This document shows, in pieces, positions 1 to 64,000 of a DNA stretch of 64,000 nucleotides. The notes beneath the pieces are model-generated. The model did no database searches and had not been told where the DNA came from. It was given only the letters and a program-made list of their open reading frames with translations. Position 1 is the stretch's first letter; each line of letters begins with the position of its first letter. Source of the stretch: an uncultured Eubacteriales bacterium. GTDB lineage: Bacteria > Bacillota > Clostridia > Oscillospirales > CAG-272. The translations under genes and the position numbers were made by a program. The stretch spans positions 6,426-70,425 of the forward strand of contig CABUHS010000003.1 in the NCBI GenBank assembly GCA_902491535.1, in the 5' to 3' direction.

Positions 1-303
1 AAGCTGATTGAACGGTTTGCGGAAAGTCTGCGCACGGATGTAAAGGCACTTCAGATATATGTATCCGCTGAGGATGCGGCGGATACAGCGCTTATGTACG
101 GAGCGGTGTCTCAGGCGGTTGCATATCTTGCGGAGCTTATAGAAAATAAAACTGATGTAAGATACGCGAGAAACGCACATACAGGAGTGTACTCCGATTT
201 TCTGTCCGGAAAATCGTATGCGGAGGCGGATATTACTTTCAGCATGCGCTTGTGGCAAATCATATCGCTTGCCGTCCGGGCAATAATGATGTTTTTATCA
301 TAG
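1..303 (+). CDS. C-terminal part of a CDS cut by the window edge; possibly a YtfI/DUF2953-like sporulation protein
   Basis: Frame +1 is open from base 1 to TAG at 301-303. It lies directly upstream of a YtfJ/GerW-like gene, as in the Bacillus ytfI-ytfJ arrangement. The family call rests on synteny only. Confidence 0.4.
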   Translation, partial: KLIERFAESLRTDVKALQIYVSAEDAADTALMYGAVSQAVAYLAELIENKTDVRYARNAHTGVYSDFLSGKSYAEADITFSMRLWQIISLAVRAIMMFLS

Positions 304-430
304 GAATGATCGGCGGTACTGCGGAAATGAACGAACCGACGAAAACGGACTTTACCCGAAAATTCGACAGTGAGTCTCTATAATATATAAATTAAGTAAA
401 AAATATAAGATATATAACGGAGGAATGACT

Positions 431-916
431 ATGGCAGATTCTGCATCAAATCTCTACGAAACGCTTATAAACTCGCTTGAGAGCATGAAGGAGCTTGCAG
501 GTGTTAATACCATTATCGGCGACCCGATAAACACACCGTCCGGAACGATAATAATTCCTGTATCAAAAGTGTCAATGGGAGTTGCATCCGGCGGCCTTGA
601 CTACGGGAAAAAAGATCAGGCAAAAAATCCGCAGGATCAGTCTGCACGCGCGCGCGGCAAGAACTTCGGCGGAGGCGGCGGAACCGGAATTACGGTGACT
701 CCGGTAAGCTTTCTTGTTATCGGGGCATCCGGAAGCGTTGAACTGCTGAATGTCGGTGCGGATATGCCTCCGGCAGGACCTGTCGAGTCGGTTGCGTCGC
801 TTATAGAAAAGTCTCCGGATATTCTCTCCAGGCTCAAAAATGTGATCTCGAGCATGAAAAAAGATAAAAATGACGTTCAGGACGCCGATACTTCTGCACA
901 GGAAAAAGATCTTTGA
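431..916 (+). CDS. ytfJ: Sporulation protein YtfJ / GerW family
   Basis: NTIIGDPINTPSGTIIIPVSKVSMGVASGG and a Gly-run followed by GITVTPVSFLVI fit the GerW/YtfJ pattern. GGAGG at 418-422 favours ATG 431 over the ORF-track ATG 425. Confidence 0.75.
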   Translation: MADSASNLYETLINSLESMKELAGVNTIIGDPINTPSGTIIIPVSKVSMGVASGGLDYGKKDQAKNPQDQSARARGKNFGGGGGTGITVTPVSFLVIGASGSVELLNVGADMPPAGPVESVASLIEKSPDILSRLKNVISSMKKDKNDVQDADTSAQEKDL

Positions 917-1207
917 TAATAAAAAGAAAATAAAGATCAGGTAAATACCGGATAATTTTGACGTAATTGGATTCAGGACACTTTACCGCATTGTTCAGAA
1001 GTTGCCGAAAATTATACTTTGCGATGTTTATGAATTATTGCAGTTTTTAAATTATTCAGGACATATAAACTTTCGCTTTAAAGGAATATGTGAGCTTTTT
1101 TCGGCATATCCATACACCAGACAATTTTAAAAATCGGACGGTGTTTGATCTTGAATAAGCTGAACAGAACGGAAAATAACAAAAGAATAATAACGACAGA
1201 CAAAAAT

Positions 1208-2584
1208 ATGCAGCGCACACGTTCGCAGGCGTTTATTACTGCGGCTGCGGCCGCAGTAACGCTGTGTGCTGTACTGCTGTCTTATGCTGCGCTGTCTTTC
1301 TGTGCGGCACTTGTTACAGAGCAAGCCGGCGGCAGCAGAAATATGGTATATTCTGCTCCGACGGGTGTGCTGTCAGATTCCTGCGGTGACGGATATATCG
1401 CCGCAATGTCTGCTGCGGGACTTGCATCAGAACCGCGTATAGGGGATGCCGTGTTTACCTCGGGTACTCCGTCAGAGGAGGAAGAAAAGATCCCCGCGCT
1501 TCCGGAACTTGCTGCTTCTGCAAAGGAATATTTCCCTGCACTGTCGGTTTCGGCTGAATGTGCGGCTCTGCTGTGTGCTGATACAGGAGAGCTTCTGTAT
1601 GTTAAAAATGCAGATAACCGTCATCCGATGGCAAGCACTACGAAAATAATGACGGCGCTTGTGGCGCTTGAGAACAGCGGACTTAACGATACGGTACGTG
1701 TATCTCCTGAGGCTGTAGGGGTTATCGGTTCGTCGGTGTACTTGTATGCTGATGAAGAACTTACGATGGAGACGCTTCTTTATGCGCTAATGCTTGAGAG
1801 TGCCAATGACGCAGCGGCAGCTATTGCTATAGCGGTTGCCGGAGATGTAGAAGGTTTTGCCGGAATGATGAATGAGCGCGCGGCGTCTCTCGGACTGGAA
1901 AACACCCATTATGAAAACCCTCACGGACTTGACAGCGCCGAACACTATACCACCGCACGTGAGCTTGCCGCGCTTACAGCGGAGGCGCTTAAAAATGAAA
2001 CCTTCCGCGAACTTGTTTCTACATACAAAAAAACAATCGAAATGCATAACGGCAAAGGAAGCAGGCTTCTTATAAACCATAATAAGCTGCTTAAAAGCTA
2101 TGACGGAGCTATAGGCGTAAAAACCGGATATACATCAAGCAGCGGACGCTGTCTTGTCACTGCTGCGGAGCGGGACGGACTTACATTTATTGCGGTCACA
2201 CTGAATGCTCCTGACGACTGGAACGATCACCGCGCAATGCTTGACGCAGGTTTTGATTTTTATAAGCGTGTTTCGCTTGCTGAGCCGGCATCGGAGAGCT
2301 ATGATATACCGGTTATAGGCGGTACGGAGGAGACAGCGCGCGTGCTTAATAATACCGTTGAATCTGCTGTACTTCGTACTGATGCCGACAATATAAGAAC
2401 AGAAGTGGAACTGCCGAGATTTTGTTTTGCACCTGTAGTCGGCGGAGAGAAGCTCGGCCGGGTATGCTACTACAGCGGAGATACATTGATCGGCGAGACC
2501 GCGCTGTATGCCGAAAAAGATATCCCTGCGGTTGAAGAAAAGACTTCTTTTATCGACAGAATTATGTCATTCTTCGGAAGATAA
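1208..2584 (+). CDS. dacB: D-alanyl-D-alanine carboxypeptidase (peptidase S11, DacB/DacF-like)
   Basis: Three penicillin-binding motifs are present: SxxK (ASTTKIMTA), SxN (ESAND) and KTG (GVKTGYT). An N-terminal signal/TM segment is present. Start is uncertain (TTG 1145 or ATG 1208). Confidence 0.85.
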   Translation: MQRTRSQAFITAAAAAVTLCAVLLSYAALSFCAALVTEQAGGSRNMVYSAPTGVLSDSCGDGYIAAMSAAGLASEPRIGDAVFTSGTPSEEEEKIPALPELAASAKEYFPALSVSAECAALLCADTGELLYVKNADNRHPMASTTKIMTALVALENSGLNDTVRVSPEAVGVIGSSVYLYADEELTMETLLYALMLESANDAAAAIAIAVAGDVEGFAGMMNERAASLGLENTHYENPHGLDSAEHYTTARELAALTAEALKNETFRELVSTYKKTIEMHNGKGSRLLINHNKLLKSYDGAIGVKTGYTSSSGRCLVTAAERDGLTFIAVTLNAPDDWNDHRAMLDAGFDFYKRVSLAEPASESYDIPVIGGTEETARVLNNTVESAVLRTDADNIRTEVELPRFCFAPVVGGEKLGRVCYYSGDTLIGETALYAEKDIPAVEEKTSFIDRIMSFFGR

Positions 2585-2705
2585 AGCATGTGACAGATAT
2601 TTCGCAGTTGTTTTATGTTTTAATGATAGCTTAATCAACATAATAACGGCGGCACGGCTCGGTATGTCTGAAATTGCCATCCGAAAAGGACGGAGCTTGT
2701 TTAAA

Positions 2706-3431
2706 ATGGAAAAAGAAATAAAAATACAGAAATATATATCCGAATGCGGCATAATGAGCCGCCGCGCCGCCGAAAGAGAGATAGCAGCAGGATTTGTAAC
2801 TGTCAACGGAGTTACTGCATCAATAGGCGACCGGATGAATCCGGATCGTGACACGCTTTGTATCGACGGTGTACCTGTAAAACCGCGTACCGAAACACTG
2901 ACGGTTATGCTCAATAAACCTGCGGGATATTTAACCTCTGTTACAGATGACCGGGGAAGACGGTGCGTAACGGAGCTTGTTTCGGAATTTGGAACGCGGC
3001 TTAATCCTGTCGGAAGGCTTGATAAAGATTCAGAGGGGCTTTTGCTTCTTACGAGCGACGGCGAGCTTCTTCAGCACCTTACGCATCCGAGATACAGTCT
3101 GCCTAAAACATATCTTGTGACAGTTGACCGTGCGGTCGACCGCGACAGGCTTGAGCGGCTTCGTTCTCCGATGGTCATAGACGGGTACAACCTGCGTCCC
3201 GTTGAATGCGACGTTGCGGACGGCTCCGGCGGCAAGCGTCTGATAATGGTACTTCATGAGGGAAGAAACCGCCAGATACGTAAGATGTGCGCTCAGGTCG
3301 GACTTTATGTCAAAAAGCTCAAACGCGTTGCCGTCGGAACTCTCGGACTCGGAGGATTGAGACTGGGCGAGTGCCGTGTGTTGACAGATAAGGAGATAGC
3401 ATATCTCCGGCATGAAACCGGGCTTGAATAG
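2706..3431 (+). CDS. rluB: Pseudouridine synthase, RsuA/RluB family
   Basis: S4 domain (KIQKYISECGIMSRRAAEREIAAGFVTVNG) followed by the catalytic-Asp motif GRLDKDSEGLLLLT. ATG 2706 removes the overlap with dacB that the ORF-track start at 2508 creates. Confidence 0.85.
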   Translation: MEKEIKIQKYISECGIMSRRAAEREIAAGFVTVNGVTASIGDRMNPDRDTLCIDGVPVKPRTETLTVMLNKPAGYLTSVTDDRGRRCVTELVSEFGTRLNPVGRLDKDSEGLLLLTSDGELLQHLTHPRYSLPKTYLVTVDRAVDRDRLERLRSPMVIDGYNLRPVECDVADGSGGKRLIMVLHEGRNRQIRKMCAQVGLYVKKLKRVAVGTLGLGGLRLGECRVLTDKEIAYLRHETGLE

Positions 3432-3495
3432 GTGAAAGCATTTTTTGAAGTATGCCGTGAGTTTGTATAAAAACGATGTAATAATTTAATAAGAA

Positions 3496-3535
3496 ATACC
3501 CGGATACGGTCTTTTTGCAGACTGTATCCGGGTAT
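3496..3535. terminator. Bidirectional hairpin between the convergent rluB and ftsK genes
   Basis: 16-bp stem atacccggatacggtc / gactgtatccgggtat with one G-U pair. A/T runs flank it on both sides. Confidence 0.6.
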
Positions 3536-3644
3536 ACGTATTTTCGGTTAATGTTGCTATAATATAAGTATTAACAGTAAAAAATATAACCACCCGCTAT
3601 GTGAACTTGTCAAGTAAAAGTTTAAACAAGCGGATGGTTTTTAT

Positions 3645-6623
3645 TTATTCGGTTTCGTTGTTAATAACCATTTCCATGAATTGCTGGCGCGTTATAAGCA
3701 CTGTTCGCGGTTTCTGACCTTCAGGCGGAGATACGATCCCCATTTCCTGCATACGGTCTATCAGCTTTGCAGCGCGTCCGTATCCGAGTGACAGCCGGCG
3801 CTGTATAAGTGAGGTTGAGATTTTTCCGCTGTCTACAGCAAGTTCTATGGCTGATTTCAGCATCGGATCGAATCCGTCCTCCCCACCGAAGTCCGCGTCG
3901 GACGATCCGCCTTTTTTGTTTCCGGATGATCCGCAGCGCTGAGCTTCCTGCTCTATCTGGTTTATTATTTCATCATCATATGAACCGGTTCCGTAGGTTT
4001 TTCCTATAAACCGTATAATATCGTCTATCTCGGTTTCGCTTACGTATGCACCTTGAACTCGTACAGGCTTTGTAGCCCCGACAGGCGCATAAAGCATATC
4101 TCCGCGTCCGATCAGTTTTTCTGCACCGACCATGTCGAGGATAACGCGCGAATCTACCTGGGCAGATACTCTGAATGCGATTCGCGACGGAATATTTGCT
4201 TTGATAAGACCGGTAATGACATCTGTAGACGGACGCTGTGTACCGATTATGAGATGCATTCCGGCTGCGCGTGCCTTTTGCGCAAGACGGCAGATAGATT
4301 CTTCGACATCATCGGGTGCAGTCATCATAAGATCGGCAAGCTCGTCGATGATTATAACTATCTGCGGAAGTTTTTCGCGGTCTGCGGTACCTTCGGCAAA
4401 TCTGTTATATCCCTTAAGATCGCGCGCGCCTGCTTCTTCGATCAATGTGAAGCGGCGTTCCATTTCGGTTACCGCCCATTGCAGCGCACCCGCCGCTTTT
4501 TTCGGATCACTTACTACCGGTACAAGCAGATGCGGAAGCCCGTTGTATATATTTAACTCTACCTTTTTTGGATCTATCAGGATAAGCTTGACTTCATCAG
4601 GCTTTGCTTTGTAAAGAAGGCTTACAAGCATGCTGTTTATGCATACAGATTTGCCCTGTCCTGTCGCACCCGCTATAAGAAGATGAGGCATTTTGGCGAT
4701 GTCGAGATATATCGGTTCGCCTGCAACATCTTCGCCGAGTGAAGCTGTAAGCTTACTTGCCGCCGATGAGAATTTTTCGTTTGCAACAAGCTCCCTGAGA
4801 TATACAGTCGCAACGACGCGGTTAGGAACCTCTATGCCGACTGCCGCTTTTCCGGGTATCGGCGCTTCAATACGCACTCCCGAGGTTGCAAGATTCAGAG
4901 AAATATCGTCGACAAGCGCTGAAATTGAACGAACGCGTACTCCGGCTTCCGGCGAAAGCTCATAACGTGTTATTGTAGGACCTCTTGATATGTTTACTAC
5001 CTTTGCGCTGACCTTGAAGCTGTTGAGCGTTTCGATAAGCTTCTTTGCCGTACTCTGAAGTTCCTCGCTTATGTCTGTGCTTGCCGGAGCTATCGGCGCT
5101 GACAGAAGCGATATAGGAGGAAATATATATTTGGGTTTTGACAGAGGTTTTGGCTTTTCCGGGAGCTTTCCGAGATTATCCCTCTGAAGAAGAAGCTCCG
5201 GATCCTGCGGTCCGTTGTTTATAAGATCGGTCAGCTCGCGATTGAATTCTGCTGCTCCCTTGCCGTGTTCGTCGCTGTTTGTAAGGAATTTTTCGAGAAT
5301 CTCTTCGCTGATCGGACCGTCCTCCTTCGGGCTGTTTTCGGAACTGTCTATCGGGGCTCGCTTAGAAAAGCTTGCGAGCTTTTCAGCGTGTTCTCCTGAC
5401 GAAGGCTCGTCCATTCCCTCCGCATCGAAAGAGTTGTCCTCGTCTGCTGTCGGATTTATGTCATTTTCATCAAGTGTACGGCAGTTCGGACCGGTACTGT
5501 CAATGTCATCGCTCTGTTCTCCCTGAACTGCGGCTTCGTTCTGCTTTTTGAGTATGTTTTCAAATATTGCAGGATCTACACCGTCGAAACTGTCGGAATC
5601 CTTTTCTTCCGTATTTTCTTGTATTTCGTGTTCACCACTTGTCGCGGATGCATTGATTATCTTCGGAACTCTGCGTTTGCGGCGATCCGGTTCATGCCCG
5701 CAATTGTATTCGTCGGTCGCCTCTGCGTCGTCTATTTCGGTATCTGCACTTGATACGTCAAGCTTTTTACGCGATTTTTTCCGAATCTGACCGTAGTCGT
5801 CTTCGCGCCGCTTTTCCTGTTCGTAAGGATCTGCATCAGTATATGTGCCGTACTGTGCGCGGTCATCGCCGTAATATCGCTGCTCATCTACCCATGCCGG
5901 AGAATTGCGTGCTTCAGATTCTTCGCGCATGCGTTCTTTGCGTTCGTGTATACGGTAGGCGATGTTCAGGTATATTATGTAGGGCGTAAGTCCAACGTAA
6001 AAAATACCGAACAGAAGCACCAGAACGATAGATACAATAACCGTACCGACAGTGCCGATAAGACGGCAGAGCAACATTCCGATAAGTCCGCCTGCCGCAC
6101 CGCCGCCGGAAAGCGCTTTGCCCTGTTCATAGAAATATACTACATCGTCGATTTTCTGTTCAATCATATTTCCGCCGGTAAAAACGTAAAGCAGTACAGA
6201 TACAAACAGTATGAGAAGTATGGCAAATATTATTTTATACCATACGGCTTTATTTTCAAGATCCCGCTTCCAGAAAAAAGCACCGACAAATATAAGAACC
6301 GGAACGAGTACGGCACCTCCGGAGAAAAGACCGAACAGAACATTTCTGAAAAGCGGCCCCATGCCTCCCATGCTTTCCGGCATGGATAGGGAGAGCGCGA
6401 TCAGAAGTGCCGCAAGAACAAGCAGTCCGGGGAACAGCTGAAGAAACAAGCTGTGTTTTTTATTTGCGGTTCCGGCGATCTCCTGTGTCTGTCTCTTGCT
6501 GCCGGACAGAGTTCCGGTATTACTGCTTTTTTTTGTATTTTTTGCCGCTGTGTTTTTCTTTGGCGCGGTTACCTGCTTTTTTTTGCTGTTTGACTTTCCG
6601 GAGGATTTTGTTTTTCCGGCCAT
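3645..6623 (-). CDS. ftsK: DNA translocase FtsK/SpoIIIE
   Basis: N-terminal TM helices, a long acidic low-complexity linker, Walker A AGATGQGKS, Walker B IVIIIDELADL and a C-terminal gamma/winged-helix region (STSLIQRRLSLGYGRAAKLIDRM). Confidence 0.95.
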   Translation of the reverse strand: MAGKTKSSGKSNSKKKQVTAPKKNTAAKNTKKSSNTGTLSGSKRQTQEIAGTANKKHSLFLQLFPGLLVLAALLIALSLSMPESMGGMGPLFRNVLFGLFSGGAVLVPVLIFVGAFFWKRDLENKAVWYKIIFAILLILFVSVLLYVFTGGNMIEQKIDDVVYFYEQGKALSGGGAAGGLIGMLLCRLIGTVGTVIVSIVLVLLFGIFYVGLTPYIIYLNIAYRIHERKERMREESEARNSPAWVDEQRYYGDDRAQYGTYTDADPYEQEKRREDDYGQIRKKSRKKLDVSSADTEIDDAEATDEYNCGHEPDRRKRRVPKIINASATSGEHEIQENTEEKDSDSFDGVDPAIFENILKKQNEAAVQGEQSDDIDSTGPNCRTLDENDINPTADEDNSFDAEGMDEPSSGEHAEKLASFSKRAPIDSSENSPKEDGPISEEILEKFLTNSDEHGKGAAEFNRELTDLINNGPQDPELLLQRDNLGKLPEKPKPLSKPKYIFPPISLLSAPIAPASTDISEELQSTAKKLIETLNSFKVSAKVVNISRGPTITRYELSPEAGVRVRSISALVDDISLNLATSGVRIEAPIPGKAAVGIEVPNRVVATVYLRELVANEKFSSAASKLTASLGEDVAGEPIYLDIAKMPHLLIAGATGQGKSVCINSMLVSLLYKAKPDEVKLILIDPKKVELNIYNGLPHLLVPVVSDPKKAAGALQWAVTEMERRFTLIEEAGARDLKGYNRFAEGTADREKLPQIVIIIDELADLMMTAPDDVEESICRLAQKARAAGMHLIIGTQRPSTDVITGLIKANIPSRIAFRVSAQVDSRVILDMVGAEKLIGRGDMLYAPVGATKPVRVQGAYVSETEIDDIIRFIGKTYGTGSYDDEIINQIEQEAQRCGSSGNKKGGSSDADFGGEDGFDPMLKSAIELAVDSGKISTSLIQRRLSLGYGRAAKLIDRMQEMGIVSPPEGQKPRTVLITRQQFMEMVINNETE

Positions 6624-6896
6624 TTTATATACATTCCTTCCTGTGCGGATAAACGTATCTGCACGTTTTTTGCTGAAAATATCAGATTAATATTAATTTT
6701 GTATCCATGTTTTTCAGAATAGATCTGTGCCACGGTATATTTAATTATATCATGAGACCGATAAAATTACAATAGCTTTGTCCGGCGTTTTTTTCTTCTT
6801 ATCTCGATGCTTTTCCCCTATGTTTGGCTTTTGAATGCAAAAACGGTATGAACGCAAAGACATGAAAAAATAACGGAAAATAATATGAAAATACTG

Positions 6897-6925
6897 TTGA
6901 AATTCCCGCCGGAATATGATATACT
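6897..6925 (+). promoter_or_regulatory. Sigma-A type promoter upstream of mrnC
   Basis: TTGAAA, 17-nt spacer, then TGaTATACT (extended -10). Confidence 0.5.
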
Positions 6926-6980
6926 ATAAACGATTATATTTTAGTATTATAATCATTGCTTAACGTTAATCGAAGATATT

Positions 6981-7442
6981 ATGATTATGCGCATCGGTAT
7001 GCGCACCGCGGAGCTGGCGAATATGATTGAATCAAAAAAATCTGAAAAAATAGAACCGTCCAGGCTCAGCGGTGCGGGACTTGCCTATCTCGGAGATGCA
7101 GTCTATGAGCTTATAGTGCGCGAGCAGCTTGTATGTACCGGAATATCTGATCCCGGTAAGCTCAACCGCATGGCAATAGAATATGTCAAAGCAACTGAGC
7201 AGAGCCGCGCTGTAGCGAGAATAGAGGGGCTTCTGAGCGAGGAGGAGACAGCGGTTTACAAACGCGGAAGAAATGTAAGCGGACTGTCGATCCCACACAG
7301 TGCGAAAGCCACTGAATATCGCAGGGCGACGGGACTTGAAGCTTTGTTCGGATATCTGTATCTTGCCGGAAGGAACGGTCGTTTGCGTGAACTTTTTACT
7401 GCGGCATTCCCCGAAGTGAAAACTGATAAAGACTGTCAGTAA
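6981..7442 (+). CDS. mrnC: Mini-ribonuclease III
   Basis: RNase III-like signature AYLGDAVYELIVRE and a size of about 140 aa. The start may instead be a downstream in-frame ATG (about 7023). Confidence 0.8.
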   Translation: MIMRIGMRTAELANMIESKKSEKIEPSRLSGAGLAYLGDAVYELIVREQLVCTGISDPGKLNRMAIEYVKATEQSRAVARIEGLLSEEETAVYKRGRNVSGLSIPHSAKATEYRRATGLEALFGYLYLAGRNGRLRELFTAAFPEVKTDKDCQ

Positions 7443-7523
7443 CGTACGGCATAACAAAAAGCACCTGTTCCGTCATTTTGTATCGGCGGCTGGAATATTA
7501 AAGACTCTGAGGGAGTGTTGGAA

Positions 7524-8474
7524 ATGTATTATATGGGTATTGACCTCGGCGGAACAAATATTGCCGCCGGAATCGTAAACGACGAATTTACAATTGTAAA
7601 AAAAGGAAGCGTGCCTACGCTTGCAACAAGAGAACCGTCTGATATTCTTGATGATATGGCAAAGCTTTGCCTGAGCGTAATTGAGGAAGCCGGACTTACA
7701 GTCGATGATATAGAGTATGCCGGTATTGCTACGCCCGGAACGGCAAATCATGATACAGGTGTTGTTGTGTATGCCAATAATCTCCCCTTTTTGAACTATC
7801 CGATTGCTGATGAGCTTCGTGCAAGAGTTCCTTTCAAGGCTGTTTATATCGAAAATGATGCTAACGCCGCGGCAAAGGGAGAGGCTGTCGCAGGAGCTGC
7901 AAGGGGAACGTCTAACTCGGTTATGATAACTCTTGGAACCGGTGTCGGCGGAGGAATCATTATTGACAATAAGGTATACTCCGGATTTAACTATGCCGGA
8001 GCAGAGCTTGGACATATGATAATCGTTGCTGACGGACGCAGATGCAGCTGCGGACTTAAGGGCTGTTGGGAAGCATACAGTTCTGCGACTGCGCTCATCA
8101 AGATGACCAAAGAGGCAATGGACAGAAACCCCGATACAATAATGTGGGCTATGTGTAACGGAAATTCAGCTTCTGTAAGCGGGCGTACTGCCTTTAATGC
8201 AATGCGTCAGGGCGATATGGTTGCAGCTGAGGTTATTGATTCGTACATAGACTATCTCGCATGCGGCATTATCAATATCATAAATATTTTCTGTCCCGAG
8301 GTTCTTTCGATCGGAGGCGGTATATCCAATGAGAAGGACCGTCTGCTCGATATGCTTCTCCCCCGTATAGGTATGAGAACATATTCCAGTAACAGCCCGC
8401 ACCGTACTCTTATAAAGATCGCGGAGCTTGGAAATGACGCGGGAATCATCGGAGCTGCCGCTCTTCACATCTGA
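7524..8474 (+). CDS. glcK: ROK-family glucokinase
   Basis: N-terminal ATP-binding motif GIDLGGTNIA. ROK zinc motif CSCGLKGCWEAY. GAGGGAG precedes ATG 7524. Confidence 0.85.
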   Translation: MYYMGIDLGGTNIAAGIVNDEFTIVKKGSVPTLATREPSDILDDMAKLCLSVIEEAGLTVDDIEYAGIATPGTANHDTGVVVYANNLPFLNYPIADELRARVPFKAVYIENDANAAAKGEAVAGAARGTSNSVMITLGTGVGGGIIIDNKVYSGFNYAGAELGHMIIVADGRRCSCGLKGCWEAYSSATALIKMTKEAMDRNPDTIMWAMCNGNSASVSGRTAFNAMRQGDMVAAEVIDSYIDYLACGIINIINIFCPEVLSIGGGISNEKDRLLDMLLPRIGMRTYSSNSPHRTLIKIAELGNDAGIIGAAALHI

Positions 8475-8520
8475 TAGGCGCTTAACCTTACAGCATTTTT
8501 ATAAAGTATAAGAAATGTTT

Positions 8521-8554
8521 TCTCCGAAGCCTTTGTGCTTCGGAGAATTTTTTG
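8521..8554 (+). terminator. Rho-independent terminator after glcK
   Basis: Stem tctccgaagc / gcttcggaga, 6-nt loop, followed by attttttg. Confidence 0.8.
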
Positions 8555-8597
8555 AACCGCCGGGTGCGGTGATATACATAAAAAACGGAGGATATAT

Positions 8598-9725
8598 ATG
8601 ACGGAAAAAGAAATTGCGGAGATACGGCGCAGATATAAGGGAGAAAAAAGCGGGATCTCACGTGTACGCGGCTGTTATATTAACGATAAACGGGAGATCG
8701 TATCCGAGTTTGACCAGTCGCTCGGACTTATGACAGAGGACGAGTCCGAGGAAATGCTCTCGATTCTGAAAAAGACGCTTTCGGGTTCGATCGGTAAAAA
8801 TCTGGCTGATATCGAATTTTCGAATCATCAGGTGCTTGAGGGCGAGCAGCACGGCAGTCTTATGCGGCTTCGGGATACGGCGCTCGATTCCGAAGAAGAT
8901 GTAAAAAAGCTTTACGAAAGAATAATACAGACGGTAAGCTTTGACAGCAGCTATCTTATATTGCTTGCATATGACAGCTATGATGTTTTTTCTTATACTA
9001 AAGACGGACGTAAATCTGACGAATCGTCAACTGTATTTTCATATCTGCTTTGCAGCATATGTCCGGTAAAGCTTACAAGACCGTCACTCGGATATTATGT
9101 CAATGAGAATACCTTCCGCAGTATTGCTTCAAATTCAGTTATCGGCTCTCCTGAACTCGGGTTCATGTTTCCTGCTTTTGATAACCGCACGTCAAATATA
9201 TACAATGCATTGCTATATACGCGCAATATCGCGCTGAACCGCAGTGAATTTTCCGAAGCAGTGTTCGGATGTGATGCTCCGATGCCTGCAGCTGAGCAAA
9301 AGGAAACTTTCGACAGTATACTTAAAGAGACTGTTGACGATGATTGCAGTTATGATGTTATTGCCGGTGTTCGCGAGCGTGTATGCGATATACTTGAAGA
9401 ACATAAGGAGAATAAGGTTGAGGAGCCGTTTATGCTCTCGAAAGCTGTTATGCGTGAGCTTCTCGGAGACAACGGAGTTCCTGAGGAAAAGCTTGATAAG
9501 TTTGAGGAGCGTTATACCGAGGAATTCGGAGAGCATGCAAGGATAATTCCTACTAATGTTATAAGCACAAAGCAGCTTGATATAAGCACTCCCGACGTAT
9601 CGGTGAAAGTAAACCCGGATCGCAGCGATCTCGTTCAGATGAAGGTTATAGACGGTGTAAAATATATACTTATCCGTGCCGAGGACGGTGTTGAGGTCAA
9701 CGGCATTGATATAAATATAAAGTAA
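8598..9725 (+). CDS. Conserved hypothetical cytoplasmic protein (resembles the Clostridial DUF4317 family; unverified)
   Basis: Good RBS (GGAGG, 7 nt before the ATG), 375 aa, no TM segment, own terminator. No catalytic motif recognised. Confidence 0.7.
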   Translation: MTEKEIAEIRRRYKGEKSGISRVRGCYINDKREIVSEFDQSLGLMTEDESEEMLSILKKTLSGSIGKNLADIEFSNHQVLEGEQHGSLMRLRDTALDSEEDVKKLYERIIQTVSFDSSYLILLAYDSYDVFSYTKDGRKSDESSTVFSYLLCSICPVKLTRPSLGYYVNENTFRSIASNSVIGSPELGFMFPAFDNRTSNIYNALLYTRNIALNRSEFSEAVFGCDAPMPAAEQKETFDSILKETVDDDCSYDVIAGVRERVCDILEEHKENKVEEPFMLSKAVMRELLGDNGVPEEKLDKFEERYTEEFGEHARIIPTNVISTKQLDISTPDVSVKVNPDRSDLVQMKVIDGVKYILIRAEDGVEVNGIDINIK

Positions 9726-9772
9726 CGGAAGTATTTAAATATTTGCGCATTCGGTTTCGAGCCGGTGTTGAA

Positions 9773-9810
9773 CCGCAAAATGCTTTTCACGGTATTTTGC
9801 GGCAATTTTA
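9773..9810 (+). terminator. Putative terminator after the 8598-9725 CDS
   Basis: Stem ccgcaaaat / attttgcgg with a 12-nt loop, followed by caatttta. Confidence 0.5.
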
Positions 9811-9833
9811 TATTATTGTTTACAAATATGATT

Positions 9834-9863
9834 TTGACAAAAGGATATAATGTGTGATATAAT
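9834..9863 (+). promoter_or_regulatory. Sigma-A type promoter for ruvCAB
   Basis: TTGACA, 18-nt spacer, then TGaTATAAT (extended -10). Confidence 0.6.
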
Positions 9864-9926
9864 AAACTGATTATAAATTTGTAAAAATTTCCGTTTGTAT
9901 TTGCTTTGCGGAAAGAGGTGTATACA

Positions 9927-10427
9927 GTGAAAATCCTCGGTATAGATCCCGGACTGGCAATTGTCGGATACGGAGTTATAGAATATAAAAATTCAAGATT
10001 TACAACGATAGCGTACGGCTCGGTTCTTACTCAGGCACATACGCCTACCGAGGACAGGCTTGCTACGATATATTCAGATCTTAGCGAGCTTATAGAAATG
10101 TACCGACCTGAGGAAATAGCAATCGAGGAGCTTTTTTTCAATACAAACCAAAAAACTGCGATAACTGTAGCAGAGGCGCGCGGAGTTATACTTCTGTGTG
10201 CAAAGCAGCACGGACTCAGAATTTTTGAATATACACCGCTTCAGGTCAAACAGTCGGTGGTCGGATACGGACGCGCAGAGAAAAAGCAGGTTATTGAAAT
10301 GACAAAAATGATATTACAGCTTACGGAAACTCCGAAACCCGACGATACGGCGGACGCTCTTGCGATCGCGGTTTGTCACGCACATACCGGCGGAAGCAGA
10401 ATAAGCGGATATTATAATTTGAAATAA
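9927..10427 (+). CDS. ruvC: Crossover junction endodeoxyribonuclease RuvC
   Basis: ILGIDPGLAIVGYGV (catalytic Asp) and DDTADALAIAVCHA. GTG 9927 is preceded by GAAAGAGGTG. The ORF-track TTG at 9906 is less likely. Confidence 0.9.
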   Translation: MKILGIDPGLAIVGYGVIEYKNSRFTTIAYGSVLTQAHTPTEDRLATIYSDLSELIEMYRPEEIAIEELFFNTNQKTAITVAEARGVILLCAKQHGLRIFEYTPLQVKQSVVGYGRAEKKQVIEMTKMILQLTETPKPDDTADALAIAVCHAHTGGSRISGYYNLK

Positions 10428-10462
10428 CGCATTTATCCGAATATGTATGGAGGCAGATAAAA

Positions 10463-11080
10463 ATGTTTTATTCCGTGACCGGAAAGGTAATACTTACCGA
10501 AGCAGGTACTGTGGTGCTTGAAACGGGCGGCATAGGCTACCGTCTTACCGTCAGCGGACGGACGCTCGGTTATGCGGCGGAGCATTCAAAGGAAGATGCT
10601 GTGCGGCTTTTTACACATCTGTCGGTTCGTGAGGATGCCCTTGAGCTGTTTGGCTTCTGTGATCAGTCCGAGCTTTCGGTATTCAGGCAGCTGATATCTG
10701 TATCCGGCGTCGGTCCTAAAGCGGCGATATCGATACTTACACAGCTGTCTCCGCAGGAATTTGTGCTTGCCGTTATGTCCGGCGATTATAAAGCGCTGTC
10801 CCGCGCTCAGGGAATAGGAAAGCGAATCGCGGAGCGTGTTATACTTGAGCTTAAGGATAAAATATCAAAAGAAGCGATTCCGGCTCAGACAACGGATGAT
10901 AAAGCGGTCGGATTTTCCGCTATGCCTGCCGATCCTGACAAACTTTCGGATGCGGAGAGTACCCTCACCGTTCTCGGTTACGGCAGAAGCGAGATCGCCG
11001 GAGTATTGCGAAGTATTGATACGGCGGCGCTTTCTCTTGAGGATATTATAAAGGAAGCTCTCAAAAAGCTTATGAAATAA
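10463..11080 (+). CDS. ruvA: Holliday junction DNA helicase subunit RuvA
   Basis: N-terminal OB fold (GYRLTVS), HhH motifs (LISVSGVGPKAA, GIGKRIAERVILEL) and synteny with ruvC and ruvB. Confidence 0.9.
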   Translation: MFYSVTGKVILTEAGTVVLETGGIGYRLTVSGRTLGYAAEHSKEDAVRLFTHLSVREDALELFGFCDQSELSVFRQLISVSGVGPKAAISILTQLSPQEFVLAVMSGDYKALSRAQGIGKRIAERVILELKDKISKEAIPAQTTDDKAVGFSAMPADPDKLSDAESTLTVLGYGRSEIAGVLRSIDTAALSLEDIIKEALKKLMK

Positions 11081-11108
11081 AAGTTATCCGTAATAAAGGA
11101 ATTTACAG

Positions 11109-12218
11109 ATGATAGAAAATTATATCGGCAAGGATGCGGCGGAGTATTCTGAATACATGCAGCCTGAACGCATGGTATCCGCGGGTGAGACTGACGAGGA
11201 TCATGATATTGATTCATCACTCCGTCCGAAGCATCTTGATGATTATATAGGACAGGCAAAGGTCAAAGAAAATCTCAAAATATATATAGAGGCGGCAAGG
11301 CAGAGAGGCGATTCGCTGGATCATGTTCTTCTTTATGGCCCTCCCGGGCTCGGAAAAACGACTCTTGCCGGAATAATCGCTAATGAGCTTGGCTCCAACT
11401 TGAGAGTTACGTCAGGGCCTGCGATAGAAAAATCCGGGGATCTTGCAGCGCTTCTTACGAATCTTTCGCCGGGAGATATACTGTTTATAGACGAGATACA
11501 CCGGCTTCAGCGCACGGTCGAGGAGATACTTTATCCGGCGATGGAGGATTATTCTCTCGATATTATTATCGGAAAAGGCCCTGCTGCACGAAGCATACGT
11601 ATAGATCTGCCGCACTTTACGCTTGTCGGCGCGACAACGCGTGCAGGTCAGCTTTCAACACCGCTTCGCGACCGCTTCGGCGTTGTCATGAAGCTCGAGC
11701 TTTACGGAAAAGAGGATCTTGTAAAGATAATAAAGCGAAATGCATCGCTTCTCGGAATACTTATAGACGATACGGGTGCGGATCAGATCGCTTCCCGTTC
11801 CCGCGGAACTCCGCGTATAGCTAACAGGCTTTTAAAGCGTGTGCGCGACTTTGCTCAGGTTAAGGGCAGAGGCATTATTGACAGTGAAATAGCCGATTAT
11901 GCTCTTAAGATGCTTGAGATCGACGAGATGGGACTTGATAATGTCGACAGGCGGATGCTTGAGACGATTATCCGTCTTTACGGCGGAGGTCCTGTCGGGC
12001 TTGATACTCTTGCGGCGTCTATCGGTGAGGAATCGGTTACTATTGAAGATGTATATGAGCCGTATCTTATGCAGATCGGATTTCTAAGCCGTACTCCCCG
12101 CGGACGCTGTGTTACGCGACTTGCATGCGAGCATCTCGGAATGGTCTGCCCCGGAATCACGGGAGACAGAGCTGCCGTCGATGATTCTCAGCGCACGTTT
12201 TTCGATGACGGAGAGTAA
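11109..12218 (+). CDS. ruvB: Holliday junction DNA helicase RuvB
   Basis: [12 protein letters not shown], Walker [10 protein letters not shown], Walker B FIDEIHRL, sensor region GATTRAG. Confidence 0.95.
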
Positions 12219-12266
12219 TATAAAAAATTATAACAGTGTGTACTGAGGTACAGAAGGGACTATATA

Positions 12267-13154
12267 ATGTGGACAGCGGACAGATGGCGTGACTATGAGC
12301 TTATCGACGCATCGGACGGCGAACGTCTGGAGCGATGGGGGGACTATACGCTTGTGCGGCCCGATCCTCAGATCGTCTGGAAAGACATGAGGAGAAGTAA
12401 GCTTTGGGGAAAGGCTGACGGAACATATAAGCGCTCATCATCCGGCGGAGGAAGCTGGAAAAACGGAACACGTCTGCGCTCCGAATGGAGGATATCCTAC
12501 GATCTCGGAATAGGAAAAAGACTGACGTTTGTAGTAAAACCTACGGGATTTAAGCATACCGGGCTTTTCCCGGAGCAGGCGGCTAACTGGGAATGGTTTT
12601 CACAGCTTATAAGCCGCCGCGTTTCAGAGGGACGGAGTGTAAAGGTTCTCAATCTTTTTGCGTATACGGGCGGAGCAACGGTAGCTGCGGCAGCAGCAGG
12701 AGCATCTGTTTGCCATGTTGACGCTGCTAAGGGAATGGTAGCGCAGGCAAAAGAAAATGCTGCGCTCAGCGGACTCGGAAGCGCACCGATAAGATATATA
12801 GTTGACGACTGCCGCAAATTTGTTGAGCGTGAGATGCGGCGCGGAAACAGGTACGATGCGGTAATAATGGATCCTCCGTCATACGGACGCGGGCCGTCGG
12901 GAGAGATATGGAAGCTTGAAGAATGCATAGGCGATTTTGTCGATCTTGCGTCAGGCGTTCTTTCGGACGATCCGCTGTTCTTTCTTGTAAATTCATATAC
13001 GACAGGACTTTCGCCGTCGGTTGTCAGGTATATTATAGATACAACTGATGCATTGAAAGACGGTTCGACTGAATGCGGTGAGCTTGGACTTGTTGTAAAG
13101 CAGACAGGTCTTGCGCTTCCGTGCGGTTCATCCGCCAGATGGTCACGGAAATGA
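12267..13154 (+). CDS. Class I SAM-dependent methyltransferase (COG1092 / RlmI-RlmK-like)
   Basis: SAM-binding motif VLNLFAYTGG and catalytic-type motif IMDPPSYG. Confidence 0.75.
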   Translation: MWTADRWRDYELIDASDGERLERWGDYTLVRPDPQIVWKDMRRSKLWGKADGTYKRSSSGGGSWKNGTRLRSEWRISYDLGIGKRLTFVVKPTGFKHTGLFPEQAANWEWFSQLISRRVSEGRSVKVLNLFAYTGGATVAAAAAGASVCHVDAAKGMVAQAKENAALSGLGSAPIRYIVDDCRKFVEREMRRGNRYDAVIMDPPSYGRGPSGEIWKLEECIGDFVDLASGVLSDDPLFFLVNSYTTGLSPSVVRYIIDTTDALKDGSTECGELGLVVKQTGLALPCGSSARWSRK

Positions 13155-13202
13155 CCGTATAGGAATTAGATAAAGAGATTTTCAGGTCAGGGAGTTTTTA
13201 CA

Positions 13203-14084
13203 TTGGACGAAAAAAAGTTTCCTTTTATCCGAATCGAGAAGCTGTTTTTCTCGTATGAGGATGAAGAAAGTGCGGTCAAAGTACCGATAATACGCGGTAT
13301 AGACCTTGATATAGAGGAAGGCTCGTTTGTGGCGGTTCTCGGACATAACGGATCGGGTAAGTCTACTCTTGCAAAGCTGCTTAATATGATACTTGTTCCG
13401 GACAGCGGTAAGATATATATTGACGGACGCGATATAACATCCCCTGATCTTACGGACGATGATGTTATCGCATTGCGGCAGGACATCGGCATGGTATTTC
13501 AGAATCCCGACAATCAGATCGTTGCAACGATCGTCGAGGAGGATGTGGCGTTCGGACCGGAGAACATGGGAGTTGAACCGTCTGAAATACGCAGACGCGT
13601 CGATGATGCACTCAGAATTGTCGGAATGTCTGAATTTCAAAGGCATTCTCCGCACATGCTTTCGGGCGGACAGAAGCAACGTGTTGCGATAGCCGGCGTT
13701 ATTGCTATGATGCCGAGATGCATTATATTTGACGAGTCTACGGCTATGCTTGATCCGTCCGGACGCGCAGAGGTTATGGAGACGATAAAGACGCTTAACC
13801 GCGACCACGGAATAACTGTACTCCATATAACGCATAACATGAATGAGGCTATAGACGCCGATCGCGTTATTGTTATCAATGACGGCGAGGTTTTTGCCGA
13901 TGATATTCCGCAGAAGGTGTTCTCCCGTGTTGAAGACCTTCAGCGCATAGGGCTGGACGTTCCGCAGGTGACCGAGCTGATATACGAGCTTGAGAAATCC
14001 GGTTTCGGCGGAGCGGGGGCTTTGCCTGATGATATAATTTCCGAGGAGGAAGGCGCGCAGGCGCTTGCTGCGATTCTTAAATAG
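13203..14084 (+). CDS. ecfA1: ECF transporter ATPase component EcfA1
   Basis: Walker A GHNGSGKST, signature LSGGQKQRVAIAG, Walker B IIFDEST. Apparent TTG start with GGGAG upstream. ecfA1-ecfA2-ecfT-truA synteny. Confidence 0.9.
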   Translation: MDEKKFPFIRIEKLFFSYEDEESAVKVPIIRGIDLDIEEGSFVAVLGHNGSGKSTLAKLLNMILVPDSGKIYIDGRDITSPDLTDDDVIALRQDIGMVFQNPDNQIVATIVEEDVAFGPENMGVEPSEIRRRVDDALRIVGMSEFQRHSPHMLSGGQKQRVAIAGVIAMMPRCIIFDESTAMLDPSGRAEVMETIKTLNRDHGITVLHITHNMNEAIDADRVIVINDGEVFADDIPQKVFSRVEDLQRIGLDVPQVTELIYELEKSGFGGAGALPDDIISEEEGAQALAAILK

Positions 14085-14106
14085 CGGCAGATAATGGATA
14101 TTTACT

Positions 14107-14970
14107 ATGGCAGGATTGGAATTTAGAAATATATCGTATGTTTACGGATCCGGGACGCCTTTTGAAAAAAAAGCGCTTGATGACGTCAGCGTATCCTTTG
14201 AAAGCGGATGTATCACCGGACTTATCGGACATACAGGTTCGGGAAAATCAACGCTTGTTCAGCTTGCAAACGGACTTTTGAAACCTACATCCGGGCAGGT
14301 GCTTCTTGACGGTAAGGATATATGGGAGGAACCTAAAAAGATAAGAGACGTGCGCTTTCGTGTCGGTCTTGTTTTTCAGTATCCTGAATATCAGCTTTTC
14401 GAGGAAACGGTGTATAAGGACATTGCGTTCGGCCCTGCAAATATGGGACTTTCTTCCGAAGAGGTTAAAAAGAGAGTTGAGGCGGCGTCATTCTTTGTGG
14501 GACTTGAAAGTTCACTGCTTGAAAAATCTCCGTTTGAGCTTTCGGGCGGGCAGAAGCGCAGGGTCGCTATCGCCGGGATAATAGCTATGTCTCCTGAGAT
14601 ACTTATACTCGACGAGCCTGCAGCTGGTCTTGATCCTATGGGACGGGAAGAGATATTGGGCGGAATAAGATCATATCAGCGTGAGTGCGGTAACACAGTT
14701 GTAATTGTAAGTCACAGCATGGAGGATATGGCGAGATATGCCGACCGCATTGCCGTTATGAACAAAGCGAAGCTTTATCGCAGCGGAAGCTGCGATGAGA
14801 TCTTCGGAGATGCGGATTCGCTTGTTTCCGTGGGGCTTGACGTTCCGCAGATAACAAGGCTTATGCTGCGGCTGAAAGAACTCGGAATCCCTGTCAGAGA
14901 CGGTATTTTTACCGTGTCGGATGCACGGGATGAACTGAACAGACTTTACCGTCAAAGGCACAGAAGCTGA
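14107..14970 (+). CDS. ecfA2: ECF transporter ATPase component EcfA2
   Basis: Walker A GHTGSGKST, signature LSGGQKRRVAIAG, Walker B ILILDEP. Confidence 0.9.
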   Translation: MAGLEFRNISYVYGSGTPFEKKALDDVSVSFESGCITGLIGHTGSGKSTLVQLANGLLKPTSGQVLLDGKDIWEEPKKIRDVRFRVGLVFQYPEYQLFEETVYKDIAFGPANMGLSSEEVKKRVEAASFFVGLESSLLEKSPFELSGGQKRRVAIAGIIAMSPEILILDEPAAGLDPMGREEILGGIRSYQRECGNTVVIVSHSMEDMARYADRIAVMNKAKLYRSGSCDEIFGDADSLVSVGLDVPQITRLMLRLKELGIPVRDGIFTVSDARDELNRLYRQRHRS

Positions 14971-15015
14971 GCGCGTATGCGCTGATTTAATTTCTTGTAA
15001 GAGGCTTGTTTTATT

Positions 15016-15846
15016 ATGCTAAAGGATATCACACTCGGACAGTTTTTTCCGGGTAACTCTCTTCTTCACAGGATAGATCCGAGAATAAAGATCATCCTTA
15101 CAATTATATATATAGTCGGCGTATTTCTTGCGGATACCGTAAGCGGATTTATTCTTATAGCGCTGTTTACATTCGGACTTATGCTTATAAGCAAAATACC
15201 TGTCAGAACGGTTATAGTCGGAATGAAACCGTTGCTGTTTATAATAATATTTACGGTTATTGTGAACGTATTTTTTACAAAAGGAGATCATCTGCTCTTT
15301 GAGATCGGATTTGTACATGTGTATACCGAGGGACTTATGCTTGCCCTGCTTGTTACCGTGCGTATCGCGGCGCTGCTCGCCGGAACGAGTATAATACTTA
15401 CTTATACTACGTCTCCGACTGCGCTTACCGAAGGTATCGAACGGCTTTTGATGCCGCTCTCTTATCTTCATGTTCCTGTTCATGATTTTGCGATGATGAT
15501 GACGATAGCACTTCGGTTTATCCCTACTCTTATAGAAGAAACGGATAAAATAATGAACGCACAGAGGGCGCGCGGAGTTGATTTTTCTCACGGGAACCTG
15601 ATCGAGCGCGGAAAAGCGCTTATCCCGGTGCTTATTCCCCTGTTTCTTTCTGCAATACGCCGCGCGGGAGATCTTGCGACCGCAATGGAATGCCGCTGTT
15701 ATCACGGCGGCAAAGGAAGGACACGTATGAATACAAGCAGGCTTTGCGCCGCTGATTTTGCCATGCTTGCTGTTTTTGTTATATTTTGCGCAGTAACTGT
15801 TTTTTCCGGAAATTATTTTCCGATATACTGCGTTTCAGGACTTTGA
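15016..15846 (+). CDS. ecfT: ECF transporter transmembrane component EcfT
   Basis: Polytopic membrane protein with the conserved coupling-helix region (IMNAQRARGVDF and SAIRRAGDLATAME). Position after ecfA1A2. Confidence 0.9.
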   Translation: MLKDITLGQFFPGNSLLHRIDPRIKIILTIIYIVGVFLADTVSGFILIALFTFGLMLISKIPVRTVIVGMKPLLFIIIFTVIVNVFFTKGDHLLFEIGFVHVYTEGLMLALLVTVRIAALLAGTSIILTYTTSPTALTEGIERLLMPLSYLHVPVHDFAMMMTIALRFIPTLIEETDKIMNAQRARGVDFSHGNLIERGKALIPVLIPLFLSAIRRAGDLATAMECRCYHGGKGRTRMNTSRLCAADFAMLAVFVIFCAVTVFSGNYFPIYCVSGL

Positions 15847-15933
15847 GCTTGGGTGATTTCAGACCGTCTGTTATACAGCATGGCGGAACACTTTTAAATT
15901 TGATGTAAAGTAAGTTTTAAGGAGTCTGCTATT

Positions 15934-16677
15934 ATGAAGTTTTTGCTGGAGCTTGCTTTTCTTGGAACGGGATACGGCGGATGGCAGGTGCAAAAAAATG
16001 TACGTACCGTTCAGCAAACGCTTCAGGATGCAGTCGAGGCGGCGTTCGGAAGGCGGTTGCCTGTGACCGGATGCAGCCGGACGGACAGCGGCGTTCATGC
16101 CAATATGTTTTGCTGTACTGTAGAGACCGACAGTGAGTCTAACAGAATACCGACCGACAAAATTCCTGTTGTACTTAACTCATTCTTGCCGGAGGATATA
16201 TCTGTTTACGGAGCGAGAACCGTACCTGACGGATTTCATCCGAGATACAGTGCGGTCGGCAAGGAATATAAATATGTTATCTGGAACGGCAGACTGCGCG
16301 ATCCGTTTATGGCGGGACGCTCGTATTTTTATCCGAAGCACCTTGATGATAAAAAAATGGCTGTTGCGGCAGAATATTTTAAGGGAGAACACGATTTCGC
16401 ATCTTTTATGTCTGCCGGATCGAAGATCACCGACACGGTGCGCCGTATATACGATGCGACGGTAGTCAGAGAGGGTGACACAGTTTATTTCACTGTGTCG
16501 GGCAACGGTTTTCTGTACAATATGGTGCGGATAATGACGGGGACCCTCATAGGAGTTTCTGAGGGACGGTTTCCACCGGACGGAGTGGCGGAGATAATTG
16601 AAGCCCGTAACCGAAGCGCGGCCGGGATAACCGCTCCGGCCTGCGGTTTGTATCTTAACAGGGTATTTTACCCTTAA
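15934..16677 (+). CDS. truA: tRNA pseudouridine(38-40) synthase TruA
   Basis: Catalytic Asp motif GCSRTDSGVHA, FLYNMVRIM motif, strong RBS AAGGAG. Confidence 0.95.
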   Translation: MKFLLELAFLGTGYGGWQVQKNVRTVQQTLQDAVEAAFGRRLPVTGCSRTDSGVHANMFCCTVETDSESNRIPTDKIPVVLNSFLPEDISVYGARTVPDGFHPRYSAVGKEYKYVIWNGRLRDPFMAGRSYFYPKHLDDKKMAVAAEYFKGEHDFASFMSAGSKITDTVRRIYDATVVREGDTVYFTVSGNGFLYNMVRIMTGTLIGVSEGRFPPDGVAEIIEARNRSAAGITAPACGLYLNRVFYP

Positions 16678-16743
16678 CCGTGCGGTGAAGCAGATTTTGG
16701 TTTGAATGGAAAATAGATAATTTTTACGGAAGGAGGGATACGG

Positions 16744-18345
16744 ATGAGTAAAGAACGCAGCAGTGAAAATACGAATAAAGAGGTATCTGGTATAGATACT
16801 CATAAAAGTGAAAAAAAAGAAAGCGTGTCCGACGTGCGCAAATTGAAGGCTGAAAAGGGTAAGCCGACTTCAGCGGACAGCAGAAAGCATGAAGATAAAA
16901 AACGCGAATCCGCAGAAAAGGCTTCGGATAAAAAGTCAAAGCAGGATATTTCTTCAGGCGATGAAGATCGGGATAAGAAACATGAGTCTTCCGCACCTGT
17001 AAAAGGCGGTAAGGGAGAAAGCAGAGCGCTTACGCGGACTGAGAAAAAATCCGGAAAAAGTGTAACTTCGTCGGAGACTTCCGGAAAGAATTTTATTAAG
17101 CGTTCGGTATCTGTATCTCTTGAAAAAGAGGCTCAGCGTGAGCGCGAAGCAGCGCTTGCTGGAGTCAACACATATTATATTAAAATATCAAAATATTTCC
17201 GTCGCGCCAAAACGGTCAGCGCACTGCTTCTTGCACTGTTTACTGTTGTGATGCTTGCATCGTTCAGAGATGATATAACACCGCAAAATCTGCAATATAT
17301 GCTGCGCGATCTTAATATTACAAATACAGTATATTCAAACGATTCTACTTTTACCGTATCGTACGATACGGATACGGATGCTGTATTCAGGCTTTTCCGT
17401 GATCAGCTTGCCGTGGCGGGAAAAAGCGGTTTTTCGCTTTATGCGTCATCGGGAAGTAAGGTGTTTGATGATCCGCATAACTATAAAAATCCGGCTGTGG
17501 CAAGTTCGGATTCGTGTATGATCGTATACGATCTCGGCGGAAACTATTATTCGGTATATAATTCGCTTGAAAAGCTTTCGGAGCAGTCGACGGCATATCC
17601 GATAGCAGCAGCGGCGGCTTCGGACAGCGGAATGTATGCTGTGCTTACAAGAAGCGCTGAATACAGGTCGGCGATATATGTGTATGATTCACGCGGTGGA
17701 AATACGGCGAATATTTTTAAGGATAAGCTCGTTCTTGGTATTTGTTTTGCCGAGAACGGGGAGGATATAATTGTTACGTCAGTAAACAGCAGTGAAGGAA
17801 ATATTGTCGGTGAACTTTCGGTACACAATATAAATTCCGATGTTCCGCTAATGTCGGTGACTCTTGACGGAGAACTTCCTTTGCTTGCATATGCATACGG
17901 CAGTAACGTATCGGTAATGACCGATCGCTCCCTTATTACGTATAATATGGACGGTAATCAGACATCGGTCTACAGCTACGGAAGTATATCCCCTATAACG
18001 GGCTGCATCGGAAGTACATATTCGGCTCTCGCATTTTCCTCCGGTACTGTAAACGGGCAAAGCGATATCCGCGTTGTTAACGGCGGAGAGGTGTGTATGA
18101 CCGTATCGGCTGACGGAGATGTGAAATGTTTGAGGGAATATGGGGATACAGTATATGCTTTGTGCCGCGAAGGTGTACTCAAAATAGATCCGAAAAGAGA
18201 TGAAACGTATGTATTTGAAACAGAGGGAAATCCCTGTGATATAAATATAACCGGAAATACACTGCTTGTTTCATATTATTCACATACCGATTCATATTAT
18301 TTGTCAGAGATTTTTACGGAAAAGAATAAGCTGTCACAGCAGTGA
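16744..18345 (+). CDS. Hypothetical single-pass membrane protein: K/S/E-rich cytoplasmic N-terminus, ~340-aa extracytoplasmic beta-rich domain
   Basis: RBS GGAGGG. One TM segment (VSALLLALFTVVMLASF) at about aa 160. The C-terminal region has repeating beta-strand-like segments (possibly a beta-propeller; may correspond to DUF5711, unverified). Confidence 0.65.
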   Translation: MSKERSSENTNKEVSGIDTHKSEKKESVSDVRKLKAEKGKPTSADSRKHEDKKRESAEKASDKKSKQDISSGDEDRDKKHESSAPVKGGKGESRALTRTEKKSGKSVTSSETSGKNFIKRSVSVSLEKEAQREREAALAGVNTYYIKISKYFRRAKTVSALLLALFTVVMLASFRDDITPQNLQYMLRDLNITNTVYSNDSTFTVSYDTDTDAVFRLFRDQLAVAGKSGFSLYASSGSKVFDDPHNYKNPAVASSDSCMIVYDLGGNYYSVYNSLEKLSEQSTAYPIAAAAASDSGMYAVLTRSAEYRSAIYVYDSRGGNTANIFKDKLVLGICFAENGEDIIVTSVNSSEGNIVGELSVHNINSDVPLMSVTLDGELPLLAYAYGSNVSVMTDRSLITYNMDGNQTSVYSYGSISPITGCIGSTYSALAFSSGTVNGQSDIRVVNGGEVCMTVSADGDVKCLREYGDTVYALCREGVLKIDPKRDETYVFETEGNPCDINITGNTLLVSYYSHTDSYYLSEIFTEKNKLSQQ

Positions 18346-18433
18346 TCAGATAAATTTTTATAGAGTGCGGAAAGGCGGATACAGAAGCGCTGGTTCCGAC
18401 TGCATGCCGACTTGCGGCAGAATGGAGATTTTT

Positions 18434-19144
18434 ATGTCTGTTATTATTGATATCATAATTGCGGTTATAATTGTAATTCCGGTCATTCTCGGCATTAAGA
18501 GAGGATTTGTCAGATCGGCAATGAAGCTTGTTTCCGTTATACTTGCAATTCTTGCTGCAAATATACTTATGCCGTATATTTCACCGTTTTGCAGAGAAAA
18601 GATAATCGTACCGTATGTGAGTGAGCCTGTAAACGCGTATGTCTCTTCGGCAGTGGGCGATTCAGTGGACTCTGTAGGAGATACAGGTACGGAAAATATT
18701 TCCGCAGTTGCAGACAAAATAAAAAATGTATGCGGTACTTTCGGTATAGATATTTCCGATATAACCGATATGCTTGAAAGTTCAGTATCGGATTCAGCGC
18801 TTGAAAGTGCTGATAAGATTACCGAGAGTGTGACCGGGTATATAGTCGGCGAGATTACAAACAAGGCTTCGGATATACTCGCATTCCTGCTTGCTTTTGT
18901 CGGTTCGCTTATCGTACTCGGAATAGTTACTTTTATTATAAATGCTATATGTAAAATGCCGGTACTTAACGGTATAAACAGAACTGCAGGAGCGCTGTTC
19001 GGATTTTGCTGCGGCGGTATAGCGGCGATTGTGATCGCAAAACTGCTCATGGCTTTTATGCCGACGCTCACATCGCTGTATCCGGATGTATTTTCCGGTG
19101 CAGCCGACAAATCCTTATTTTTGAATATGCTTGCCGGCAAATAA
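18434..19144 (+). CDS. cvpA: CvpA-family membrane protein
   Basis: MSVIIDIIIAVIIVIPVILGIKRGFVRS is a typical CvpA N-terminus, and the protein has multiple TM segments. GGAG lies 6 nt before ATG 18434. The ORF-track start at 18266 overlaps the upstream gene. Confidence 0.75.
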   Translation: MSVIIDIIIAVIIVIPVILGIKRGFVRSAMKLVSVILAILAANILMPYISPFCREKIIVPYVSEPVNAYVSSAVGDSVDSVGDTGTENISAVADKIKNVCGTFGIDISDITDMLESSVSDSALESADKITESVTGYIVGEITNKASDILAFLLAFVGSLIVLGIVTFIINAICKMPVLNGINRTAGALFGFCCGGIAAIVIAKLLMAFMPTLTSLYPDVFSGAADKSLFLNMLAGK

Positions 19145-19183
19145 TTGTGTGACTGATATCCTGGAAAGTGGTGAACTGAATTT

Positions 19184-21607
19184 ATGGAAATGTGTTCAAG
19201 ATGTAAAAAACGTGTGGCGGTTGTATTTGTTACCCGTTTTGAAGGCGGAAAAACGATAGACGAAGGTATCTGTCTGAAATGCGCAAAGGAACTCGGAATA
19301 AAGCCTGTTGAAACTATGATGGAGAAGATGGGACTGTCTGATGAGGACCTTGACCGTATGGACAGCGAGATGAGCGGTATGCTTGAGAATTTCGGTGATG
19401 AGGATATGGGTGTTATGCCGGAGGATACGGAGTATCCCGAAGAAGATCCTGACGGTATGGACGGAGAAGAGGACAGCGGCCACGCTCCGGCTGTCGACTT
19501 CAGAAAATTCTTCGCTCCGCTTATGAAAACCGAAAGTGACAGGAAAGAAAACCCTTCCGAAGAAAAATCCGGTAAGGAAAAAAACGCGTCCGGAGGTGCA
19601 AAAAAGCAGAAACGCAAGTATCTTGGAATGTATTGCAGCGATCTTACCGGAAAGGCACGCGAGGGTAAGCTGGACAGAGTGATAGGACGCGACAGAGAGA
19701 TCGCGCGCACTGTGCAGATACTTTGCCGCCGTCAGAAGAATAACCCTTGTCTTATCGGAGAACCCGGAGTCGGTAAGACCGCCGTTGCAGAAGCTGTTGC
19801 TCAGCTTATTGTAAGTGAAGATGTGCCGTGGAAGCTTCGCGGAAAGGAAGTCTTTCTTCTCGATCTGACAGCACTGATAGCGGGAACTCAGTTCCGCGGA
19901 CAGTTTGAGAGCCGTATGAAGGGACTTATTGATGAGATTCGGGCTAACGGAAATATAATACTCGTAATTGATGAGGTTCATATGATCGCCGGAAGCGGAA
20001 ACGCTGAGGGCGGTATGAACGCGGCTAATATTCTGAAGCCTGCGCTTTCAAAGGGAGAGATTCAGGTTATCGGAGCTACGACGCTGACCGAATACCGTAA
20101 ATATATTGAAAGCGATTCAGCTCTTGAACGCCGTTTTCAGCCTATAGTGCTTGAGGAGCCTTCTATAGAAGAGTCTGTTATGATATTGCGCGGTATAAAA
20201 GGTTATTATGAAAAGTTTCACGGCATAAAAATACCAGATATGACGGTCGAGGCCGCTGTCCGTCTTTCCGAACGTTATATTACTGACAGATTTTTACCGG
20301 ATAAGGCGATCGATCTTATGGATGAGGCATCGTCCAGACTCGCGCTTTCATCTCCGGTCATAAAGGAGACAGAGGAGCTTGCAGAAGAAATACGTGCTAT
20401 AGAGGCGGAGCGCGACACTCTCGAAGCGGAGAGTACCGATTCTGATGAGGCTGAAAACGAAAAGTACCGCCGCCTTGCCGATCTGAGAACCAAGGAACTG
20501 AGTGCGCGTGAACGCATGAGCGTTATATCCGCAGAGCGTGATAAAATATTTCTGTCCGAAGAGGATATTGCCAAGGTTATTGAGATATGGACGGGCGTCC
20601 CGGCAAGTTCTATAACGGAGCATGAGTTCGCGCGTATTGATTCGCTCGGAACCAGACTGAAAGAGCATATCATAGGGCAGGACAGAGCGGTTGACGCAGT
20701 TGTTAAAGCGATAAAGAGAAACAGGGCGGGTGTATCGTCCAAGCGTAAGCCGGTGTCATTTATATTCGCAGGAAGTACCGGAGTCGGAAAGACAGAGCTT
20801 GTAAAACGGCTTGCAGCTGATCTTTTTAACTCTCCGGAGACACTTATCCGTCTTGATATGTCGGAGTTTATGGAGAAACACTCCGTTTCACGTATAATCG
20901 GTTCACCTCCCGGATATGTAGGCTACGATGACGCGGGACAGCTTACCGAAAAGATACGCCGCAAACCGTATTCTGTCGTCCTTTTCGATGAGATCGAAAA
21001 GGCGCATCCCGACGTTATGAATATCCTTTTGCAGATATTGGACGAGGGCAGGATAACAGATGCTCACGGCAAGGTGATAGGCTTCGAAAACACGGTTATA
21101 ATTATGACTACGAATGCGGGTGCAAATCTTGCGTCAAATACTCCGGGATTCGGCGCATCTGCGTATGAGCAGGAAAGCGACCGCACATTGAAGGCACTCG
21201 GAGAATTCCTGCGTCCTGAGTTTATAAACCGTGTTGATGAGATCGTAACCTTCCGTCAGCTCGACCGCGATGATTTCATTAAGATTGCCGAGCTTATGCT
21301 CGGAGAGCTTCGCGATACACTTTCTATAAAGGGAATTTCTGTATCATGGACCGCAGCAGCAGCGGCATATATTGCCGAGCATTCGTATTCACGAAAATTC
21401 GGAGCAAGAAATATGCGCAGATATGTTCAGACTCATGTTGAGGATGAGATCGCAGAGCTGTTGATTCGAGGCTACGGACAAAGCATTTCGGCTGTAAATA
21501 TTGATGTGCCTGCCGATACTTCGCAGGAGGATGCTCCGCTTTCTATCAGTCTGTCTTATTACGCTGATACGCTTGGTGACGCCGAGACCGGCGTTTCGAA
21601 AGTATGA
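19184..21607 (+). CDS. Clp/Hsp100-class double AAA+ ATPase (ClpC/ClpB-like) with a zinc-ribbon N-terminus instead of Clp_N repeats
   Basis: D1 Walker A GEPGVGKTA and Walker B ILVIDEVH. D2 Walker A GSTGVGKTE and Walker B VVLFDEIEKAH. Short coiled-coil M region. N-terminus is CSRC-x21-CLKC followed by a D/E-rich stretch. Confidence 0.9.
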   Translation: MEMCSRCKKRVAVVFVTRFEGGKTIDEGICLKCAKELGIKPVETMMEKMGLSDEDLDRMDSEMSGMLENFGDEDMGVMPEDTEYPEEDPDGMDGEEDSGHAPAVDFRKFFAPLMKTESDRKENPSEEKSGKEKNASGGAKKQKRKYLGMYCSDLTGKAREGKLDRVIGRDREIARTVQILCRRQKNNPCLIGEPGVGKTAVAEAVAQLIVSEDVPWKLRGKEVFLLDLTALIAGTQFRGQFESRMKGLIDEIRANGNIILVIDEVHMIAGSGNAEGGMNAANILKPALSKGEIQVIGATTLTEYRKYIESDSALERRFQPIVLEEPSIEESVMILRGIKGYYEKFHGIKIPDMTVEAAVRLSERYITDRFLPDKAIDLMDEASSRLALSSPVIKETEELAEEIRAIEAERDTLEAESTDSDEAENEKYRRLADLRTKELSARERMSVISAERDKIFLSEEDIAKVIEIWTGVPASSITEHEFARIDSLGTRLKEHIIGQDRAVDAVVKAIKRNRAGVSSKRKPVSFIFAGSTGVGKTELVKRLAADLFNSPETLIRLDMSEFMEKHSVSRIIGSPPGYVGYDDAGQLTEKIRRKPYSVVLFDEIEKAHPDVMNILLQILDEGRITDAHGKVIGFENTVIIMTTNAGANLASNTPGFGASAYEQESDRTLKALGEFLRPEFINRVDEIVTFRQLDRDDFIKIAELMLGELRDTLSIKGISVSWTAAAAAYIAEHSYSRKFGARNMRRYVQTHVEDEIAELLIRGYGQSISAVNIDVPADTSQEDAPLSISLSYYADTLGDAETGVSKV

Positions 21608-24600
21608 GGGACAGTAAATGGCATGAGCTGACAGCTGAACAGATTGCGAATCATTTCGGAAGCGATATAAGCCGCGGACTTAGCGTCTCCGCGGCGGCTC
21701 AGCGTTTACGTCAGGACGGAGAAAGCAGGATATATCCCGAAAACCGCGAAAAATATACGGCTAATATAAAGCATATATTGACAGATCTTACGGTTATCCT
21801 TCTTGTGTTTACTGCCGTAATTTCGGCAGCGTTCGGGCAAAGTGTCAGTATACCTGTTATAATAAGTCTTATAGTGCTGAATCTTGCAGCATGTGTCGCT
21901 GCATATCTTAAGGCTCACAGTATACTTAAGGAAACAGGTAAACGGGCAGAGCATTCTGTCAAGGTTGTCCGTGACGGACACGTTATGCTTATAAACAGCA
22001 GTCAGACGGTCTGCGGTGATGTAATATTTTTATCTGCGGGAGATACGGTTCCCGCTGATGCACGTATCATACAGTCTGAAGAGCTTACCGTTCTTCAGAC
22101 TGATGTTACCGGTGAAAAGAAACCGGTTCGTAAGCGTTCCGGCTTTGCAGAGGGACGCAGCATCGGAGCTGCACCCGAACAGCAGACAAACATGCTGTTT
22201 GCTTCATCGGTGGTTATGAGCGGAAGCGGGCGCGCTATAATATGCGCGACCTCTGAAAATACATGTATACGAAAACTCGGAAGAGCATCCGGGGACGATC
22301 TGTCCTATGAAAAACTGCGTCTGTTCAAGTTTATGCGTAGCTATAGCTCAGTATGGGGACTCTGCATGCTTGTGGCTGTTTTTGTAATTGCGGTTTTGGA
22401 TTTTATATTCGGAAGTGCCGACCGCAGTCTTTTTGACAGCTTTATAACCGCTCTTACACTTGCTGTTGCTTCTATGAGTTCGTGTTATCTTGCATTTACA
22501 TATATAGTTGTGTCTTCAGGCATTCTCGGCTTGGGAAAACGGCGCAGAGGAAATTCATCGGGTGCGCTTGTCAAAAATATAGGAAAGCTTGAGGCGGCAA
22601 AGGATATTACGGCGCTTATTGTTCCGTACAGATCGCTGATCGCTTCGGATTCTGTGAAGCTGGTGCGGGTATATGCGGCAGGTGCGGACAAGGGCGTTTC
22701 GGATCACGGTTTCAAACGGAGCTGTGTGCCGCTGCTTCGTCTTGCCGTAATTTCGACAGGACTGTACGGCGGAAACAGGCTTGTTCATAATAATCTGAGC
22801 GGTAACAATGTTTATTCGGATGATGAAGAACTTATAATATCGTATGCGACGAATCTCGGAATTTATAATCTCAGACTTGACCGTGATTTTCCTATGGCGG
22901 ATCACGTGTCTGCAGGAAACCGCAGCCGTTTTGATACGACACTATATTTTGATGGCGGAGATTTCCGGGCGGTATCGCGCGGAGACGCGGGAAGAATACT
23001 GGCATCGTGCAGCCATTACCGGGATTACTCCGGTGTTTTAAGAATGAATTCCGAAAAGCGTGATGAGCTTAGCAGATATGTGACTGCCGCCGCAAAAAAG
23101 AATTGCCGTGTAATTGCTATAGCATCTAAGAAAACACAGTATACAAATCTTCGGCGGATCGTGGCAAATCAGAGCGATCTGGTTTTTGAAGGATTTCTTG
23201 TGATAAGTGAGCCGCTGATAGAAGGTGCTGCCCGCAATATTGCTGCATGCCGTGAAGCAGGTATACGCGTGCTTATGACATGTGACAGCCGAAACGAGAC
23301 CGGTATCATAACTGCGAGATCGCTTGGCATCATATCTGATGACAGCCGTATAGTCAGCGGGGAACAGATCTCAGGTATGAAGCCGGAGATTTTCCGTATA
23401 AATATACCGCTTTACGATCTATACATAGGGCTCAGTTCCTCTCAGCTCGAAATGCTCATTTCATTTTTGCAGGCTGACGGATCGGTAGTAGGAATAGCGG
23501 CAGACAGGCTCGGACAGCTTTCCGCTATGCGCGAGGGAGATGTAGGCTTTGCTCTGCAAAGCAGTGCAGTATCGCCGTCAGGTGGAACTGTTCGTGTTCC
23601 GATTGTTTCAGGCGGAAGCGGAGAACATTCGTGTCCGGCAGATGCCGCGCTTATGTTTTATTCGGATGTTGTGCTTTATTCGCCGGACAGACGCGGATCC
23701 GGCGGCTTTAACGGTATGGTCGGAACTGTTAAAAACTCTGTTCAGATATACCGTAACATATTGCGTGTCTCATCATATCTTCTTACGGTTCAGATCGCGA
23801 GACTTGCTATTGTACTTTGGAGCGTGATTTCCGGAAATTTTGTCCTTACTCCTGTACAGGTATTATTTTCCGGACTTATCATAGATTTTGCTGCTGTATT
23901 TACGATAGCATTTCAGCCGCCGTCAACACATGTGCTGAAATACAGACAGGATGTTGATAAAAAGCTTAAAAGGCCGTTTTTCAGTAATATAAGATATGTT
24001 GTATTCGGACTTCTATGGGCGTTGGCGCTCGTTTTTTCGCCGTATATTTTAAATGCTGCCGGATTTGTATTTGCCGACGGCGAACTCGTATCCGCATCAT
24101 TTCTCGGATTCATGATAACTCAGTTTTTTGTAATGTCTGAGATAAAACGTGAACACAGCATATTTGATCCGAATATAAGATTCAGTGCGGCATCGGTACT
24201 TATAGTTCTTTTGTGTGTTGCATTTGCACTTGTCTCGATATTCGTCCCTCCGTTCGGAGTTTTGTTCGGAATCAAGATTATCGGAAGCGCAGCTGTCTCG
24301 GCAATGCTGATTCCGCCGGCACTTATGGTTATTGTGCTGGAAATCGATAAGATATTAAGGGGATATTCGCGTATAAGCAAGTATCTTGAAAAGCTTGTAT
24401 CGAAGTTCGGGGCAAAAAAACGCTTGGATGCAAAACCGAATGAGGTTGAGATCAATGTTACCGAAAAGCCGGAAACACCTGCAACGGCCGACTCTGATAC
24501 GGGATTGTTCGAAAGCTTTGACCTTGATGAATTCATTGCTTCGGCTATAGGATTGAGTGATAAACAGGAAAATAATATCGGTACGGATTCTGTTGACGGT

Positions 24601-24879
24601 GGCTTTGATTCATCCAGCGGCGAGGATGAGGATTCTGCAACCGGTGCGGATAATGGAGAAACTGCGGTATCAGGAGAAAATATCACCCCGGAAAATATCG
24701 GGGTTTCCGATACTGAAGCTATTTCGGCGCCGGACGAAAATAAAGCATCTTCCGCGGATATTTCCGGAAATGAGGATATTTTCGATGCGTCGGGCGATAC
24801 GGCTGATGATCCTTTTGAATACGGAATAGGAAATGATATCATAGAAAGTATTTTTTCTGTACGTAAGGATGACGAATGA
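21604..24879 (+). CDS. P-type ATPase homologue lacking all catalytic motifs (intact ORF, predicted non-pumping), with an acidic ~170-aa C-terminal tail
   Basis: Cation-ATPase N-terminal domain (LTAEQIANHFGSDISRGLS) and colinear similarity to the genuine P-type ATPase at 44689-47331. TGES is TGEK, PEGL is absent, DKTGT is PYRSL, TGDN is TCDS and GDGVNDAP is ADRLGQLS. The start overlaps the upstream stop (ATGA). Confidence 0.85.
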   Translation: MRDSKWHELTAEQIANHFGSDISRGLSVSAAAQRLRQDGESRIYPENREKYTANIKHILTDLTVILLVFTAVISAAFGQSVSIPVIISLIVLNLAACVAAYLKAHSILKETGKRAEHSVKVVRDGHVMLINSSQTVCGDVIFLSAGDTVPADARIIQSEELTVLQTDVTGEKKPVRKRSGFAEGRSIGAAPEQQTNMLFASSVVMSGSGRAIICATSENTCIRKLGRASGDDLSYEKLRLFKFMRSYSSVWGLCMLVAVFVIAVLDFIFGSADRSLFDSFITALTLAVASMSSCYLAFTYIVVSSGILGLGKRRRGNSSGALVKNIGKLEAAKDITALIVPYRSLIASDSVKLVRVYAAGADKGVSDHGFKRSCVPLLRLAVISTGLYGGNRLVHNNLSGNNVYSDDEELIISYATNLGIYNLRLDRDFPMADHVSAGNRSRFDTTLYFDGGDFRAVSRGDAGRILASCSHYRDYSGVLRMNSEKRDELSRYVTAAAKKNCRVIAIASKKTQYTNLRRIVANQSDLVFEGFLVISEPLIEGAARNIAACREAGIRVLMTCDSRNETGIITARSLGIISDDSRIVSGEQISGMKPEIFRINIPLYDLYIGLSSSQLEMLISFLQADGSVVGIAADRLGQLSAMREGDVGFALQSSAVSPSGGTVRVPIVSGGSGEHSCPADAALMFYSDVVLYSPDRRGSGGFNGMVGTVKNSVQIYRNILRVSSYLLTVQIARLAIVLWSVISGNFVLTPVQVLFSGLIIDFAAVFTIAFQPPSTHVLKYRQDVDKKLKRPFFSNIRYVVFGLLWALALVFSPYILNAAGFVFADGELVSASFLGFMITQFFVMSEIKREHSIFDPNIRFSAASVLIVLLCVAFALVSIFVPPFGVLFGIKIIGSAAVSAMLIPPALMVIVLEIDKILRGYSRISKYLEKLVSKFGAKKRLDAKPNEVEINVTEKPETPATADSDTGLFESFDLDEFIASAIGLSDKQENNIGTDSVDGGFDSSSGEDEDSATGADNGETAVSGENITPENIGVSDTEAISAPDENKASSADISGNEDIFDASGDTADDPFEYGIGNDIIESIFSVRKDDE

Positions 24880-24923
24880 CAGGACGGAAATATAAGCTGA
24901 AATAATATAACTTGAATAGTTGA

Positions 24924-24965
24924 AGTACGGTGTTAGCTGCAAGGCTGATGCCGTACTGTTTTTTA
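24924..24965 (+). terminator. Putative rho-independent terminator after the ATPase-like gene
   Basis: 14-bp stem (with G-U pairs) agtacggtgttagc / gctgatgccgtact, followed by gttttttag. Confidence 0.6.
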
Positions 24966-25020
24966 GAATTCACGGGAATATTGTTCAAATTTTGTTTACA
25001 TATGAAAAGTGAAAAAACTG

Positions 25021-25049
25021 TTGCATTTATCGGTGTCATGTGATATAAT
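25021..25049 (+). promoter_or_regulatory. Sigma-A type promoter for the tRNA gene
   Basis: TTGCAT, 17-nt spacer, then TGaTATAAT. It lies about 25 nt upstream of the tRNA 5' end. Confidence 0.6.
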
Positions 25050-25074
25050 AAATAAGCATTGAACTTAACAGTTT

Positions 25075-25149
25075 GGCCTGTTGGTCAAGAGGCTAAGACG
25101 CCGCCCTCTCACGGCGGAAACAGGGGTTCGATTCCCCTACGGGTCACCA
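25075..25149 (+). tRNA. tRNA-Glu (anticodon CUC), CCA encoded
   Basis: Manual cloverleaf: acceptor GGCCTGT/ACGGGTC (two G-U pairs), anticodon stem CCGCC/GGCGG with loop CTCTCAC, T arm AGGGG-TTCGATT-CCCCT, discriminator A plus CCA. Confidence 0.85.
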
Positions 25150-25152
25150 CTG

Positions 25153-25187
25153 AAGATCCGCCTGATTATGTCAGGCGGATCTTTTTG
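25153..25187 (+). terminator. Rho-independent terminator after tRNA-Glu
   Basis: Stem aagatccgcctga / tcaggcggatctt, 5-nt loop, followed by a T-run. Confidence 0.85.
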
Positions 25188-25258
25188 CATAGGCATCTGA
25201 GGTCCGAAAAGGACTGTTATATAAAAAACGGTTTATTACCGGGAAACGGAGAACAAAA

Positions 25259-26497
25259 ATGCTGCACGGAAATATTTTAGTAGGTCAGTCAGGAGGACCG
25301 ACCGCCGCTATCAATGCATCTCTTTCAGGTGTTATACGCGGTACAGTAGAGAACTGGTCTATAGGTACCATATACGGCGCTATAAACGGTATCGAGGGTG
25401 TGCTTGAGGAGCGTTTCTGCAATCTCAGTGAGATATTTGCAGATAAGTCCAAACTGGATATTCTTGAAAATACGCCGGCATCGGCGCTCGGCTCATGCCG
25501 TCTGAAGCTTCCGGCGCTTCCTGCCGAAGGAGAGACCGATGAGACATACGAAAAGCTTTTTGCAATATTCAGAAAGTACAATATCCGTTATTTCTTCTAT
25601 ATCGGCGGAAACGATTCGATGGATACGGTAGCTAAAATATCGGCATACTCAAAGCGCACAGATTATCTGATCCGTGTTATGGGTGTTCCGAAGACAATAG
25701 ATAACGACGTAGCGGGAACTGACCATACACCGGGATACGGTTCGGCTGCTAAGTATATAGCAACATCTATGCAGGAAATACTCAGAGATTGTTCGGTATA
25801 TACTGTTAAGGCTGTTACCATAGTCGAGATTATGGGAAGAGACGCGGGATGGCTTACTGCTGCAGCGGCATTGCCTGCACTCAGCTGTGGATGCGCTCCC
25901 GATCTTGTATATCTTCCGGAACGCACTTTCGATTTTGAATGTTTTTATGAGGATGTACAGGCGGCTCTTGAAAAGCATCCTAACGTCGTGATCGCAGTAT
26001 CGGAAGGTCTCCGTACCGCTGACGGACGTTACGTCGGAGAATCTGCACAGAGCGGAGCTGCCGATGTGTTCGGCCATAAATATCTTTCCGGAACAGGAAA
26101 GGCGCTTGAAATGGCTGTAAAAGAAAAATTCGGCTGCAAGGTGCGTTCGGTTGAACTTAATATTCTTCAGCGCTGTGCTTCGCATATCGCATCGCTTACC
26201 GACATATCCGAATCCGTAGAAGTTGGACGCGCTGCCGTATGGGCCGCAACATCGGGTGAGAGCGGCAAGATGATGACGCTTGTGCGTACTTCTGACGATC
26301 CTTACGAATGTAAACCCGGTTCTGAGGATATAGACAAGATCGCGAATTTCGTAAGGACGGTTCCGGACGAGTTTATAAACGAACGCGGAAATAATGTTAC
26401 GGAGGCATGTTTGCGCTATATTCAGCCGCTTATTGAGGGAGAGGTCACTCAAAAATACGAGCATGGACTGCCTGTACATATGGTAATAGAGAGATAA
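25259..26497 (+). CDS. pfp: 6-phosphofructokinase, probably pyrophosphate-dependent (PfkA family, Pfp-like)
   Basis: GQSGGPTAAINAS N-terminus. GGNDS in place of the ATP-PFK GGDGS, and PKTIDND with Lys where ATP-PFKs have Gly. Both are features associated with PPi-dependent enzymes. Confidence 0.75.
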   Translation: MLHGNILVGQSGGPTAAINASLSGVIRGTVENWSIGTIYGAINGIEGVLEERFCNLSEIFADKSKLDILENTPASALGSCRLKLPALPAEGETDETYEKLFAIFRKYNIRYFFYIGGNDSMDTVAKISAYSKRTDYLIRVMGVPKTIDNDVAGTDHTPGYGSAAKYIATSMQEILRDCSVYTVKAVTIVEIMGRDAGWLTAAAALPALSCGCAPDLVYLPERTFDFECFYEDVQAALEKHPNVVIAVSEGLRTADGRYVGESAQSGAADVFGHKYLSGTGKALEMAVKEKFGCKVRSVELNILQRCASHIASLTDISESVEVGRAAVWAATSGESGKMMTLVRTSDDPYECKPGSEDIDKIANFVRTVPDEFINERGNNVTEACLRYIQPLIEGEVTQKYEHGLPVHMVIER

Positions 26498-26534
26498 AAT
26501 AATTGAGAACCTGAAAAATAAAGGAAGGTGCAAA

Positions 26535-27653
26535 ATGCAGAAAAAGATAATTTCACTTCTTGCAGCGGCAGCGGCTTTAATTTCTACAGTATCGCTTGTG
26601 TCATGCAGAAAGTCATTAAAAAAGGCTCCTGAAGGTTTTACCGAGCCGTTTAACTATGATCTTAGTGAGTATGTAAAACTCGGAGAATATAAGGGTATTA
26701 AATATACTCCTTTTGATACATCAGCTACAGATGACCAGATACAGGCGAAGCTTGCCTCAGAGCTTAAAGAACATACTACGGCAGAGATAGTAACTGACCG
26801 CGGCGCAAAGATGGGCGATGTTCTTACCATAAATTATTCCGGAACCATTGACGGGGAGCAGTTTGAAGGCGGTACAGCTACCGAACAGACGATAACGCTG
26901 GGAGAGAGCGGTTATATTTCAGGTTTTGACGAAGGTCTTGTTGGTGTAAAGGCGGGAGAGTCGGTAACTCTTCATCTGAAATTTCCCAATCCGTATAATC
27001 CTAAGCCTGAATTTTCCGGTAAGGATGTAGACTTCCTTGTACTTGTTCGCTTTGTAAGGAGCGTAGTTGTTCCGGAACTTACTGATGAGTTTGTTGCTTC
27101 GGTAGGTGAGTACAAATCTGTTGAAGATTATATGGCTTATATTACTTCTCTTGTTGAGGAAGAAAATAAATCAAAAGCTGAATTGCAGAAAATTTCAGAT
27201 GTATGGGGCGCGATTATTGAAAACACAGAGGTTGTCAGTGTGCCGCAGGAAGAAATTAACGCAAGTATTCAGAATATGATCGATACATATACCGGATATG
27301 CGACATATTACGACAAAACGCTTGATGAATTCCTTTCAGAAGCGTTAGGTATGGATTATGATACTTTCTATGCTCAGGTTAAGGAATATTCTGAAAAGTC
27401 GGTTGAGCAGGAGCTTATTCTGTATTCGATAGTTCATGCTGAGAATATAAAACTCACTGATAAGGATTATGACGAGGGACTGAAACATCTTGCTGAAGAA
27501 AACAATACTACTGTAGAGGAACTTGAAAAGCAGAACGATTTTGAGCTTCTTTGGGAGAATGTTATGTGGGATAAAGTAATGACATTCCTTACTGACAATG
27601 CTGTAGCTGTTGAGGCTGATACATCCGCTTCGGACACGTCAGCCGAAAGCTGA
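26535..27653 (+). CDS. Lipoprotein with trigger-factor-like FKBP PPIase and C-terminal chaperone-arm domains
   Basis: Signal peptide with lipobox LVS-C (aa 21-24). PPIase region GDVLTINYSGTIDGEQFEGG...GYISGFDEGLVGVKAGE...PELTDEFV resembles trigger factor. No ribosome-binding N-domain. Confidence 0.75.
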   Translation: MQKKIISLLAAAAALISTVSLVSCRKSLKKAPEGFTEPFNYDLSEYVKLGEYKGIKYTPFDTSATDDQIQAKLASELKEHTTAEIVTDRGAKMGDVLTINYSGTIDGEQFEGGTATEQTITLGESGYISGFDEGLVGVKAGESVTLHLKFPNPYNPKPEFSGKDVDFLVLVRFVRSVVVPELTDEFVASVGEYKSVEDYMAYITSLVEEENKSKAELQKISDVWGAIIENTEVVSVPQEEINASIQNMIDTYTGYATYYDKTLDEFLSEALGMDYDTFYAQVKEYSEKSVEQELILYSIVHAENIKLTDKDYDEGLKHLAEENNTTVEELEKQNDFELLWENVMWDKVMTFLTDNAVAVEADTSASDTSAES

Positions 27654-27679
27654 TCAGATTATCTTATTGAAAAAATAAT

Positions 27680-27716
27680 GCCCGATATCTTTTAAGATAT
27701 CGGGCGGATTTTTTGT
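27680..27716. terminator. Bidirectional terminator between the lipoprotein gene and recG
   Basis: Stem gcccgatatct / agatatcgggc, 4-nt loop, T-run downstream and A-run upstream. Confidence 0.8.
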
Positions 27717-27736
27717 TATACGGTTATAAATATGAT

Positions 27737-29929
27737 TTAGTGAATAGTATTTATATCTATATCGAACATAGATTTTGCAGAGTTAAGCAAAGTTTTATGT
27801 TCCCGGTCTTCAAGAGACGGATCGCTTGAAAGAAGTTCTCTTGCTGCCTGTGTAGCGTTTTGTGTCAGCATTTCGTCTGCTATACCGGCAATTATGTCTG
27901 TATCAAATGTTCCGTGCTGTCTCGCTGTTCCGGATGCATGCGGGAAAAAGTCTCCGGGTCCGCGCAGCTCGAGATCTTTTTGCGCAATAGCATATCCGTC
28001 ATTTGAGTTTTTCATAACTGTAAGACGCTTTCGTGCATTTTCGGAACGGCAGTCGGATACCAGAACACAGTATGATTTTGCTGTTCCGCGTCCTACACGT
28101 CCTCGTAGCTGATGAAGCTGAGACAGCCCGAATCTTTCCGCATTTTCGATAATTATGAGCGTAGCGTTAGGTACGTTTACACCGACCTCTATAACGGTCG
28201 TTGATACAAGTATCTTGGTCTTACCCTCAGCAAAAGCACGCATAGCGGCTTCTTTGTCATTCGGTTTCATTTTTCCGTGGACGTATCCGACAGGGATATC
28301 CGGGAAGATTTGCTCGGCGAGAAGCTTTGCGGTTTCGGTGACATTTTTCGGAGGAAGTTCTGTATTTTCTTCATCATCGTCAACAATATTTCCTCCTGAT
28401 ACAGGACGGACAAGATTTCCGAGATACTCATCAGATGATTCGGAAGCGGTATCTGAGCGGTCAACTGCCGGGCATATAACATATACCTGATGACCTTCTT
28501 CCACATGCTTTCGCATAAAGGCGTATAGCCTTTCACGGTAGCTTTCACCTACTGCAAAGGTGTCTGTCTTTTGTCTGCCGGGCGGCAGCTCATCGAGCGA
28601 GGAAACCGACAGATCTCCGTACAGTATAAATGCGAGTGTTCGCGGAATCGGGGTGGCACTCATGACAAGAATATGAGGAGAAGGAGTGTTGTCGGTTTGT
28701 TCTGCAGTATTTTTTTCAGCGAGCGATGTCCGTTGCATTACGCCGAAGCGATGCTGCTCATCAGTTATGACAAGTCCGAGTTTTTTGAAGTTTACATCCG
28801 GTGAAAGAAGCGCATGTGTTCCTATTATAAGATCTGTTTTTCCTGTTTCCAGGTTGGAGGTTATTTTTACACGTGCGCTCTTTTTTGTCGAGCCGGTAAG
28901 CAGTGCAGCCTTTATTCCGAGTTTTTGAAAAAGCGGAAACAGTTCATCGTAGTGCTGTACGGCGAGTATTTCTGTAGGCGCCATGAGAGCCGCCTGAGTT
29001 CCGTTTTGTACAGCAATGTATATAGCTGCTGCTGCGCAGACGGTCTTTCCGCTGCCGACGTCTCCGGTCAGAATACGGCTCATGGGTGAGTTTTTTTGTT
29101 TGCTGCACATATCGGATGCGATCTCATTAACAGCGCGGCTTTGTGCGCCGGTAAATTCGAATTTCAGACAGGACGTGAAAGGAGTCATATCCGGGATATC
29201 CATAGGATATGCTTTCCGGCAGTCGATATACTGTTTTGACAGTCCTGCACTGATCGCAAACAAGAATATTCTTTCAAAAGCGAAGCGCCGCATTGCAGCG
29301 GCAGATTCCTTAGTATCTGCCGGATCGTGTATCATTCGAATGGAGTCGGGGAGTGACGGCAGACTGCATTTTTCCCGTATTGAACGCGGTATAATATCAT
29401 CGTATTCGGTCAGAAATTTTCCGCGTATGGCTGCATGTATAAAGGAGGACATAAGTTTTTGCGATATACCTGCGGTCAGAGGGTATACCGGAACGATATC
29501 GGGCAACACTGAAATATCCGAACAAGGCTCAAAGACAGGGGATGTAAGCTCCGGTCTGCCTGATGCATACGATAGTTTTCCCCAAAAGCGGAAGCTTGCG
29601 CCGACATGGAATATATCTTTTACATAAGGTTGATTGAAGAATACTACAGAACATGTACCGCTGTCGTCATAGGCAGAAAATTTAGTTATGTTTTTTCTGT
29701 TTTTAAGCTGCGCAGAACGAGGAGCAGTTGCGACTGTAAGAATAAACGCACCGACCGTGCCGTCGGGGCATCCGAGCAGATTCAGTATATTTCCCCTGTT
29801 TTGATATCCGCGGGGGAAATGATATAAAAGTTCTTTTACCGTTGTTATACCAAGCTTTTCGAGTGCTTTAGCCCGTGTCGCGCCGATTCCGGGTACAAAA
29901 CTTATAGGTGTGTTTGCCCTTGTCTCCAT
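27737..29929 (-). CDS. recG: ATP-dependent DNA helicase RecG
   Basis: Walker A GDVGSGKT, DEQHRFG box, QLRGRVGRG motif, N-terminal wedge domain. The start is moved to ATG 29929 (METRANTPISF); the ORF-track extension to 30073 has no support. Confidence 0.9.
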   Translation of the reverse strand: METRANTPISFVPGIGATRAKALEKLGITTVKELLYHFPRGYQNRGNILNLLGCPDGTVGAFILTVATAPRSAQLKNRKNITKFSAYDDSGTCSVVFFNQPYVKDIFHVGASFRFWGKLSYASGRPELTSPVFEPCSDISVLPDIVPVYPLTAGISQKLMSSFIHAAIRGKFLTEYDDIIPRSIREKCSLPSLPDSIRMIHDPADTKESAAAMRRFAFERIFLFAISAGLSKQYIDCRKAYPMDIPDMTPFTSCLKFEFTGAQSRAVNEIASDMCSKQKNSPMSRILTGDVGSGKTVCAAAAIYIAVQNGTQAALMAPTEILAVQHYDELFPLFQKLGIKAALLTGSTKKSARVKITSNLETGKTDLIIGTHALLSPDVNFKKLGLVITDEQHRFGVMQRTSLAEKNTAEQTDNTPSPHILVMSATPIPRTLAFILYGDLSVSSLDELPPGRQKTDTFAVGESYRERLYAFMRKHVEEGHQVYVICPAVDRSDTASESSDEYLGNLVRPVSGGNIVDDDEENTELPPKNVTETAKLLAEQIFPDIPVGYVHGKMKPNDKEAAMRAFAEGKTKILVSTTVIEVGVNVPNATLIIIENAERFGLSQLHQLRGRVGRGTAKSYCVLVSDCRSENARKRLTVMKNSNDGYAIAQKDLELRGPGDFFPHASGTARQHGTFDTDIIAGIADEMLTQNATQAARELLSSDPSLEDREHKTLLNSAKSMFDIDINTIH

Positions 29930-30104
29930 GAGTATATCCTTTCTGTATATGGCGTTTTCAGCGGCTTTCTCATTTTTAATTATACTACACTCATCTTTCT
30001 GTGTCAAACCGTATTTGGCAAAATATACAGGAAAGCAGTTACAATAAGAACCCGACCCGCAGGTCACAATCATACATTGTGGGCGGGTACCCCGGAACCT
30101 CGTT

Positions 30105-30145
30105 TTATCACAATAAAACCGCCCGTCGAAATTATCGGCGGGCGG
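30105..30145 (-). terminator. Rho-independent terminator after the SpoIIIAH-like gene
   Basis: Stem ccgcccgtcga / tcggcgggcgg. On the minus strand it is followed by ttttattg. Confidence 0.7.
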
Positions 30146-30194
30146 TAAATTATATATAAATGAAGGAAAAAAGATGTATTATTTGAATGTTTAA

Positions 30195-31301
30195 TTATCC
30201 TGCGGTTTTTTCGATAATGGTTATTCCTGAAGCAGGTAAAGATGTCTGCTCGCAGATTATTTCGGTTATTTGTGCTACTTCATTGGCAAGCAGTCCATCG
30301 CTTGCAACAATAACTGTTGCACTGCTGTCGCTTACAACGGCAATACAGTCCTCAAATCCTTTGGCTTTTACAAGCGATTCAATATTTGACTCCTGTTCTA
30401 TCTGAGCGGCGATCTTAGACATGCTTTGAAGTGCGCTGTCTTTGCTTTCCTGGAGAGCATCTTCGCTGTCTACTACAAGCTGTAAAACTTCGAGAGATTC
30501 GTCACGCGCTCTGCGGCGGTTTACGGCGGCGCTTGAAAAATAAGCTTCATCACCGTTCTGTGCTGCATTCGGATCGTTTCCGTCTGCCGGAGCGCCTACT
30601 GCAGATGAACCGTCATCAATGGGGGGGACGTCAGTACCGCGGTTAAACCCTCCGGTCAGAGTGTGATTTATTACAAGCGCACCGCATATAAGTGCAAGAG
30701 ATGCGACTACGATCGCATTTTTCTTTCGGAAATGCATTTTTCCGAAAATTCCTTTAACAGAGCCGAGATTTAGTTTTTTCTTTATGTCGTCAAGAACTGT
30801 CTGATCGGATACATCAAGTTTTAATTCTCCTGACGGAGAGGAATTGAAATTATCTGATGATGATACAGTTTTTTTTGCAGCTCCGAGTGTTATCTCCGAA
30901 AATTCAGATTTTTTCAGAGCCTTTCTTGCGGACGCAGAGTTGTTTTCGGGAAGCGGCATTATTTTTTCGAGACTTTTTGAGGACCGTATGTCGGATATTC
31001 CGAATGACCGGACATTATTTTTTATAGGATTATCCTTAGCTTCATTTAATGTTTTAGTAGCGGAACAGCTTTCAGATTTGATATCTTTGCCTGTTTCCTG
31101 TTTTTCTTCTGATACAATCGGATTTATTTGGCAAGCTGATTTTTTATCAGTGCCTGATGTTGTACCGTAAATATTTTCTGTATCGGCACAGTCACAGTTC
31201 ATTTCCGGTTTATTTCCGGAATTTATTTCGCTGCGGTCAAGTGTAAGCTTTTTTTCCGTACTGTTGCCGGAAGCTTTTATAATCGTCATATCGTTTAGCA
31301 T
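30195..31301 (-). CDS. SpoIIIAH-like membrane protein with a long low-complexity N-terminal extension
   Basis: The C-terminal ~110 aa (YFSSAAVNRRRARDESLEVL...LVKAKGFEDCIAVVSD..ATVIV...ITIIEK) parallel B. subtilis SpoIIIAH (YRLDLEDARSKE...LIKTQGYEDALVNAEG). One TM segment (AIVVASLALICGALVI). Start is uncertain (31301 or 31289). Confidence 0.65.
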   Translation of the reverse strand: MLNDMTIIKASGNSTEKKLTLDRSEINSGNKPEMNCDCADTENIYGTTSGTDKKSACQINPIVSEEKQETGKDIKSESCSATKTLNEAKDNPIKNNVRSFGISDIRSSKSLEKIMPLPENNSASARKALKKSEFSEITLGAAKKTVSSSDNFNSSPSGELKLDVSDQTVLDDIKKKLNLGSVKGIFGKMHFRKKNAIVVASLALICGALVINHTLTGGFNRGTDVPPIDDGSSAVGAPADGNDPNAAQNGDEAYFSSAAVNRRRARDESLEVLQLVVDSEDALQESKDSALQSMSKIAAQIEQESNIESLVKAKGFEDCIAVVSDSSATVIVASDGLLANEVAQITEIICEQTSLPASGITIIEKTAG

Positions 31302-31469
31302 CCTTTCTTAACTGTGCGGCGCACCGCATTAGTTTTTCGAGTTTGATATGGTATATCTATATGCGCAGTACGAACGGAAAATACCGAAAACCTGATATTT
31401 TATTTTAAAACGGAACATTTTTAATTATGCATGCATAGTAGTTATTGAAAGAACAGAAAGGATGATTTT

Positions 31470-32162
31470 ATGAACGGGAAAAAAGGATTTCCTATTGTCG
31501 GAATTACGCCGCGTATTGAACGCGATATGCACAGGCTGTGGATAAGAGATTCGTTTGCCGACAGTTTGAGAAGAGTGTCTCTTGCTCCGGTGATGTTGTC
31601 TATGGATGAAAGTGAGCAATACCTTGATTCGATATGTGAGGCATGCTCCGGCATAGTTTTTTCAGGAGGCGGAGATATTCTTCCTGAATTTTACGGAGAA
31701 AGCGGAGAGGATAATTGCAAAAGCATAGATTCTTTGCGTGACAGTTTTGAGCTTGCCTTATTTAAAAAAGCGTTTGAAGCGAAAATACCGATTCTCGGAA
31801 TATGTCGTGGAATGCAGCTTATAACGGTCGCGCTCGGAGGAACTCTTATCCGCCATAAGGGCGGACATGATGACGGTATTGTTCATGTTATAAGGGCGGA
31901 GAAGGATTCTTTAGTATACAGAGTGTCAGGCGGACACGCCAAGGTCAACAGTTATCATCATCAGTGTCTCGGTGTAGTGCCGCCTGAGTGCCGTGTAACC
32001 GCATTTTCCGATGATGGTACCGCAGAAGCGGTGGAATATACCGGACCGGAGTTCTGCGTCGGTGTGCAGTGGCATCCTGAACTTATACCGGAGGATACAG
32101 TATCGCGCAGGCTTTTCTCGGAATTTTCGGATGCATGCCGATGCTATGCTGATATGTGTTGA
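31470..32162 (+). CDS. Class I glutamine amidotransferase, peptidase C26 / gamma-glutamyl-GABA hydrolase family
   Basis: Nucleophile elbow GICRGMQL, HHQ motif, and the catalytic His-Glu region VQWHPE. Confidence 0.8.
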   Translation: MNGKKGFPIVGITPRIERDMHRLWIRDSFADSLRRVSLAPVMLSMDESEQYLDSICEACSGIVFSGGGDILPEFYGESGEDNCKSIDSLRDSFELALFKKAFEAKIPILGICRGMQLITVALGGTLIRHKGGHDDGIVHVIRAEKDSLVYRVSGGHAKVNSYHHQCLGVVPPECRVTAFSDDGTAEAVEYTGPEFCVGVQWHPELIPEDTVSRRLFSEFSDACRCYADMC

Positions 32163-32236
32163 AATACATAATAAATATAGGCAGATAAGTTATTCCCTGC
32201 TTTGCTGCTACTTTTAAACGGATTAATTAAAATGTA

Positions 32237-32269
32237 TGTGGCGGTACAGCTTTTCACTGTACCGCCACA
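32237..32269. terminator. Hairpin between the convergent GATase and phosphoglucomutase genes
   Basis: 13-bp perfect stem tgtggcggtacag / ctgtaccgccaca. The flanking U-runs are weak. Confidence 0.55.
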
Positions 32270-32307
32270 TTGTATATATACTGATTTATTGTTTAACTAA
32301 AAGCACT

Positions 32308-34083
32308 TTATATCTGTGTCAGTTCCTTCATCGATTTAATGCATGCATCAAGAAGAGAATCGAGTTCGGCTTGGTTGCCTGATTCACTGTGGAGTAGATA
32401 ATATATCTTGATCTTAGGTTCTGTTCCGGAAGGTCTGATTACGATTTTGTTCCCGTTTTCTGTCTCATAAAGGAGAACGTCGGATTTCGGAAGTCCGGTT
32501 CCGGTCTTATTACCTGTTTTTATATCCGTGATAGTCTCTGCAAGATAGTCGCGGAGGAAGCGTATTTTTTCGCCTCCGAGTTCTGACGGAATATTCGAAT
32601 GAAGTCTTTCCATAAGGGCTTTCATACGTGCTAAACCGTCGAGACCTTCCATATATATGTTTGAAGTATGTTCTTTATACAGACCGTAGCGATTATACAT
32701 ATCGCAAAGCGCATCATACAGAGTCTTTCCGTGAATCTGGTAATATGCCGCCATTTCGCAGAGAAGCACGGTCGAGCATACTGCATCTTTATCACGCAGA
32801 TAGGTTCCTCTCATATATCCGTTTGACTCTTCAAATCCGAGCAGGAAGTCTTTATCTGCGGATCTTCCGGTTTCGGTTTCGTAATCGGAAACAACTTTGC
32901 CTATAAATTTGAATCCGGTGAGTACATCATATAACTTTACGCCGTGAATGGAACACATTTTCGTGACTATATCGGTCGATACGATCGTCTTTACAGCGAA
33001 AGCGTTCTCAGGAAAGCTTCCGAATTCTTTTTTAGCTGAGATGATGTAGTCAAGAAGCATAGCCCCGATCTGGTTGCCGGACAGTGTCATAAATTTACCG
33101 TTACCGTCGCGTATCATTACACCAGTGCGGTCTGCGTCGGGATCGTTTCCGATGATAATATCCACGCCTTTTTCGTCCGCGAGTTTTATAGCAAGTTCGA
33201 ATACCTGAGGAAGCTCAGGATTCGGGAACGGCGTTGTCGGAAAGTTTCCGTCAGGTGTCATCTGTTCATCGACAGTATAGATATTTTTGATTCCGAGACG
33301 GCGCATAGCCTCGGGTACGAGTTTATATCCTGTTCCGTAAAGGGGAGTGTAGACGATCTTCAGGTCATCTGCCGCCTTTTTGACGACATCGGGGCAAATA
33401 GGCTGTTTTGCTACCTGTGCGAGAAAATCTTCGTCAATTTCAGAACCGATCAATGTTATTTTTCCGCTTTCGACTGCGCGCTCATAGTCTCCGTCAGAGA
33501 ATTTTACCTCTTTAAAAATATCGGTGTTTATAATTTTCTCCGATACAGCATCGGCCTGCTCCGGTCCGAGCTGAGCGCCGTCTTCCCAATATGCTTTGTA
33601 TCCGTTGTACTGTTTGGGATTGTGGGACGCTGTAATATTAACACCTGCTACCGTGCCGAGACGGCGTACAGCAAAGGAAAGCTCGGGCGTCGGGCGTATT
33701 CCGTCAAACAGAAACACCTTAATACCCGCATTAGCCATGACAGCGGCAGTTGCATGTGCAAATTTTTCAGAGTTCAGGCGGCTGTCATATGCAATTACGA
33801 TTCCGCGCTCGGCGGCATCGTTTATTCCGCAGGATTTTATATAATCAGCAAATCCCTGCGATGCATGGCATACGGTATGGATATTCATATTATTTGTACC
33901 CATTGCCATTGTTCCGCGAAGACCTGCCGTACCAAAGCTTAGATATGAACAGAAGCGCTGCTTTATTTCATCTGTATTATCTTTTATTTCGAGAAGTTCT
34001 TTTTTCTCTTCTTCGGTTAACTTGCCTGATTCTAACCAGGTGTTGTATCTTTGCATACTGATATTCAGTACTTGTTCAGACAT
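32308..34083 (-). CDS. pgcA: Phosphoglucomutase / phosphomannomutase (alpha-D-phosphohexomutase, PgcA-like)
   Basis: Phosphoserine loop TASHNP, metal-binding loop GNDPDADR, sugar-binding loop GFEESNG. Confidence 0.9.
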   Translation of the reverse strand: MSEQVLNISMQRYNTWLESGKLTEEEKKELLEIKDNTDEIKQRFCSYLSFGTAGLRGTMAMGTNNMNIHTVCHASQGFADYIKSCGINDAAERGIVIAYDSRLNSEKFAHATAAVMANAGIKVFLFDGIRPTPELSFAVRRLGTVAGVNITASHNPKQYNGYKAYWEDGAQLGPEQADAVSEKIINTDIFKEVKFSDGDYERAVESGKITLIGSEIDEDFLAQVAKQPICPDVVKKAADDLKIVYTPLYGTGYKLVPEAMRRLGIKNIYTVDEQMTPDGNFPTTPFPNPELPQVFELAIKLADEKGVDIIIGNDPDADRTGVMIRDGNGKFMTLSGNQIGAMLLDYIISAKKEFGSFPENAFAVKTIVSTDIVTKMCSIHGVKLYDVLTGFKFIGKVVSDYETETGRSADKDFLLGFEESNGYMRGTYLRDKDAVCSTVLLCEMAAYYQIHGKTLYDALCDMYNRYGLYKEHTSNIYMEGLDGLARMKALMERLHSNIPSELGGEKIRFLRDYLAETITDIKTGNKTGTGLPKSDVLLYETENGNKIVIRPSGTEPKIKIYYLLHSESGNQAELDSLLDACIKSMKELTQI

Positions 34084-34113
34084 TTCGTGTGAATGCTCCT
34101 TAAAAAATGAATT

Positions 34114-35358
34114 TTATTTGTTATTATCTGAAAACCTGTCCTGTCCGGATCTTTCGGTATTTCTGTAAATGCCTATAGGGGAGAAATCAGGAGCTTCAAG
34201 AATCAGGTATAAAATAAAACAACTAAGTCTATGTGCCGCAGAAATATTATCACGGCATGAAAGTAAAATATCGTAAACACATCCCGCACTTGAATGTGAA
34301 AGAAGGACAGAATCGATTTTATGCACAGAAAGACCAAGAAATTCCGCTGCGTGGAGAATTTCTCCGAGACGTGTTTTTTGACTGTCGCTCAGAGAGAATT
34401 CATAAAAGATCGGACCTTCTTTTGCTGCGGCGATTCGTCCGAGATTTTTACGGAGAAGCGCAAAAACCATACCGCTTTCCCGTAGTGTTACAGTTTGTGC
34501 TATTCTTAAATCGTATCTGAAAAGCAGTCTGCGCACTCCGCTGAGACGCCCGTCCGAAATATTTTCTATCGGCAGGATACAGTAAGCCGCGCTTCCGTTT
34601 TCGACCGCTTCGCATACAGATGCAAGATCATCGCACAGAATCCTGTCCGGAATGTCATCCTTACTGTCCGCTCTGCAAAGGTATTCCGAAAAGGCGCTGA
34701 ATGCTTCATCGGAATATGAATTCTGAAGATATGCTACAGATATGCCGTGTGCCGGCGATATTATAGCGCCGAGTAAACCTTCCGGCGTCAAAGATTCAAG
34801 AGCATGTGTACTCATTGATGAGCATAGCTCGCTGCAAAGCATGACGCGGTATATTATTACCGAAAAGTTCTGTGCGTCTGATATCATGCTTTCAAGCGGA
34901 TCTGCTGCTTCCGTATATATATGCGATACGTATGAACCGGAACTGAAAAGACAGTATTCGTTATATATTTGCCGCAGATCTTCTGCTGTAAGATATGTCG
35001 ATTCTGAGCCGCCATTTTCATTCTCATCGTCATAGGCTGTGGATTTGTTTGAAAATACGGTGCGCGGCGGTATTGAATTTACCGGACGGCTTCGGAGTTC
35101 AGCTGCTTGTGCAATTGCCGAGGCAAGCTCGCGGATATGCGCTGCAAGCCGTTCAGTTAAACCTTTTCCGATGCCCCGCAGTTCGTCAATGTTTTTACTG
35201 CATATCTTTATATTTTCTTCAATATTCGTTTCGGGACGACTGATATGCTGCCGGTCTGAGACGGCTGCCGGATATTCGCTTTTCGGTGAACTATCCGGCA
35301 GTGTTTCTTTCTTCGGCAAATCTCCGGACATTCGGTTTGAATATTCCGGTCTGTTCAT
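34114..35358 (-). CDS. Hypothetical protein with a partial prephenate-dehydratase-like region and an ACT-like C-terminus
   Basis: VAYLQNSYSDEAF and VCEAVENGSAAYCILPIENISDGRL resemble the PDT N-subdomain (VAYLGPxGTFS, AVxxGxxDYGVVPIENSxxG). The C-terminal ~100 aa look ACT-like. The start is trimmed to ATG 35358 (or 35331) to avoid overlap with htpG. Confidence 0.5.
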   Translation of the reverse strand: MNRPEYSNRMSGDLPKKETLPDSSPKSEYPAAVSDRQHISRPETNIEENIKICSKNIDELRGIGKGLTERLAAHIRELASAIAQAAELRSRPVNSIPPRTVFSNKSTAYDDENENGGSESTYLTAEDLRQIYNEYCLFSSGSYVSHIYTEAADPLESMISDAQNFSVIIYRVMLCSELCSSMSTHALESLTPEGLLGAIISPAHGISVAYLQNSYSDEAFSAFSEYLCRADSKDDIPDRILCDDLASVCEAVENGSAAYCILPIENISDGRLSGVRRLLFRYDLRIAQTVTLRESGMVFALLRKNLGRIAAAKEGPIFYEFSLSDSQKTRLGEILHAAEFLGLSVHKIDSVLLSHSSAGCVYDILLSCRDNISAAHRLSCFILYLILEAPDFSPIGIYRNTERSGQDRFSDNNK

Positions 35359-35359
35359 C

Positions 35360-37288
35360 TTATCGGTCAATGTTTTGCTCAAGCATAGAGAAGCTGTCGT
35401 AGAGGAAATTCTGCAATTCCTCGGCTGTAAGCTGTCTTTGCGCAATGAGCGCCAATGTATATATTTGCTTTGCCGTTTTTTCGGCATTTCCAGCGTCCTC
35501 GGTAATTATATCTCCGAGACGTTTTATAAGAGAGCTGTTAGAGTTCAGGATCAGAGTTGCGTCTGTCGGGAATGTGTTGTTCATATCGCCGCCGGACATG
35601 CGGTACATACGCATCATATCTTCCATTCTGCGCGACTGCTCTGATATATTAAGAATCGCCGGAACACGTTCGTCCTTAAGATTCTCAAATTTAACGGTGA
35701 GCTTTTCCTGACCGCTTATTTTGCGGAACAGCTCCTCAAGTTCTTTGCTCTCAAATTTTTCTCCGTCCCCTTTGAGCGCGGTTGCTATTTCCGCATCGAT
35801 ACGGACGAATTTTACATTTTTATCGTTTTCAATAATATTGATAAACTGTGTATCTATTACTTTATCGAGCAGTACGACTTCGATCTGCTGTGCCTTGAAC
35901 ATTGAAATGTACTGTGCCTGAGCAATTTTGTCCGCAGCGTAATATATTACGCCTTCGTGCTTTTCTTTTGCATTTTCAATATATTCATCTACAGTACGGA
36001 AGTTTCCGTCAGTCAGAGGAAGCAGGAGAGCAGATTTTACACGGTCGTAAAATTTGCGGTCGCGCAGACATGCATATTCGACGAAAAGTTTAATATCTTC
36101 CCACAGCTTTTCATAGTTTTCGCGGTCGGTATTAAACATGCCGCACAGCTTATCGCATACCTTTTTGACAATGTGCGCAGAAAGTTTTGATACATATGCG
36201 CTGTTCTGCAGATAGCTTCTCGATACATTTAGCGGCAGCTCAGGACAGTCGAGTACGCCCTTGAGCATAAGCATGTATTCAGGAATTACTTCCTTGATAT
36301 TGTCGGCTACAAATACCTGGTTATAATACAGCTTTACCTGACCTTCGAGATTGTCGAACTCATGATTGAGTCGCGGGAAATAGAGTATGCCCTTAAAATT
36401 GAGCGGATAATCAGCGTTGATGTGTATATGGAAGAGAGGCTCTTTCCAGTCGCGGAAAAGCTTGTTATAGAACTGTTTATAGTCGTCATCGCTGCACTCT
36501 GAAGGAAGCTTTTGCCACAGAGGGTGGGAATCGTTTATAGGCTCGGCTTTTTTCTCCCCGTTACATTCATCGCAGCCACATTCGTCATCGTGAGAATGTT
36601 CCTTTGTATGCTCTTTTTCTTTTTCAAGTTCTTCGGGAGTTTTGACTATATCAAGATATATGTCTACAGGCATAAAGGAACAGTACTTGTCAAGTATTTC
36701 TCTGATTTTGAATTCTTCAAGATATTCCTTTTCCTCGTCGGTGATATGCATAATAACATCGGTTCCGCGGGTTTCCTTATCTGACGGGAGTATCTCATAT
36801 TCCCCTGCATCTGTGCATACCCACTTTACCGCCGGAGCATCTGTATACGATTTCGTAACAACGTCGACCGTATTGCTGACCATAAACGAAGAATAGAAAC
36901 CGAGACCGAAATGACCGATTATACCGGGCGCGCCGCCTTCTGTATCCTCATATTTTGAAATGAAATCGAGAGCGCCGGACAGAGCGATCTGACAGATATA
37001 TCTTCTTACTTCGTCCTCGGACATACCGATACCGTTATCCGAAACGGTAAGGGTTCCCTCGTTTTTATCTACCTTAACAGTTATTCTGAAATCGCTGTCA
37101 TCTATATCATGGACCTCGCCGAGCGAGATAAGCCTTTTGAGTTTTGTAACGGCGTCCGACGCGTTTGATACGATTTCACGGAGAAAGATCTCTTTTTCGC
37201 TGTACAGCCATTTTTTTATTATCGGGAATATATGCTCGGTCTGAACCGAAATTCCGCCTTTATTTTCTTTTTTTATTTCTTCACTCAT
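35360..37288 (-). CDS. htpG: Molecular chaperone HtpG (Hsp90)
   Basis: GHKL N-terminal motifs EIFLREIVSNASDA, DNGIGM and GHFGLGFYS. Length 642 aa. Confidence 0.95.
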   Translation of the reverse strand: MSEEIKKENKGGISVQTEHIFPIIKKWLYSEKEIFLREIVSNASDAVTKLKRLISLGEVHDIDDSDFRITVKVDKNEGTLTVSDNGIGMSEDEVRRYICQIALSGALDFISKYEDTEGGAPGIIGHFGLGFYSSFMVSNTVDVVTKSYTDAPAVKWVCTDAGEYEILPSDKETRGTDVIMHITDEEKEYLEEFKIREILDKYCSFMPVDIYLDIVKTPEELEKEKEHTKEHSHDDECGCDECNGEKKAEPINDSHPLWQKLPSECSDDDYKQFYNKLFRDWKEPLFHIHINADYPLNFKGILYFPRLNHEFDNLEGQVKLYYNQVFVADNIKEVIPEYMLMLKGVLDCPELPLNVSRSYLQNSAYVSKLSAHIVKKVCDKLCGMFNTDRENYEKLWEDIKLFVEYACLRDRKFYDRVKSALLLPLTDGNFRTVDEYIENAKEKHEGVIYYAADKIAQAQYISMFKAQQIEVVLLDKVIDTQFINIIENDKNVKFVRIDAEIATALKGDGEKFESKELEELFRKISGQEKLTVKFENLKDERVPAILNISEQSRRMEDMMRMYRMSGGDMNNTFPTDATLILNSNSSLIKRLGDIITEDAGNAEKTAKQIYTLALIAQRQLTAEELQNFLYDSFSMLEQNIDR

Positions 37289-37419
37289 TATTATTCCGTT
37301 CCTTTCTTAATATGACGACAGAAATAATTTCTTATTATGATATCATATTAGTGTTAACTTATTTTTAAAACTTATTTTTTGTTATGTTAATAATAAAACA
37401 TTTTATGACTGCTTAGGAA

Positions 37420-38277
37420 TTATTTTGTTTCCGCCGCATATCTGCTGTGGAGCTGATGCCAGAATTCAAGTGTTTCAAAACCGCGTTCAAGCTGATTGCA
37501 CAGGTATGCTTCGCATACAGTGCAAAATTCGTTCATAAGCTCCGGAGCAAGTGAAAATGACAGAAAACGCTTAACCGATGCATTTTCGATGAAACGCAGG
37601 GCTTCGAGTGTTGACGGAGCGAGAATTTTTACGGGAACAGCTCCTCTTTCCATTTCATTTAGCGGCATGAGTTTGTTGTTTATATCCTGCTTTATGCTTT
37701 TTTTGACACATGCTCCGCACCTGAGTGTTCCGCCGATGAGATCGAGCGTCATGCTTTCGGCATTTTGTAAACCGCAATCGGCACATCCCGAAAGCTCCGG
37801 AGCAAAGCCTTCCGTTGTTATCGCCTTGAATTCGAATGCAGCCTTTATCTGTTCCTGAGGCTTTTTGCAGGTCATTACGGCATAGAGGGTATTGAGCATG
37901 AGGCGAAGCATTTCATCGGCGCCTTCGGCATGTCCCTCGGGACAAAGCTCACAGCATATGTCAAAAAAGTACTGTACGAGCGCATAGCAATCGAGTTCGA
38001 GTCTTATCGGATAAAATGTTTCTATCGGAAGTGCTTCGCGCAGCCAGAAGCGTCCGCCTTTCTGATATACTGTAATTTCGCTGAAGCACATGAGCTGGGA
38101 GGACATCATATATTTGCTTTTGATGCTGCGGGCGCCTTTTGCCATGACAGAGATTCTTCCGTATTCTGCGGTAAGTACAGAAAGAAGCTTGTCGGTCTCG
38201 CCTATTATTATTTCGCGTACGACGAGTCCGCGTATACGCGGAACTGAGTGTTCGCTTTTTTCATGACTGTAAGGCAT
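37420..38277 (-). CDS. recO: DNA repair protein RecO
   Basis: N-terminal OB fold (GLVVREIIIGETDKLLSVLTAEYGRISVMAKGARS), a Cys4 zinc motif (CADC...CGAC) and era-recO synteny. Confidence 0.85.
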   Translation of the reverse strand: MPYSHEKSEHSVPRIRGLVVREIIIGETDKLLSVLTAEYGRISVMAKGARSIKSKYMMSSQLMCFSEITVYQKGGRFWLREALPIETFYPIRLELDCYALVQYFFDICCELCPEGHAEGADEMLRLMLNTLYAVMTCKKPQEQIKAAFEFKAITTEGFAPELSGCADCGLQNAESMTLDLIGGTLRCGACVKKSIKQDINNKLMPLNEMERGAVPVKILAPSTLEALRFIENASVKRFLSFSLAPELMNEFCTVCEAYLCNQLERGFETLEFWHQLHSRYAAETK

Positions 38278-38392
38278 ATAAAGCCCCCCTTCGGTTATCC
38301 GATATGGTAAACGGTTCGCTTTACGGAATATTTGAGCCGTATTGTATCACATAATTGTTTATAAGTTTATAAAATTTACGGATTATTATTTA

Positions 38393-39289
38393 TTATTCAA
38401 AATCCTTTTTAAGATTGTATCCGAAATCGTTGAGATAGAAGTTGCTGTCGCGCCACTTCTCTTTGACCTTTACCCAAAGATCGAGATGTACCTTGACCCC
38501 GAAGAATGCTTCGAGATCCTCACGGGAATATGTTCCGATCCGCTTCAGCATTTCTCCGCCCTTGCCTATTATAATCCGTTTATGGGACTCTCTTTCGCAG
38601 AAAATCTCGGCTCTGATGCGTATGAGCGTCTTTTCATCGGTGAACTCTTCAATGGTTACCGCAGTTCCGTGCGGGATCTCGTCTTTGAGTAAACGAAGGA
38701 TCTTTTCGCGGATGATTTCTGCGACGAGCTTGCGCTCCGGTTGGTCGGTTATCATATCATCAGGGAAGAACCACGGACTTTCGACCAGGAATTTTCCTGC
38801 TTCATCTATTACTTCGCGTATTCCTTTCTCCTTAAGCGCGGAGATCGGTACTACCGAATCGAACTGATATTCATCGTTGAACAGTTGTATTGTCTGCGCT
38901 ATCTTTGACGCATCCGAGCGGTCGATCTTATTGATAACCAGGATCGTGGGAACGGACATTTTTTTCAGCTTTTCAATTATGTCGTATTCGATTCTGTGAA
39001 TTTTGGGCTCTGCTTCAACTACAAGTATTGCCGCATCTGTCTCTCCCATCGTTTTCTCGACCGTTCCGACCATGTAATTCCCGAGCTTTGTACGTGGTGT
39101 GTGCATACCGGGTGTATCTATGAAAACATACTGGTTTTCGTCCTCTGTCAGTATTCCGGTTATCCTGTTTCTTGTGGTCTGGGGTTTTGATGATACGATC
39201 GTTATTTTCTCTCCGACCATTGCGTTAAGCAGTGTTGATTTTCCGACGTTCGGACGGCCGAGAATTGCTATAAATCCGGTTTTTGTCAT
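38393..39289 (-). CDS. era: GTPase Era
   Basis: G1 GRPNVGKST, G3 DTPG, G4 NKID, C-terminal KH domain. Start is ATG 39289 with AAGGAA upstream; the ORF-track extension to 39421 is unsupported. Confidence 0.95.
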   Translation of the reverse strand: MTKTGFIAILGRPNVGKSTLLNAMVGEKITIVSSKPQTTRNRITGILTEDENQYVFIDTPGMHTPRTKLGNYMVGTVEKTMGETDAAILVVEAEPKIHRIEYDIIEKLKKMSVPTILVINKIDRSDASKIAQTIQLFNDEYQFDSVVPISALKEKGIREVIDEAGKFLVESPWFFPDDMITDQPERKLVAEIIREKILRLLKDEIPHGTAVTIEEFTDEKTLIRIRAEIFCERESHKRIIIGKGGEMLKRIGTYSREDLEAFFGVKVHLDLWVKVKEKWRDSNFYLNDFGYNLKKDFE

Positions 39290-39436
39290 ATATATAATTC
39301 CTTTTTTCCGGTACCGCTTATCGGCGTACCGATTTTTATAAGTCGGCGGATATATCTTGTAAATCAAAGCGAAAACACAGTACGGTGCGCTGCACCGTTC
39401 TGTGTTTTCCGATATCCGCATGTTTTTTACGTGCGT

Positions 39437-40849
39437 TTATGCGTTGAACGCACAGAGTGCGAGATGAGTCATATAGAGATCGGTCTTGGATACGGTCTCG
39501 TACGGAGCATGCATCGAAAGTACCGGAACTCCGAGATCGACTGTGTCGATTCCGTGGCGGGCGATATATGCAGCTACTGTTCCGCCGCCGCCTGCGTCGA
39601 CCTTTCCGAGTTCGGCTGTCTGCCATGTGATTCCGGCGCCGTCGAGCATACGGCGTATTTTACCGACAAATTCTGCACTTGCGTCCGATGTGTCGTACTT
39701 TCCGCGCGATCCGGTATATTTGCTCATGACTACACCGCGGTTGATGAAGGATGAGTTTTTGTTTTCGTATACATCGGGGTATATGGGATCGAATGCCGCA
39801 CTTACATCTGCGGACAGACAAGCCGAAGCTGCACGCGCAGCAGCCTCATTTGCACCGAGCGCGCCGCAGACTGCGGATATTATATCGGTCATTATATCGC
39901 ACTGCATACCGGAAACACCTTCGCTTCCGATCTCTTCCTTGTCGGCAAGTATGACTATGAGCGAGTGCGGAGAGTCTGCATTTTCAAAAAGTGCGGTAAG
40001 CTCGGGATATGCACAGACTCTGTCGTCGTGTCCGTATGCGCCGATAAGCGAACGGTCAAATCCGATGTCTCGTGCCTTTGCAGCCGGTACGGCGCAAAGC
40101 TCTGCGCTTATGAAATCGGATTCTACAATTCCGTATTTTTCGTTGAGAAGCTTCATAGTATTGAGCTTTATGCGTTCGGACGCATCTTCATCAGGATACG
40201 GTTCTGAGCCGATAAGAACGTTGAGGTTTTCTCCTTTGACGACCTTTGACATCGGTTGGGACATTTGCTCAGAAGAGAGATGAACAAGAAGATCGGTCAT
40301 GATAAATACGGGGTCGGACGGATCTTCACCGACCGATACGTTAATTACCGAGCCGTCTGCTCTGACTATCGTTCCGTGGATTGCAAGCGGTACGGTAAGC
40401 CACTGATATTTCTTTATGCCGCCGTAGTAGTGTGTCTTGAAATAGCTCAGGCCGCCGTCCTCGAAAAGCGGGTGTTGCTTAAGATCGACACGGGGAGAAT
40501 CTATGTGAGCCGCAGATATGCGAAAGCCGTCTTTTTCGAGATTCTCACTGCCGACCGTGAAAAGATAGAGCGCTTTACCGCGGTTGTTATAATAGTATCT
40601 TCCGCCGCGTGAGATGCTGTCGCCGAAATGATATTCGGAAAAACCGTTTTCTTCAGCCATTTTTACGGCGCAGCATACAGCTTCGCGTTCTGTTTTCGCG
40701 CTGTCGAGGAATTTCATGTATCCCTCAGCATAGTCTGACACTGCCTTTTTGGCAGTATCGTCAAGTGTATCGTATGCGTTTTTAGGTTTGAATAACAGAC
40801 GCTCGCTCAGCGCCTTTGTTTTATCACTGTTATTATTTTGATTGTTCAT
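39437..40849 (-). CDS. M18-family aminopeptidase
   Basis: AAHIDSPRVDLK, GAYGHDDRVC and LADKEEIGS metal-ligand regions are typical of M18 (aspartyl/aminopeptidase 1) enzymes. About 470 aa. Confidence 0.8.
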   Translation of the reverse strand: MNNQNNNSDKTKALSERLLFKPKNAYDTLDDTAKKAVSDYAEGYMKFLDSAKTEREAVCCAVKMAEENGFSEYHFGDSISRGGRYYYNNRGKALYLFTVGSENLEKDGFRISAAHIDSPRVDLKQHPLFEDGGLSYFKTHYYGGIKKYQWLTVPLAIHGTIVRADGSVINVSVGEDPSDPVFIMTDLLVHLSSEQMSQPMSKVVKGENLNVLIGSEPYPDEDASERIKLNTMKLLNEKYGIVESDFISAELCAVPAAKARDIGFDRSLIGAYGHDDRVCAYPELTALFENADSPHSLIVILADKEEIGSEGVSGMQCDIMTDIISAVCGALGANEAAARAASACLSADVSAAFDPIYPDVYENKNSSFINRGVVMSKYTGSRGKYDTSDASAEFVGKIRRMLDGAGITWQTAELGKVDAGGGGTVAAYIARHGIDTVDLGVPVLSMHAPYETVSKTDLYMTHLALCAFNA

Positions 40850-41156
40850 TGCAGTCTGATTCCTTTCTGCCGGAGAGGGGGATCTTTCCCGTTCTACCGT
40901 AAGTTTTTAATAACTACACTATATTATAGGAATACAAATTTCTTTTTAATCCATTTTAATACAGATATAATTTTTTGTCAAGCATATAACTCTATGTGTA
41001 TGGAAAATAATTATTTTCAGATATGAACAGACAGGGGATTTACGGATCAATACGCCGAAAGCGGGTGATATATTGTTTTTTTGTTACCTGGATGCAGACT
41101 GTATACAGCGGCATTTAAATATTATCAAAATAATTATATATAATTGCATGCGCAAA

Positions 41157-41185
41157 TTGACAAGCCGTGTAAAATGTGTTAAAAT
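41157..41185 (+). promoter_or_regulatory. Sigma-A type promoter upstream of the sigma-LRR gene
   Basis: TTGACA, 17-nt spacer, then TGtTAAAAT. This leaves a leader of about 150 nt before ATG 41339. Confidence 0.55.
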
Positions 41186-41338
41186 GTCAATATAAATATC
41201 GGAAAAACGGTTTTTAATAAACAGGTATAATTTATAACATTATTTTCAGAGCGTATCGCATATGCGACCGGCGTTCTGCACCGCTGCGGCATTATAACAT
41301 CGCTCGGTGAAGTAACAAGGAAAGGAATTGCTGTAACT

Positions 41339-43048
41339 ATGGATATAACAGAACTTATCGGACGTGCCGTGTCGGGTGATAAACGTGCCGTATTCGGTCT
41401 GTACGATGCATATAAGAACAATATTTATTATTTGTGCAATAAGCTTGTCGGAAATAACGGAGATGCCGCTGCGGGGATGCTGCAATCTACCTTTATGCAT
41501 GTGTTCGGAAAGCTCGGACTTCTAAAAAATCCGGATACTTTCGGAGCATGGAGTTACACTACTGCGGCAAAGCGTTGCCGCTCGTATCTTGCCGGAACAG
41601 GATCTCCGCTTGACTTTTCTGCTGTTTCCGCAAAGCTTCCGGATGGTGCCGGAGATGCAGACAGATTTCCGTACAGTCTTCAGTCGATAGGCTCAGAAAT
41701 TTTGTCGGACGAACAGGCATGCTCGGCGATCGAGGAAGCAGTGGACATGCTTCCGGCACCCGAACGTTTTGCTGTGCTTATGTTCTTTTTCTGCCGTCTT
41801 GATCCAGAGCAGATAGCGAGAAACATGCAGACTTCTCCGGAAAATATCCGTAAATGCATTATTTCCGGCGCAGGTATTATAGGAAATGAGGTCAAGAAAA
41901 GAAGCGCGGAGCTTCCTTCTCTTTCAAAATACCGCGGTGCGGCGGAACTCGGCGATATTCTCAAAGCAAGAGCGGATACTATTGGCGTTCCAGACCGTAT
42001 ATCGGATACGATCGTTGCGACCGGGATGTCTCTTGTCTCATCGTTTGCCGAATCATCTCAGGAAAATCAGGATTATACTTACGAGGATAATTCGGCATCC
42101 GGCAAAGGTTCGGGAAACAGAGCTGCCGGCGTGATTATAATGGTAATTTTAATTCTTCTTATCGGTGCAGTGGCTGTGTTTGCCGTTAAATTTTTACCCG
42201 GTATAGTGGGCGGCGATAGCCCCGTGAATACCGGTGATGTCGGCAGCACATCTGCCGTAGAGTCGGTTTCCGATGAACCCCGGACGTCGGGAGTTCCGGC
42301 TACGGATTCAGCTGCCGTAACCGATCCGGTCACCGATGCGGCTACCGAACCGGTAACTGATGCAGTAACAGTGCCTCCGGAACGTCAGGATCCTCCCCCT
42401 GTTCAGAGTGATTACACTTTTGTCCGCGGAACAGACGGAAGTGTTACCATAACCAAATATAACGGCAAAGATGAACAGGTTACTATACCTTCAGCGGTTG
42501 ACGGCGCACCGGTTCGTGCTATCGGAGAGAGTGCATTCAGAGAAAACAAGACCGTTAAAAAGGTTGTTATCCCCGACGGCGTTCAGTATATCGGAACATA
42601 TGCGTTCCTCAATTGCAGTGCGCTCGAGGATGTGACCGTTCCCTCAAGCGTAAAGAGTGTCGGACTTACTGTTCTCGGCGGAACAAAATGGCTTGAGAGC
42701 CATACTGAAGAGTTTGTCATTATAGGAGACGGCGTACTGATAAAGATAAACTCTAAAAGCAGAGATATAACCGTTCCGAGCGGAGTGAAATATATTTCGA
42801 ATGCATTTTACTATATAGGTACGGTAGAAAACATTACTCTTCCGTCATCGGTATGGGGAATAGGCGAGCTTGCATTTACCGTTTGTATAAAACTGAATAC
42901 GATAAATATTCCTGCGTCTGTTACTTCAATTCATAATGAGGCTATATATCAATGCGATGTGCTGTCTGCAATCAATGCACCGAGCGGCAGCACCGCTGCA
43001 AAATGGTGTACGGAACACGGCTACGGAGCTGTTTTAAAGTCTCAGTAA
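41339..43048 (+). CDS. ECF-like sigma-70 domains (regions 2 and 4) fused via a TM helix and P/T/D-rich linker to an extracytoplasmic BspA-type leucine-rich-repeat domain
   Basis: The N-terminus resembles ECF sigma factors (LIGRAVSGDKRAVFGLYDAYKNNIYYLC, DAAAGMLQSTFMHVF, FGAWSYTTAAKRCRSYL; region 4 is LPAPERFAVLMFFFCRLDPEQIARNMQTSPENIRKCI). TM segment AAGVIIMVILILLIGAVAVFAV. LRR units such as IGESAFRENKTVKKVVIPDGVQYIGTYAFLNCSALEDVTVPSSV. Confidence 0.8.
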   Translation: MDITELIGRAVSGDKRAVFGLYDAYKNNIYYLCNKLVGNNGDAAAGMLQSTFMHVFGKLGLLKNPDTFGAWSYTTAAKRCRSYLAGTGSPLDFSAVSAKLPDGAGDADRFPYSLQSIGSEILSDEQACSAIEEAVDMLPAPERFAVLMFFFCRLDPEQIARNMQTSPENIRKCIISGAGIIGNEVKKRSAELPSLSKYRGAAELGDILKARADTIGVPDRISDTIVATGMSLVSSFAESSQENQDYTYEDNSASGKGSGNRAAGVIIMVILILLIGAVAVFAVKFLPGIVGGDSPVNTGDVGSTSAVESVSDEPRTSGVPATDSAAVTDPVTDAATEPVTDAVTVPPERQDPPPVQSDYTFVRGTDGSVTITKYNGKDEQVTIPSAVDGAPVRAIGESAFRENKTVKKVVIPDGVQYIGTYAFLNCSALEDVTVPSSVKSVGLTVLGGTKWLESHTEEFVIIGDGVLIKINSKSRDITVPSGVKYISNAFYYIGTVENITLPSSVWGIGELAFTVCIKLNTINIPASVTSIHNEAIYQCDVLSAINAPSGSTAAKWCTEHGYGAVLKSQ

Positions 43049-43072
43049 GAAATAAAAAATATTAAATTTACT

Positions 43073-43120
43073 GCAGGTCCGTTTTGCATCGTAAGGGGCA
43101 AAACAGGCCTGCTTGTTTGG
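43073..43120 (+). terminator. Putative terminator after the sigma-LRR gene
   Basis: 15-nt arms gcaggtccgttttgc / gcaaaacaggcctgc (14 of 15 paired), followed by ttgttt. Confidence 0.55.
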
Positions 43121-43264
43121 AATCGGTAAATAAATTTGATCGGCAGTGTGAGGATTTTGAATTAACTTTTTATCTGTTTTTGGCTATGATAAAAAACATC
43201 TCTGCTTCGGAATAAATTCAAAGAACAGTTGCCGATACCGCTGTATGACAAAATGGAGATTTTT

Positions 43265-44440
43265 ATGACAGATCTGCTTGTTAAGCTGTTTGTAAAGAAT
43301 AGTGATGATGTAAAAAATTCCGCAGTACGGACTGCATACGGCAGACTTGCCGGTATTGTTGGTATCATATGTAATGTACTACTTTTCGCGGGAAAGCTTG
43401 CGGTGGGAACGCTGTCAGGCTCTGTATCGGTTACCGCAGATGCATTTAACAACCTTTCTGATGCATCTTCGAGCATTATAAGTCTTATCGGATTTAAGCT
43501 TGCCGAAATGCCCGCCGACAGGGAACATCCTTACGGACACGGACGGTATGAATATATCTCAGGACTTGTGGTTGCGGCTCTTGTTATGGTTATCGGAGTC
43601 GAGCTTTTTAAAACGAGCGTTGAGAAGATATTTAATCCTGAGGAGGTCTCATTCAGTATAGTTACAGCAGTTGTCCTTGCTGTATCCGCACTCGTGAAAT
43701 GCTGGATGATGTTCTTCGGACGCAAGCTCGGAAAGAGGATAAATTCTCAAACTCTTATTGCCGCCGCAGCCGACAGCCGAAACGATGTTATCTCGACCTG
43801 CGCAGTTCTTGCCGCATCTGTTATATCGCATTTTTCGGGTATAGAGCTTGACGGGTATGTGGGACTTGCCGTTGCAGTGTTTATCGTAATAAACGGCTAC
43901 GGTCTGATAAAGGAGACTCTTGATCCGATTCTCGGACGCGCTCCGGAACCGGAGAGAATAAAAGCGATACATGATAAGATCATGAGCTATGACGGTGTAC
44001 TCGGGATGCATGATCTTATAATACATGATTACGGTCCCGGCAGGCAGTTTGCCAGTGTTCATGTAGAAATGCCGGCGGAGATCGATCCGCTTATAAGTCA
44101 TGACCTTATGGATAATATCGAAAAGGATTTCTGGATGTCAGAGTCGCTGCATATGAGTGTACACTATGATCCTGTTGTAACGACCGATCCGGAAGTATGT
44201 GAATTCCGATCATGGCTTACTGAAAATATTTCGCGCATAGACACCGGTCTTTCCGCACATGATATACGTATGGTAAAGGGAAATACTCACACAAATGTAA
44301 TATTTGACTGTGTATTGCCGATTGATTCTAAGATGAGCGATAACGAGCTTAAAGAAAAAGTCAGTTCGGCTGTAGAAGAAAAGTTTCCTGATTACAGGTG
44401 TGTTATCTCTATAGATCGCGGATATACTACTGATGATTGA
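43265..44440 (+). CDS. Cation diffusion facilitator (CDF) family metal efflux transporter
   Basis: Six predicted TM segments, the metal-site motif SDASSS...HPYGHGRYE and D-containing TM5 (AADSRNDV), and a C-terminal cytoplasmic domain. GGAG lies 6 nt before ATG 43265. Confidence 0.85.
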   Translation: MTDLLVKLFVKNSDDVKNSAVRTAYGRLAGIVGIICNVLLFAGKLAVGTLSGSVSVTADAFNNLSDASSSIISLIGFKLAEMPADREHPYGHGRYEYISGLVVAALVMVIGVELFKTSVEKIFNPEEVSFSIVTAVVLAVSALVKCWMMFFGRKLGKRINSQTLIAAAADSRNDVISTCAVLAASVISHFSGIELDGYVGLAVAVFIVINGYGLIKETLDPILGRAPEPERIKAIHDKIMSYDGVLGMHDLIIHDYGPGRQFASVHVEMPAEIDPLISHDLMDNIEKDFWMSESLHMSVHYDPVVTTDPEVCEFRSWLTENISRIDTGLSAHDIRMVKGNTHTNVIFDCVLPIDSKMSDNELKEKVSSAVEEKFPDYRCVISIDRGYTTDD

Positions 44441-44466
44441 AAAAGAAGCAAAATTGTTGAAAATAC

Positions 44467-44495
44467 TTGCAAAAAATTAAAAAGTGTGCTATACT
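44467..44495 (+). promoter_or_regulatory. Sigma-A type promoter driving the riboswitch-ATPase transcript
   Basis: TTGCAA, 17-nt spacer, then TGcTATACT (extended -10). Confidence 0.6.
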
Positions 44496-44533
44496 TAATT
44501 AAGTAATAAAAGTTTTTTATGATATTACTAATA

Positions 44534-44665
44534 TAATATGAGGGAGTAATTCCGCATACTATGTGTGACAAAGTCAACATCGTGGTACATTATGTGTGCC
44601 TGGCTTGTCTGTAGAGAATGAGACTCATATACAGTGCATTGCGCTGTATATGAGTTTATTTTTTT
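44534..44665 (+). promoter_or_regulatory. Probable yybP-ykoY (Mn2+) riboswitch with intrinsic terminator expression platform
   Basis: AUAUGAG-GGAGUAA...GACAAAGUCAACAU...GGCUUGUC...GAAUGAGAC-CUCAUAU parallels the L. lactis yybP-ykoY aptamer (GGGGAGUAG...ACAAAGUCGUCAAU...GGCUUUGU...AGCAAGACC). The 3' strand of P1 (ctcatat, 44624-44630) is also the 5' arm of the terminator actcatatacag / ctgtatatgagt plus T9. Confidence 0.55.
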
Positions 44666-44688
44666 AACATATGAAAAGGAGAGGGAAA

Positions 44689-47331
44689 ATGAAAGAGTAT
44701 CTGTCAACGGCTGACGAGGTAATAAAAAATCTCGGAACCTCTGAGCAGGGCCTCGGGGAATCAGAGGCTGAAAAACGTCTCGTAAAACACGGAGCTAATA
44801 AGCTCGCCGAAGGTAAAAAGGAATCTTTACTTCATAAGTTTTTAGGGGAATTTGCCGATCCGATGATAATTATACTTATCGTTGCGGCGGTAATATCCGG
44901 AATAACATCGGTATATTCTCATGAATCATTTGCAGACGTTATAATTATTATGGCTGTCGTTATAATAAACGCCGTACTCGGCGTTGTGCAGGAGAGTAAG
45001 GCAGAGGCGGCTATAGAGGCGCTTCAGCAGATAGCAGCCGCCACGTCAAAGGTGATACGCGGAGGAAAACGAATTACGGTAAAAAGTGAGGAACTTGTTC
45101 CGGGTGATATCATATTGCTTGAAGCCGGAGACTCAGTCCCTGCTGACGCCCGGATAATTGAAAGTGCAAGCCTGCGTATAGAGGAGGCGGCGCTTACCGG
45201 TGAGTCGGTTCCTGCGAGTAAGACAGAGAGCGTATTGAGTGCTGACGGAAACGGTGATGTTTCGCTCGGAGACCGTAATAATATGGCGTATATGGGCTGT
45301 ACTGTAGTTTATGGACGCGGAACAGCAGTGGTTACTGCTACCGGAATGGATACCGAAATGGGTAAAATAGCAGATGCGCTTTCAAATGCAAAGGAAGAGC
45401 AGACACCTCTTCAGAAAAAGCTTTCGCAGCTCAGCAAGATACTGAGTGTTCTTGTTGTCGGAATCTGTGCGGTTATATTTGCGGTTGATGTAATAAGAAG
45501 TTATCCGAATATCAGCGGAGAAGGCATGCTTGACACCTTTATGGTTGCAGTCAGCCTTGCGGTTGCCGCCATTCCCGAAGGCCTTGCGGCTGTTGTAACT
45601 ATCGTTCTGTCTATCGGCGTAACAAATATGTCAAAGCGTAACGCGATAATAAGAAAACTTACTTCTGTTGAAACTCTCGGATGTACACAGGTAATATGCT
45701 CTGATAAGACCGGAACGCTTACCCAAAATAAAATGACGGTTGTTGAACATTTTTCAGATGACGACGGACGGACCGCGGTAGCAATGGCAGTATGTTCAGA
45801 TGCAAAGCTCGGCGACGGAGGAATTGCGGTCGGAGAACCGACCGAATGTGCGCTTGTAAACGATGCGCATGCGCTTGGTCTTACAGATAAGGTAAACGGA
45901 TATGTTCGTATAGGCGAAGCCCCGTTTGATTCTATGAGAAAGATGATGTCGGTTGTCTGTCGGGGCAGCGACGGTGAGATCGTACAGTTTACAAAGGGCG
46001 CGCCCGATGAGATAATTTCGAGATGTTCGCATGCGCTTATCGGCGGAAATATTGTAGTTATGACAGAGAAGATCCGTGCGGATATTCTTGCTGCGAATAA
46101 ATCGATGGCTGACCGTGCGCTGCGGGTACTGTGTGCGGCGGAGCGTCGGTTTGATCTTCCTCCTGAATCTTTTGATGCAGATGATCTTGAAAAAGAGCTT
46201 TGTTATATCGGACTTTCCGGTATGATAGATCCTGTGCGCGAAGAAGCTAAGGCTGCTGTTGAGGAATGCCGCGGAGCAGGAATGCGCGTTGTAATGATAA
46301 CCGGAGATAATAAAGATACGGCGGTTGCGATCGCAAGCCAGCTCGGTATACTTGAAAACGGTACTGAGGCTATAACCGGATCCATGCTGAACGGAATCAG
46401 TGACGAGCAGCTTGCTAAGGATATAACAAAATATTCTGTATATGCGCGCGTTCAGCCTGAGCATAAGGTCCGCATTGTCAATGCATGGAAGTCCCGCGGA
46501 TATATTACCGCTATGACCGGAGACGGAGTTAATGATGCACCGTCCATAAAGAGTGCTGATATCGGTGTGGGCATGGGAATTACCGGAACGGACGTTACTA
46601 AAAATGTTGCCGGTATGGTACTTGCCGACGATAATTTTGCTACGATCGTTTCGGCGGTCGAAGAAGGACGCCGCATTTATGACAATATCCGTAAGTCAAT
46701 ACAGTTCCTCCTGTCTTCGAACCTTGCAGAAGTTCTCTCGATATTTTTTGCAACAATGCTCGGATTTACAATACTTAAACCGGTGCATCTTCTCTGGATA
46801 AACCTTATAACCGACTGTCTGCCCGCTCTTGCTCTCGGTATGGAGAAGAGCGAAAAGGATATAATGCGGCATGAGCCGAGAAAATCAAACGACGGTATTT
46901 TTGCCGGGGGTATGGGAATAGATGTTGCATTTCAGGGTATACTCATCACGGTAATCACGCTTGTATCGTATTTTATCGGTCATTTTATAGAATCAGGCCG
47001 TTTTGAGGCGGTTAACAGTGCCGACGGAATGACAATGGCATTTTTGACACTTTCGCTTGTCGAGATATTCCATTCCTTCAATATGCGTTCGCGCCGCGGA
47101 TCTGTTTTCGGAATGCATAGTCAGAATAAATGGCTTTGGATGTCTATGGCAGCTTCGCTGATTCTTACGACAGCAGTTATTTATATTCCCCCGCTTCGGT
47201 CTGCATTTGGATTTGAATTGATTTCGCTTGCCGAATATCTGGTGGCAATTGCTCTTGCAGTTTTGATAATACCGATAATAGAGGTTGTGAAGCTTATTCA
47301 GCGAAAGGTATGCAAAGAAAAAAAGGATTGA
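44689..47331 (+). CDS. P-type cation-transporting ATPase (P2-type, Ca2+/Mn2+-ATPase-like)
   Basis: All canonical motifs are present: TGES, PEGL, ICSDKTGTLT, KGAPD, MITGDN, GDGVNDAP. AAGGAGAGGG precedes ATG 44689; the ORF-track start at 44671 lies inside the RBS. Confidence 0.9.
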   Translation: MKEYLSTADEVIKNLGTSEQGLGESEAEKRLVKHGANKLAEGKKESLLHKFLGEFADPMIIILIVAAVISGITSVYSHESFADVIIIMAVVIINAVLGVVQESKAEAAIEALQQIAAATSKVIRGGKRITVKSEELVPGDIILLEAGDSVPADARIIESASLRIEEAALTGESVPASKTESVLSADGNGDVSLGDRNNMAYMGCTVVYGRGTAVVTATGMDTEMGKIADALSNAKEEQTPLQKKLSQLSKILSVLVVGICAVIFAVDVIRSYPNISGEGMLDTFMVAVSLAVAAIPEGLAAVVTIVLSIGVTNMSKRNAIIRKLTSVETLGCTQVICSDKTGTLTQNKMTVVEHFSDDDGRTAVAMAVCSDAKLGDGGIAVGEPTECALVNDAHALGLTDKVNGYVRIGEAPFDSMRKMMSVVCRGSDGEIVQFTKGAPDEIISRCSHALIGGNIVVMTEKIRADILAANKSMADRALRVLCAAERRFDLPPESFDADDLEKELCYIGLSGMIDPVREEAKAAVEECRGAGMRVVMITGDNKDTAVAIASQLGILENGTEAITGSMLNGISDEQLAKDITKYSVYARVQPEHKVRIVNAWKSRGYITAMTGDGVNDAPSIKSADIGVGMGITGTDVTKNVAGMVLADDNFATIVSAVEEGRRIYDNIRKSIQFLLSSNLAEVLSIFFATMLGFTILKPVHLLWINLITDCLPALALGMEKSEKDIMRHEPRKSNDGIFAGGMGIDVAFQGILITVITLVSYFIGHFIESGRFEAVNSADGMTMAFLTLSLVEIFHSFNMRSRRGSVFGMHSQNKWLWMSMAASLILTTAVIYIPPLRSAFGFELISLAEYLVAIALAVLIIPIIEVVKLIQRKVCKEKKD

Positions 47332-47347
47332 GACGATTTTAAATTTG

Positions 47348-47387
47348 AGGTACATAGCGCCCGAAAATCGCGCTGTGTACCTTTTTG
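47348..47387 (+). terminator. Rho-independent terminator after the P-type ATPase
   Basis: 12-bp stem aggtacatagcg / cgctgtgtacct followed by ttttt. Confidence 0.75.
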
Positions 47388-47493
47388 AGCTTATACCATG
47401 CTGCTATATCATTTAAAAATGTTATTATTCAAAAAATGTAATTTTTATTTGAAAAAAATACTTTTTTGATGTATAATACTTTTATAATAAGAA

Positions 47494-49101
47494 ATGTCTG
47501 CGGATAATAATATTACAAAAGAGGGTGGGGTTGTGAAGAAGTACAAAAGTGAAGATCGCCGCAAAATGCATAAAAAATGGTTCCGTGCCAGATATCTTCA
47601 GCGGATAACAGTAGCGCTTATAATTTTAGCTCAGATAGCAATATTCTTTTATATTCTTTACAGCGGCAGTAATGCGTCGACAGTTGTAGCCTATCTTCTC
47701 AATGTAATAAGTATAATTGTAGCTGTTATTGTTGCGGTTAAGCATGATAAGGAAGAAAACCGGTTACTGTGGATGATGGCAATACTGATATTTCCGGTAT
47801 TCGGAGGTTTGATGTATCTGCTGTTTCACTCACAGTCATCGACAAGAAAATTTAAGAAAATGAGCAACTCTATTGAAGAGGAGACCAAAGCGGTATTCTT
47901 TCTTCCTGAAAACAGCAAGGATGAAGCTGTCATGGATTATCCGAAGCAGGAGAATGCGATCAGATATCTTCAGGACTATGCGGGCTTTCCCATATATGAC
48001 CGAAGCAAGGTTAAATATCTCTCGCCGGGTGAAGTAAAGTTTGAGTATATGATCGATGAGCTGAAAAAGGCAGAACGCTATATCTTTATGGAGTATTTTA
48101 TAATAGAGGAAGGCGTAATGTGGGATACTATCCTTGATATACTCAAGGAAAAAGCTGCGCGCGGAGTAGAGGTAAGACTTATATATGACGACATGGGCTG
48201 CTTTCTTACACTTCCGAAGGATTATCCCGAAAAGCTTGAACGTTTCGGAATAAAATGTATCATATTCAATCCGTTCCGGCCGTTTGTTGTATCAGAGCAG
48301 AACAACCGTGATCACCGTAAGATAGCCGTTATAGACGGAAAGGTCGCATTTACCGGCGGTATCAATCTTGCCGATGAGTATATAAATGCGTATGAGAAAT
48401 ACGGACACTGGAAAGACGCTTCTGTTATGGTATGCGGAGTTTCTGCATGGAGTTTTACGGTAATGTTTTTGCGTATGTGGAGGCTGTGCAGCGGAGTTAC
48501 AGAGGATTTTGAGCAGTATTATCCGTGGCATACGGAAAAGTGCGATATTATAGGCGACGGGTATGTGCAGCCGTACTGTGACAGTCCGACGGCCCCTGAG
48601 AATGTCGGCGAACATGTATATCTTCAGATAATAAATAATGCGAAAAAATATATTTATATAAATACACCGTATCTTGTTATCGGTACTAATATTGTGTCGG
48701 CTCTTACACTGGCAGCAAAGAGCGGTGTCGACGTCCGGATAGTGACGCCTTATAAATGGGATAAGTTTATCGTACATATGACGACAAGGTCGTATTACAG
48801 TGAACTTATCCGTGCAGGAGTCAAGATATACGAGTATTCGAGCGGCTTTATTCATTCAAAAACGTTTGTGTCTGATGATGAGGTTGCGACGGTTGGCACT
48901 ACAAATCTTGATTTCCGGAGCCTGTATCTGCATTTTGAATGCGGATTGCGTATTGCAGGAGGATCGGCCGTAAATGAAGTAAAAATCGATTTTCTGAATA
49001 CACTTGAGAAGTGTAAAAGAATTACGGAAGAGGACTGCAAATGCAATATTATAGTCGGATTTATCCGCAAAATTCTGCGTGTATTTGCTCCGCTTATGTG
49101 A
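47494..49101 (+). CDS. cls: Cardiolipin synthase
   Basis: Two N-terminal TM segments and two PLD HKD motifs (HRKIAVIDGKVAFTGGINL and HSKTFVSDDEVATVGTTNL). An alternative start at GTG 47533 has the better RBS (AGAGGGTGGGG). Confidence 0.9.
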   Translation: MSADNNITKEGGVVKKYKSEDRRKMHKKWFRARYLQRITVALIILAQIAIFFYILYSGSNASTVVAYLLNVISIIVAVIVAVKHDKEENRLLWMMAILIFPVFGGLMYLLFHSQSSTRKFKKMSNSIEEETKAVFFLPENSKDEAVMDYPKQENAIRYLQDYAGFPIYDRSKVKYLSPGEVKFEYMIDELKKAERYIFMEYFIIEEGVMWDTILDILKEKAARGVEVRLIYDDMGCFLTLPKDYPEKLERFGIKCIIFNPFRPFVVSEQNNRDHRKIAVIDGKVAFTGGINLADEYINAYEKYGHWKDASVMVCGVSAWSFTVMFLRMWRLCSGVTEDFEQYYPWHTEKCDIIGDGYVQPYCDSPTAPENVGEHVYLQIINNAKKYIYINTPYLVIGTNIVSALTLAAKSGVDVRIVTPYKWDKFIVHMTTRSYYSELIRAGVKIYEYSSGFIHSKTFVSDDEVATVGTTNLDFRSLYLHFECGLRIAGGSAVNEVKIDFLNTLEKCKRITEEDCKCNIIVGFIRKILRVFAPLM

Positions 49102-49118
49102 ATTGAATATAATAAAAA

Positions 49119-49150
49119 ATGCTCGTCTTTTTAGAGACGAGCATTTTTAT
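49119..49150. terminator. Bidirectional terminator between cls and the AT-rich islet
   Basis: Stem atgctcgtct / agacgagcat with an A-run upstream and a T-run downstream. Confidence 0.8.
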
Positions 49151-49210
49151 ATGGGTTTTAAAAGTTACGGAAAGTATAATATTTTATTTGCTGTAAATAC
49201 CGTAAAGAAG

Positions 49211-49927
49211 TTAATGACAATTTACTTGTTCTAAAATATCAAACATAGAAAAAATCCATAGTATATTTCCGAACAGTTGATAACTTGAATGGCTGTTTGC
49301 AGAGTATATAACGTCTATTACATCATCGCAATGTATATTATCCGAGGTATATGTATGGTTGTCAATATCTTCTCTAGAATATGCATCACGAGGACGGTAT
49401 TCATAATCTATAGCAATTAAATTATTATCTATTATATTGTCATATTGAAATTTAAGTTCAATGTAATCGCAGTCTTTGGATGTATTATAATCCGGATCAT
49501 ATTTTACAAAATCTAAATATCCTACGTCATTAGTATTATACTCAACTTCATCGTTGTTTATTTTAAAATATGTATATTGCTTTCCGGCTTCAAATCCATA
49601 TATGGATGTAACTACCCCTGAACTGTTGACGAATATGATAAAAGATATATCCGAGAAATTTGTAGTCAGTGTAATTTTATTGCCGTCTGCAGAGTAGTCA
49701 AAAAAATACATTATTCCATTTTTTCCTAAACTTTTTATTACCTGATATTTTGTAATTGCAGAATTATTGTCATCTTCCTTGACCATTGTATCTTGTGTTG
49801 TTTCGGATGACAATATATCATGCTTTGTTTCAGCTTCGAGTTTTGAAGGAATTACTGAACATCCGGTCAGCGTGAATATTAGTATGGCGGAGATTATGAA
49901 ACATATTGTTTTATATTTTTTATCCAT
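49211..49927 (-). CDS. Hypothetical lipoprotein (AT-rich gene)
   Basis: MDKKYKTICFIISAILIFTLTGC has a signal peptide with lipobox LTG-C. N/D/Y-rich mature part with no recognisable family. Markedly lower GC than its neighbours. Confidence 0.65.
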   Translation of the reverse strand: MDKKYKTICFIISAILIFTLTGCSVIPSKLEAETKHDILSSETTQDTMVKEDDNNSAITKYQVIKSLGKNGIMYFFDYSADGNKITLTTNFSDISFIIFVNSSGVVTSIYGFEAGKQYTYFKINNDEVEYNTNDVGYLDFVKYDPDYNTSKDCDYIELKFQYDNIIDNNLIAIDYEYRPRDAYSREDIDNHTYTSDNIHCDDVIDVIYSANSHSSYQLFGNILWIFSMFDILEQVNCH

Positions 49928-49951
49928 AAAATTTACCTCTATATTTATTTT

Positions 49952-49985
49952 AATATCTTTGCACTTATATAAGTGCAAAGATATT
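49952..49985. promoter_or_regulatory. Perfect 34-bp palindrome in the divergent lipoprotein/XRE intergenic region (candidate operator)
   Basis: aatatctttgcacttat|ataagtgcaaagatatt has 17-nt arms that are exact reverse complements. It lies 25 nt from the lipoprotein ATG and 74 nt upstream of the XRE ATG. Confidence 0.6.
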
Positions 49986-50058
49986 TTATCATGAAAATAT
50001 AATATTGTCAATAGATTTGTTCTTGTATAATCACAGTTTAATTGATAAAGGGAAAATT

Positions 50059-50295
50059 ATGGATTCTAAAATAGAAAAGATTATAGGCAATAATATACGT
50101 AGGCTGAGAGAAAAAGTCGGATTAACACAAGAAATGTTATCTATAAAAATGCAAATTAACGGATGTGATATAACAAGAAGTGCTATTGCTAAAATTGAGG
50201 TAGGACAACGTCATATATATCCGGACGAAATAATACTCATAAAAACTATATTAAATACATCATATGAGGATATTTTTGAAATAAAGAATATGTAA
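50059..50295 (+). CDS. XRE-family helix-turn-helix transcriptional regulator (78 aa)
   Basis: IGNNIRRLREKVGLTQEMLSIKMQINGCDITRSAIAKIEVGQR is a classic Cro/C1 HTH. ATG 50059 is chosen over the ORF-track start at 50005. Confidence 0.8.
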   Translation: MDSKIEKIIGNNIRRLREKVGLTQEMLSIKMQINGCDITRSAIAKIEVGQRHIYPDEIILIKTILNTSYEDIFEIKNM

Positions 50296-50378
50296 TAGTT
50301 TATCTGTGAAAATAATAATCCCTTTATAAATCCTGTTTGGTAGTGTATAATCAATATAATTTATCAAAAATAAAAATA

Positions 50379-50420
50379 CGGTAAGCATATATTTTCTGAA
50401 TATGCTTACCGCATTTTTTA
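50379..50420. terminator. Bidirectional terminator between the XRE gene and the pseudokinase gene
   Basis: Stem cggtaagcata / tatgcttaccg with a T-run downstream and an A-run upstream. Confidence 0.7.
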
Positions 50421-50445
50421 AACAATTTGATCTATTGCTTTTAAT

Positions 50446-53400
50446 TTATTCTGTTATCTTAAAACGGTACTGTATTACCGAACGAATTTCAGTGTTCTCA
50501 TTTTCAGCGGGCTTTGTTTCCGACCAGTCGCTCCACTCTGTATATGAGTAACAGGTATAGGCTACAGGACGTGTGGAACTGCGGTATTGAACGGATGTTT
50601 CGACCTCCGATGCAGATGTGGATTCTGCAGGTGTATCTGACCAGTCGCTCCATTCGCCGTAAGGATTTGCAGGACGGCTGCGGTATTCGGTGCGCTGTCT
50701 GAATTCTATCTTGTCCGTATCCGGCAGGGAATCCGACCAGTCGCTCCAATCGCTCCAGTCATTGTATTCATATCCTTCGATTATTTTTGTTTCGTAGGTG
50801 CGGTATATGTACCGTGTTCTTGTTTCGACCGATACGGTGTCAGACGCGATTATTTCTGCGGTTCCCCATTCGCTCCACGGAGTAATACTGCGTGTCCTGT
50901 ATACCGTTTTTGTTTCAACACGCTCAGTGTCAGATTCAATTATCGGGACGCTTTGCCACTGACCGAATTCGCTCCACTCGCCATAAATCGTTTTGCTGTC
51001 GTCTACGGTAAGACCGTCTGTCGGATATGTATTTTGAACAATTTCATTCTTTGTACGGTATGACCATAGTGTGCGTTCTTCTGTCTGAGCGGTATTTCCG
51101 TCAGGAGCGGTCTCCGACCATTCGCTCCACTGGCTTGTTCCGTTGCTTACGGTTATTGTGACTACTGTCTTTTCATTGACTATTGTTCCGGATGCGATGC
51201 TCTGAGATATAACTGTTCCTTTCGGAGCTTCGCTTACCGCATATACCGTGTGATAAGAAAGCCCTGCTGCAGTAATTGCCGCGGCTGCATCGGATTCGCT
51301 CATTGTGACAGTTCCGGGCGTGACCGATTTCCCGTTGGGAACAGGGATATTTACTGTATAAGAGGCTGTGAAATCTCCGTCGCTTGAACGTGCCGTTATT
51401 ACGGCGGAACCGGGAGCTATTGCAGTTATTTGACCGTATGAGTTTACCGTTACAACGGACGGATTGCTCGAGGAGAAGGTGACATATTTGTTTGTAACAT
51501 TGCTCGGTGTGAGCCACGGTGAATGTGATTCGCTTGCGCCTACTGATAGGGTGGTTTCATTTATGCGGAAACCGATTCCGGCAACTTTTACAACATTGTC
51601 TCGAATTTCGACTTTGCATGATGCGGAATGCTCCCCGTCAGCTGAGAATACGGTTATTGTTGCACTTCCGTCTGCTATTGCGCTCACTTGTCCTGTCTGA
51701 TCGACCGTTACTGCTGACGGATTGTCGCTTGTCCAGAAAACTTCCTTTTCGGTAGCATTTTCAGGATATATTGAAAGCTTCATAGTCTCAGATTCTCCCG
51801 ACTTAAGTGCGAAAGAATCTTCACCGATAGACATACTTTCTATCGGAATAAATCCGTCGGGCATTACTCCGCTGCTGACTGTAATGTAGATCGGAACATC
51901 AGATACAATATCGGATCCTTCAGCGATGCTTTGATATGCTACTGAGCCTTCCGGAACGGAGGCTGAATAAGCATGGAGAACAATTATGTTTTCGAAGCCG
52001 AGCGTGGCAAGTCTCTCGGACGCATCATTTTCAGTAAGTCCTACCATGCTTGGCATATTGTTCGGCGCTTTCCCGAGACTGAGCGTAAGCTCTACGGTAT
52101 CGTTGGCACCGAATGTGATTCCCGCCTCGGGAAACTGACCTATTACCGTACCTTCTGCGGCTGTATAGCTGTAATTTCCGAATATTACCGGATTATTTGA
52201 GTATCCGGATTTGCGGAGCAGAACCAGTGCGTCATCCTCGCTTTTTCCGGAAAGATCCGGCATTTCTATTCCGTATGTACCGGTTGGTGATGATTCGGCA
52301 TCGGTGACGGCAGAGGTATCGGGCGAAGTGTCAGGTGACGGCTCACTCCCTGCATTTCCGTTGCATTTTTGCATGCAGACTATAAGTACTACAAGTATTG
52401 CAATGAGCGCAACGGTAAATAAGCAGATTTTTAATATGGGAATATTGCCGAAACGGTCGGCTTCATTCTCCGGTTCTCCGGAGTAATCTGAACCGTCTGA
52501 AATGTCGGCGTTTTCCGTTGCCTGATCTTCGCTTTGTGCAGAAGAATCGCCACCAGCAGCGTGTATTTCGTTTTCGTTGATTCCGGTATCCGTTTCACCG
52601 GGATCAATTTCTTTTTTCTTTCTTTTTTTCTTTGGCTTTATTTCTGTCAGTTCGTCTCCGTTATGACTATTTTGACCGCGCAGAGTGTCGGTATCAGACG
52701 GTTGAATAAAATTACCGTCTTCGTCGAAGTAGCCGTTTTCTGAATAAGTTTTTTCGTATGGATCGAGTTGAATAAGTTTGTCTGACGTAGCTATATTATT
52801 ATTTTCGTCTCCGTCGTTTACGGTAAATACAACGGACTTCTCCGTTTGTTCGGCGGGAGCAATTTCAGAGGAAGTATCCCCGTAGTCATAGACTATATTT
52901 CCGAACGTTTCATTCCTGTTGCTGTCTCCGGTTTTTGTAAGTACTTCGTTTTCTGCGAAAACAAAGTGTCCGCTCTGAGATTTTTCGTGAGTTTCGGGCA
53001 TTGTATCTGAGGGTTTTTGTATATTTAGTGTAATATTGGCAGCTGCCGCATATTCTCGGATCGCTTCACTCATATCCTGCGGGGAGGAATATCTGTCATC
53101 CGGTGAGTTCGCGCATGCCTTCAGAATGACGGAAGAAAGTCTGCTGTCAGCTTTGCACGGAGCCGGGAGAGATTTTCCGTCAATACGGCTGACAATTGCG
53201 TCGTCAGCTTCTTTTTTTGTAACGAGTCCCTTTTCGGATATAACAAACGGCAGACGGTTGTTATTGAATTTGAAATACATGGTGAGTCCGATCGAATATA
53301 TATCCGACCGAATGTCGGCTTCTTCACCGCGCGCAAGTTCGGGTGCAATAAAACGAAGCAGCCGGCTGTCGTCAGGATTTAAAAGACGGCTTGTAAGCTG

Positions 53401-53955
53401 AGGCTCAAACATAGGATTTCCGAGTAAACACCGTCCGTCTTTATTAACATATACATTTTCGAGCTGAACATTGTTGTGGCGCATATCAAGACTGCTGTAT
53501 TCTGATATTGCATCGCACATATCGCAGGCGAGCGAGAGAAGTGTTGCGCGATTGATCTTGTGTCCCGAGTAATATTCACTGAACGTCGGATAGTATGCCG
53601 ACAGAATATATATCTTTGCACCGCCTTCGGTTCTTACCGATTTAACATCAAGTATTTCCGGAAGATGTTCGCAACCGGAATTTATCAGTTTTTCGGCATC
53701 CGCAATGCATTTGTCTGCATATTCGTCGAATCGCTGTGATATCTGACTGTCAGTGAATCCGTTTTGGCGGAGAAGTTCTGCTTCGCCGTCATAGGCGGGG
53801 ATATTCAATATTCTTACAAGTCCGTCCGGCTCGCCGCTTTCGTTACTGCATGCCGTCCATATCTCCTGATATTTGCTCTGCGATACAGGCATTATCAGAT
53901 CCCAGCCTTCAATTGGGCAGAAGGGTGCGTGGCTTATATTAGTTATATTATCCAT
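50446..53955 (-). CDS. Membrane protein: degenerate Hanks-type kinase (pseudokinase) domain, TM, 2 PASTA, 2 Big_2, 1 PASTA, six WSxWS-type repeats
   Basis: The kinase fold is retained (FIAPELARG, SDIYSIGLTMY, SPDDRY) but the G-loop, VAIK Lys, HRD Asp and DFG Asp are all substituted. TM segment ICLFTVALIAILVVLIVCM. PASTA units (MPDLSGKSEDDALVLLRKSGY..., MPSMVGLTENDASERLATLGF...). Big_2 units (FWTSDNPSAVTVDQTGQVSAIADGSATITV, FSSSNPSVVTVNSYGQITAIAPGSAVITA). Confidence 0.85.
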   Translation of the reverse strand: MDNITNISHAPFCPIEGWDLIMPVSQSKYQEIWTACSNESGEPDGLVRILNIPAYDGEAELLRQNGFTDSQISQRFDEYADKCIADAEKLINSGCEHLPEILDVKSVRTEGGAKIYILSAYYPTFSEYYSGHKINRATLLSLACDMCDAISEYSSLDMRHNNVQLENVYVNKDGRCLLGNPMFEPQLTSRLLNPDDSRLLRFIAPELARGEEADIRSDIYSIGLTMYFKFNNNRLPFVISEKGLVTKKEADDAIVSRIDGKSLPAPCKADSRLSSVILKACANSPDDRYSSPQDMSEAIREYAAAANITLNIQKPSDTMPETHEKSQSGHFVFAENEVLTKTGDSNRNETFGNIVYDYGDTSSEIAPAEQTEKSVVFTVNDGDENNNIATSDKLIQLDPYEKTYSENGYFDEDGNFIQPSDTDTLRGQNSHNGDELTEIKPKKKRKKKEIDPGETDTGINENEIHAAGGDSSAQSEDQATENADISDGSDYSGEPENEADRFGNIPILKICLFTVALIAILVVLIVCMQKCNGNAGSEPSPDTSPDTSAVTDAESSPTGTYGIEMPDLSGKSEDDALVLLRKSGYSNNPVIFGNYSYTAAEGTVIGQFPEAGITFGANDTVELTLSLGKAPNNMPSMVGLTENDASERLATLGFENIIVLHAYSASVPEGSVAYQSIAEGSDIVSDVPIYITVSSGVMPDGFIPIESMSIGEDSFALKSGESETMKLSIYPENATEKEVFWTSDNPSAVTVDQTGQVSAIADGSATITVFSADGEHSASCKVEIRDNVVKVAGIGFRINETTLSVGASESHSPWLTPSNVTNKYVTFSSSNPSVVTVNSYGQITAIAPGSAVITARSSDGDFTASYTVNIPVPNGKSVTPGTVTMSESDAAAAITAAGLSYHTVYAVSEAPKGTVISQSIASGTIVNEKTVVTITVSNGTSQWSEWSETAPDGNTAQTEERTLWSYRTKNEIVQNTYPTDGLTVDDSKTIYGEWSEFGQWQSVPIIESDTERVETKTVYRTRSITPWSEWGTAEIIASDTVSVETRTRYIYRTYETKIIEGYEYNDWSDWSDWSDSLPDTDKIEFRQRTEYRSRPANPYGEWSDWSDTPAESTSASEVETSVQYRSSTRPVAYTCYSYTEWSDWSETKPAENENTEIRSVIQYRFKITE
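50449..51132 (-). repeat. Six degenerate ~30-aa coding repeats (W-S-x-W-S ... V-E-T ... Y-R) at the C-terminus of the pseudokinase protein
   Basis: The units are QWSEWSE...LWSYRTK; GEWSEFGQWQS...VETKTVYRTR; PWSEWGT...VETRTRYIYR; DWSDWSDWSD...FRQRTEYRSR; GEWSDWSD...VETSVQYRSS; TEWSDWSE...IRSVIQYRFK. On the + strand they appear as recurring ga(c/a)ca(g/t)tcgctcca. Confidence 0.8.
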
Positions 53956-54132
53956 TTGCGTTACCCTCGTACAAATTTCAATAATCTATAGTTAATTATA
54001 ACAAATATTTTGTCGAATTGCAAGTAGTATTTACGTAAATTTTAAGAGTTTGACATAAGTCTATTGTAAAAAATTAAGAAATACATTATAATATATAAAC
54101 ATATATACTGAGAAGGTGTGTGAAGCAGGTTT

Positions 54133-54747
54133 ATGGTCGTTGTCGGACTTACCGGAGGAAGCGGTGCAGGTAAGGGATATGTGTGCAGAATATTTTCGGA
54201 ATACGGAATACTGTCTGTCGATGCGGACGAGGTATACCGCATCGTATCGTCGCGCGGAACTCCGTGTCTTGCCGAACTAAGTGATTATTTCGGGCAGGGA
54301 ATCCTTACTGCTGACGGTGAGCTTGACCGGCGCGCTCTTGCTGATATTGTATTTAAGCGCGGCGCAGAGGATAAGCTTGCATCTCTTAACAGAATTGCAC
54401 ATAAATATGTTATAGAGTATTGCGAGCGGTGGATCGCTGAGCGTGAAAGTCTCGGAGATTTTGCGGTGATTATCGATGCGCCGCAGCTCTTTGAAAGCGG
54501 GCTTGATAAACGCTGCGATCTTGTCGTATCTGTTGTAGCCGACCGCGAGTGCAGGATAGAACGAATTACGGAACGTGACGGAATATCAAAAGAGCGTGCC
54601 GAAAAACGGATAGATTCTCAGTATGATGACGATTTCTTTGCCGCCAATTCGGATTATGTGGTGGAAAGCGGAAACGGAAGCGACGTTCGGTTGGCAGTAG
54701 CCGCTATAGTAGAGAAAATAAAGCTTATGGAAAGAGGTAAAGTGTGA
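54133..54747 (+). CDS. coaE: Dephospho-CoA kinase
   Basis: P-loop VGLTGGSGAGKG, length about 200 aa, typical DAPQLFESGL motif. Confidence 0.9.
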   Translation: MVVVGLTGGSGAGKGYVCRIFSEYGILSVDADEVYRIVSSRGTPCLAELSDYFGQGILTADGELDRRALADIVFKRGAEDKLASLNRIAHKYVIEYCERWIAERESLGDFAVIIDAPQLFESGLDKRCDLVVSVVADRECRIERITERDGISKERAEKRIDSQYDDDFFAANSDYVVESGNGSDVRLAVAAIVEKIKLMERGKV

Positions 54748-55331
54748 CTGAAAAAATTCCGAAAGGCATAACGCGCAGAAAAATACTTGCCGTAATAGTC
54801 ATTGTCCTTGCTGCCGCGGCTGTGATAAATATTGCGCTTAAGTTTTCCGGCTTTTACAGACGTGTGACACATCCGGTTCTTTATCAGGAATATATAGAGC
54901 TTTATTCGGACAAATACAGTGTTCCTCCGGAGATAATCTGTGCTGTGATCAACACCGAAAGTTCGTTTGACAGCGAGGCTGAGTCTCACGCCGGAGCGAT
55001 GGGACTCATGCAGATAACAAAAGAGACCTTCTGGTGGCTTCTTTCAAAATCGGGTGAATCTATTCCCGACGAAAAGCTTTTCGATCCGCAGGTGAATATA
55101 CGTTACGGAACGTATTTTCTGTCGATTCTGTATGATGAATTCGGCAGCTGGGATACCGCATTTGCCGCGTATAATGCCGGCCGGTCGAGAGTGATAGGAT
55201 GGCTCGGCGATCCCGATGTGTCGGAGGACGGTAAGCTTGTAAATATTCCGATAGAAGAAACGAGAGAATATGTGAAGCGGGTAAACAGCGGTATAAAAAT
55301 ATACCGTGAAATATATGAAGAAATTTATTGA
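54744..55331 (+). CDS. Lytic transglycosylase (SLT domain), membrane-anchored
   Basis: N-terminal TM segment. Catalytic Glu motif INTESSF, plus GLMQIT and AYNAG motifs. The GTG start overlaps the coaE stop (GTGTGA). Confidence 0.85.
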   Translation: MTEKIPKGITRRKILAVIVIVLAAAAVINIALKFSGFYRRVTHPVLYQEYIELYSDKYSVPPEIICAVINTESSFDSEAESHAGAMGLMQITKETFWWLLSKSGESIPDEKLFDPQVNIRYGTYFLSILYDEFGSWDTAFAAYNAGRSRVIGWLGDPDVSEDGKLVNIPIEETREYVKRVNSGIKIYREIYEEIY

Positions 55332-55342
55332 GGAGGCTCGTT

Positions 55343-55732
55343 ATGGAGAACAAATTCTGGAACAAATTTACCGAAAAGATGTCCGGAGCGGCGGATACGG
55401 CGGGAGGATACGCTCAGCGTATCGGAGAGACTGCAAAGCTCAGATATGAGCTTTCACGTGCAACGAAAAGGGCGAACGCGGCATATGAAAAGCTCGGCCG
55501 CGGATATTATGAGCATATGAAGTCGTCCCAGGATAACGGCGGAGATATTTTTGATTACGGAGTTTACGAACAGAGTATATGTGCGGAAATTGAAGCTGCA
55601 TCGGCGGAGATAGCGCTTCTTGACAGCCGCCTGAGAGAGGCTGAGCAGCTCAATGTATGTCCGAATTGCGGCAGTACGGTGGGGGTAAAATCCGACAGAT
55701 GCCGTCGGTGCGGATGTATTATAAAACGCTGA
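55343..55732 (+). CDS. Small zinc-ribbon protein, function unknown
   Basis: GAGGAGG lies 6 nt before ATG 55343. C-terminal CPNC-x12-CRRC zinc ribbon. Helical N-terminal part. Confidence 0.7.
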   Translation: MENKFWNKFTEKMSGAADTAGGYAQRIGETAKLRYELSRATKRANAAYEKLGRGYYEHMKSSQDNGGDIFDYGVYEQSICAEIEAASAEIALLDSRLREAEQLNVCPNCGSTVGVKSDRCRRCGCIIKR

Positions 55733-55779
55733 GATTTTATAAAAACGGAAAGTCCGGCGGAAGCCGGCAAGGGTGAAGA

Positions 55780-57726
55780 ATGATATCGGTAGGATGTGAA
55801 AATTTATCGCTGTCTTTCGGCGGCGAAACTATTCTTGAAAATATAAGTTTTTCGCTTAACGACGGGGACAAGCTCGGAATCGTCGGCGTAAACGGCGCCG
55901 GAAAGTCGAGCCTTTTGCGCATGATAACCGGGGAGTATACTCCTGACAGCGGAAAGGTTTACATAGCAAAAGAACATACACTCGCGGTTCTTGATCAGCA
56001 CCCGTCCCTTGAACCGGGGAGAAGTATATATGACGAGCTTCTCTCTGTTTTCGGAAAGCTTGTCCGCGATGAGCAGCTTCTTGAGGAACTTCGTATTGAA
56101 ACGGAGGCGGGCAGCGAGGAGGCGGCGGGACGATATGCGTCGCTTTACGACCGGTTTGTGTCGGACGGAGGACTGACCTTCAGAAGCCGCTGCCGCGGAA
56201 TGCTTCTGAGATTCGGATTTGATGAAGGAATGTTCGACCGGAAAACGGAAACTCTGAGCGGAGGGCAGAAAACCAGACTTGCGCTTGTAAAGCTTCTTCT
56301 TTCCGAACCTGATATAATGCTTCTGGACGAGCCTACGAATCATCTCGATACAGAGACGATGTTCTGGCTTGAGGATTATCTTACCGGATACAAAAAAACG
56401 GTGATAACCGTATCGCATGACCGCTATTTTCTCGACCGTGTATGTACTAAGATAATGGAGATCGAATACGGACGGTGCAAGGTGTATACCGGAGGATATA
56501 CTTCATTTACCGAGCAGAAAAACAGAGACCGTGAAATACAGGAACGTCATTACAGAAATCAGCAGAGGGAGATCGCACGCATCGAGGCTTATATAGAGCA
56601 GCAGCGCAGATGGAACCGCGAGAGAAATATTATCGCTGCCGAAAGCCGTGAAAAACAGCTTGCGAAGCTTGAACGTATTGAAAAGCCGCGTGAGCTTCCA
56701 AGGTCAGCCCGTATACATTTCAGAGAGAGCGGCGAAAGCGGAGGAGAGGTAATACGTGCGCGCGAGCTTTCAAAGCGGTACGGAGACGGGGAGCCGCTGT
56801 TTGAGCATCTCGGATTCCTTATAGAAAAGCGCGAGAGGGTATTTATATGCGGAGCGAACGGCTGCGGAAAGTCAACTCTGCTCAAAATTATTGCCGATAA
56901 GCTCGAAGCTGACACAGGAAACATAGAGTTCGGATATAATGTTACTGTGGGGTATTACGATCAGGAAAATCAGCAGCTTGACGATTCGCTGACGGTACTC
57001 GACGAGATATGGAATGCCTACCCGAAGCTGACTCAGACAGAGGTGAGAAACGCTCTTGCTCAGTTTTTGTTTACCGGAGAGGACGTTATGAAATCGGTCG
57101 GTGTACTCAGCGGAGGCGAGCGTGCGCGTCTTACACTTGTCAAGCTTATGCTGTCGCGCATGAATCTTTTGATTCTCGACGAGCCTACGAACCATCTTGA
57201 TATAATGTCCCGCGAAGCGCTTGAAGATGCACTTATGAATTTTGACGGGACTATACTTGCGGTATCGCATGACCGCTATTTTATATCAAAGCTTGCGACG
57301 CGTGTTCTTTCATTCAGTGTGCCTGCGCCTGAGATACTTCGCAGAGCGGCGTCCGAAAATCGCGGTCTGACTGCTACGAGCGGAATATTTGATTTCCGCG
57401 GCAGCTATGATGAATATATTGCATGGCTTGACGGACGCAGTCCGTCTGAGGAAAGTTCTGATGCCGGACGTGCTGAGACGACCGAGGCAAAGCAGCAGTA
57501 TCTTGAAAACAAAAAGAATGCTTCTGAGCGCAGAAAAGCGGAAAACCGTATAAAACGCGCAAAAGCGGAAAGCGAAAAGGTTGAAAGCGAGATAGCGGAA
57601 CTCGAAGAGCAGCTTTCTTCGGATGAATCAGGGGATTATAAGGTGATCGCCGAGCTTTATGAACGTAAGACTGCGCTTGAAGAGCGTCTCATGGAGCTGT
57701 ATGAAATTATAATGGACGGAGAATGA
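55780..57726 (+). CDS. ABC-F family ATPase (no TM domain; Uup/EttA-like translation factor class)
   Basis: Two ABC cassettes (GVNGAGKSS/LSGGQKTRL/LLLDEPTNHLD and GANGCGKST/LSGGERARL/LILDEPTNHLD) joined by a charged linker, with a C-terminal coiled coil. Confidence 0.9.
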   Translation: MISVGCENLSLSFGGETILENISFSLNDGDKLGIVGVNGAGKSSLLRMITGEYTPDSGKVYIAKEHTLAVLDQHPSLEPGRSIYDELLSVFGKLVRDEQLLEELRIETEAGSEEAAGRYASLYDRFVSDGGLTFRSRCRGMLLRFGFDEGMFDRKTETLSGGQKTRLALVKLLLSEPDIMLLDEPTNHLDTETMFWLEDYLTGYKKTVITVSHDRYFLDRVCTKIMEIEYGRCKVYTGGYTSFTEQKNRDREIQERHYRNQQREIARIEAYIEQQRRWNRERNIIAAESREKQLAKLERIEKPRELPRSARIHFRESGESGGEVIRARELSKRYGDGEPLFEHLGFLIEKRERVFICGANGCGKSTLLKIIADKLEADTGNIEFGYNVTVGYYDQENQQLDDSLTVLDEIWNAYPKLTQTEVRNALAQFLFTGEDVMKSVGVLSGGERARLTLVKLMLSRMNLLILDEPTNHLDIMSREALEDALMNFDGTILAVSHDRYFISKLATRVLSFSVPAPEILRRAASENRGLTATSGIFDFRGSYDEYIAWLDGRSPSEESSDAGRAETTEAKQQYLENKKNASERRKAENRIKRAKAESEKVESEIAELEEQLSSDESGDYKVIAELYERKTALEERLMELYEIIMDGE

Positions 57727-58057
57727 CCGGGGTCATTACGGCTGTTGTTACCCTAAAACAACAAGGTTCAGAGGTATCTGCCAACAATCTTTTATTGCGT
57801 CCGGCAGTTAGGTTGTTTATTTGCGCTGTCTAAAAACGAACGTGTTTTTTTGAATAAATCCGGACGGAAACTTTTGCAATGTTTCTGTGATTTTATAATA
57901 CAGAATGTATTTTTACAGTATATATCGGATTTTTATACAAAGCGGATAAGCCGGGCAAATATGCCCGGCGAGTTCTATAACTGCCGTTATTTGTTCTAAT
58001 TATCGGCGAAAAAATGATCAAAATACGAAAAAATCACAATTATATTCGCAAATGCTC

Positions 58058-58086
58058 TTGACGCGGAGCAGTTTTTTTTATATAAT
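58058..58086 (+). promoter_or_regulatory. Sigma-A type promoter for serC-serA
   Basis: TTGACG, 17-nt spacer, then TATAAT. It lies about 100 nt upstream of serC. Confidence 0.6.
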
Positions 58087-58190
58087 AAAAAGGATTAAAT
58101 GAATTATTTGAATGTTTTTCCTGCAAAAATCTGTTATAGGTCGTGCGAAAAATGTTCAATGGTTTTAAGTACCATAAAGGAGCTGTTGTT

Positions 58191-59282
58191 ATGAATAGAG
58201 TGTATAATTTTTCTGCAGGACCTTCTATGCTTCCGCTGAAGGTTCTTGAACGTGCCGCTGCAGAGATGGTCTGCTACGGTGAATCGGGTATGTCCGTTAT
58301 GGAGATGAGCCACCGCTCCCCCGATTATGAGGAAATTATAGCATCTGCTCAGAGTTCTCTGCGTAAGCTCATGAATATACCCGACAATTACAAGGTTCTG
58401 TTTTTGCAGGGCGGCGCATCTACTCAGTTTGCGTCAGTATGCTATAACCTTCTCACAGGCTCCGGTAAGGCTGATTACGTCGTAACCGGACAGTTCTCCA
58501 AAAAGGCAGCTAAAGAAGCTGCAAAATACGGAGATATCAAAATCGTGGCTTCTTCGGAGGATAAGAATAACACATATATTCCGAAGCTTTCGCGCGAGGA
58601 TTTCCGTCCCGATGCAGATTATGTACACATCTGTTTCAATAATACCATATACGGAACAAAGTATAACTATATTCCGGATACCGGAGATGTTCCGCTCGTA
58701 GCCGATATGTCATCCTGCATTCTTTCAGAGCCTGTAGATGTTTCACGCTTCGGTGTGATCTATGCAGGCGCGCAGAAGAATATGGCTCCCGCAGGAGTTA
58801 CTGTTGTTATCGTACGCGAGGATCTGCTCGGCCATTGCCGTCCCGATACTCCCGCAATGTTCGACTGGAAGCTTATGGCTGACAACGATTCCATGTATAA
58901 CACTCCCCCCTGCTATCCGATCTATGTTGCAGGACTTGTTTATAAGTGGCTTCTTGAGGATGTCGGCGGACTTGAGAACATGCAGAAGATCAACGTTGAG
59001 AAGGCTGCTGTTCTTTACGATTATCTCGACAGTCAGTCTTACTATATCGCTCCCGTTGAAAAGGATGCGCGTTCGATCATGAACGTAACTTTTGTAACAG
59101 GCGATCCCGAGCTTGATAAGAAGTTTGCCAAAGAAGCAGGTGCAGCTGGATTCAAGAACATCAAGGGACACCGTTCTGTAGGCGGTATGCGTGCGTCTAT
59201 ATACAATGCTATGCCTACCGAAGGCGTTAAGAAGCTTGTCGAGTTTATGCGCGCTTTTGCTGAGGCAAATCCGAAAAACTGA
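58191..59282 (+). CDS. serC: Phosphoserine aminotransferase
   Basis: VYNFSAGPSMLP N-terminus, FLQGGASTQF, GAQKNMAPAGVTVVIVR (PLP-Lys region). AAAGGAG precedes ATG 58191. Confidence 0.95.
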   Translation: MNRVYNFSAGPSMLPLKVLERAAAEMVCYGESGMSVMEMSHRSPDYEEIIASAQSSLRKLMNIPDNYKVLFLQGGASTQFASVCYNLLTGSGKADYVVTGQFSKKAAKEAAKYGDIKIVASSEDKNNTYIPKLSREDFRPDADYVHICFNNTIYGTKYNYIPDTGDVPLVADMSSCILSEPVDVSRFGVIYAGAQKNMAPAGVTVVIVREDLLGHCRPDTPAMFDWKLMADNDSMYNTPPCYPIYVAGLVYKWLLEDVGGLENMQKINVEKAAVLYDYLDSQSYYIAPVEKDARSIMNVTFVTGDPELDKKFAKEAGAAGFKNIKGHRSVGGMRASIYNAMPTEGVKKLVEFMRAFAEANPKN

Positions 59283-59312
59283 ACTTATTAAATTATAAGG
59301 ATATACAAATAA

Positions 59313-60473
59313 ATGAAAAATATAAAACTTCTCAATAAGATAGCCCCTGTGGGTATAGATGTTTTCGATAAAACGAAATACAACGTTTCTGATGACGTAG
59401 ATGCTCCCGAAGGTATAATGGTACGTTCGGCAGATATGCTCAGTGCCGAGTTCGGTCCCGAGCTTAAAGCGATCGCACGTGCCGGCGCCGGAGTAAACAA
59501 TATCCCTGTAAAGCGCTGCGCTGAGGAGGGCATAGTTGTTTTCAATACACCCGGAGCAAATGCTAACGGTGTTAAGGAGCTTACAATATGTGCGCTTCTT
59601 CTTGCTTCGCGTAAGATCGTAAAGGGCGTTGAATGGGCAAACACTCTCGCAGGAACAGAGGGCGTTGCAAAGGCTGTTGAAAAAGGTAAATCTGCTTTCG
59701 CAGGCGTTGAGCTTGCAGGAAAGACACTCGGCGTTATCGGTCTCGGCGCTATCGGCGGTATGGTCGCAAATGCTGTAAGACACCTTGATATGAATGTTGT
59801 CGGATGCGATCCGTATATTTCCGTTGACGCGGCATGGGGACTTTCGCGCAATATCGAAAAGGCTGCAACCTATGACGATATTTATGCTATGTCTGATTAT
59901 ATCACGCTTCACGTTCCTTCAACTCCCGAGACAAAGGGAATGATCAATGCTGAGACTATTGCAAAGATGAAGGACGGCGTCCGTATCGTTAACCTCGCGC
60001 GCGGAGATCTGGTCAATACCGATGATCTTAAGGCTGCGCTCGCTTCGGGTAAGATCGCCGCATATGTTACCGATTTCCCGACCGAGGAAACTGTCGGTGT
60101 TGACGGTATTATCACGATTCCTCATCTCGGCGCATCTACCGAAGAATCTGAGGATAACTGCGCAGTTATGGCTGCACGTGAGCTTACCGAATTCCTTGAA
60201 AACGGTAATATAACAAACAGTGTAAACTATCCGAATGTTTCAATGCCTCATGTCGGCGATGCACGTATCTGCGTAATGCATTCTAATACACCTAATATGC
60301 TTTCAAGCATCTCCGGTGTTGTATCGGCACAGAATATCAATATCGAAAATATGATCAACCGCTCAAAAGGCGAGTTCGCATATACGATCATGGAGATCAA
60401 GGGAAGTGTTCCTGCTTCTATTGCAGATGATCTGAAAAAGGTTGCAGGAGTTATCCGCGTAAATCTTTTCTGA
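59313..60473 (+). CDS. serA: D-3-phosphoglycerate dehydrogenase (short form with C-terminal ACT domain)
   Basis: 2-hydroxyacid dehydrogenase fold, NAD motif GVIGLGAIGG, catalytic region NLARGDLV...PHLGAST, ACT-like tail, serC-serA synteny. Confidence 0.9.
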   Translation: MKNIKLLNKIAPVGIDVFDKTKYNVSDDVDAPEGIMVRSADMLSAEFGPELKAIARAGAGVNNIPVKRCAEEGIVVFNTPGANANGVKELTICALLLASRKIVKGVEWANTLAGTEGVAKAVEKGKSAFAGVELAGKTLGVIGLGAIGGMVANAVRHLDMNVVGCDPYISVDAAWGLSRNIEKAATYDDIYAMSDYITLHVPSTPETKGMINAETIAKMKDGVRIVNLARGDLVNTDDLKAALASGKIAAYVTDFPTEETVGVDGIITIPHLGASTEESEDNCAVMAARELTEFLENGNITNSVNYPNVSMPHVGDARICVMHSNTPNMLSSISGVVSAQNINIENMINRSKGEFAYTIMEIKGSVPASIADDLKKVAGVIRVNLF

Positions 60474-60500
60474 GTTTATCTGATAGATATAGATGCTAAA

Positions 60501-60550
60501 ACCGCCTGTCTGCTGTACCTAAAAGTACAGCAGACAGGCGGTTGTTTTTT
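60501..60550. terminator. Strong terminator hairpin after serA (shared with the convergent ACP gene)
   Basis: 18-bp perfect stem accgcctgtctgctgtac / gtacagcagacaggcggt followed by tgtttttt. Confidence 0.85.
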
Positions 60551-60689
60551 CTAAATATAAATATAAAAGACGGGAAGGCAGGTTTGCAATTAATGCAGGT
60601 CTGCTTTTTATTGTTGTACAGTTAGTGTATATTAAGCGCAAACCTTATTATGTTACAGATTTCTTGTGCGCGATGTAACAAAATATTGT

Positions 60690-60935
60690 TTATCGGTCAG
60701 ATCTTGCCTCTATAATGTCCGCCATCTCACCGACGTTTTTCATTGTGACAACTTCTTTCATCATAAAACGGATGCCGAATGTGCTTTCTACTTCTCCGAT
60801 CAGGGTAATATGCATAAGCGAATCCCAATCAGAAATATCCGCTGCGGTTGTATTTTCGTTTACCGTAATCGTGTTGTCGTCAAATACGTCGCGAAAAACT
60901 TCATTAAGTTTTTCGAATATTTCGTTTCTGCTCAT
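60690..60935 (-). CDS. Acyl carrier protein (stand-alone, 81 aa)
   Basis: Phosphopantetheine attachment motif DWDSLMHITL. Size and acidic character are typical of ACP/PCP-type carriers. Confidence 0.8.
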   Translation of the reverse strand: MSRNEIFEKLNEVFRDVFDDNTITVNENTTAADISDWDSLMHITLIGEVESTFGIRFMMKEVVTMKNVGEMADIIEARSDR

Positions 60936-61074
60936 TATAGTGTGTGCCTTTCTTTGCGGTTGCGATGTTTTCAGTTTGTAAGACAGTGTTTTTAAGCTAT
61001 CTGCGTGTATTGTTTATGCAGTATGCTTATTGTCCTGCCGGGATATTTTGCGGCTTATTTCATCTTGCCGTATG

Positions 61075-62829
61075 TTATTCATCTGTTTTTGTAATATAGT
61101 TTTTTTTCGGAACGAATTTGTCCGGATACATCTCAAAGCGTCCGCCTCCGATCGGAGAAAATCCGAGCTTTTCATAAAGGTCGGAGACCATAGAGTTTTT
61201 AGCTGTCGGCAGATATTCGCCTGTAACGCGCGGTGCATTTTCCTTTAGAGCAATTTCTGCTATGCAGCCTGCGGCAAAATCTTCGACTCCGCGCTTCAAT
61301 ACGCGGCAGCTCATGAGCCATGTGTCGATGAAAAGCGACCTGTCAGGTTCGCGTTTCAGAATGATAACGCTTATCAGACCGTGATCTCCGAATTTGTCAG
61401 ATAGCGTGATATAAAGGGTTATATAGCCATTATCCTCAGAGATCCGGCGGATATCGTCTTCTGTATACCGTACTGTTCGCAGATTGAACTGATTGGAACG
61501 TTGAGTCAGCTGCGCTATTCTGGAATACCAGAACGGCTCAAAGGAGCGCGCGCAGGCTTTCATATCGAGCGCGGCGAGATATTCACCGTAATCTGATACG
61601 GTGGCGGCAAATGCAGTTCGTTCTGATTCCGCACGGTATCTGTCGGTGCGTATCAGATCTTCGTTCGAAAATGACACAGTACCGAATAAGTCCTCACGGC
61701 GGAGAAAATCGACATATTCAGCTGGATCTTCCGGCATTTCAGGTACAGTTACCTCAGGAAGCATTTTTCTTATAAGCTCACGCTCGAACGGATTGTCATC
61801 GATAAAGACCATGCTGTCAAAACCTATATTCAGAGTATCGCGTATGGCGCGTATATTGCTTGCTTTATCCTCCCAATTCGCGGCAAATGCCGAGAAATCA
61901 GATAGGCGAAGTATCATATCCGGGTGCTTTTCAAACGGTTCTTTTGCGGTAGACTCGTTGTTTTTAGAGCATACGGCAAGCAGTATGCCCCGATTTTTCA
62001 GCTCTTTTAAAAAGCGCTGGAAATCCGAAAATGCATGACCTGCTCCGAGATCTCCGATTTCTATGTTCCCAATGCCGTCGTCTCCGATGACTCCGCCCCA
62101 AAGCGTGCCGTCAAGGTCGAGAATAACGCATTTTTTTACAGCTCCCCTTACTGCCTCTATTACGGACACTATTTCCTCAGCCACGGCAGGTATCGCCTCA
62201 GGCGCATGCGAAAGCTTTGCGATTCCGTAAAGCTTCGGATCGTGTACTGTCTCCCGGCCGACTGTGTTCTGAATAAATCCGAGATCTGCCGTAAAAGCTC
62301 TTCCTTCTTCGGAGCAAAGATCCGCGATAAGCATATTCAGCCTGCGCAGCTGATATATAAATGAGTTTTTCTGCATGCTCCCGTAGCTGCCGAAAACGCG
62401 GTCGTCATACTCGGGATAGAGTGTTTGGATAATATACAGATTATTTTTGGCAGACAAAAGCTTTCCGTGTATTGTGCGCAGCTTACGCTCTGTTTCCGAC
62501 GCAAAGTTGCCGCGTCCGGAGATATCGAGAGCGCAGAAATTTTCATAGAGCTTTTCGGTCGAAAGGAAAAGCAGAACTGCGTCAGGCTTAAATGCATACA
62601 GCTCCGAGTGTTCGTCTTCGGTTTGCGCGTATATTTGATCGTAATCTGCGTCGAATATTTCAAGTCCGATCCCGTGAAGCCGTCCTGCGCCGCGTATAGC
62701 TTCGGAAAGATGCTGAGTTGAGCAGTCGCCGAGAACGGCGAGTTTCATTTCGGGAAGCTTTGATATGTCTGTTCTTGCAGCTTTTTTCAGTTCTGTAAAC
62801 GTATATTTTGACAGCTTATTTTGTGGCAT
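61075..62829 (-). CDS. FkbH-like HAD-IIIC phosphatase / acyl-ACP-forming enzyme with a GNAT-like C-terminal domain
   Basis: HAD motif I ILDLDGTLWGGVIGDDG, motif CSKNNE, FIDDNPFERE, and a C-terminal GNAT-like region (DKFGDHGLISVIIL...WLMSCRVLKRGVE). Start taken at ATG 62829. Confidence 0.8.
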   Translation of the reverse strand: MPQNKLSKYTFTELKKAARTDISKLPEMKLAVLGDCSTQHLSEAIRGAGRLHGIGLEIFDADYDQIYAQTEDEHSELYAFKPDAVLLFLSTEKLYENFCALDISGRGNFASETERKLRTIHGKLLSAKNNLYIIQTLYPEYDDRVFGSYGSMQKNSFIYQLRRLNMLIADLCSEEGRAFTADLGFIQNTVGRETVHDPKLYGIAKLSHAPEAIPAVAEEIVSVIEAVRGAVKKCVILDLDGTLWGGVIGDDGIGNIEIGDLGAGHAFSDFQRFLKELKNRGILLAVCSKNNESTAKEPFEKHPDMILRLSDFSAFAANWEDKASNIRAIRDTLNIGFDSMVFIDDNPFERELIRKMLPEVTVPEMPEDPAEYVDFLRREDLFGTVSFSNEDLIRTDRYRAESERTAFAATVSDYGEYLAALDMKACARSFEPFWYSRIAQLTQRSNQFNLRTVRYTEDDIRRISEDNGYITLYITLSDKFGDHGLISVIILKREPDRSLFIDTWLMSCRVLKRGVEDFAAGCIAEIALKENAPRVTGEYLPTAKNSMVSDLYEKLGFSPIGGGRFEMYPDKFVPKKNYITKTDE

Positions 62830-63045
62830 AGTAAAGCTTTCCTCCGAGGTTCGTTTTGACTTGTAATGCAAATGCGTCTTTTCATTATAGCATTTTAAGT
62901 CTTGTTTATCAAGGCTTTTCAGCTATACAGTAAAAAAACCGTTCGCCGATAAATTATATTTTTCGCTTTTTGTGTTTTGGTAACGGTTTTGTCATAATTT
63001 GAGAATATAATATAGGCAATGAAAATGGTACAAGGAGATAATAAA

Positions 63046-64000
63046 ATGAAACTCAATAAATCCGAAAAATTCAGCGGCGTACAAGGACCGCTGCTTACGA
63101 TAGTCATGGACGGAGTCGGTCTTACCGCGCCCGGAAACGGCAATGCAGTTGAAGCGGCATATACGCCCACACTTGATATGCTTATGAGCAAATATCCTAT
63201 GGTAAAGCTCAAAGCGCACGGAACGGCAGTCGGTCTGCCCTCCGATGATGATATGGGAAATTCAGAGGTCGGTCATAACGCGCTCGGTTCAGGACAGGTA
63301 TTCGCGCAGGGCGCGCTGCTCGTTTCAAATTCGATATCCTCCGGAAAAATGTTTGAGTCCGATACATGGAAGGATGCTGTTAAGAATGTTAAGGATAACG
63401 GAAGCACGATGCATTTTCTCGGCCTTTTCTCCGACGGAAATGTTCACTCGAATATAGAGCATCTTCGCAGCATGGTAGAGCGCGCTAAGGCGGACGGTGT
63501 TAAAAAGGTAAGAATACATGCGCTTCTTGACGGCCGCGACGTCGGTGAGACTACAGCGCTTGATTATATCGAGCCGTTTGAGCAGTTCCTTGCAGGACTT
63601 CGCGACGAGAGCTTCGATTGTCTGATCGCTTCCGGCGGAGGACGCATGAAGATCACAATGGACCGTTACGAAGCTGACTGGTCTATGGTAGAACGCGGCT
63701 GGCATACTCATGTACTCGGTGATGCACGCATGTTCGGATCTGCTGCTGAAGCTGTAAACACACTGCGCGAAGAGACTCATGCGATCGACCAGGATCTCGA
63801 TCCGTTTGTTATTGCAAAGGACGGCGCTCCGGTCGGAACTGTCGAGGACGGCGATACCGTTATCTTCTATAACTTCCGCGGAGACCGCTCGCTTGAGATC
63901 TCCCGTTCTTTCGAGGAGGGTGATTCGTTTGATAAATTTGACAGAGTCCGCGCTCCGAAGGTTTACTATGCAGGAATGCTCGAATATGACGGCGACCTCC
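63046..64000 (+). CDS. gpmI: 2,3-bisphosphoglycerate-independent phosphoglycerate mutase, 3' end beyond the window
   Basis: MDGVGL, catalytic-Ser region MGNSEVGHNALGSGQ, GLFSDGNVHS. RBS AAGGAG. The frame is open to the window end and is not in the ORF track because no stop is reached. Confidence 0.9.
   Translation, partial: MKLNKSEKFSGVQGPLLTIVMDGVGLTAPGNGNAVEAAYTPTLDMLMSKYPMVKLKAHGTAVGLPSDDDMGNSEVGHNALGSGQVFAQGALLVSNSISSGKMFESDTWKDAVKNVKDNGSTMHFLGLFSDGNVHSNIEHLRSMVERAKADGVKKVRIHALLDGRDVGETTALDYIEPFEQFLAGLRDESFDCLIASGGGRMKITMDRYEADWSMVERGWHTHVLGDARMFGSAAEAVNTLREETHAIDQDLDPFVIAKDGAPVGTVEDGDTVIFYNFRGDRSLEISRSFEEGDSFDKFDRVRAPKVYYAGMLEYDGDL

Follow-up and report, generated by a model that had tools for sequence, protein, structure and literature searches.

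A conserved P-type ATPase homologue without catalytic motifs directly downstream of clpE in gut Clostridia

The 64,000-nucleotide stretch of DNA analyzed here (the window) contains a block of genes in the conserved order DUF5711-CvpA-ClpE-pseudo-pump, in which “pseudo-pump” designates a dead homologue of (Ca2+-ATPase-like) P2-type ATPases that stands last (Table 1). A second, genuine P2A-type pump encoded in the same window served as comparator. There was no terminator between ClpE and the pseudo-pump and a strong one directly behind the latter, where the transcription unit would end, and we infer that both genes are co-transcribed.

Table 1. Positions in the window of the genes, domains, degenerate motifs, and signals discussed in the text; amino acid (aa) numbers are those of the pseudo-pump
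Feature	Position	Strand	Residues (aa)	Basis or remark
DUF5711 single-pass membrane protein	16744..18345	+		First gene of the block
CvpA (Colicin_V family) polytopic membrane protein	18434..19144	+		40 nt upstream of ClpE
ClpE-type double AAA+ unfoldase, 807 aa	19184..21607	+		Stop overlaps pseudo-pump start (ATGA)
Pseudo-pump, dead P2-type ATPase homologue	21604..24879	+	1-1091	Intact ORF, 1091 aa, ATG start
A (actuator) domain core	21946..22308	+	115-235	Most constrained part, dN/dS 0.015
Degenerate TGES loop VTGEKKP	22105-22125	+	168-174	TGES to TGEK
M4 segment ASMSSCYLAFT replacing AAIPEGLAAVV	22468..22500	+	289-299	Alignments, model
Degenerate phosphorylation site LIVPYRSLIASD	22615..22650	+	338-349	CSDKTGT to IVPYRSL; Pro341 replaces catalytic Asp
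N-domain remnant	22699..23208	+	366-535	Alignments
KGAP to RGDA in N-domain remnant	22975-22998	+	458-465	Alignments
P domain, second half	23209..23703	+		Alignments, model
TGD to TCD	23275-23304	+	558-567	Alignments
GDGVNDAP to ADRLGQLS	23497-23547	+	632-648	Alignments
Disordered insert of ~25 aa in P domain	within 23209..23703	+	654-678	Model
M5-M6, signature Q730-x-A-R733 (M5) and G757-x3-D761 (M6)	23704..23913	+		Family alignment
Acidic disordered C-terminal tail	24379..24876	+	926-1091	Subclade-specific
Short conserved tail motif LFESFDLDEFIASAIG	24505-24552	+		Subclade comparison
Short conserved tail motif FEYGIGNDIIESIFSV	24814-24861	+		Subclade comparison
Intrinsic terminator, 15-bp stem and T run	24924..24957	+		Directly after pseudo-pump
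Genuine P2A-type pump, comparator	44671..47331	+		All motifs intact

An earlier note on this DNA had described the pseudo-pump as a full-length P-type ATPase homologue with an intact ORF and an architecture of 10 transmembrane (TM) helices and A, P, and N domains. This description is borne out by BLASTP, Pfam, the AlphaFold2 model, and Foldseek. A single end-to-end BLASTP alignment with the in-window pump (44689-47328) covered 944 columns with 21% identity (E=5e-41). The comparator, positioned at 44689-47331 in the earlier note, is indeed a genuine pump, but a start at 44671 (886 aa) is also possible. The Pfam gathering scores were passed for Cation_ATPase_N (aa 6-74), E1-E2_ATPase (aa 115-312), and Cation_ATPase_C (aa 747-917). 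Hydrolase (PF00702), which had been proposed for comparison together with the latter two profiles, did not match the pseudo-pump, nor did PF12710, HAD, or PF13246, whereas PF00702, HAD, and PF13246 matched the in-window pump. The score of TIGR01494 remained below its cutoff (45.5 versus 62.3 bits), and the equivalog models were far under theirs (TIGR01522, 141 versus 798 bits; TIGR01116, 123 versus 703 bits). The AlphaFold2 model (pLDDT 75, pTM 0.72) has an A, a P, and an N domain in addition to 10 predicted TM helices, and its best Foldseek matches were SPCA1 (E=9e-46), LMCA1, and SERCA2b. The layout of type II members of the superfamily is present, with an N-terminal segment, an A domain that follows M2 and precedes M3, P/N domains inserted between M4 and M5, and 10 TM helices in total.

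Evaluation of the catalytic motifs, scored over alignments of 60 and of 166 sequences, reproduced the earlier table of motif replacements in pairwise as well as in multiple alignments. The column of the phosphorylated Asp contained mostly Pro (73), Cys (19), or Ser (14) in the family; Asp occurred in 4 of the 166 members, in none of them in a DKTG context, and a DKTG-like site was found in 0/166. The A domain has residues that are invariant in the family (G138, D139, G146, D152, R154, and G207), and the TGES columns are variable (Glu column N57/E22/V15, Ser column K44/R23, followed by rarer residues). In the N-domain remnant, F443, R459, and R502 are the equivalents of F487, K515 (KGAP), and R560 of SERCA, and these are kept in 47%, 45%, and 60% of the family, respectively; the segment equivalent to K492 is deleted. 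The ratio of conservation between dead and live proteins was 0.42 to 0.44 in the P domain and 0.7 to 0.94 in the other parts, and the loss of constraint is centered on the P domain, where the positions conserved family-wide are glycines only, with no polar residue among them. Because the phospho-Asp, TGES, the HAD motifs for Mg2+ and phosphate, and PEGL in M4 are lost, an ATP-driven transport (Post-Albers) cycle should not be possible. Judged from its sequence, the pseudo-pump would be incapable of catalysis. The lost Asp and HAD motifs also support the earlier conclusion that an aspartyl-phosphate intermediate cannot be formed and that the protein is not a pump.

From the ion-site set of the P2A pumps (M4 Glu, M5 Asn/Glu, M6 Asn/Asp), the M6 Asp alone remains in the pseudo-pump. 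This residue, D761 in the column of SERCA D800, is invariant (166/166). The M5 column of SERCA E771 contains Arg in 151 and Lys in 15 of the 166 members but never Glu, N768 is replaced by Gln in the family, and the N796 column of M6 is Gly in 165/166. The family consensus in M4 is A-S-M-S-E-F, with the Glu kept in 129/166; the pseudo-pump possesses a Ser instead, and its own subclade is likewise without this Glu. The M4 helix is nevertheless still broken in the model, into helices 276-289 and 292-308. The statement that every ion-site motif had been replaced is thus too strong in view of the invariant M6 Asp, and the M4 Glu persists in most of the family. The M5 Arg/Lys and the M6 Asp may form a built-in salt bridge plugging the former cation site, and the R733-D761 pair probably stabilizes the empty site.

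The family of the pseudo-pump, which was monophyletic in a neighbor-joining tree, comprises at least ~135 clusters (50% identity) that an exhaustive profile search ranked ahead of the first live pumps, and its hosts are Oscillospiraceae/Clostridia MAGs. Its members are labeled “cation-transporting P-type ATPase” or “Ca2+-transporting ATPase” in the databases. The literature search yielded no description of this family, and a 2023 survey of the P-type ATPase superfamily does not mention inactive members. The dN/dS was 0.13 against an 84%-identical orthologue and 0.16 against a second one; by region, these two comparisons gave 0.015 to 0.04 for the A domain, 0.09 to 0.20 for the P/N domains, and 0.31 to 0.35 for the tail. 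Recent decay would be indicated by close relatives retaining DKTGT or GDGVNDAP, and a pseudogene by broken ORFs, as the earlier note had pointed out; no orthologue retains either motif, and every relative has an unbroken ORF. Since the family is monophyletic, has no DKTG-like site in any of 166 members, and shows a dN/dS of 0.13, the loss is not a recent decay. Homology to enzymes, absence of the catalytic residues, and purifying selection, by which a pseudoenzyme is operationally defined, were all found. The pseudo-pump is very probably a conserved, non-catalytic homologue of P-type pumps.

The C-terminal tail (166 aa, 25% D+E, 11% S, predicted to be disordered) is the D/E/S-rich extension of ~170 aa reported before, but it is no feature of the family: a length of at least 1000 aa is reached by 19/165 members. 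Because the tail motifs are limited to one subclade, they are not the family-wide interface. The two short conserved tail helices could serve as extra docking motifs in this subclade.

The product of the upstream gene carries an N-terminal zinc finger (C4-x2-C7-x22-C30-x2-C33), and its Pfam matches are AAA, AAA_lid_9, AAA_2, and ClpB_D2-small, with no Clp_N among the matches listed. This is the make-up of the ClpE subfamily: a zinc finger and two AAA+ modules without a Clp_N domain. Both Walker A/B pairs are conserved in 60 ClpE orthologues, and so is a [P/A/V/I/L]-G-F loop, with G-F conserved to at least 95%, which we take to be at the position of the ClpP-docking VGF of ClpC. By these residues, ClpE looks functional. 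A CtsR operator upstream of ClpE is typical of Bacilli but not strictly defining; no match was found near position 19184, and the sole match in the window (3 mismatches, position 40235) is at chance level. The anti-phage defense models of PADLOC gave no match for the pseudo-pump, DUF5711, or CvpA and only generic AAA+ matches for ClpE.

The co-occurrence with the Clp-like gene, which the earlier note had suggested for inspection across genomes, is strikingly conserved. In 24 of the 26 loci with upstream DNA, ClpE directly precedes the pseudo-pump in the same orientation, even where the pseudo-pumps share 23 to 30% identity; these 24 include 5 loci picked from the ClpE side, all 5 of which have the dead homologue downstream. 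The spacing at the junction varies between -4 and 85 nt; the window and three relatives share the ATGA overlap, and 7 of the 15 loci measured have a spacing of -4, 0, or 6 nt. Such overlapping or abutting junctions suggest coupled expression, and the pseudo-pump appears to be translationally coupled to ClpE. The genes downstream of the pseudo-pump differ between loci. No fusion of ClpE with a pseudo-pump was found, the two long matches being tandem live pumps. The pseudo-pump evolves far faster than ClpE (49% versus 76% identity to the same relative, L001); such a difference is not usual between obligate partners, but the interface residues could be few.

Because the motifs are lost, the gene is conserved under selection, and ClpE is nearly always adjacent, the pseudo-pump is probably a membrane partner and not a pump. 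Our leading but tentative proposal, to which we assign somewhat less than an even chance, is a functional partnership with ClpE. The retained 10 membrane helices and folded A/P/N headpiece would then serve as a structural partner, embedded in the membrane, of the unfoldase ClpE(-ClpP). As an anchor or adaptor, the pseudo-pump may bring ClpE to the membrane or offer it substrates associated with the membrane. The “scaffold or receptor” of the earlier note is an inference; the more specific reading favored by the data is a link with ClpE, which the note had not proposed as the function. A further-reaching possibility, unlikely and offered as speculation, is that the pseudo-pump and ClpE(-ClpP) form an unknown kind of membrane-protein quality-control machine with DUF5711 and CvpA as additional membrane components. 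The dead P-type body would provide the intramembrane site of recognition or dislocation and the AAA+ modules of ClpE the energy, which would be conceptually similar to Derlin with p97 or to a P5A-type dislocase whose ATP hydrolysis has been outsourced.

Alternatively, the pseudo-pump may be a scaffold, receptor, or sensor that works on its own in the membrane without functional tie to ClpE, its adjacency merely reflecting inherited gene order in one lineage. The linkage could be part of a general synteny, which in this lineage extends over the entire ecfA-ecfA'-ecfT-truA-DUF5711-cvpA-clpE block and is thus not specific for the pair. Moreover, two family members (L003 and L010) occur in other contexts without ClpE, and the evolutionary rates of both proteins differ strongly. 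Synteny ends just downstream of the pseudo-pump, yet the junction with ClpE persists down to 23% identity, and its tight spacing suggests coupled expression, so that a stand-alone role is a serious but rather unlikely explanation. A decaying pseudogene or an annotation artifact, as the absence of every catalytic motif might indicate, deserves next to no credence: this reading is already refuted by the intact ORFs, the dN/dS values, and a deep monophyletic family with invariant residues of its own.

Other explanations retain a function closer to that of a pump. A residual transport-related activity that needs no phosphoenzyme, such as passive passage of cations or protons or a gated channel by way of M4, M5, and M6, would agree with a membrane domain conserved at ~0.7 of the level of live pumps, the invariant M6 Asp, the M4 Glu of most members, and the unwound M4 of the model. 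It is nevertheless improbable, since the invariant M5 Arg/Lys would neutralize and occupy the site opposite the M6 Asp, the changes of N796 to Gly and N768 to Gln remove other ligands, the subclade of the pseudo-pump has lost the M4 Glu as well, and there is no energy coupling left. Slightly more improbable still is a regulator of genuine P-type ATPases acting via hetero-oligomers. A live P2A pump is encoded in the same genome, the dead and live pump genes are tail-to-tail in one locus (L092), and MgtA is dimeric in its solved structures (PDB titles 8uy7/8uy8), but the linkage to a live pump is not conserved (20 kb apart here, adjacent once in ~26 loci) and no conserved dimer interface was identified. 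An ATPase or phosphatase using non-canonical residues, or an ATP-binding switch, is very improbable. The pseudo-pump does have the adenine-stacking Phe (F443) as well as R459 and R502, which correspond to the KGAP Lys and SERCA R560, respectively, but just 45 to 60% of the family keep them, the K492 segment is gone, no polar residue of the P domain is kept family-wide, and TIGR01494 stays under its cutoff.

It is the aspartyl-phosphate cycle that defines the P-type ATPases. Here, a deep family of bacterial proteins has dropped this chemistry but is maintained by selection; the pump fold therefore has a second, non-catalytic use. Hundreds of “P-type ATPase” genes of gut Clostridia are mis-annotated, which distorts the reconstruction of ion homeostasis and metabolism in abundant gut bacteria. 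The invariant pair of Arg/Lys and Asp may be regarded as a natural experiment in stabilizing an empty ion site. The near-obligate coupling with ClpE at the genetic level offers a concrete, testable path toward an adaptor or membrane partner of this Clp unfoldase, for which no other adaptor is known.

Among the solved structures, LMCA1 (9euq/6zhf) is the best sequence match to the pseudo-pump (E=5e-34), and the best fold matches among the P2A Ca2+-ATPases (7yai, 6zhh, 8iwp, and 9evc) have target-normalized TM-scores of up to 0.75 (E1 states). Domain order, 10 TM, the A-domain core, and the M6 Asp are shared with LMCA1, SPCA1, and SERCA. In contrast to these, the pseudo-pump lacks the phospho-Asp, TGES, PEGL, KGAP, TGD, and GDGxND, has Arg/Lys instead of the M5 Glu and Gly instead of the M6 Asn, and contains the disordered P-domain insert. 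A basic M5 residue facing an acidic ion-site residue is also present in the plant H+-ATPase AHA2 (Arg655/Asp684) and the gastric H+,K+-ATPase (Lys791), where the basic side chain occupies part of the cation site and the built-in cation tunes the stoichiometry of an active cycle; in the pseudo-pump, it goes along with complete loss of catalysis. Compared to ClpE of Bacillus or Lactococcus, for which we know of no membrane partner, the ClpE described here has no upstream CtsR operator, possesses a long acidic linker after the zinc finger, and is embedded in a block of genes for membrane proteins.

The pseudoproteases Derlin and iRhom work with the AAA+ ATPase p97/Cdc48. P5A-ATPases are helix dislocases with a role in ER protein quality control (PMC11541931). 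The likeness of the pseudo-pump to both would be one of concept, a dead or repurposed membrane enzyme fold in quality control together with an unfoldase; it has no homology to rhomboids, and the P5A-ATPases, unlike the pseudo-pump, are catalytically active. Human TMEM94, a protein of P-type ATPase fold, is by its description similar in having 10 TM, A/P/N-like cytoplasmic domains, and no TGES. A structural study found no ATPase activity, Mg2+ binding, or phosphorylation cycle (PMC12134183), whereas TMEM94 was also argued to be an ER Mg2+ ATPase, with disputed activity (PMC13322241). Unlike the pseudo-pump, it keeps a candidate Asp (D417), is eukaryotic, and has no known linkage to an AAA+ protein. 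The degenerate P4-ATPase-like domain of the apicomplexan guanylate cyclases, for instance, Plasmodium GC-beta, is fused to a cyclase, of flippase (P4) ancestry, and eukaryotic, whereas the pseudo-pump is free-standing, of P2 ancestry, and bacterial.

The pseudo-pump, a homologue of P2-type ATPases that is "dead" in that it lacks their catalytic motifs, was compared with the genuine pump of the window, a "live" P2A-type ATPase. BLASTP joined them in one alignment spanning both proteins (21% identity in 944 columns, E = 5e-41, genuine pump 44689-47328). Three Pfam domains in the pseudo-pump were above the gathering scores, Cation_ATPase_N (aa 6-74), E1-E2_ATPase (aa 115-312), and Cation_ATPase_C (aa 747-917), and Pfam did not find there the Hydrolase, HAD, and Cation_ATPase domains, which all match the genuine pump. 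The NCBIfam models for Mg2+, PMR1-type, SERCA-type, and PMCA-type pumps reached 120-144 bits versus cutoffs of 500-800, and the general P-type model TIGR01494 45.5 bits versus 62.3. An AlphaFold2 model from a 39-sequence alignment (pLDDT 75, pTM 0.72) contained ten transmembrane helices, with M4 still interrupted where live pumps have PEGL, and folded A, P, and N domains. Disorder was predicted for aa 393-402 (N-domain region), 654-678 (P-domain insert), and 942-1091 (tail). Foldseek retrieved only P2/P3-type pumps from the PDB with this model, with SPCA1, LMCA1, and SERCA2b at the top, E values down to 9e-46, and E1 states as the best superpositions; the nearest solved protein by sequence was the Listeria Ca2+-ATPase LMCA1 (E = 5e-34). 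The BLASTP, Pfam/NCBIfam, and AlphaFold2/Foldseek results therefore confirm the full-length P-type ATPase homologue described in the earlier note, and each row of its motif table was reproduced in the alignments. By descent the protein is a P2(A)-type ATPase, but none of the catalytic features that define such enzymes is present, so that the label of a cation pump is unsuitable for it.

The relatives returned by a word-indexed search form a gradient of identity between 97% and about 22%; all are without a PF00702 match, and genuine pumps come only below them. In a motif table of 60 sequences, every dead relative was devoid of DKTGT, TGES, PEGL, KGAP, TGD, and GDGVND. An exhaustive profile search covered 1.84 billion cluster representatives; among its best 150 matches, at least about 135 were dead members, with scores between 1283 and about 475 bits, the level at which live pumps first appeared. 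The phospho-aspartate column of a 166-member alignment contained, among others, Pro (73), Cys (19), Ser (14), and Arg (7), with Asp in 4 members and a DKTG-like context in none. Neighbour joining with equal numbers of dead and live sequences (43 each) placed the dead proteins in a single clade; two sequences flagged "live" inside it owed the flag solely to a DKTG-like match outside the phosphorylation-site column. All named records of the family come from MAGs of Oscillospiraceae, Ruminococcaceae, Eubacteriales, or Clostridia and are annotated as "cation-transporting P-type ATPase" or "Ca2+-transporting ATPase".

Several apparent exceptions were rejected. A protein downstream of ClpE in locus L093, considered as an intermediate form owing to a weak PF00702 match, reads IIVPKEG at the site and is thus dead. 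Regular-expression matches to TGES or PEGL in two loci (L006, L009) were not at the motif columns, and those to DKTG in the proteins P0021 and P0124 were outside the phosphorylation-site column; this site reads LIVPREAAFSIR in P0021, and neither protein is among the four with Asp in the column. Separately, an unrelated P-type ATPase in an Acutalibacteraceae MAG (L041, 9226-11877) has kept DKTGT, KGAP, and TGD, with TGES changed to TGDC, PEGL to PEVL, and GDGVND to GSSVSD, and may by its sequence represent an independent, partial degeneration of a pump.

Selection was evaluated by the Nei-Gojobori method using an 84%-identical (L081) and a 97%-identical (L083) orthologue. The overall dN/dS was 0.13 (dS 0.68) and 0.16, respectively, with 0.015-0.04 in the A domain, 0.09-0.20 in P/N, 0.10-0.13 in M5-M10, and 0.31-0.35 in the tail, compared to 0.06-0.08 for the neighbouring ClpE and 0.015 for PFK. 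Neither of the two outcomes that the earlier note had set against its own finding, orthologues with retained motifs or a frameshifted pseudogene, was encountered: none of the 166 members has a DKTG-like site at the phosphorylation column, and the reading frame is intact and under selection, so that the finding was upheld in both respects.

The dead/live conservation ratio was lowest in the P domain (0.42-0.44), compared to 0.94 in the N-terminal segment, 0.81 in the A domain, 0.72 in the N domain, and 0.68-0.77 in the transmembrane helices, in a comparison with more phyla in the live set. Most residues that are invariant in the family are structural Gly, Asp, or Arg belonging to the core of the A domain and are common to live pumps. 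SERCA numbers were assigned to the family columns from the well-known SERCA motifs and by alignment, with the in-window pump as a bridge. The E771 column in M5 holds Arg in 151 and Lys in 15 of the 166 members, and the D800 column in M6 Asp in all of them, while N796 is replaced by Gly (165/166) and N768 by Gln (129/166). The M4 Glu is retained in 129/166 within a new consensus, A-S-M-S-E-F, and is Ser in the subclade of the window's pseudo-pump. The earlier statement that every ion-site motif is replaced is therefore inaccurate: the M6 Asp is invariant, also in the window's pseudo-pump, and the M4 Glu is mostly kept in the family. We infer from these columns that the basic side chain in M5 would pair with the buried M6 Asp, filling the former cation site, and that this pair may stabilise a permanently "occupied" membrane domain.

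The D/E/S-rich tail of about 170 aa was found as described (166 aa, 25% D+E), but it is not a family trait, with no more than 19 of 165 members at 1000 aa or longer. Among the members of the subclade, which extends to about 47% identity, it is hypervariable apart from two short motifs; helices are predicted at these two places and nowhere else in the tail. Such a pattern suggests docking motifs carried by a flexible linker.

Features of the pseudo-pump region and of the genuine pump (window positions unless given as aa of the pseudo-pump)
Feature	Position	Strand	Remark
DUF5711 gene	16744-18345	+	single-pass membrane protein
CvpA gene	18434-19144	+	polytopic membrane protein; ORF listed from TTG 18266 over-extended, ATG 18434 plausible start
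ClpE-type Hsp100 gene	19184-21607		directly upstream of pseudo-pump
Pseudo-pump ORF	21604-24879	+	intact, 1091 aa
Tail motif 1	aa 968-983		LFE(S/N)FDL(D/E)xFI
Tail motif 2, C-terminal	aa 1071-1086		E(F/Y)xIG(N/S)(D/E)II(E/D)SIFS
Terminator	24924-24957		15-bp stem, 3' of pseudo-pump
tRNA-Glu(CTC)	25075-25149	+	stand-alone, between pseudo-pump terminator and PFK gene; own extended -10 promoter, promoter-like TGATATAAT at ~25040; own terminator ~25157-25190
Trigger-factor homologue	26535-27653	+	TIGR00115 197 bits (cutoff 180); FKBP_C and Trigger_C
RecG	27737-30073	-	adjoins SpoIIIAH-like gene
SpoIIIAH-like gene	30195-31301	-
Genuine pump	44689-47331	+	in-frame ATG at 44671 (886 aa), 6 codons before the start in the earlier note

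The ClpE protein has an N-terminal zinc finger (C4-x2-C7-x22-C30-x2-C33) followed by an acidic linker and two AAA+ modules with conserved Walker motifs, and has no Clp_N domain. Its G-F loop, at least 95% conserved, lies at the putative ClpP-docking position, as judged by alignment with ClpC. The stop codon of clpE and the start codon of the pseudo-pump gene overlap (ATGA); no obvious Shine-Dalgarno sequence precedes this start, and both features are consistent with translational coupling. No terminator was found between the two genes. A CtsR operator, which would assign the clpE operon to the class III heat-shock regulon, was sought upstream of clpE and not found.

DUF5711 has a basic, K/E/S-rich disordered N terminus of about 150 aa, one transmembrane helix, and a beta-rich outer domain of about 350 aa; the literature yielded no function for it, one unrelated paper just mentioning the name. 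In all related loci that extend far enough upstream, it is found ahead of ClpE and the pseudo-pump; CvpA lies between DUF5711 and ClpE in nearly all of them, with none called in L089. The genes on either side of ClpE, three in all, thus encode membrane proteins. PADLOC gave no matches for the pseudo-pump, DUF5711, or CvpA, and a link to anti-phage defence was rejected. In the trigger-factor homologue further downstream, a lipoprotein-type signal peptide with LVSC at its end takes the place of the ribosome-binding N domain, and the product is apparently an extracytoplasmic trigger-factor-like PPIase. The SpoIIIAH-like gene points to an organism that forms endospores or has an endospore-forming ancestor.

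The co-occurrence with the Clp-like gene, proposed for checking in the earlier note, was borne out from both sides. ClpE was immediately upstream in 24 of the 26 loci with upstream DNA, even where pseudo-pump identity had fallen to 23%, and with measured gaps of -4, -4, -4, -4, 0, 0, 6, 25, 40, 44, 50, 57, 60, 63, and 85 nt, and all five ClpE orthologues sampled regardless of their neighbours (61-64% identity) were directly followed by a dead P-type ATPase homologue. The exceptions were L003, with the gene behind an ABC-2 permease and a PBP-like gene, and L010 (Oscillospiraceae MAG), where a small HAD_2 phosphatase gene (9324-10001) overlaps by 4 nt the start of a dead ATPase gene (9998-11332) cut by the contig end. 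Fusions of ClpE with the pseudo-pump ("Rosetta stone") were not found among the matches of about 1,650 aa from the profile search: P0263 (1682 aa) and P0264 (1608 aa) are each two complete live P-type ATPases in tandem, HMA_2 plus a heavy-metal-type pump and then a P2-type pump. In L092, the dead ATPase gene downstream of ClpE (7313-10108, +) is tail-to-tail with a live ATPase gene (10257-12301, -) that has the Hydrolase domain, the sole dead/live adjacency seen.

These data show a P2-type ATPase homologue that is under selection, folded in the model, and by its motifs non-catalytic, with a probably self-neutralised ion site and a gene tied to clpE. That it is a conserved pseudo-pump is very likely. 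Judged by its residues, it probably has no pump cycle. It is probably co-expressed with ClpE. A role as ClpE partner is proposed tentatively: the pseudo-pump would act as a membrane-embedded anchor or adaptor of ClpE(-ClpP), and in the subclade of the window the tail motifs may serve as accessory docking sites. By analogy, both might form a Derlin/p97-like or P5A-like machine for membrane-protein extraction, the dead pump body being the intramembrane site and ClpE providing the force, which is improbable. The recurrent order of the related loci is ecfA-ecfA'-ecfT-truA-DUF5711-cvpA-clpE-pseudo-pump with differing downstream genes, and the main rival explanation, somewhat doubtful, sees the pseudo-pump as a scaffold or receptor that has nothing to do with ClpE and attributes the linkage to lineage-wide synteny.

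Residual passive transport, through a body that keeps the M6 Asp and may have its cation site filled, is quite improbable, and regulation of live pumps, one of which is encoded in the window, by hetero-oligomerisation is very unlikely. Concerning non-canonical nucleotide chemistry, the window's pseudo-pump has equivalents of F487, K515, and R560, which no more than 45-60% of the family share, and it has lost the K492 stretch by deletion; ATP binding is therefore not family-wide, a family-wide nucleotide-binding pocket was ruled out, and such chemistry is highly unlikely. A pseudogene or recent decay has next to no chance, given the dN/dS of 0.13-0.16 and the depth of the family.

The finding is thus real and stronger than the sequence alone could reveal: the pseudo-pumps form a deep family under selection, marked by an M5 Arg/Lys-M6 Asp signature and by near-obligate genetic coupling to ClpE. 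The open-access literature gave no description of a bacterial family of catalytically dead P-type ATPases or of a link between P-type ATPases and ClpE, and nothing relevant on FUPA families. A 2023 review of the P-type superfamily does not contain "inactive", "degenerate", or "TMEM94", and its sole "pseudo" belongs to a species name. The nearest known analogues of the pseudo-pump are eukaryotic: TMEM94, which has a P-type fold without TGES and was inactive in one study (PMC12134183), a result disputed by another (PMC13322241), and the degenerate P4-ATPase-like domain of Plasmodium GC-beta (PMC6592433).

Follow-up and report, generated by a model that had tools for sequence, protein, structure and literature searches.

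A predicted PASTA-domain surface protein with a kinase-like cytoplasmic domain, encoded by an intact ORF of 1169 aa on the reverse strand (50446..53955) of the window, a 64-kb stretch of DNA (64,000 nucleotides) from an uncultured Eubacteriales bacterium, raises the question of whether its kinase domain is an active enzyme, a decaying one or a pseudokinase maintained for some other role. The ORF is recovered in the ORF list, by Pfam and through full-length orthologues (P0012-P0023), and remains intact in all the orthologous loci, as the original prediction had held for this copy. It is preceded at 8 nt by the ribosome-binding site GAGGG. Within the 177-bp divergent intergenic region, some 40 nt ahead of the ATG, lies a well-placed promoter-like site (TTGCAA-17-TATAAT with TG; 53995..54023, reverse strand), a match to the consensus in a region where the count of such sites equals the chance expectation.

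The gene product, all of whose features lie on the reverse strand, is a type-I-like bitopic membrane protein with the following layout from the N- to the C-terminus: The pseudokinase domain (aa 15-305; 53041..53913), delineated by hhalign, AF2, Foldseek and dN/dS, is followed by an acidic, disordered and fast-evolving cytoplasmic linker (aa 306-504; 52444..53040; dN/dS ~0.3), within which the motif GYFDEDGNF (aa 408-416; 52708..52734) is family-specific, being confined to family members among the 230 proteins compared. A single TM helix (aa 505-531; 52363..52443; hydropathy maximum 3.3) then leads into a large ectodomain (~640 aa), whose Ig-like domains and repeats are of a kind typical for surface proteins. 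This comprises PASTA domains 1 and 2 (aa 563-697; 51865..52269), with a partial match to the NCBIfam PknB_PASTA_kin model; two Ig-like Big_2 domains (aa 705-872; 51340..51843; Pfam PF02368 in two stretches, 1e-29); PASTA domain 3 (aa 877-940; 51136..51327), which is missing in the most distant orthologues P0020-P0023; and six Trp-rich repeats (WSxWS ... VExxT.YRxR; aa 942-1169; 50449..51132). The PASTA model PF03793 matches the protein in three stretches (1e-35). A Pfam search with the C-terminal module returned no match even at E<=10; AF2 models it as all-beta (pLDDT 93.6), predicting an array of long beta-hairpins, and a PDB structure search with this model yielded no significant match. The three PASTA domains, two Big_2 domains and novel repeat module that had been read from the sequence were thus recovered in full. 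The Trp-rich repeats are also found in small non-kinase proteins.

The kinase-like domain itself is modeled by AF2 with high confidence (aa 1-320; pLDDT 90.7, pTM 0.89), and its best Foldseek matches in the PDB are the kinase domains of Mycobacterium tuberculosis PknB (E 1e-13; TM 0.72-0.77, normalized to the target), with those of Src and BTK also among the top matches; the domain has a Hanks-type bilobal protein-kinase fold. The Pfam model PK_Tyr_Ser-Thr matches aa 131-289 above its gathering score (5.6e-8), and Pkinase reaches only 19.9 bits, under its cut-off. Profile–profile comparison of the domain with active kinases by hhalign gives a probability of 100 (E 1.7e-78) over 315 aligned columns. 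We mapped the catalytic columns in four independent ways—phmmer against Staphylococcus aureus Stk1 (4eqm), MAFFT, phmmer against 150 relatives and hhalign—and all four agree on the assignments of the Gly loop, VAIK, HRD and DFG columns and on the retention of APE, SDIYSxG and DRY; conservation was judged on 140 active relatives and on the 13 members of the pseudokinase family.

In these alignments, the degenerate Gly-rich loop VSQSKYQEIW (aa 24-33; 53857..53886) places S25, S27 and Q30 at the glycine positions, and G25 and G30, conserved in >90% of the 140 active relatives, are absent in 13/13 family members. The beta3 (VAIK) Lys is replaced by Arg48 (53812..53814), invariant in all 13 members, and the preceding VAIK Ala by a bulkier L, I or M. 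The canonical helix-C Glu column holds D in nine members, A in three and E in one, and the family lacks the beta3 Lys–helix-C Glu salt-bridge pair. The catalytic-loop remnant HNNVQLEN (aa 160-167; 53455..53478) aligns to HRDIKPEN: the column of the HRD Asp has N (9) or A (4), the HRD position reading HNN, HSN or, in the P0020-P0023 branch, HGA; the Lys has become Gln in 13/13 members and the Pro Leu, with His160 and Asn167 being kept and invariant. At the DFG position, the original prediction was correct that the Asp has been lost, but its reading GNP was offset by one residue; the equivalent is N180-P181-M182 (53410..53418), with N in the Asp column of 12/13 members and C in the remaining one (P0018). 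In the activation segment through APE (aa 183-206; 53338..53409), NPDDSRLLRFIAPE is almost invariant across the family; R198-L199 stand where active relatives have a GT motif, and the conserved Ser195 has given way to Asp or Glu in 11/13 members. Taken together, the residues conserved in >90% of the active relatives that have been lost are G25, G30, A46, K48, E86, R161, D162, K164, P165, K177, D180, F181, G182, S195, G198 and T199.

Thus, the VAIK Lys, HRD Asp and DFG Asp are all absent in every family member, as in the sequence definition of a pseudokinase, and none of the hallmarks of a catalytically competent Hanks kinase (GxGxxG, the Lys/Glu pair, HRDxKxxN and the DFG Asp) is present in the family. 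By the concordant alignments, the ATP-binding and catalytic residues are gone from the kinase fold, and these substitutions suggest that the nucleotide pocket is occluded. The glycine-less loop, the Arg for Lys and the HNNVQLEN reading that had been proposed from the sequence all held; the wording that every catalytic residue is lost holds for the triad, the Gly loop and the Lys, and goes slightly too far for His160, Asn167 and the mixed helix-C column. The retention of the structural landmarks was likewise upheld: the APE motif, the helix-F Asp (SDIYSxG) and the DRY Arg persist in the C-lobe, and P205, E206, D218 and R288 are invariant in both the family and the kinases aligned with it.

These losses are shared by 12 orthologue clusters (P0012-P0023) with 35-95% identity, from six species-level MAGs, and are thus older than the split between these species of uncultured gut Clostridia, at least six in number. 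Since then, purifying selection on the domain has been strong, with dN/dS values of 0.147, 0.099 and 0.109 at unsaturated dS values of 0.06, 0.68 and 0.83. It is among the best-conserved parts of the protein: all 305 residues of the region are gapless in every orthologue compared, and in the distant orthologues it is 53-59% identical versus 41-51% for PASTA 1-2 and the Trp repeats. At the former active site, S25, W33, R48, Q164, L165 and N180 have not drifted but are invariant; so is Glu88, which is specific to the family and lies two positions away from the canonical helix-C Glu. In all, ~85 invariant positions, including the whole activation segment, concentrate on that segment and the helix F-G face. 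Because the same losses recur in all 12 clusters, with dN/dS of 0.10-0.15 and no gaps, this is an old pseudokinase and, as originally proposed, one that is maintained and not decaying.

As to function, we consider it on balance probable that the protein is a non-catalytic wall-sensing PASTA receptor or scaffold with a maintained dead kinase domain; kinase-independent signaling or scaffolding is a reasonable inference. In the mechanism that we propose, the ectodomain of PASTA, Big_2 and Trp-rich repeats would bind peptidoglycan or another wall component, on the basis of domain homology as far as PASTA is concerned; peptidoglycan binding is not universal among PASTA domains. Wall occupancy or localization would then be relayed via the TM helix to the pseudokinase domain, which would act by protein–protein interaction, the likely surfaces being the linker motif (GYFDExGNF) and the invariant face that comprises the activation segment and the former substrate-binding site. 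Most probably, it would serve an active Hanks kinase with cell-wall or division targets as an allosteric partner, a docking platform or a substrate for trans-phosphorylation; it is possibly a partner or substrate of such a kinase in the way of Clostridioides difficile CD2148 or M. tuberculosis MviN.

An alternative that we regard as unlikely is that this is a structural or adhesion protein of the surface, in which the ectodomain is the functional part and the pseudokinase a folded anchor or localization domain without signaling. The size and modular make-up of the ectodomain would suit this, as would the lowest dN/dS values of the protein (0.04-0.10), found in the Big_2 domains and Trp repeats, and the occurrence of the latter outside kinases. 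However, the pseudokinase domain is gapless and under constraint equal to that of the ectodomain, its ~85 invariant residues are clustered as described above, and a linear motif is conserved amid an otherwise freely drifting linker; a mere anchor is improbable because all this exceeds what an anchor would need. Less probable still is an atypical active enzyme that binds nucleotide and carries out phosphotransfer or another reaction, such as AMPylation, via a rearranged site, as in WNK, CASK and SelO. It would account for the fixation of the former active-site residues, for the invariance of Arg48, His160, Glu166, Asn167 and Glu88 and for the isosteric Asn that replaces both lost Asp residues in most members, and the DYD and ActPs2 pseudokinase families, with the same Lys-to-Arg change, have been suggested to bind ligands (PMC12599244; bioRxiv 10.1101/2025.01.12.632604). 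Yet the whole triad and the catalytic-loop Lys have been lost along with every one of the three glycines of the Gly loop, the Ala of the adenine pocket has become L, I or M, the HGA of the P0020-P0023 branch leaves no polar side chain at the HRD Asp position, and no compensating conserved Lys or Asp was seen elsewhere in the N-lobe. It is hardly credible that an active PASTA kinase has decayed recently in this strain alone, or that an active kinase has been misaligned: a Pkinase score under the gathering threshold is what a decaying domain would give, but both are refuted by the same substitutions down to 35% overall identity in six species-level genomes, by a dN/dS of ~0.1 with ORFs intact in all loci, and by the four concurring alignments.

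The origin of the pseudokinase differs from what was first supposed. Its alignment to PknB/PrkC-type kinases was sound as to the fold and not as to the closest kinship: hhalign scores it at 429 against a clostridial subfamily of kinases with the signature AIKVIsIP/HRDIKPEN/LGDFG/YMAPEV versus 163 against Stk1-type kinases, because of which a paralogy with PrkC is not established. The closest sequence relatives are the AIKVIsIP...YMAPEV...NRLPF membrane kinases (for example, P0195, P0158, P0125 and P0186) with variable ectodomains, which are colinear with the pseudokinase over 315 columns, including a beta3-to-helix-C insertion (IP..E..LR). Unlike the pseudokinase family, they keep GxGxxG, K, HRD and DFG, and none of those compared has the GYFDExGNF motif. 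They are ~48% identical among themselves and only ~28% to the pseudokinase family, whose branch is long. Of these active kinases, P0195 shares the layout of the pseudokinase protein, with a TM helix, four PASTA domains and Trp repeats, and P0125 has a TM helix and the same Trp-rich repeat. These comparisons indicate descent of the pseudokinase from a clostridial subfamily whose active members can bear the same PASTA and Trp-repeat ectodomains. Further, proteins with a kinase and a degenerate kinase in tandem are common in this subfamily; therefore, the pairing of live and dead kinase domains recurs in it.

The genomic context offers a hint of a wall-related role. The sole neighborhood conserved beside every orthologue examined (L001, L002, L003, L004, L005, L006 and L013) consists of coaE and an SLT lytic-transglycosylase gene, both transcribed divergently from it (54133..55331, forward strand), which are fused into one gene in L004, L005 and L006. 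We read the conserved presence of a lytic-transglycosylase gene on the divergent side as support for a role at the wall; the synteny may also be simple shared ancestry of closely related genomes. Genes for PP2C, rsgA and rlmN are absent both from the 64-kb window and from the orthologous loci, in agreement with the original prediction that the usual PrkC context is missing, and the window has no second kinase.

Among known systems, the protein shares its topology of an N-terminal cytoplasmic kinase fold, disordered juxtamembrane linker, single TM helix and extracellular PASTA domains with the PASTA Hanks kinases (M. tuberculosis PknB, Bacillus subtilis PrkC, S. aureus Stk1/PknB and Streptococcus pneumoniae StkP), which correspond to NCBIfam NF033483 and the "KAPD" family of the bSTK atlas. 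As in the Stk1/PknB family, extracellular PASTA repeats, here three, follow the TM helix; however, it scores 149.8 bits where the NF033483 cut-off is 450, the match being confined to aa 443-728 with the TM helix and PASTA domains, and the motifs of the PknB/PrkC clade (HRDIKPQN, V(T/A)DFGIA and YxSPEQA) are absent. It further differs from these kinases in its extra Big_2 and Trp-repeat modules and in lacking the canonical ATP-binding residues and catalytic triad.

Among eukaryotes, receptor pseudokinases such as HER3/ErbB3 and plant BIR2 combine a ligand-binding ectodomain and a single TM helix with a dead kinase that works via an active partner. The likeness is in concept only, since membership of the kinase superfamily is all that links them in evolution, and partnering is here our proposal. 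A bacterial counterpart of HER3, namely a peptidoglycan-sensing PASTA receptor whose dead kinase allosterically controls an active Hanks kinase or provides it with a phospho-docking platform and whose Trp repeats are a new wall-binding fold, is conceivable and is advanced here tentatively, as a conjecture less probable than the broader receptor-or-scaffold reading. If true, it would mean kinase-independent PASTA signaling, and the Trp-rich hairpin repeats would be a wall-binding fold without a solved structural relative.

The literature on bacterial pseudokinases yielded no description of a PASTA-bearing dead-kinase receptor. The published families, ActPs1-3 (including M. tuberculosis MviN), GLW, CP1, DYD and DLHK (PMC12599244; bioRxiv 10.1101/2025.01.12.632604), resemble ours in their degraded Hanks triad, and in many cases they sit at the membrane by a TM helix that follows the domain (PMC12599244); MviN and EssB/YukC are membrane pseudokinases with scaffold roles (PMC12599244). 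By their published descriptions, none of them has PASTA domains and none is clostridial: the ActPs families are actinobacterial, and GLW, CP1 and DLHK proteobacterial or cyanobacterial (PMC12599244; bioRxiv 10.1101/2025.01.12.632604); COG3899 or helicase domains accompany CP1 and DLHK, which are cytosolic, DYD keeps HRD and DFG, and in GLW the HRD reads GLW (PMC12599244), unlike the HNN, HSN or HGA seen here. A further comparison, on its published description, is C. difficile CD2148, an atypical Hanks kinase and possible pseudokinase, likewise a clostridial, membrane-anchored Hanks fold without the catalytic-loop Asp. It lacks the catalytic Asp and Asn and does not autophosphorylate, and it also lacks the APE/SPE motif and PASTA domains (PMC9674922), whereas the present pseudokinase keeps Asn167 and APE and has PASTA domains. 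PrkC phosphorylates CD2148 in vitro, and CD2148 modulates the PrkC-dependent phosphorylation of the cell-wall hydrolase CwlA (PMC9674922, PMC8262956); by analogy, it may serve as a functional model for what the PASTA pseudokinase does.

The open reading frame at 50446..53955 (-) is intact over 1169 aa, carries a GAGGG ribosome-binding site 8 nt 5′ of its start, and encodes a bitopic membrane protein with a dead yet constrained kinase fold inside the cell and an ectodomain of PASTA, Big_2 and Trp-rich repeats outside. From the N terminus, it comprises the cytoplasmic kinase-like domain (about aa 15-305), an acidic low-complexity linker (aa 306-504), a single, strongly hydrophobic TM helix (aa 505-531), PASTA domains 1-2 (aa 563-697), two Big_2 domains (aa 705-872), a third PASTA domain (aa 877-940) and a Trp-rich C-terminal module (aa 942-1169). 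The ORF listing and Pfam (PASTA ×3 at 1e-35, Big_2 ×2 at 1e-29) thus agree with the original prediction on an intact frame with this ectodomain complement. In the cytoplasmic part, Pfam PK_Tyr_Ser-Thr matches aa 131-289 above its gathering score, and the Pkinase match, at 19.9 bits, fails the cut-off. Two other family assignments were set aside: PF26918, listed for the orthologue cluster P0012, is a faint Ig_Eae match in the Big_2 region and not a family for the C-terminal repeats, and the NCBIfam JUQZ_fam_ocin match sits in the second Big_2 domain, below cut-off. The 177-bp gap to the divergent coaE gene holds an extended -10 promoter-like site, TTGCAA-17-TATAAT (54023..53995, -); since such matches occur in that region in a chance number, only its position is suggestive.

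We assigned the catalytic columns in four independent ways: phmmer against PDB sequences (best match, Staphylococcus aureus Stk1, 4eqm, E 1.3e-7), a MAFFT alignment including five active kinases, phmmer against 200 collected proteins, and an hhalign profile–profile comparison of the family with 80 active relatives (E 1.7e-78 at probability 100, over 315 aligned columns). All four are concordant: the Gly-rich loop IGxGSYGxVY reads V-S25-Q-S27-K-Y-Q30-E-I-W, the β3 AIK reads V-R48-I, the catalytic loop HRDIKPEN reads H160-N-N-V-Q-L-E-N167, LGDFG reads L-G-N180-P-M, and the activation-loop GT reads R198-L199. The profile alignment, like the other three, places no Lys/Asp/Asp at the VAIK/HRD/DFG columns, and the landmarks predicted to survive, namely APE, SDIYSxG (within the general DxYSxG) and DRY, are retained in every alignment. 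Of the motif losses first listed, those of the Gly loop, the Lys (now Arg) and the catalytic loop (HNNVQLEN) stand, and the DFG equivalent has to be corrected from GNP to NPM; the contention that every catalytic residue is gone went too far, as His160 and Asn167 of the catalytic loop are retained. When the family is compared with 140 relatives keeping K/HRD/DFG, the residues more than 90% conserved in the latter and lost in the former are G25, G30, A46 (now a bulkier L/I/M), E86, K48, R161, D162, K164, P165, K177, D180, F181, G182, S195, G198 and T199. Judged from these alignments, essentially every such residue touching ATP, metal or the phospho-acceptor is lost. The fold itself persists: AlphaFold2 gives a confident bilobal model of the domain (pLDDT 90.7, pTM 0.89, from a 38-sequence alignment), whose best PDB matches are Mycobacterium tuberculosis PknB kinase domains (E 1e-13, 17% identity, target-normalised TM 0.72-0.77). 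Kinases were part of its alignment, which makes this model dependent on the sequence evidence; the profile–profile result is self-standing.

These losses are shared by a family. A full-length search recovered 12 orthologue clusters of identical architecture (P0012-P0023), with identity from 95% down to 35%. All 12 have Arg at the β3 position and Gln in place of the catalytic-loop Lys, and none has the Gly-loop; the HRD position is HNN, HSN or HGA, and the DFG position NP(M/I/V/L), NLR or CHM. The substitutions are therefore common to every cluster surveyed, and no orthologue with intact motifs was found among them. A word-indexed search with the kinase domain alone returned just one partial orthologue and distant kinases; the family and its true relatives surfaced by the full-length search and by exhaustive phmmer. 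The latter covered 1.84 billion representatives, in which the family amounts to only four clusters at 50% identity (E 1e-95 to 1e-181); a gap follows, and then active kinases. A scan of 185,579 species genomes yielded six loci with the gene, each in a metagenome-assembled genome (MAG) of an uncultured member of the Clostridia, Clostridiales or Eubacteriales; human-gut collections are the source of several. The family's MAGs are CABPZV01, CAJLCI01, CAOKER01, UMGS824, UMGS911 and CALGZV01. One 90% cluster holds 430 member sequences, so the gene is recurrent in metagenomes, though phylogenetically narrow.

Within this range the domain is well kept. Nei-Gojobori comparisons with the three orthologues having unsaturated dS gave dN/dS values for the pseudokinase domain of 0.147 (dS 0.06), 0.099 (dS 0.68) and 0.109 (dS 0.83); elsewhere in the protein the ratio is about 0.3 in the linker and spans 0.04-0.2 across the ectodomain modules. 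No orthologue compared shows a gap in the alignment of the domain's 305 residues, about 85 positions are invariant in the family, and distant orthologues share 53-59% identity over this domain, compared with 41-51% over PASTA 1-2 and the Trp repeats. On this sequence record, catalysis was lost long ago and purifying selection has been sustained since. The predicted maintained pseudoenzyme is thus borne out by the same losses in 12 clusters, the low dN/dS and the absence of gaps.

As to what the family conserves instead, residues that are invariant in it and seldom found in active relatives are concentrated at four sites: the former active site (S25, W33, R48, Q164, L165, N180), the hinge (Y121-Y122-P123-T124, replacing L-L-T-P), the activation segment (P194, D196, R198, L199, L200, R201, F202) and the end of helix F (T225, F228, K229, F230). 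The whole activation-segment stretch, NPDDSRLLRFIAPE, is nearly invariant in the family, Ser189 is invariant, and the activation-loop Ser conserved in over 90% of active relatives is Asp/Glu in 11 of 13 family members. Together with the loss of the GT, such an acidic residue would suit a fixed, phosphorylation-independent conformation. Moreover, the fast-diverging acidic cytoplasmic linker contains a conserved motif, GYFDE(D/S/A/H)G(N/S)F (aa 408-416; 52708..52734, -), seen in no protein outside the family among the 230 collected; the orthologue cluster P0013 has the near variant GYFDENGNY. Such residue clusters and linker motif would be expected of a domain acting through protein–protein contacts.

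This pattern bears on the alternatives. That the product is a surface or adhesion protein whose cytoplasmic domain merely anchors it is unlikely, its architecture notwithstanding, given the strength and pattern of the constraint on the cytoplasmic part. Still less probable, and in our estimate quite doubtful, is an atypical active enzyme: the invariant R48, H160, E166 and N167 and the replacement of Asp by Asn speak in its favour, but the Gly-loop and the K, D, K and D are all lost together, and the HGA variant at the HRD position speaks against it as well. Misalignment and decay are refuted, an offset of the manual alignment by the concordance of four methods and a recent strain-specific decay by the substitutions shared among orthologues and by dN/dS.

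The domain had been taken for one of PknB/PrkC type; its closest kin lie elsewhere. Exhaustive phmmer with the pseudokinase gave 5,429 proteins at E<=1e-10, and the top non-family matches (120-250 bits, colinear over aa 16-300) are active clostridial kinases with a signature of their own, IGxGSYG, AAIKVIsIP, HRDIKPEN, KLGDFGI, YMAPEV, DIYSLG and NRLPF. PASTA kinases of Stk1/PknB type (HRDIKPQN, KVxDFGI, YxSPEQA) score only 35-50 bits, and hhalign likewise gives 429 against this AIKVIsIP/YMAPEV subfamily versus 163 against the Stk1 type. The ectodomains of its active members are diverse (LRR_5, LRR_4, TPR, Big_3), and a few share modules with the pseudokinase protein: P0195 is an active kinase with a TM helix, four PASTA domains and Trp-rich repeats, P0158 has four PASTA domains, and P0125 combines a Zn-ribbon, kinase, TM helix and Trp-rich repeats. 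PASTA-domain similarity, used as a lineage test, fails to separate Stk1-type from same-subfamily kinases. Identity is about 48% among the active relatives and only about 28% between them and the pseudokinase family, whose branch is long. Most simply, an active PASTA/Trp-repeat kinase of the AIKVIsIP/YMAPEV subfamily would have lost catalysis, diverged fast, and then been fixed under a new constraint. Tandem proteins with two to four kinase domains are common in the same subfamily (P0056-P0062, P0080, P0099, P0103, P0141); in these, HRD/DFG survives in a single domain beside degenerate ones (e.g., IRQDIEPKN/LETAAA, IHGAIHPDL, LGNFG). They are tandem kinase–pseudokinase architectures of bacteria.

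The 228-aa tail (50449..51132, -; aa 942-1169) consists of six repeats of the form (E/D)WS(D/E)WS - 10 to 18 residues - VE(T/S)xT.YR(S/T)R. In line with its prediction as a novel module, Pfam offers nothing for it even at E<=10, and a Foldseek search of its model against the PDB gave nothing significant, only trivial long-hairpin matches (E >= 0.011, TM < 0.15). AlphaFold2 predicts an array of long β-hairpins (pLDDT 93.6), with a pTM of 0.59, as expected of an elongated object. A word-indexed search with the module returned 10 matches, all unannotated; the repeat, WSxWS...VExxT.YRxR in short form, also occurs in the ectodomains of the active kinases P0125 and P0195 and in small Zn-ribbon proteins, and P0224 has it as well. 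Its W...W / R.R pattern recalls Trp-Arg ladders.

The gene lies in a housekeeping region of a spore-former (YtfJ, SpoIIIAH, FtsK, RuvABC, RecG, RecO, Era, HtpG). The usual PrkC context is missing, as predicted: PP2C, rsgA, rlmN or a second kinase are found nowhere within the 64-kb window. The sole neighbourhood conserved across the orthologues examined, and present beside every one, is a divergent block of coaE, an SLT lytic transglycosylase, a small Zn-ribbon protein and an ABC-F protein. In the window coaE and SLT are adjacent separate genes (54133..54747 and 54744..55331), and in three distant loci they form one fused gene of 526 or 440 aa (L004, 2449..4029; L005, 1556..3136; L006, 611..1933). 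The wall-hydrolase neighbour is compatible with a cell-wall role, and this synteny is weak evidence because the genomes are closely related. The other flank is variable, with a PLD-type cardiolipin-synthase-like gene in the window and in the orthologous locus L003; L004 has a GyrI-like gene, and L004 and L006 share genes for ZapA, a U32 peptidase, Maf and a class B PBP. Two genes separate the pseudokinase gene from the PLD-type gene (49211..50295): one encodes a lipoprotein-like product of 238 aa with the signal MDKKYKTICFIISAILIFTLTGC and without a Pfam family, the other, small and convergent, an HTH protein of XRE type. L001, a 95% orthologous locus, has the pair, and L003 and L014 lack it, which makes this a lineage-specific insertion.

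Other genes of the window deserve mention in their own right. An intact 1091-aa P-type ATPase homologue (21604..24879, +; Pfam E1-E2_ATPase, Cation_ATPase_N/C), aligned to its canonical paralogue (44671..47331), has lost all catalytic motifs (DKTGT to YRSLI, TGES to TGEK, TGDN to TCDS, GDGVNDAPS to ADRLGQLSA); it lacks a HAD/Hydrolase domain match, ends in a long acidic C-terminal tail, and at its start overlaps the stop codon of a ClpB/ClpC-like AAA+ gene (19184..21607). It is apparently a second pseudoenzyme. The 569-aa product of 41339..43048 (+) combines N-terminal sigma-70 regions 2 and 4, one predicted TM helix near aa 257 and a C-terminal BspA-type LRR_5, an arrangement that suggests a sigma factor tethered to the membrane and fused to an LRR sensor outside the cytoplasm; orthologous loci keep it (L001, 20908..22617; L003, 20421..22139). 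Finally, at 34114..35487 (-) lies a 457-aa ORF to which Pfam assigns no family at E<=1e-7 and for which no TM helix is predicted. It shares about 128 nt with the HtpG/Hsp90 ORF (35360..37288), at the annotated start of the latter; either htpG starts further downstream or the 457-aa frame is shorter than listed.

We infer that the PASTA pseudokinase functions as a non-catalytic receptor or scaffold. Its ectodomain would bind peptidoglycan or a related wall ligand, or localise the protein to sites of wall synthesis, and cytoplasmic partners may be recruited, or modulated allosterically, by the pseudokinase domain and the linker motif. Among such partners an active Hanks kinase would be the most plausible, paired via the N-lobe or activation segment; alternatively, the pseudokinase could be a substrate or docking platform of that kinase. 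A precedent is CD2148 of Clostridioides difficile, a membrane-bound Hanks protein whose catalytic Asp and Asn are substituted and which lacks autophosphorylation, is phosphorylated by PrkC in vitro and modulates the PrkC-dependent phosphorylation of the hydrolase CwlA (PMC9674922; PMC8262956). Further precedents are the M. tuberculosis MviN pseudokinase domain and EssB/YukC (PMC12599244). Within the parent subfamily itself, the recurrence of live-plus-dead tandem domains offers another.

In Gram-positive bacteria, PASTA kinases play a central part in regulating cell-wall synthesis, division and β-lactam tolerance, and there is still debate over how occupancy of the ectodomain is turned into an output inside the cell. 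A PASTA receptor that is kinase-dead by nature, clean and well constrained, would be useful for this question: its conservation would demonstrate a phosphotransfer-independent output of the receptor architecture, and models of dimerisation, scaffolding or decoy action could be tested with it as a natural separation-of-function variant, though direct genetics will be hard since the family is limited to a few uncultured gut species. It also points to an active kinase subfamily with recurrent live/dead pairing and draws attention to a Trp-rich surface repeat that lacks annotation. Pseudokinases of bacteria are recognised as a class but little studied. A 2025 atlas and review recognise seven conserved families (ActPs1-3, GLW, CP1, DYD and DLHK) and individual cases such as EssB, SidJ and SelO, and assign PASTA domains to the catalytic KAPD family (PMC12599244; bioRxiv 10.1101/2025.01.12.632604). 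A full-text literature search, of incomplete coverage, found no paper describing a PASTA-domain pseudokinase; fold, concept and ectodomain are each known, and their combination and lineage were not found described. By the published descriptions none of those seven families is both clostridial and PASTA-bearing, which sets the present one apart from them; with it, the few conserved pseudokinase families known from bacteria come to include one of human-gut Clostridia.
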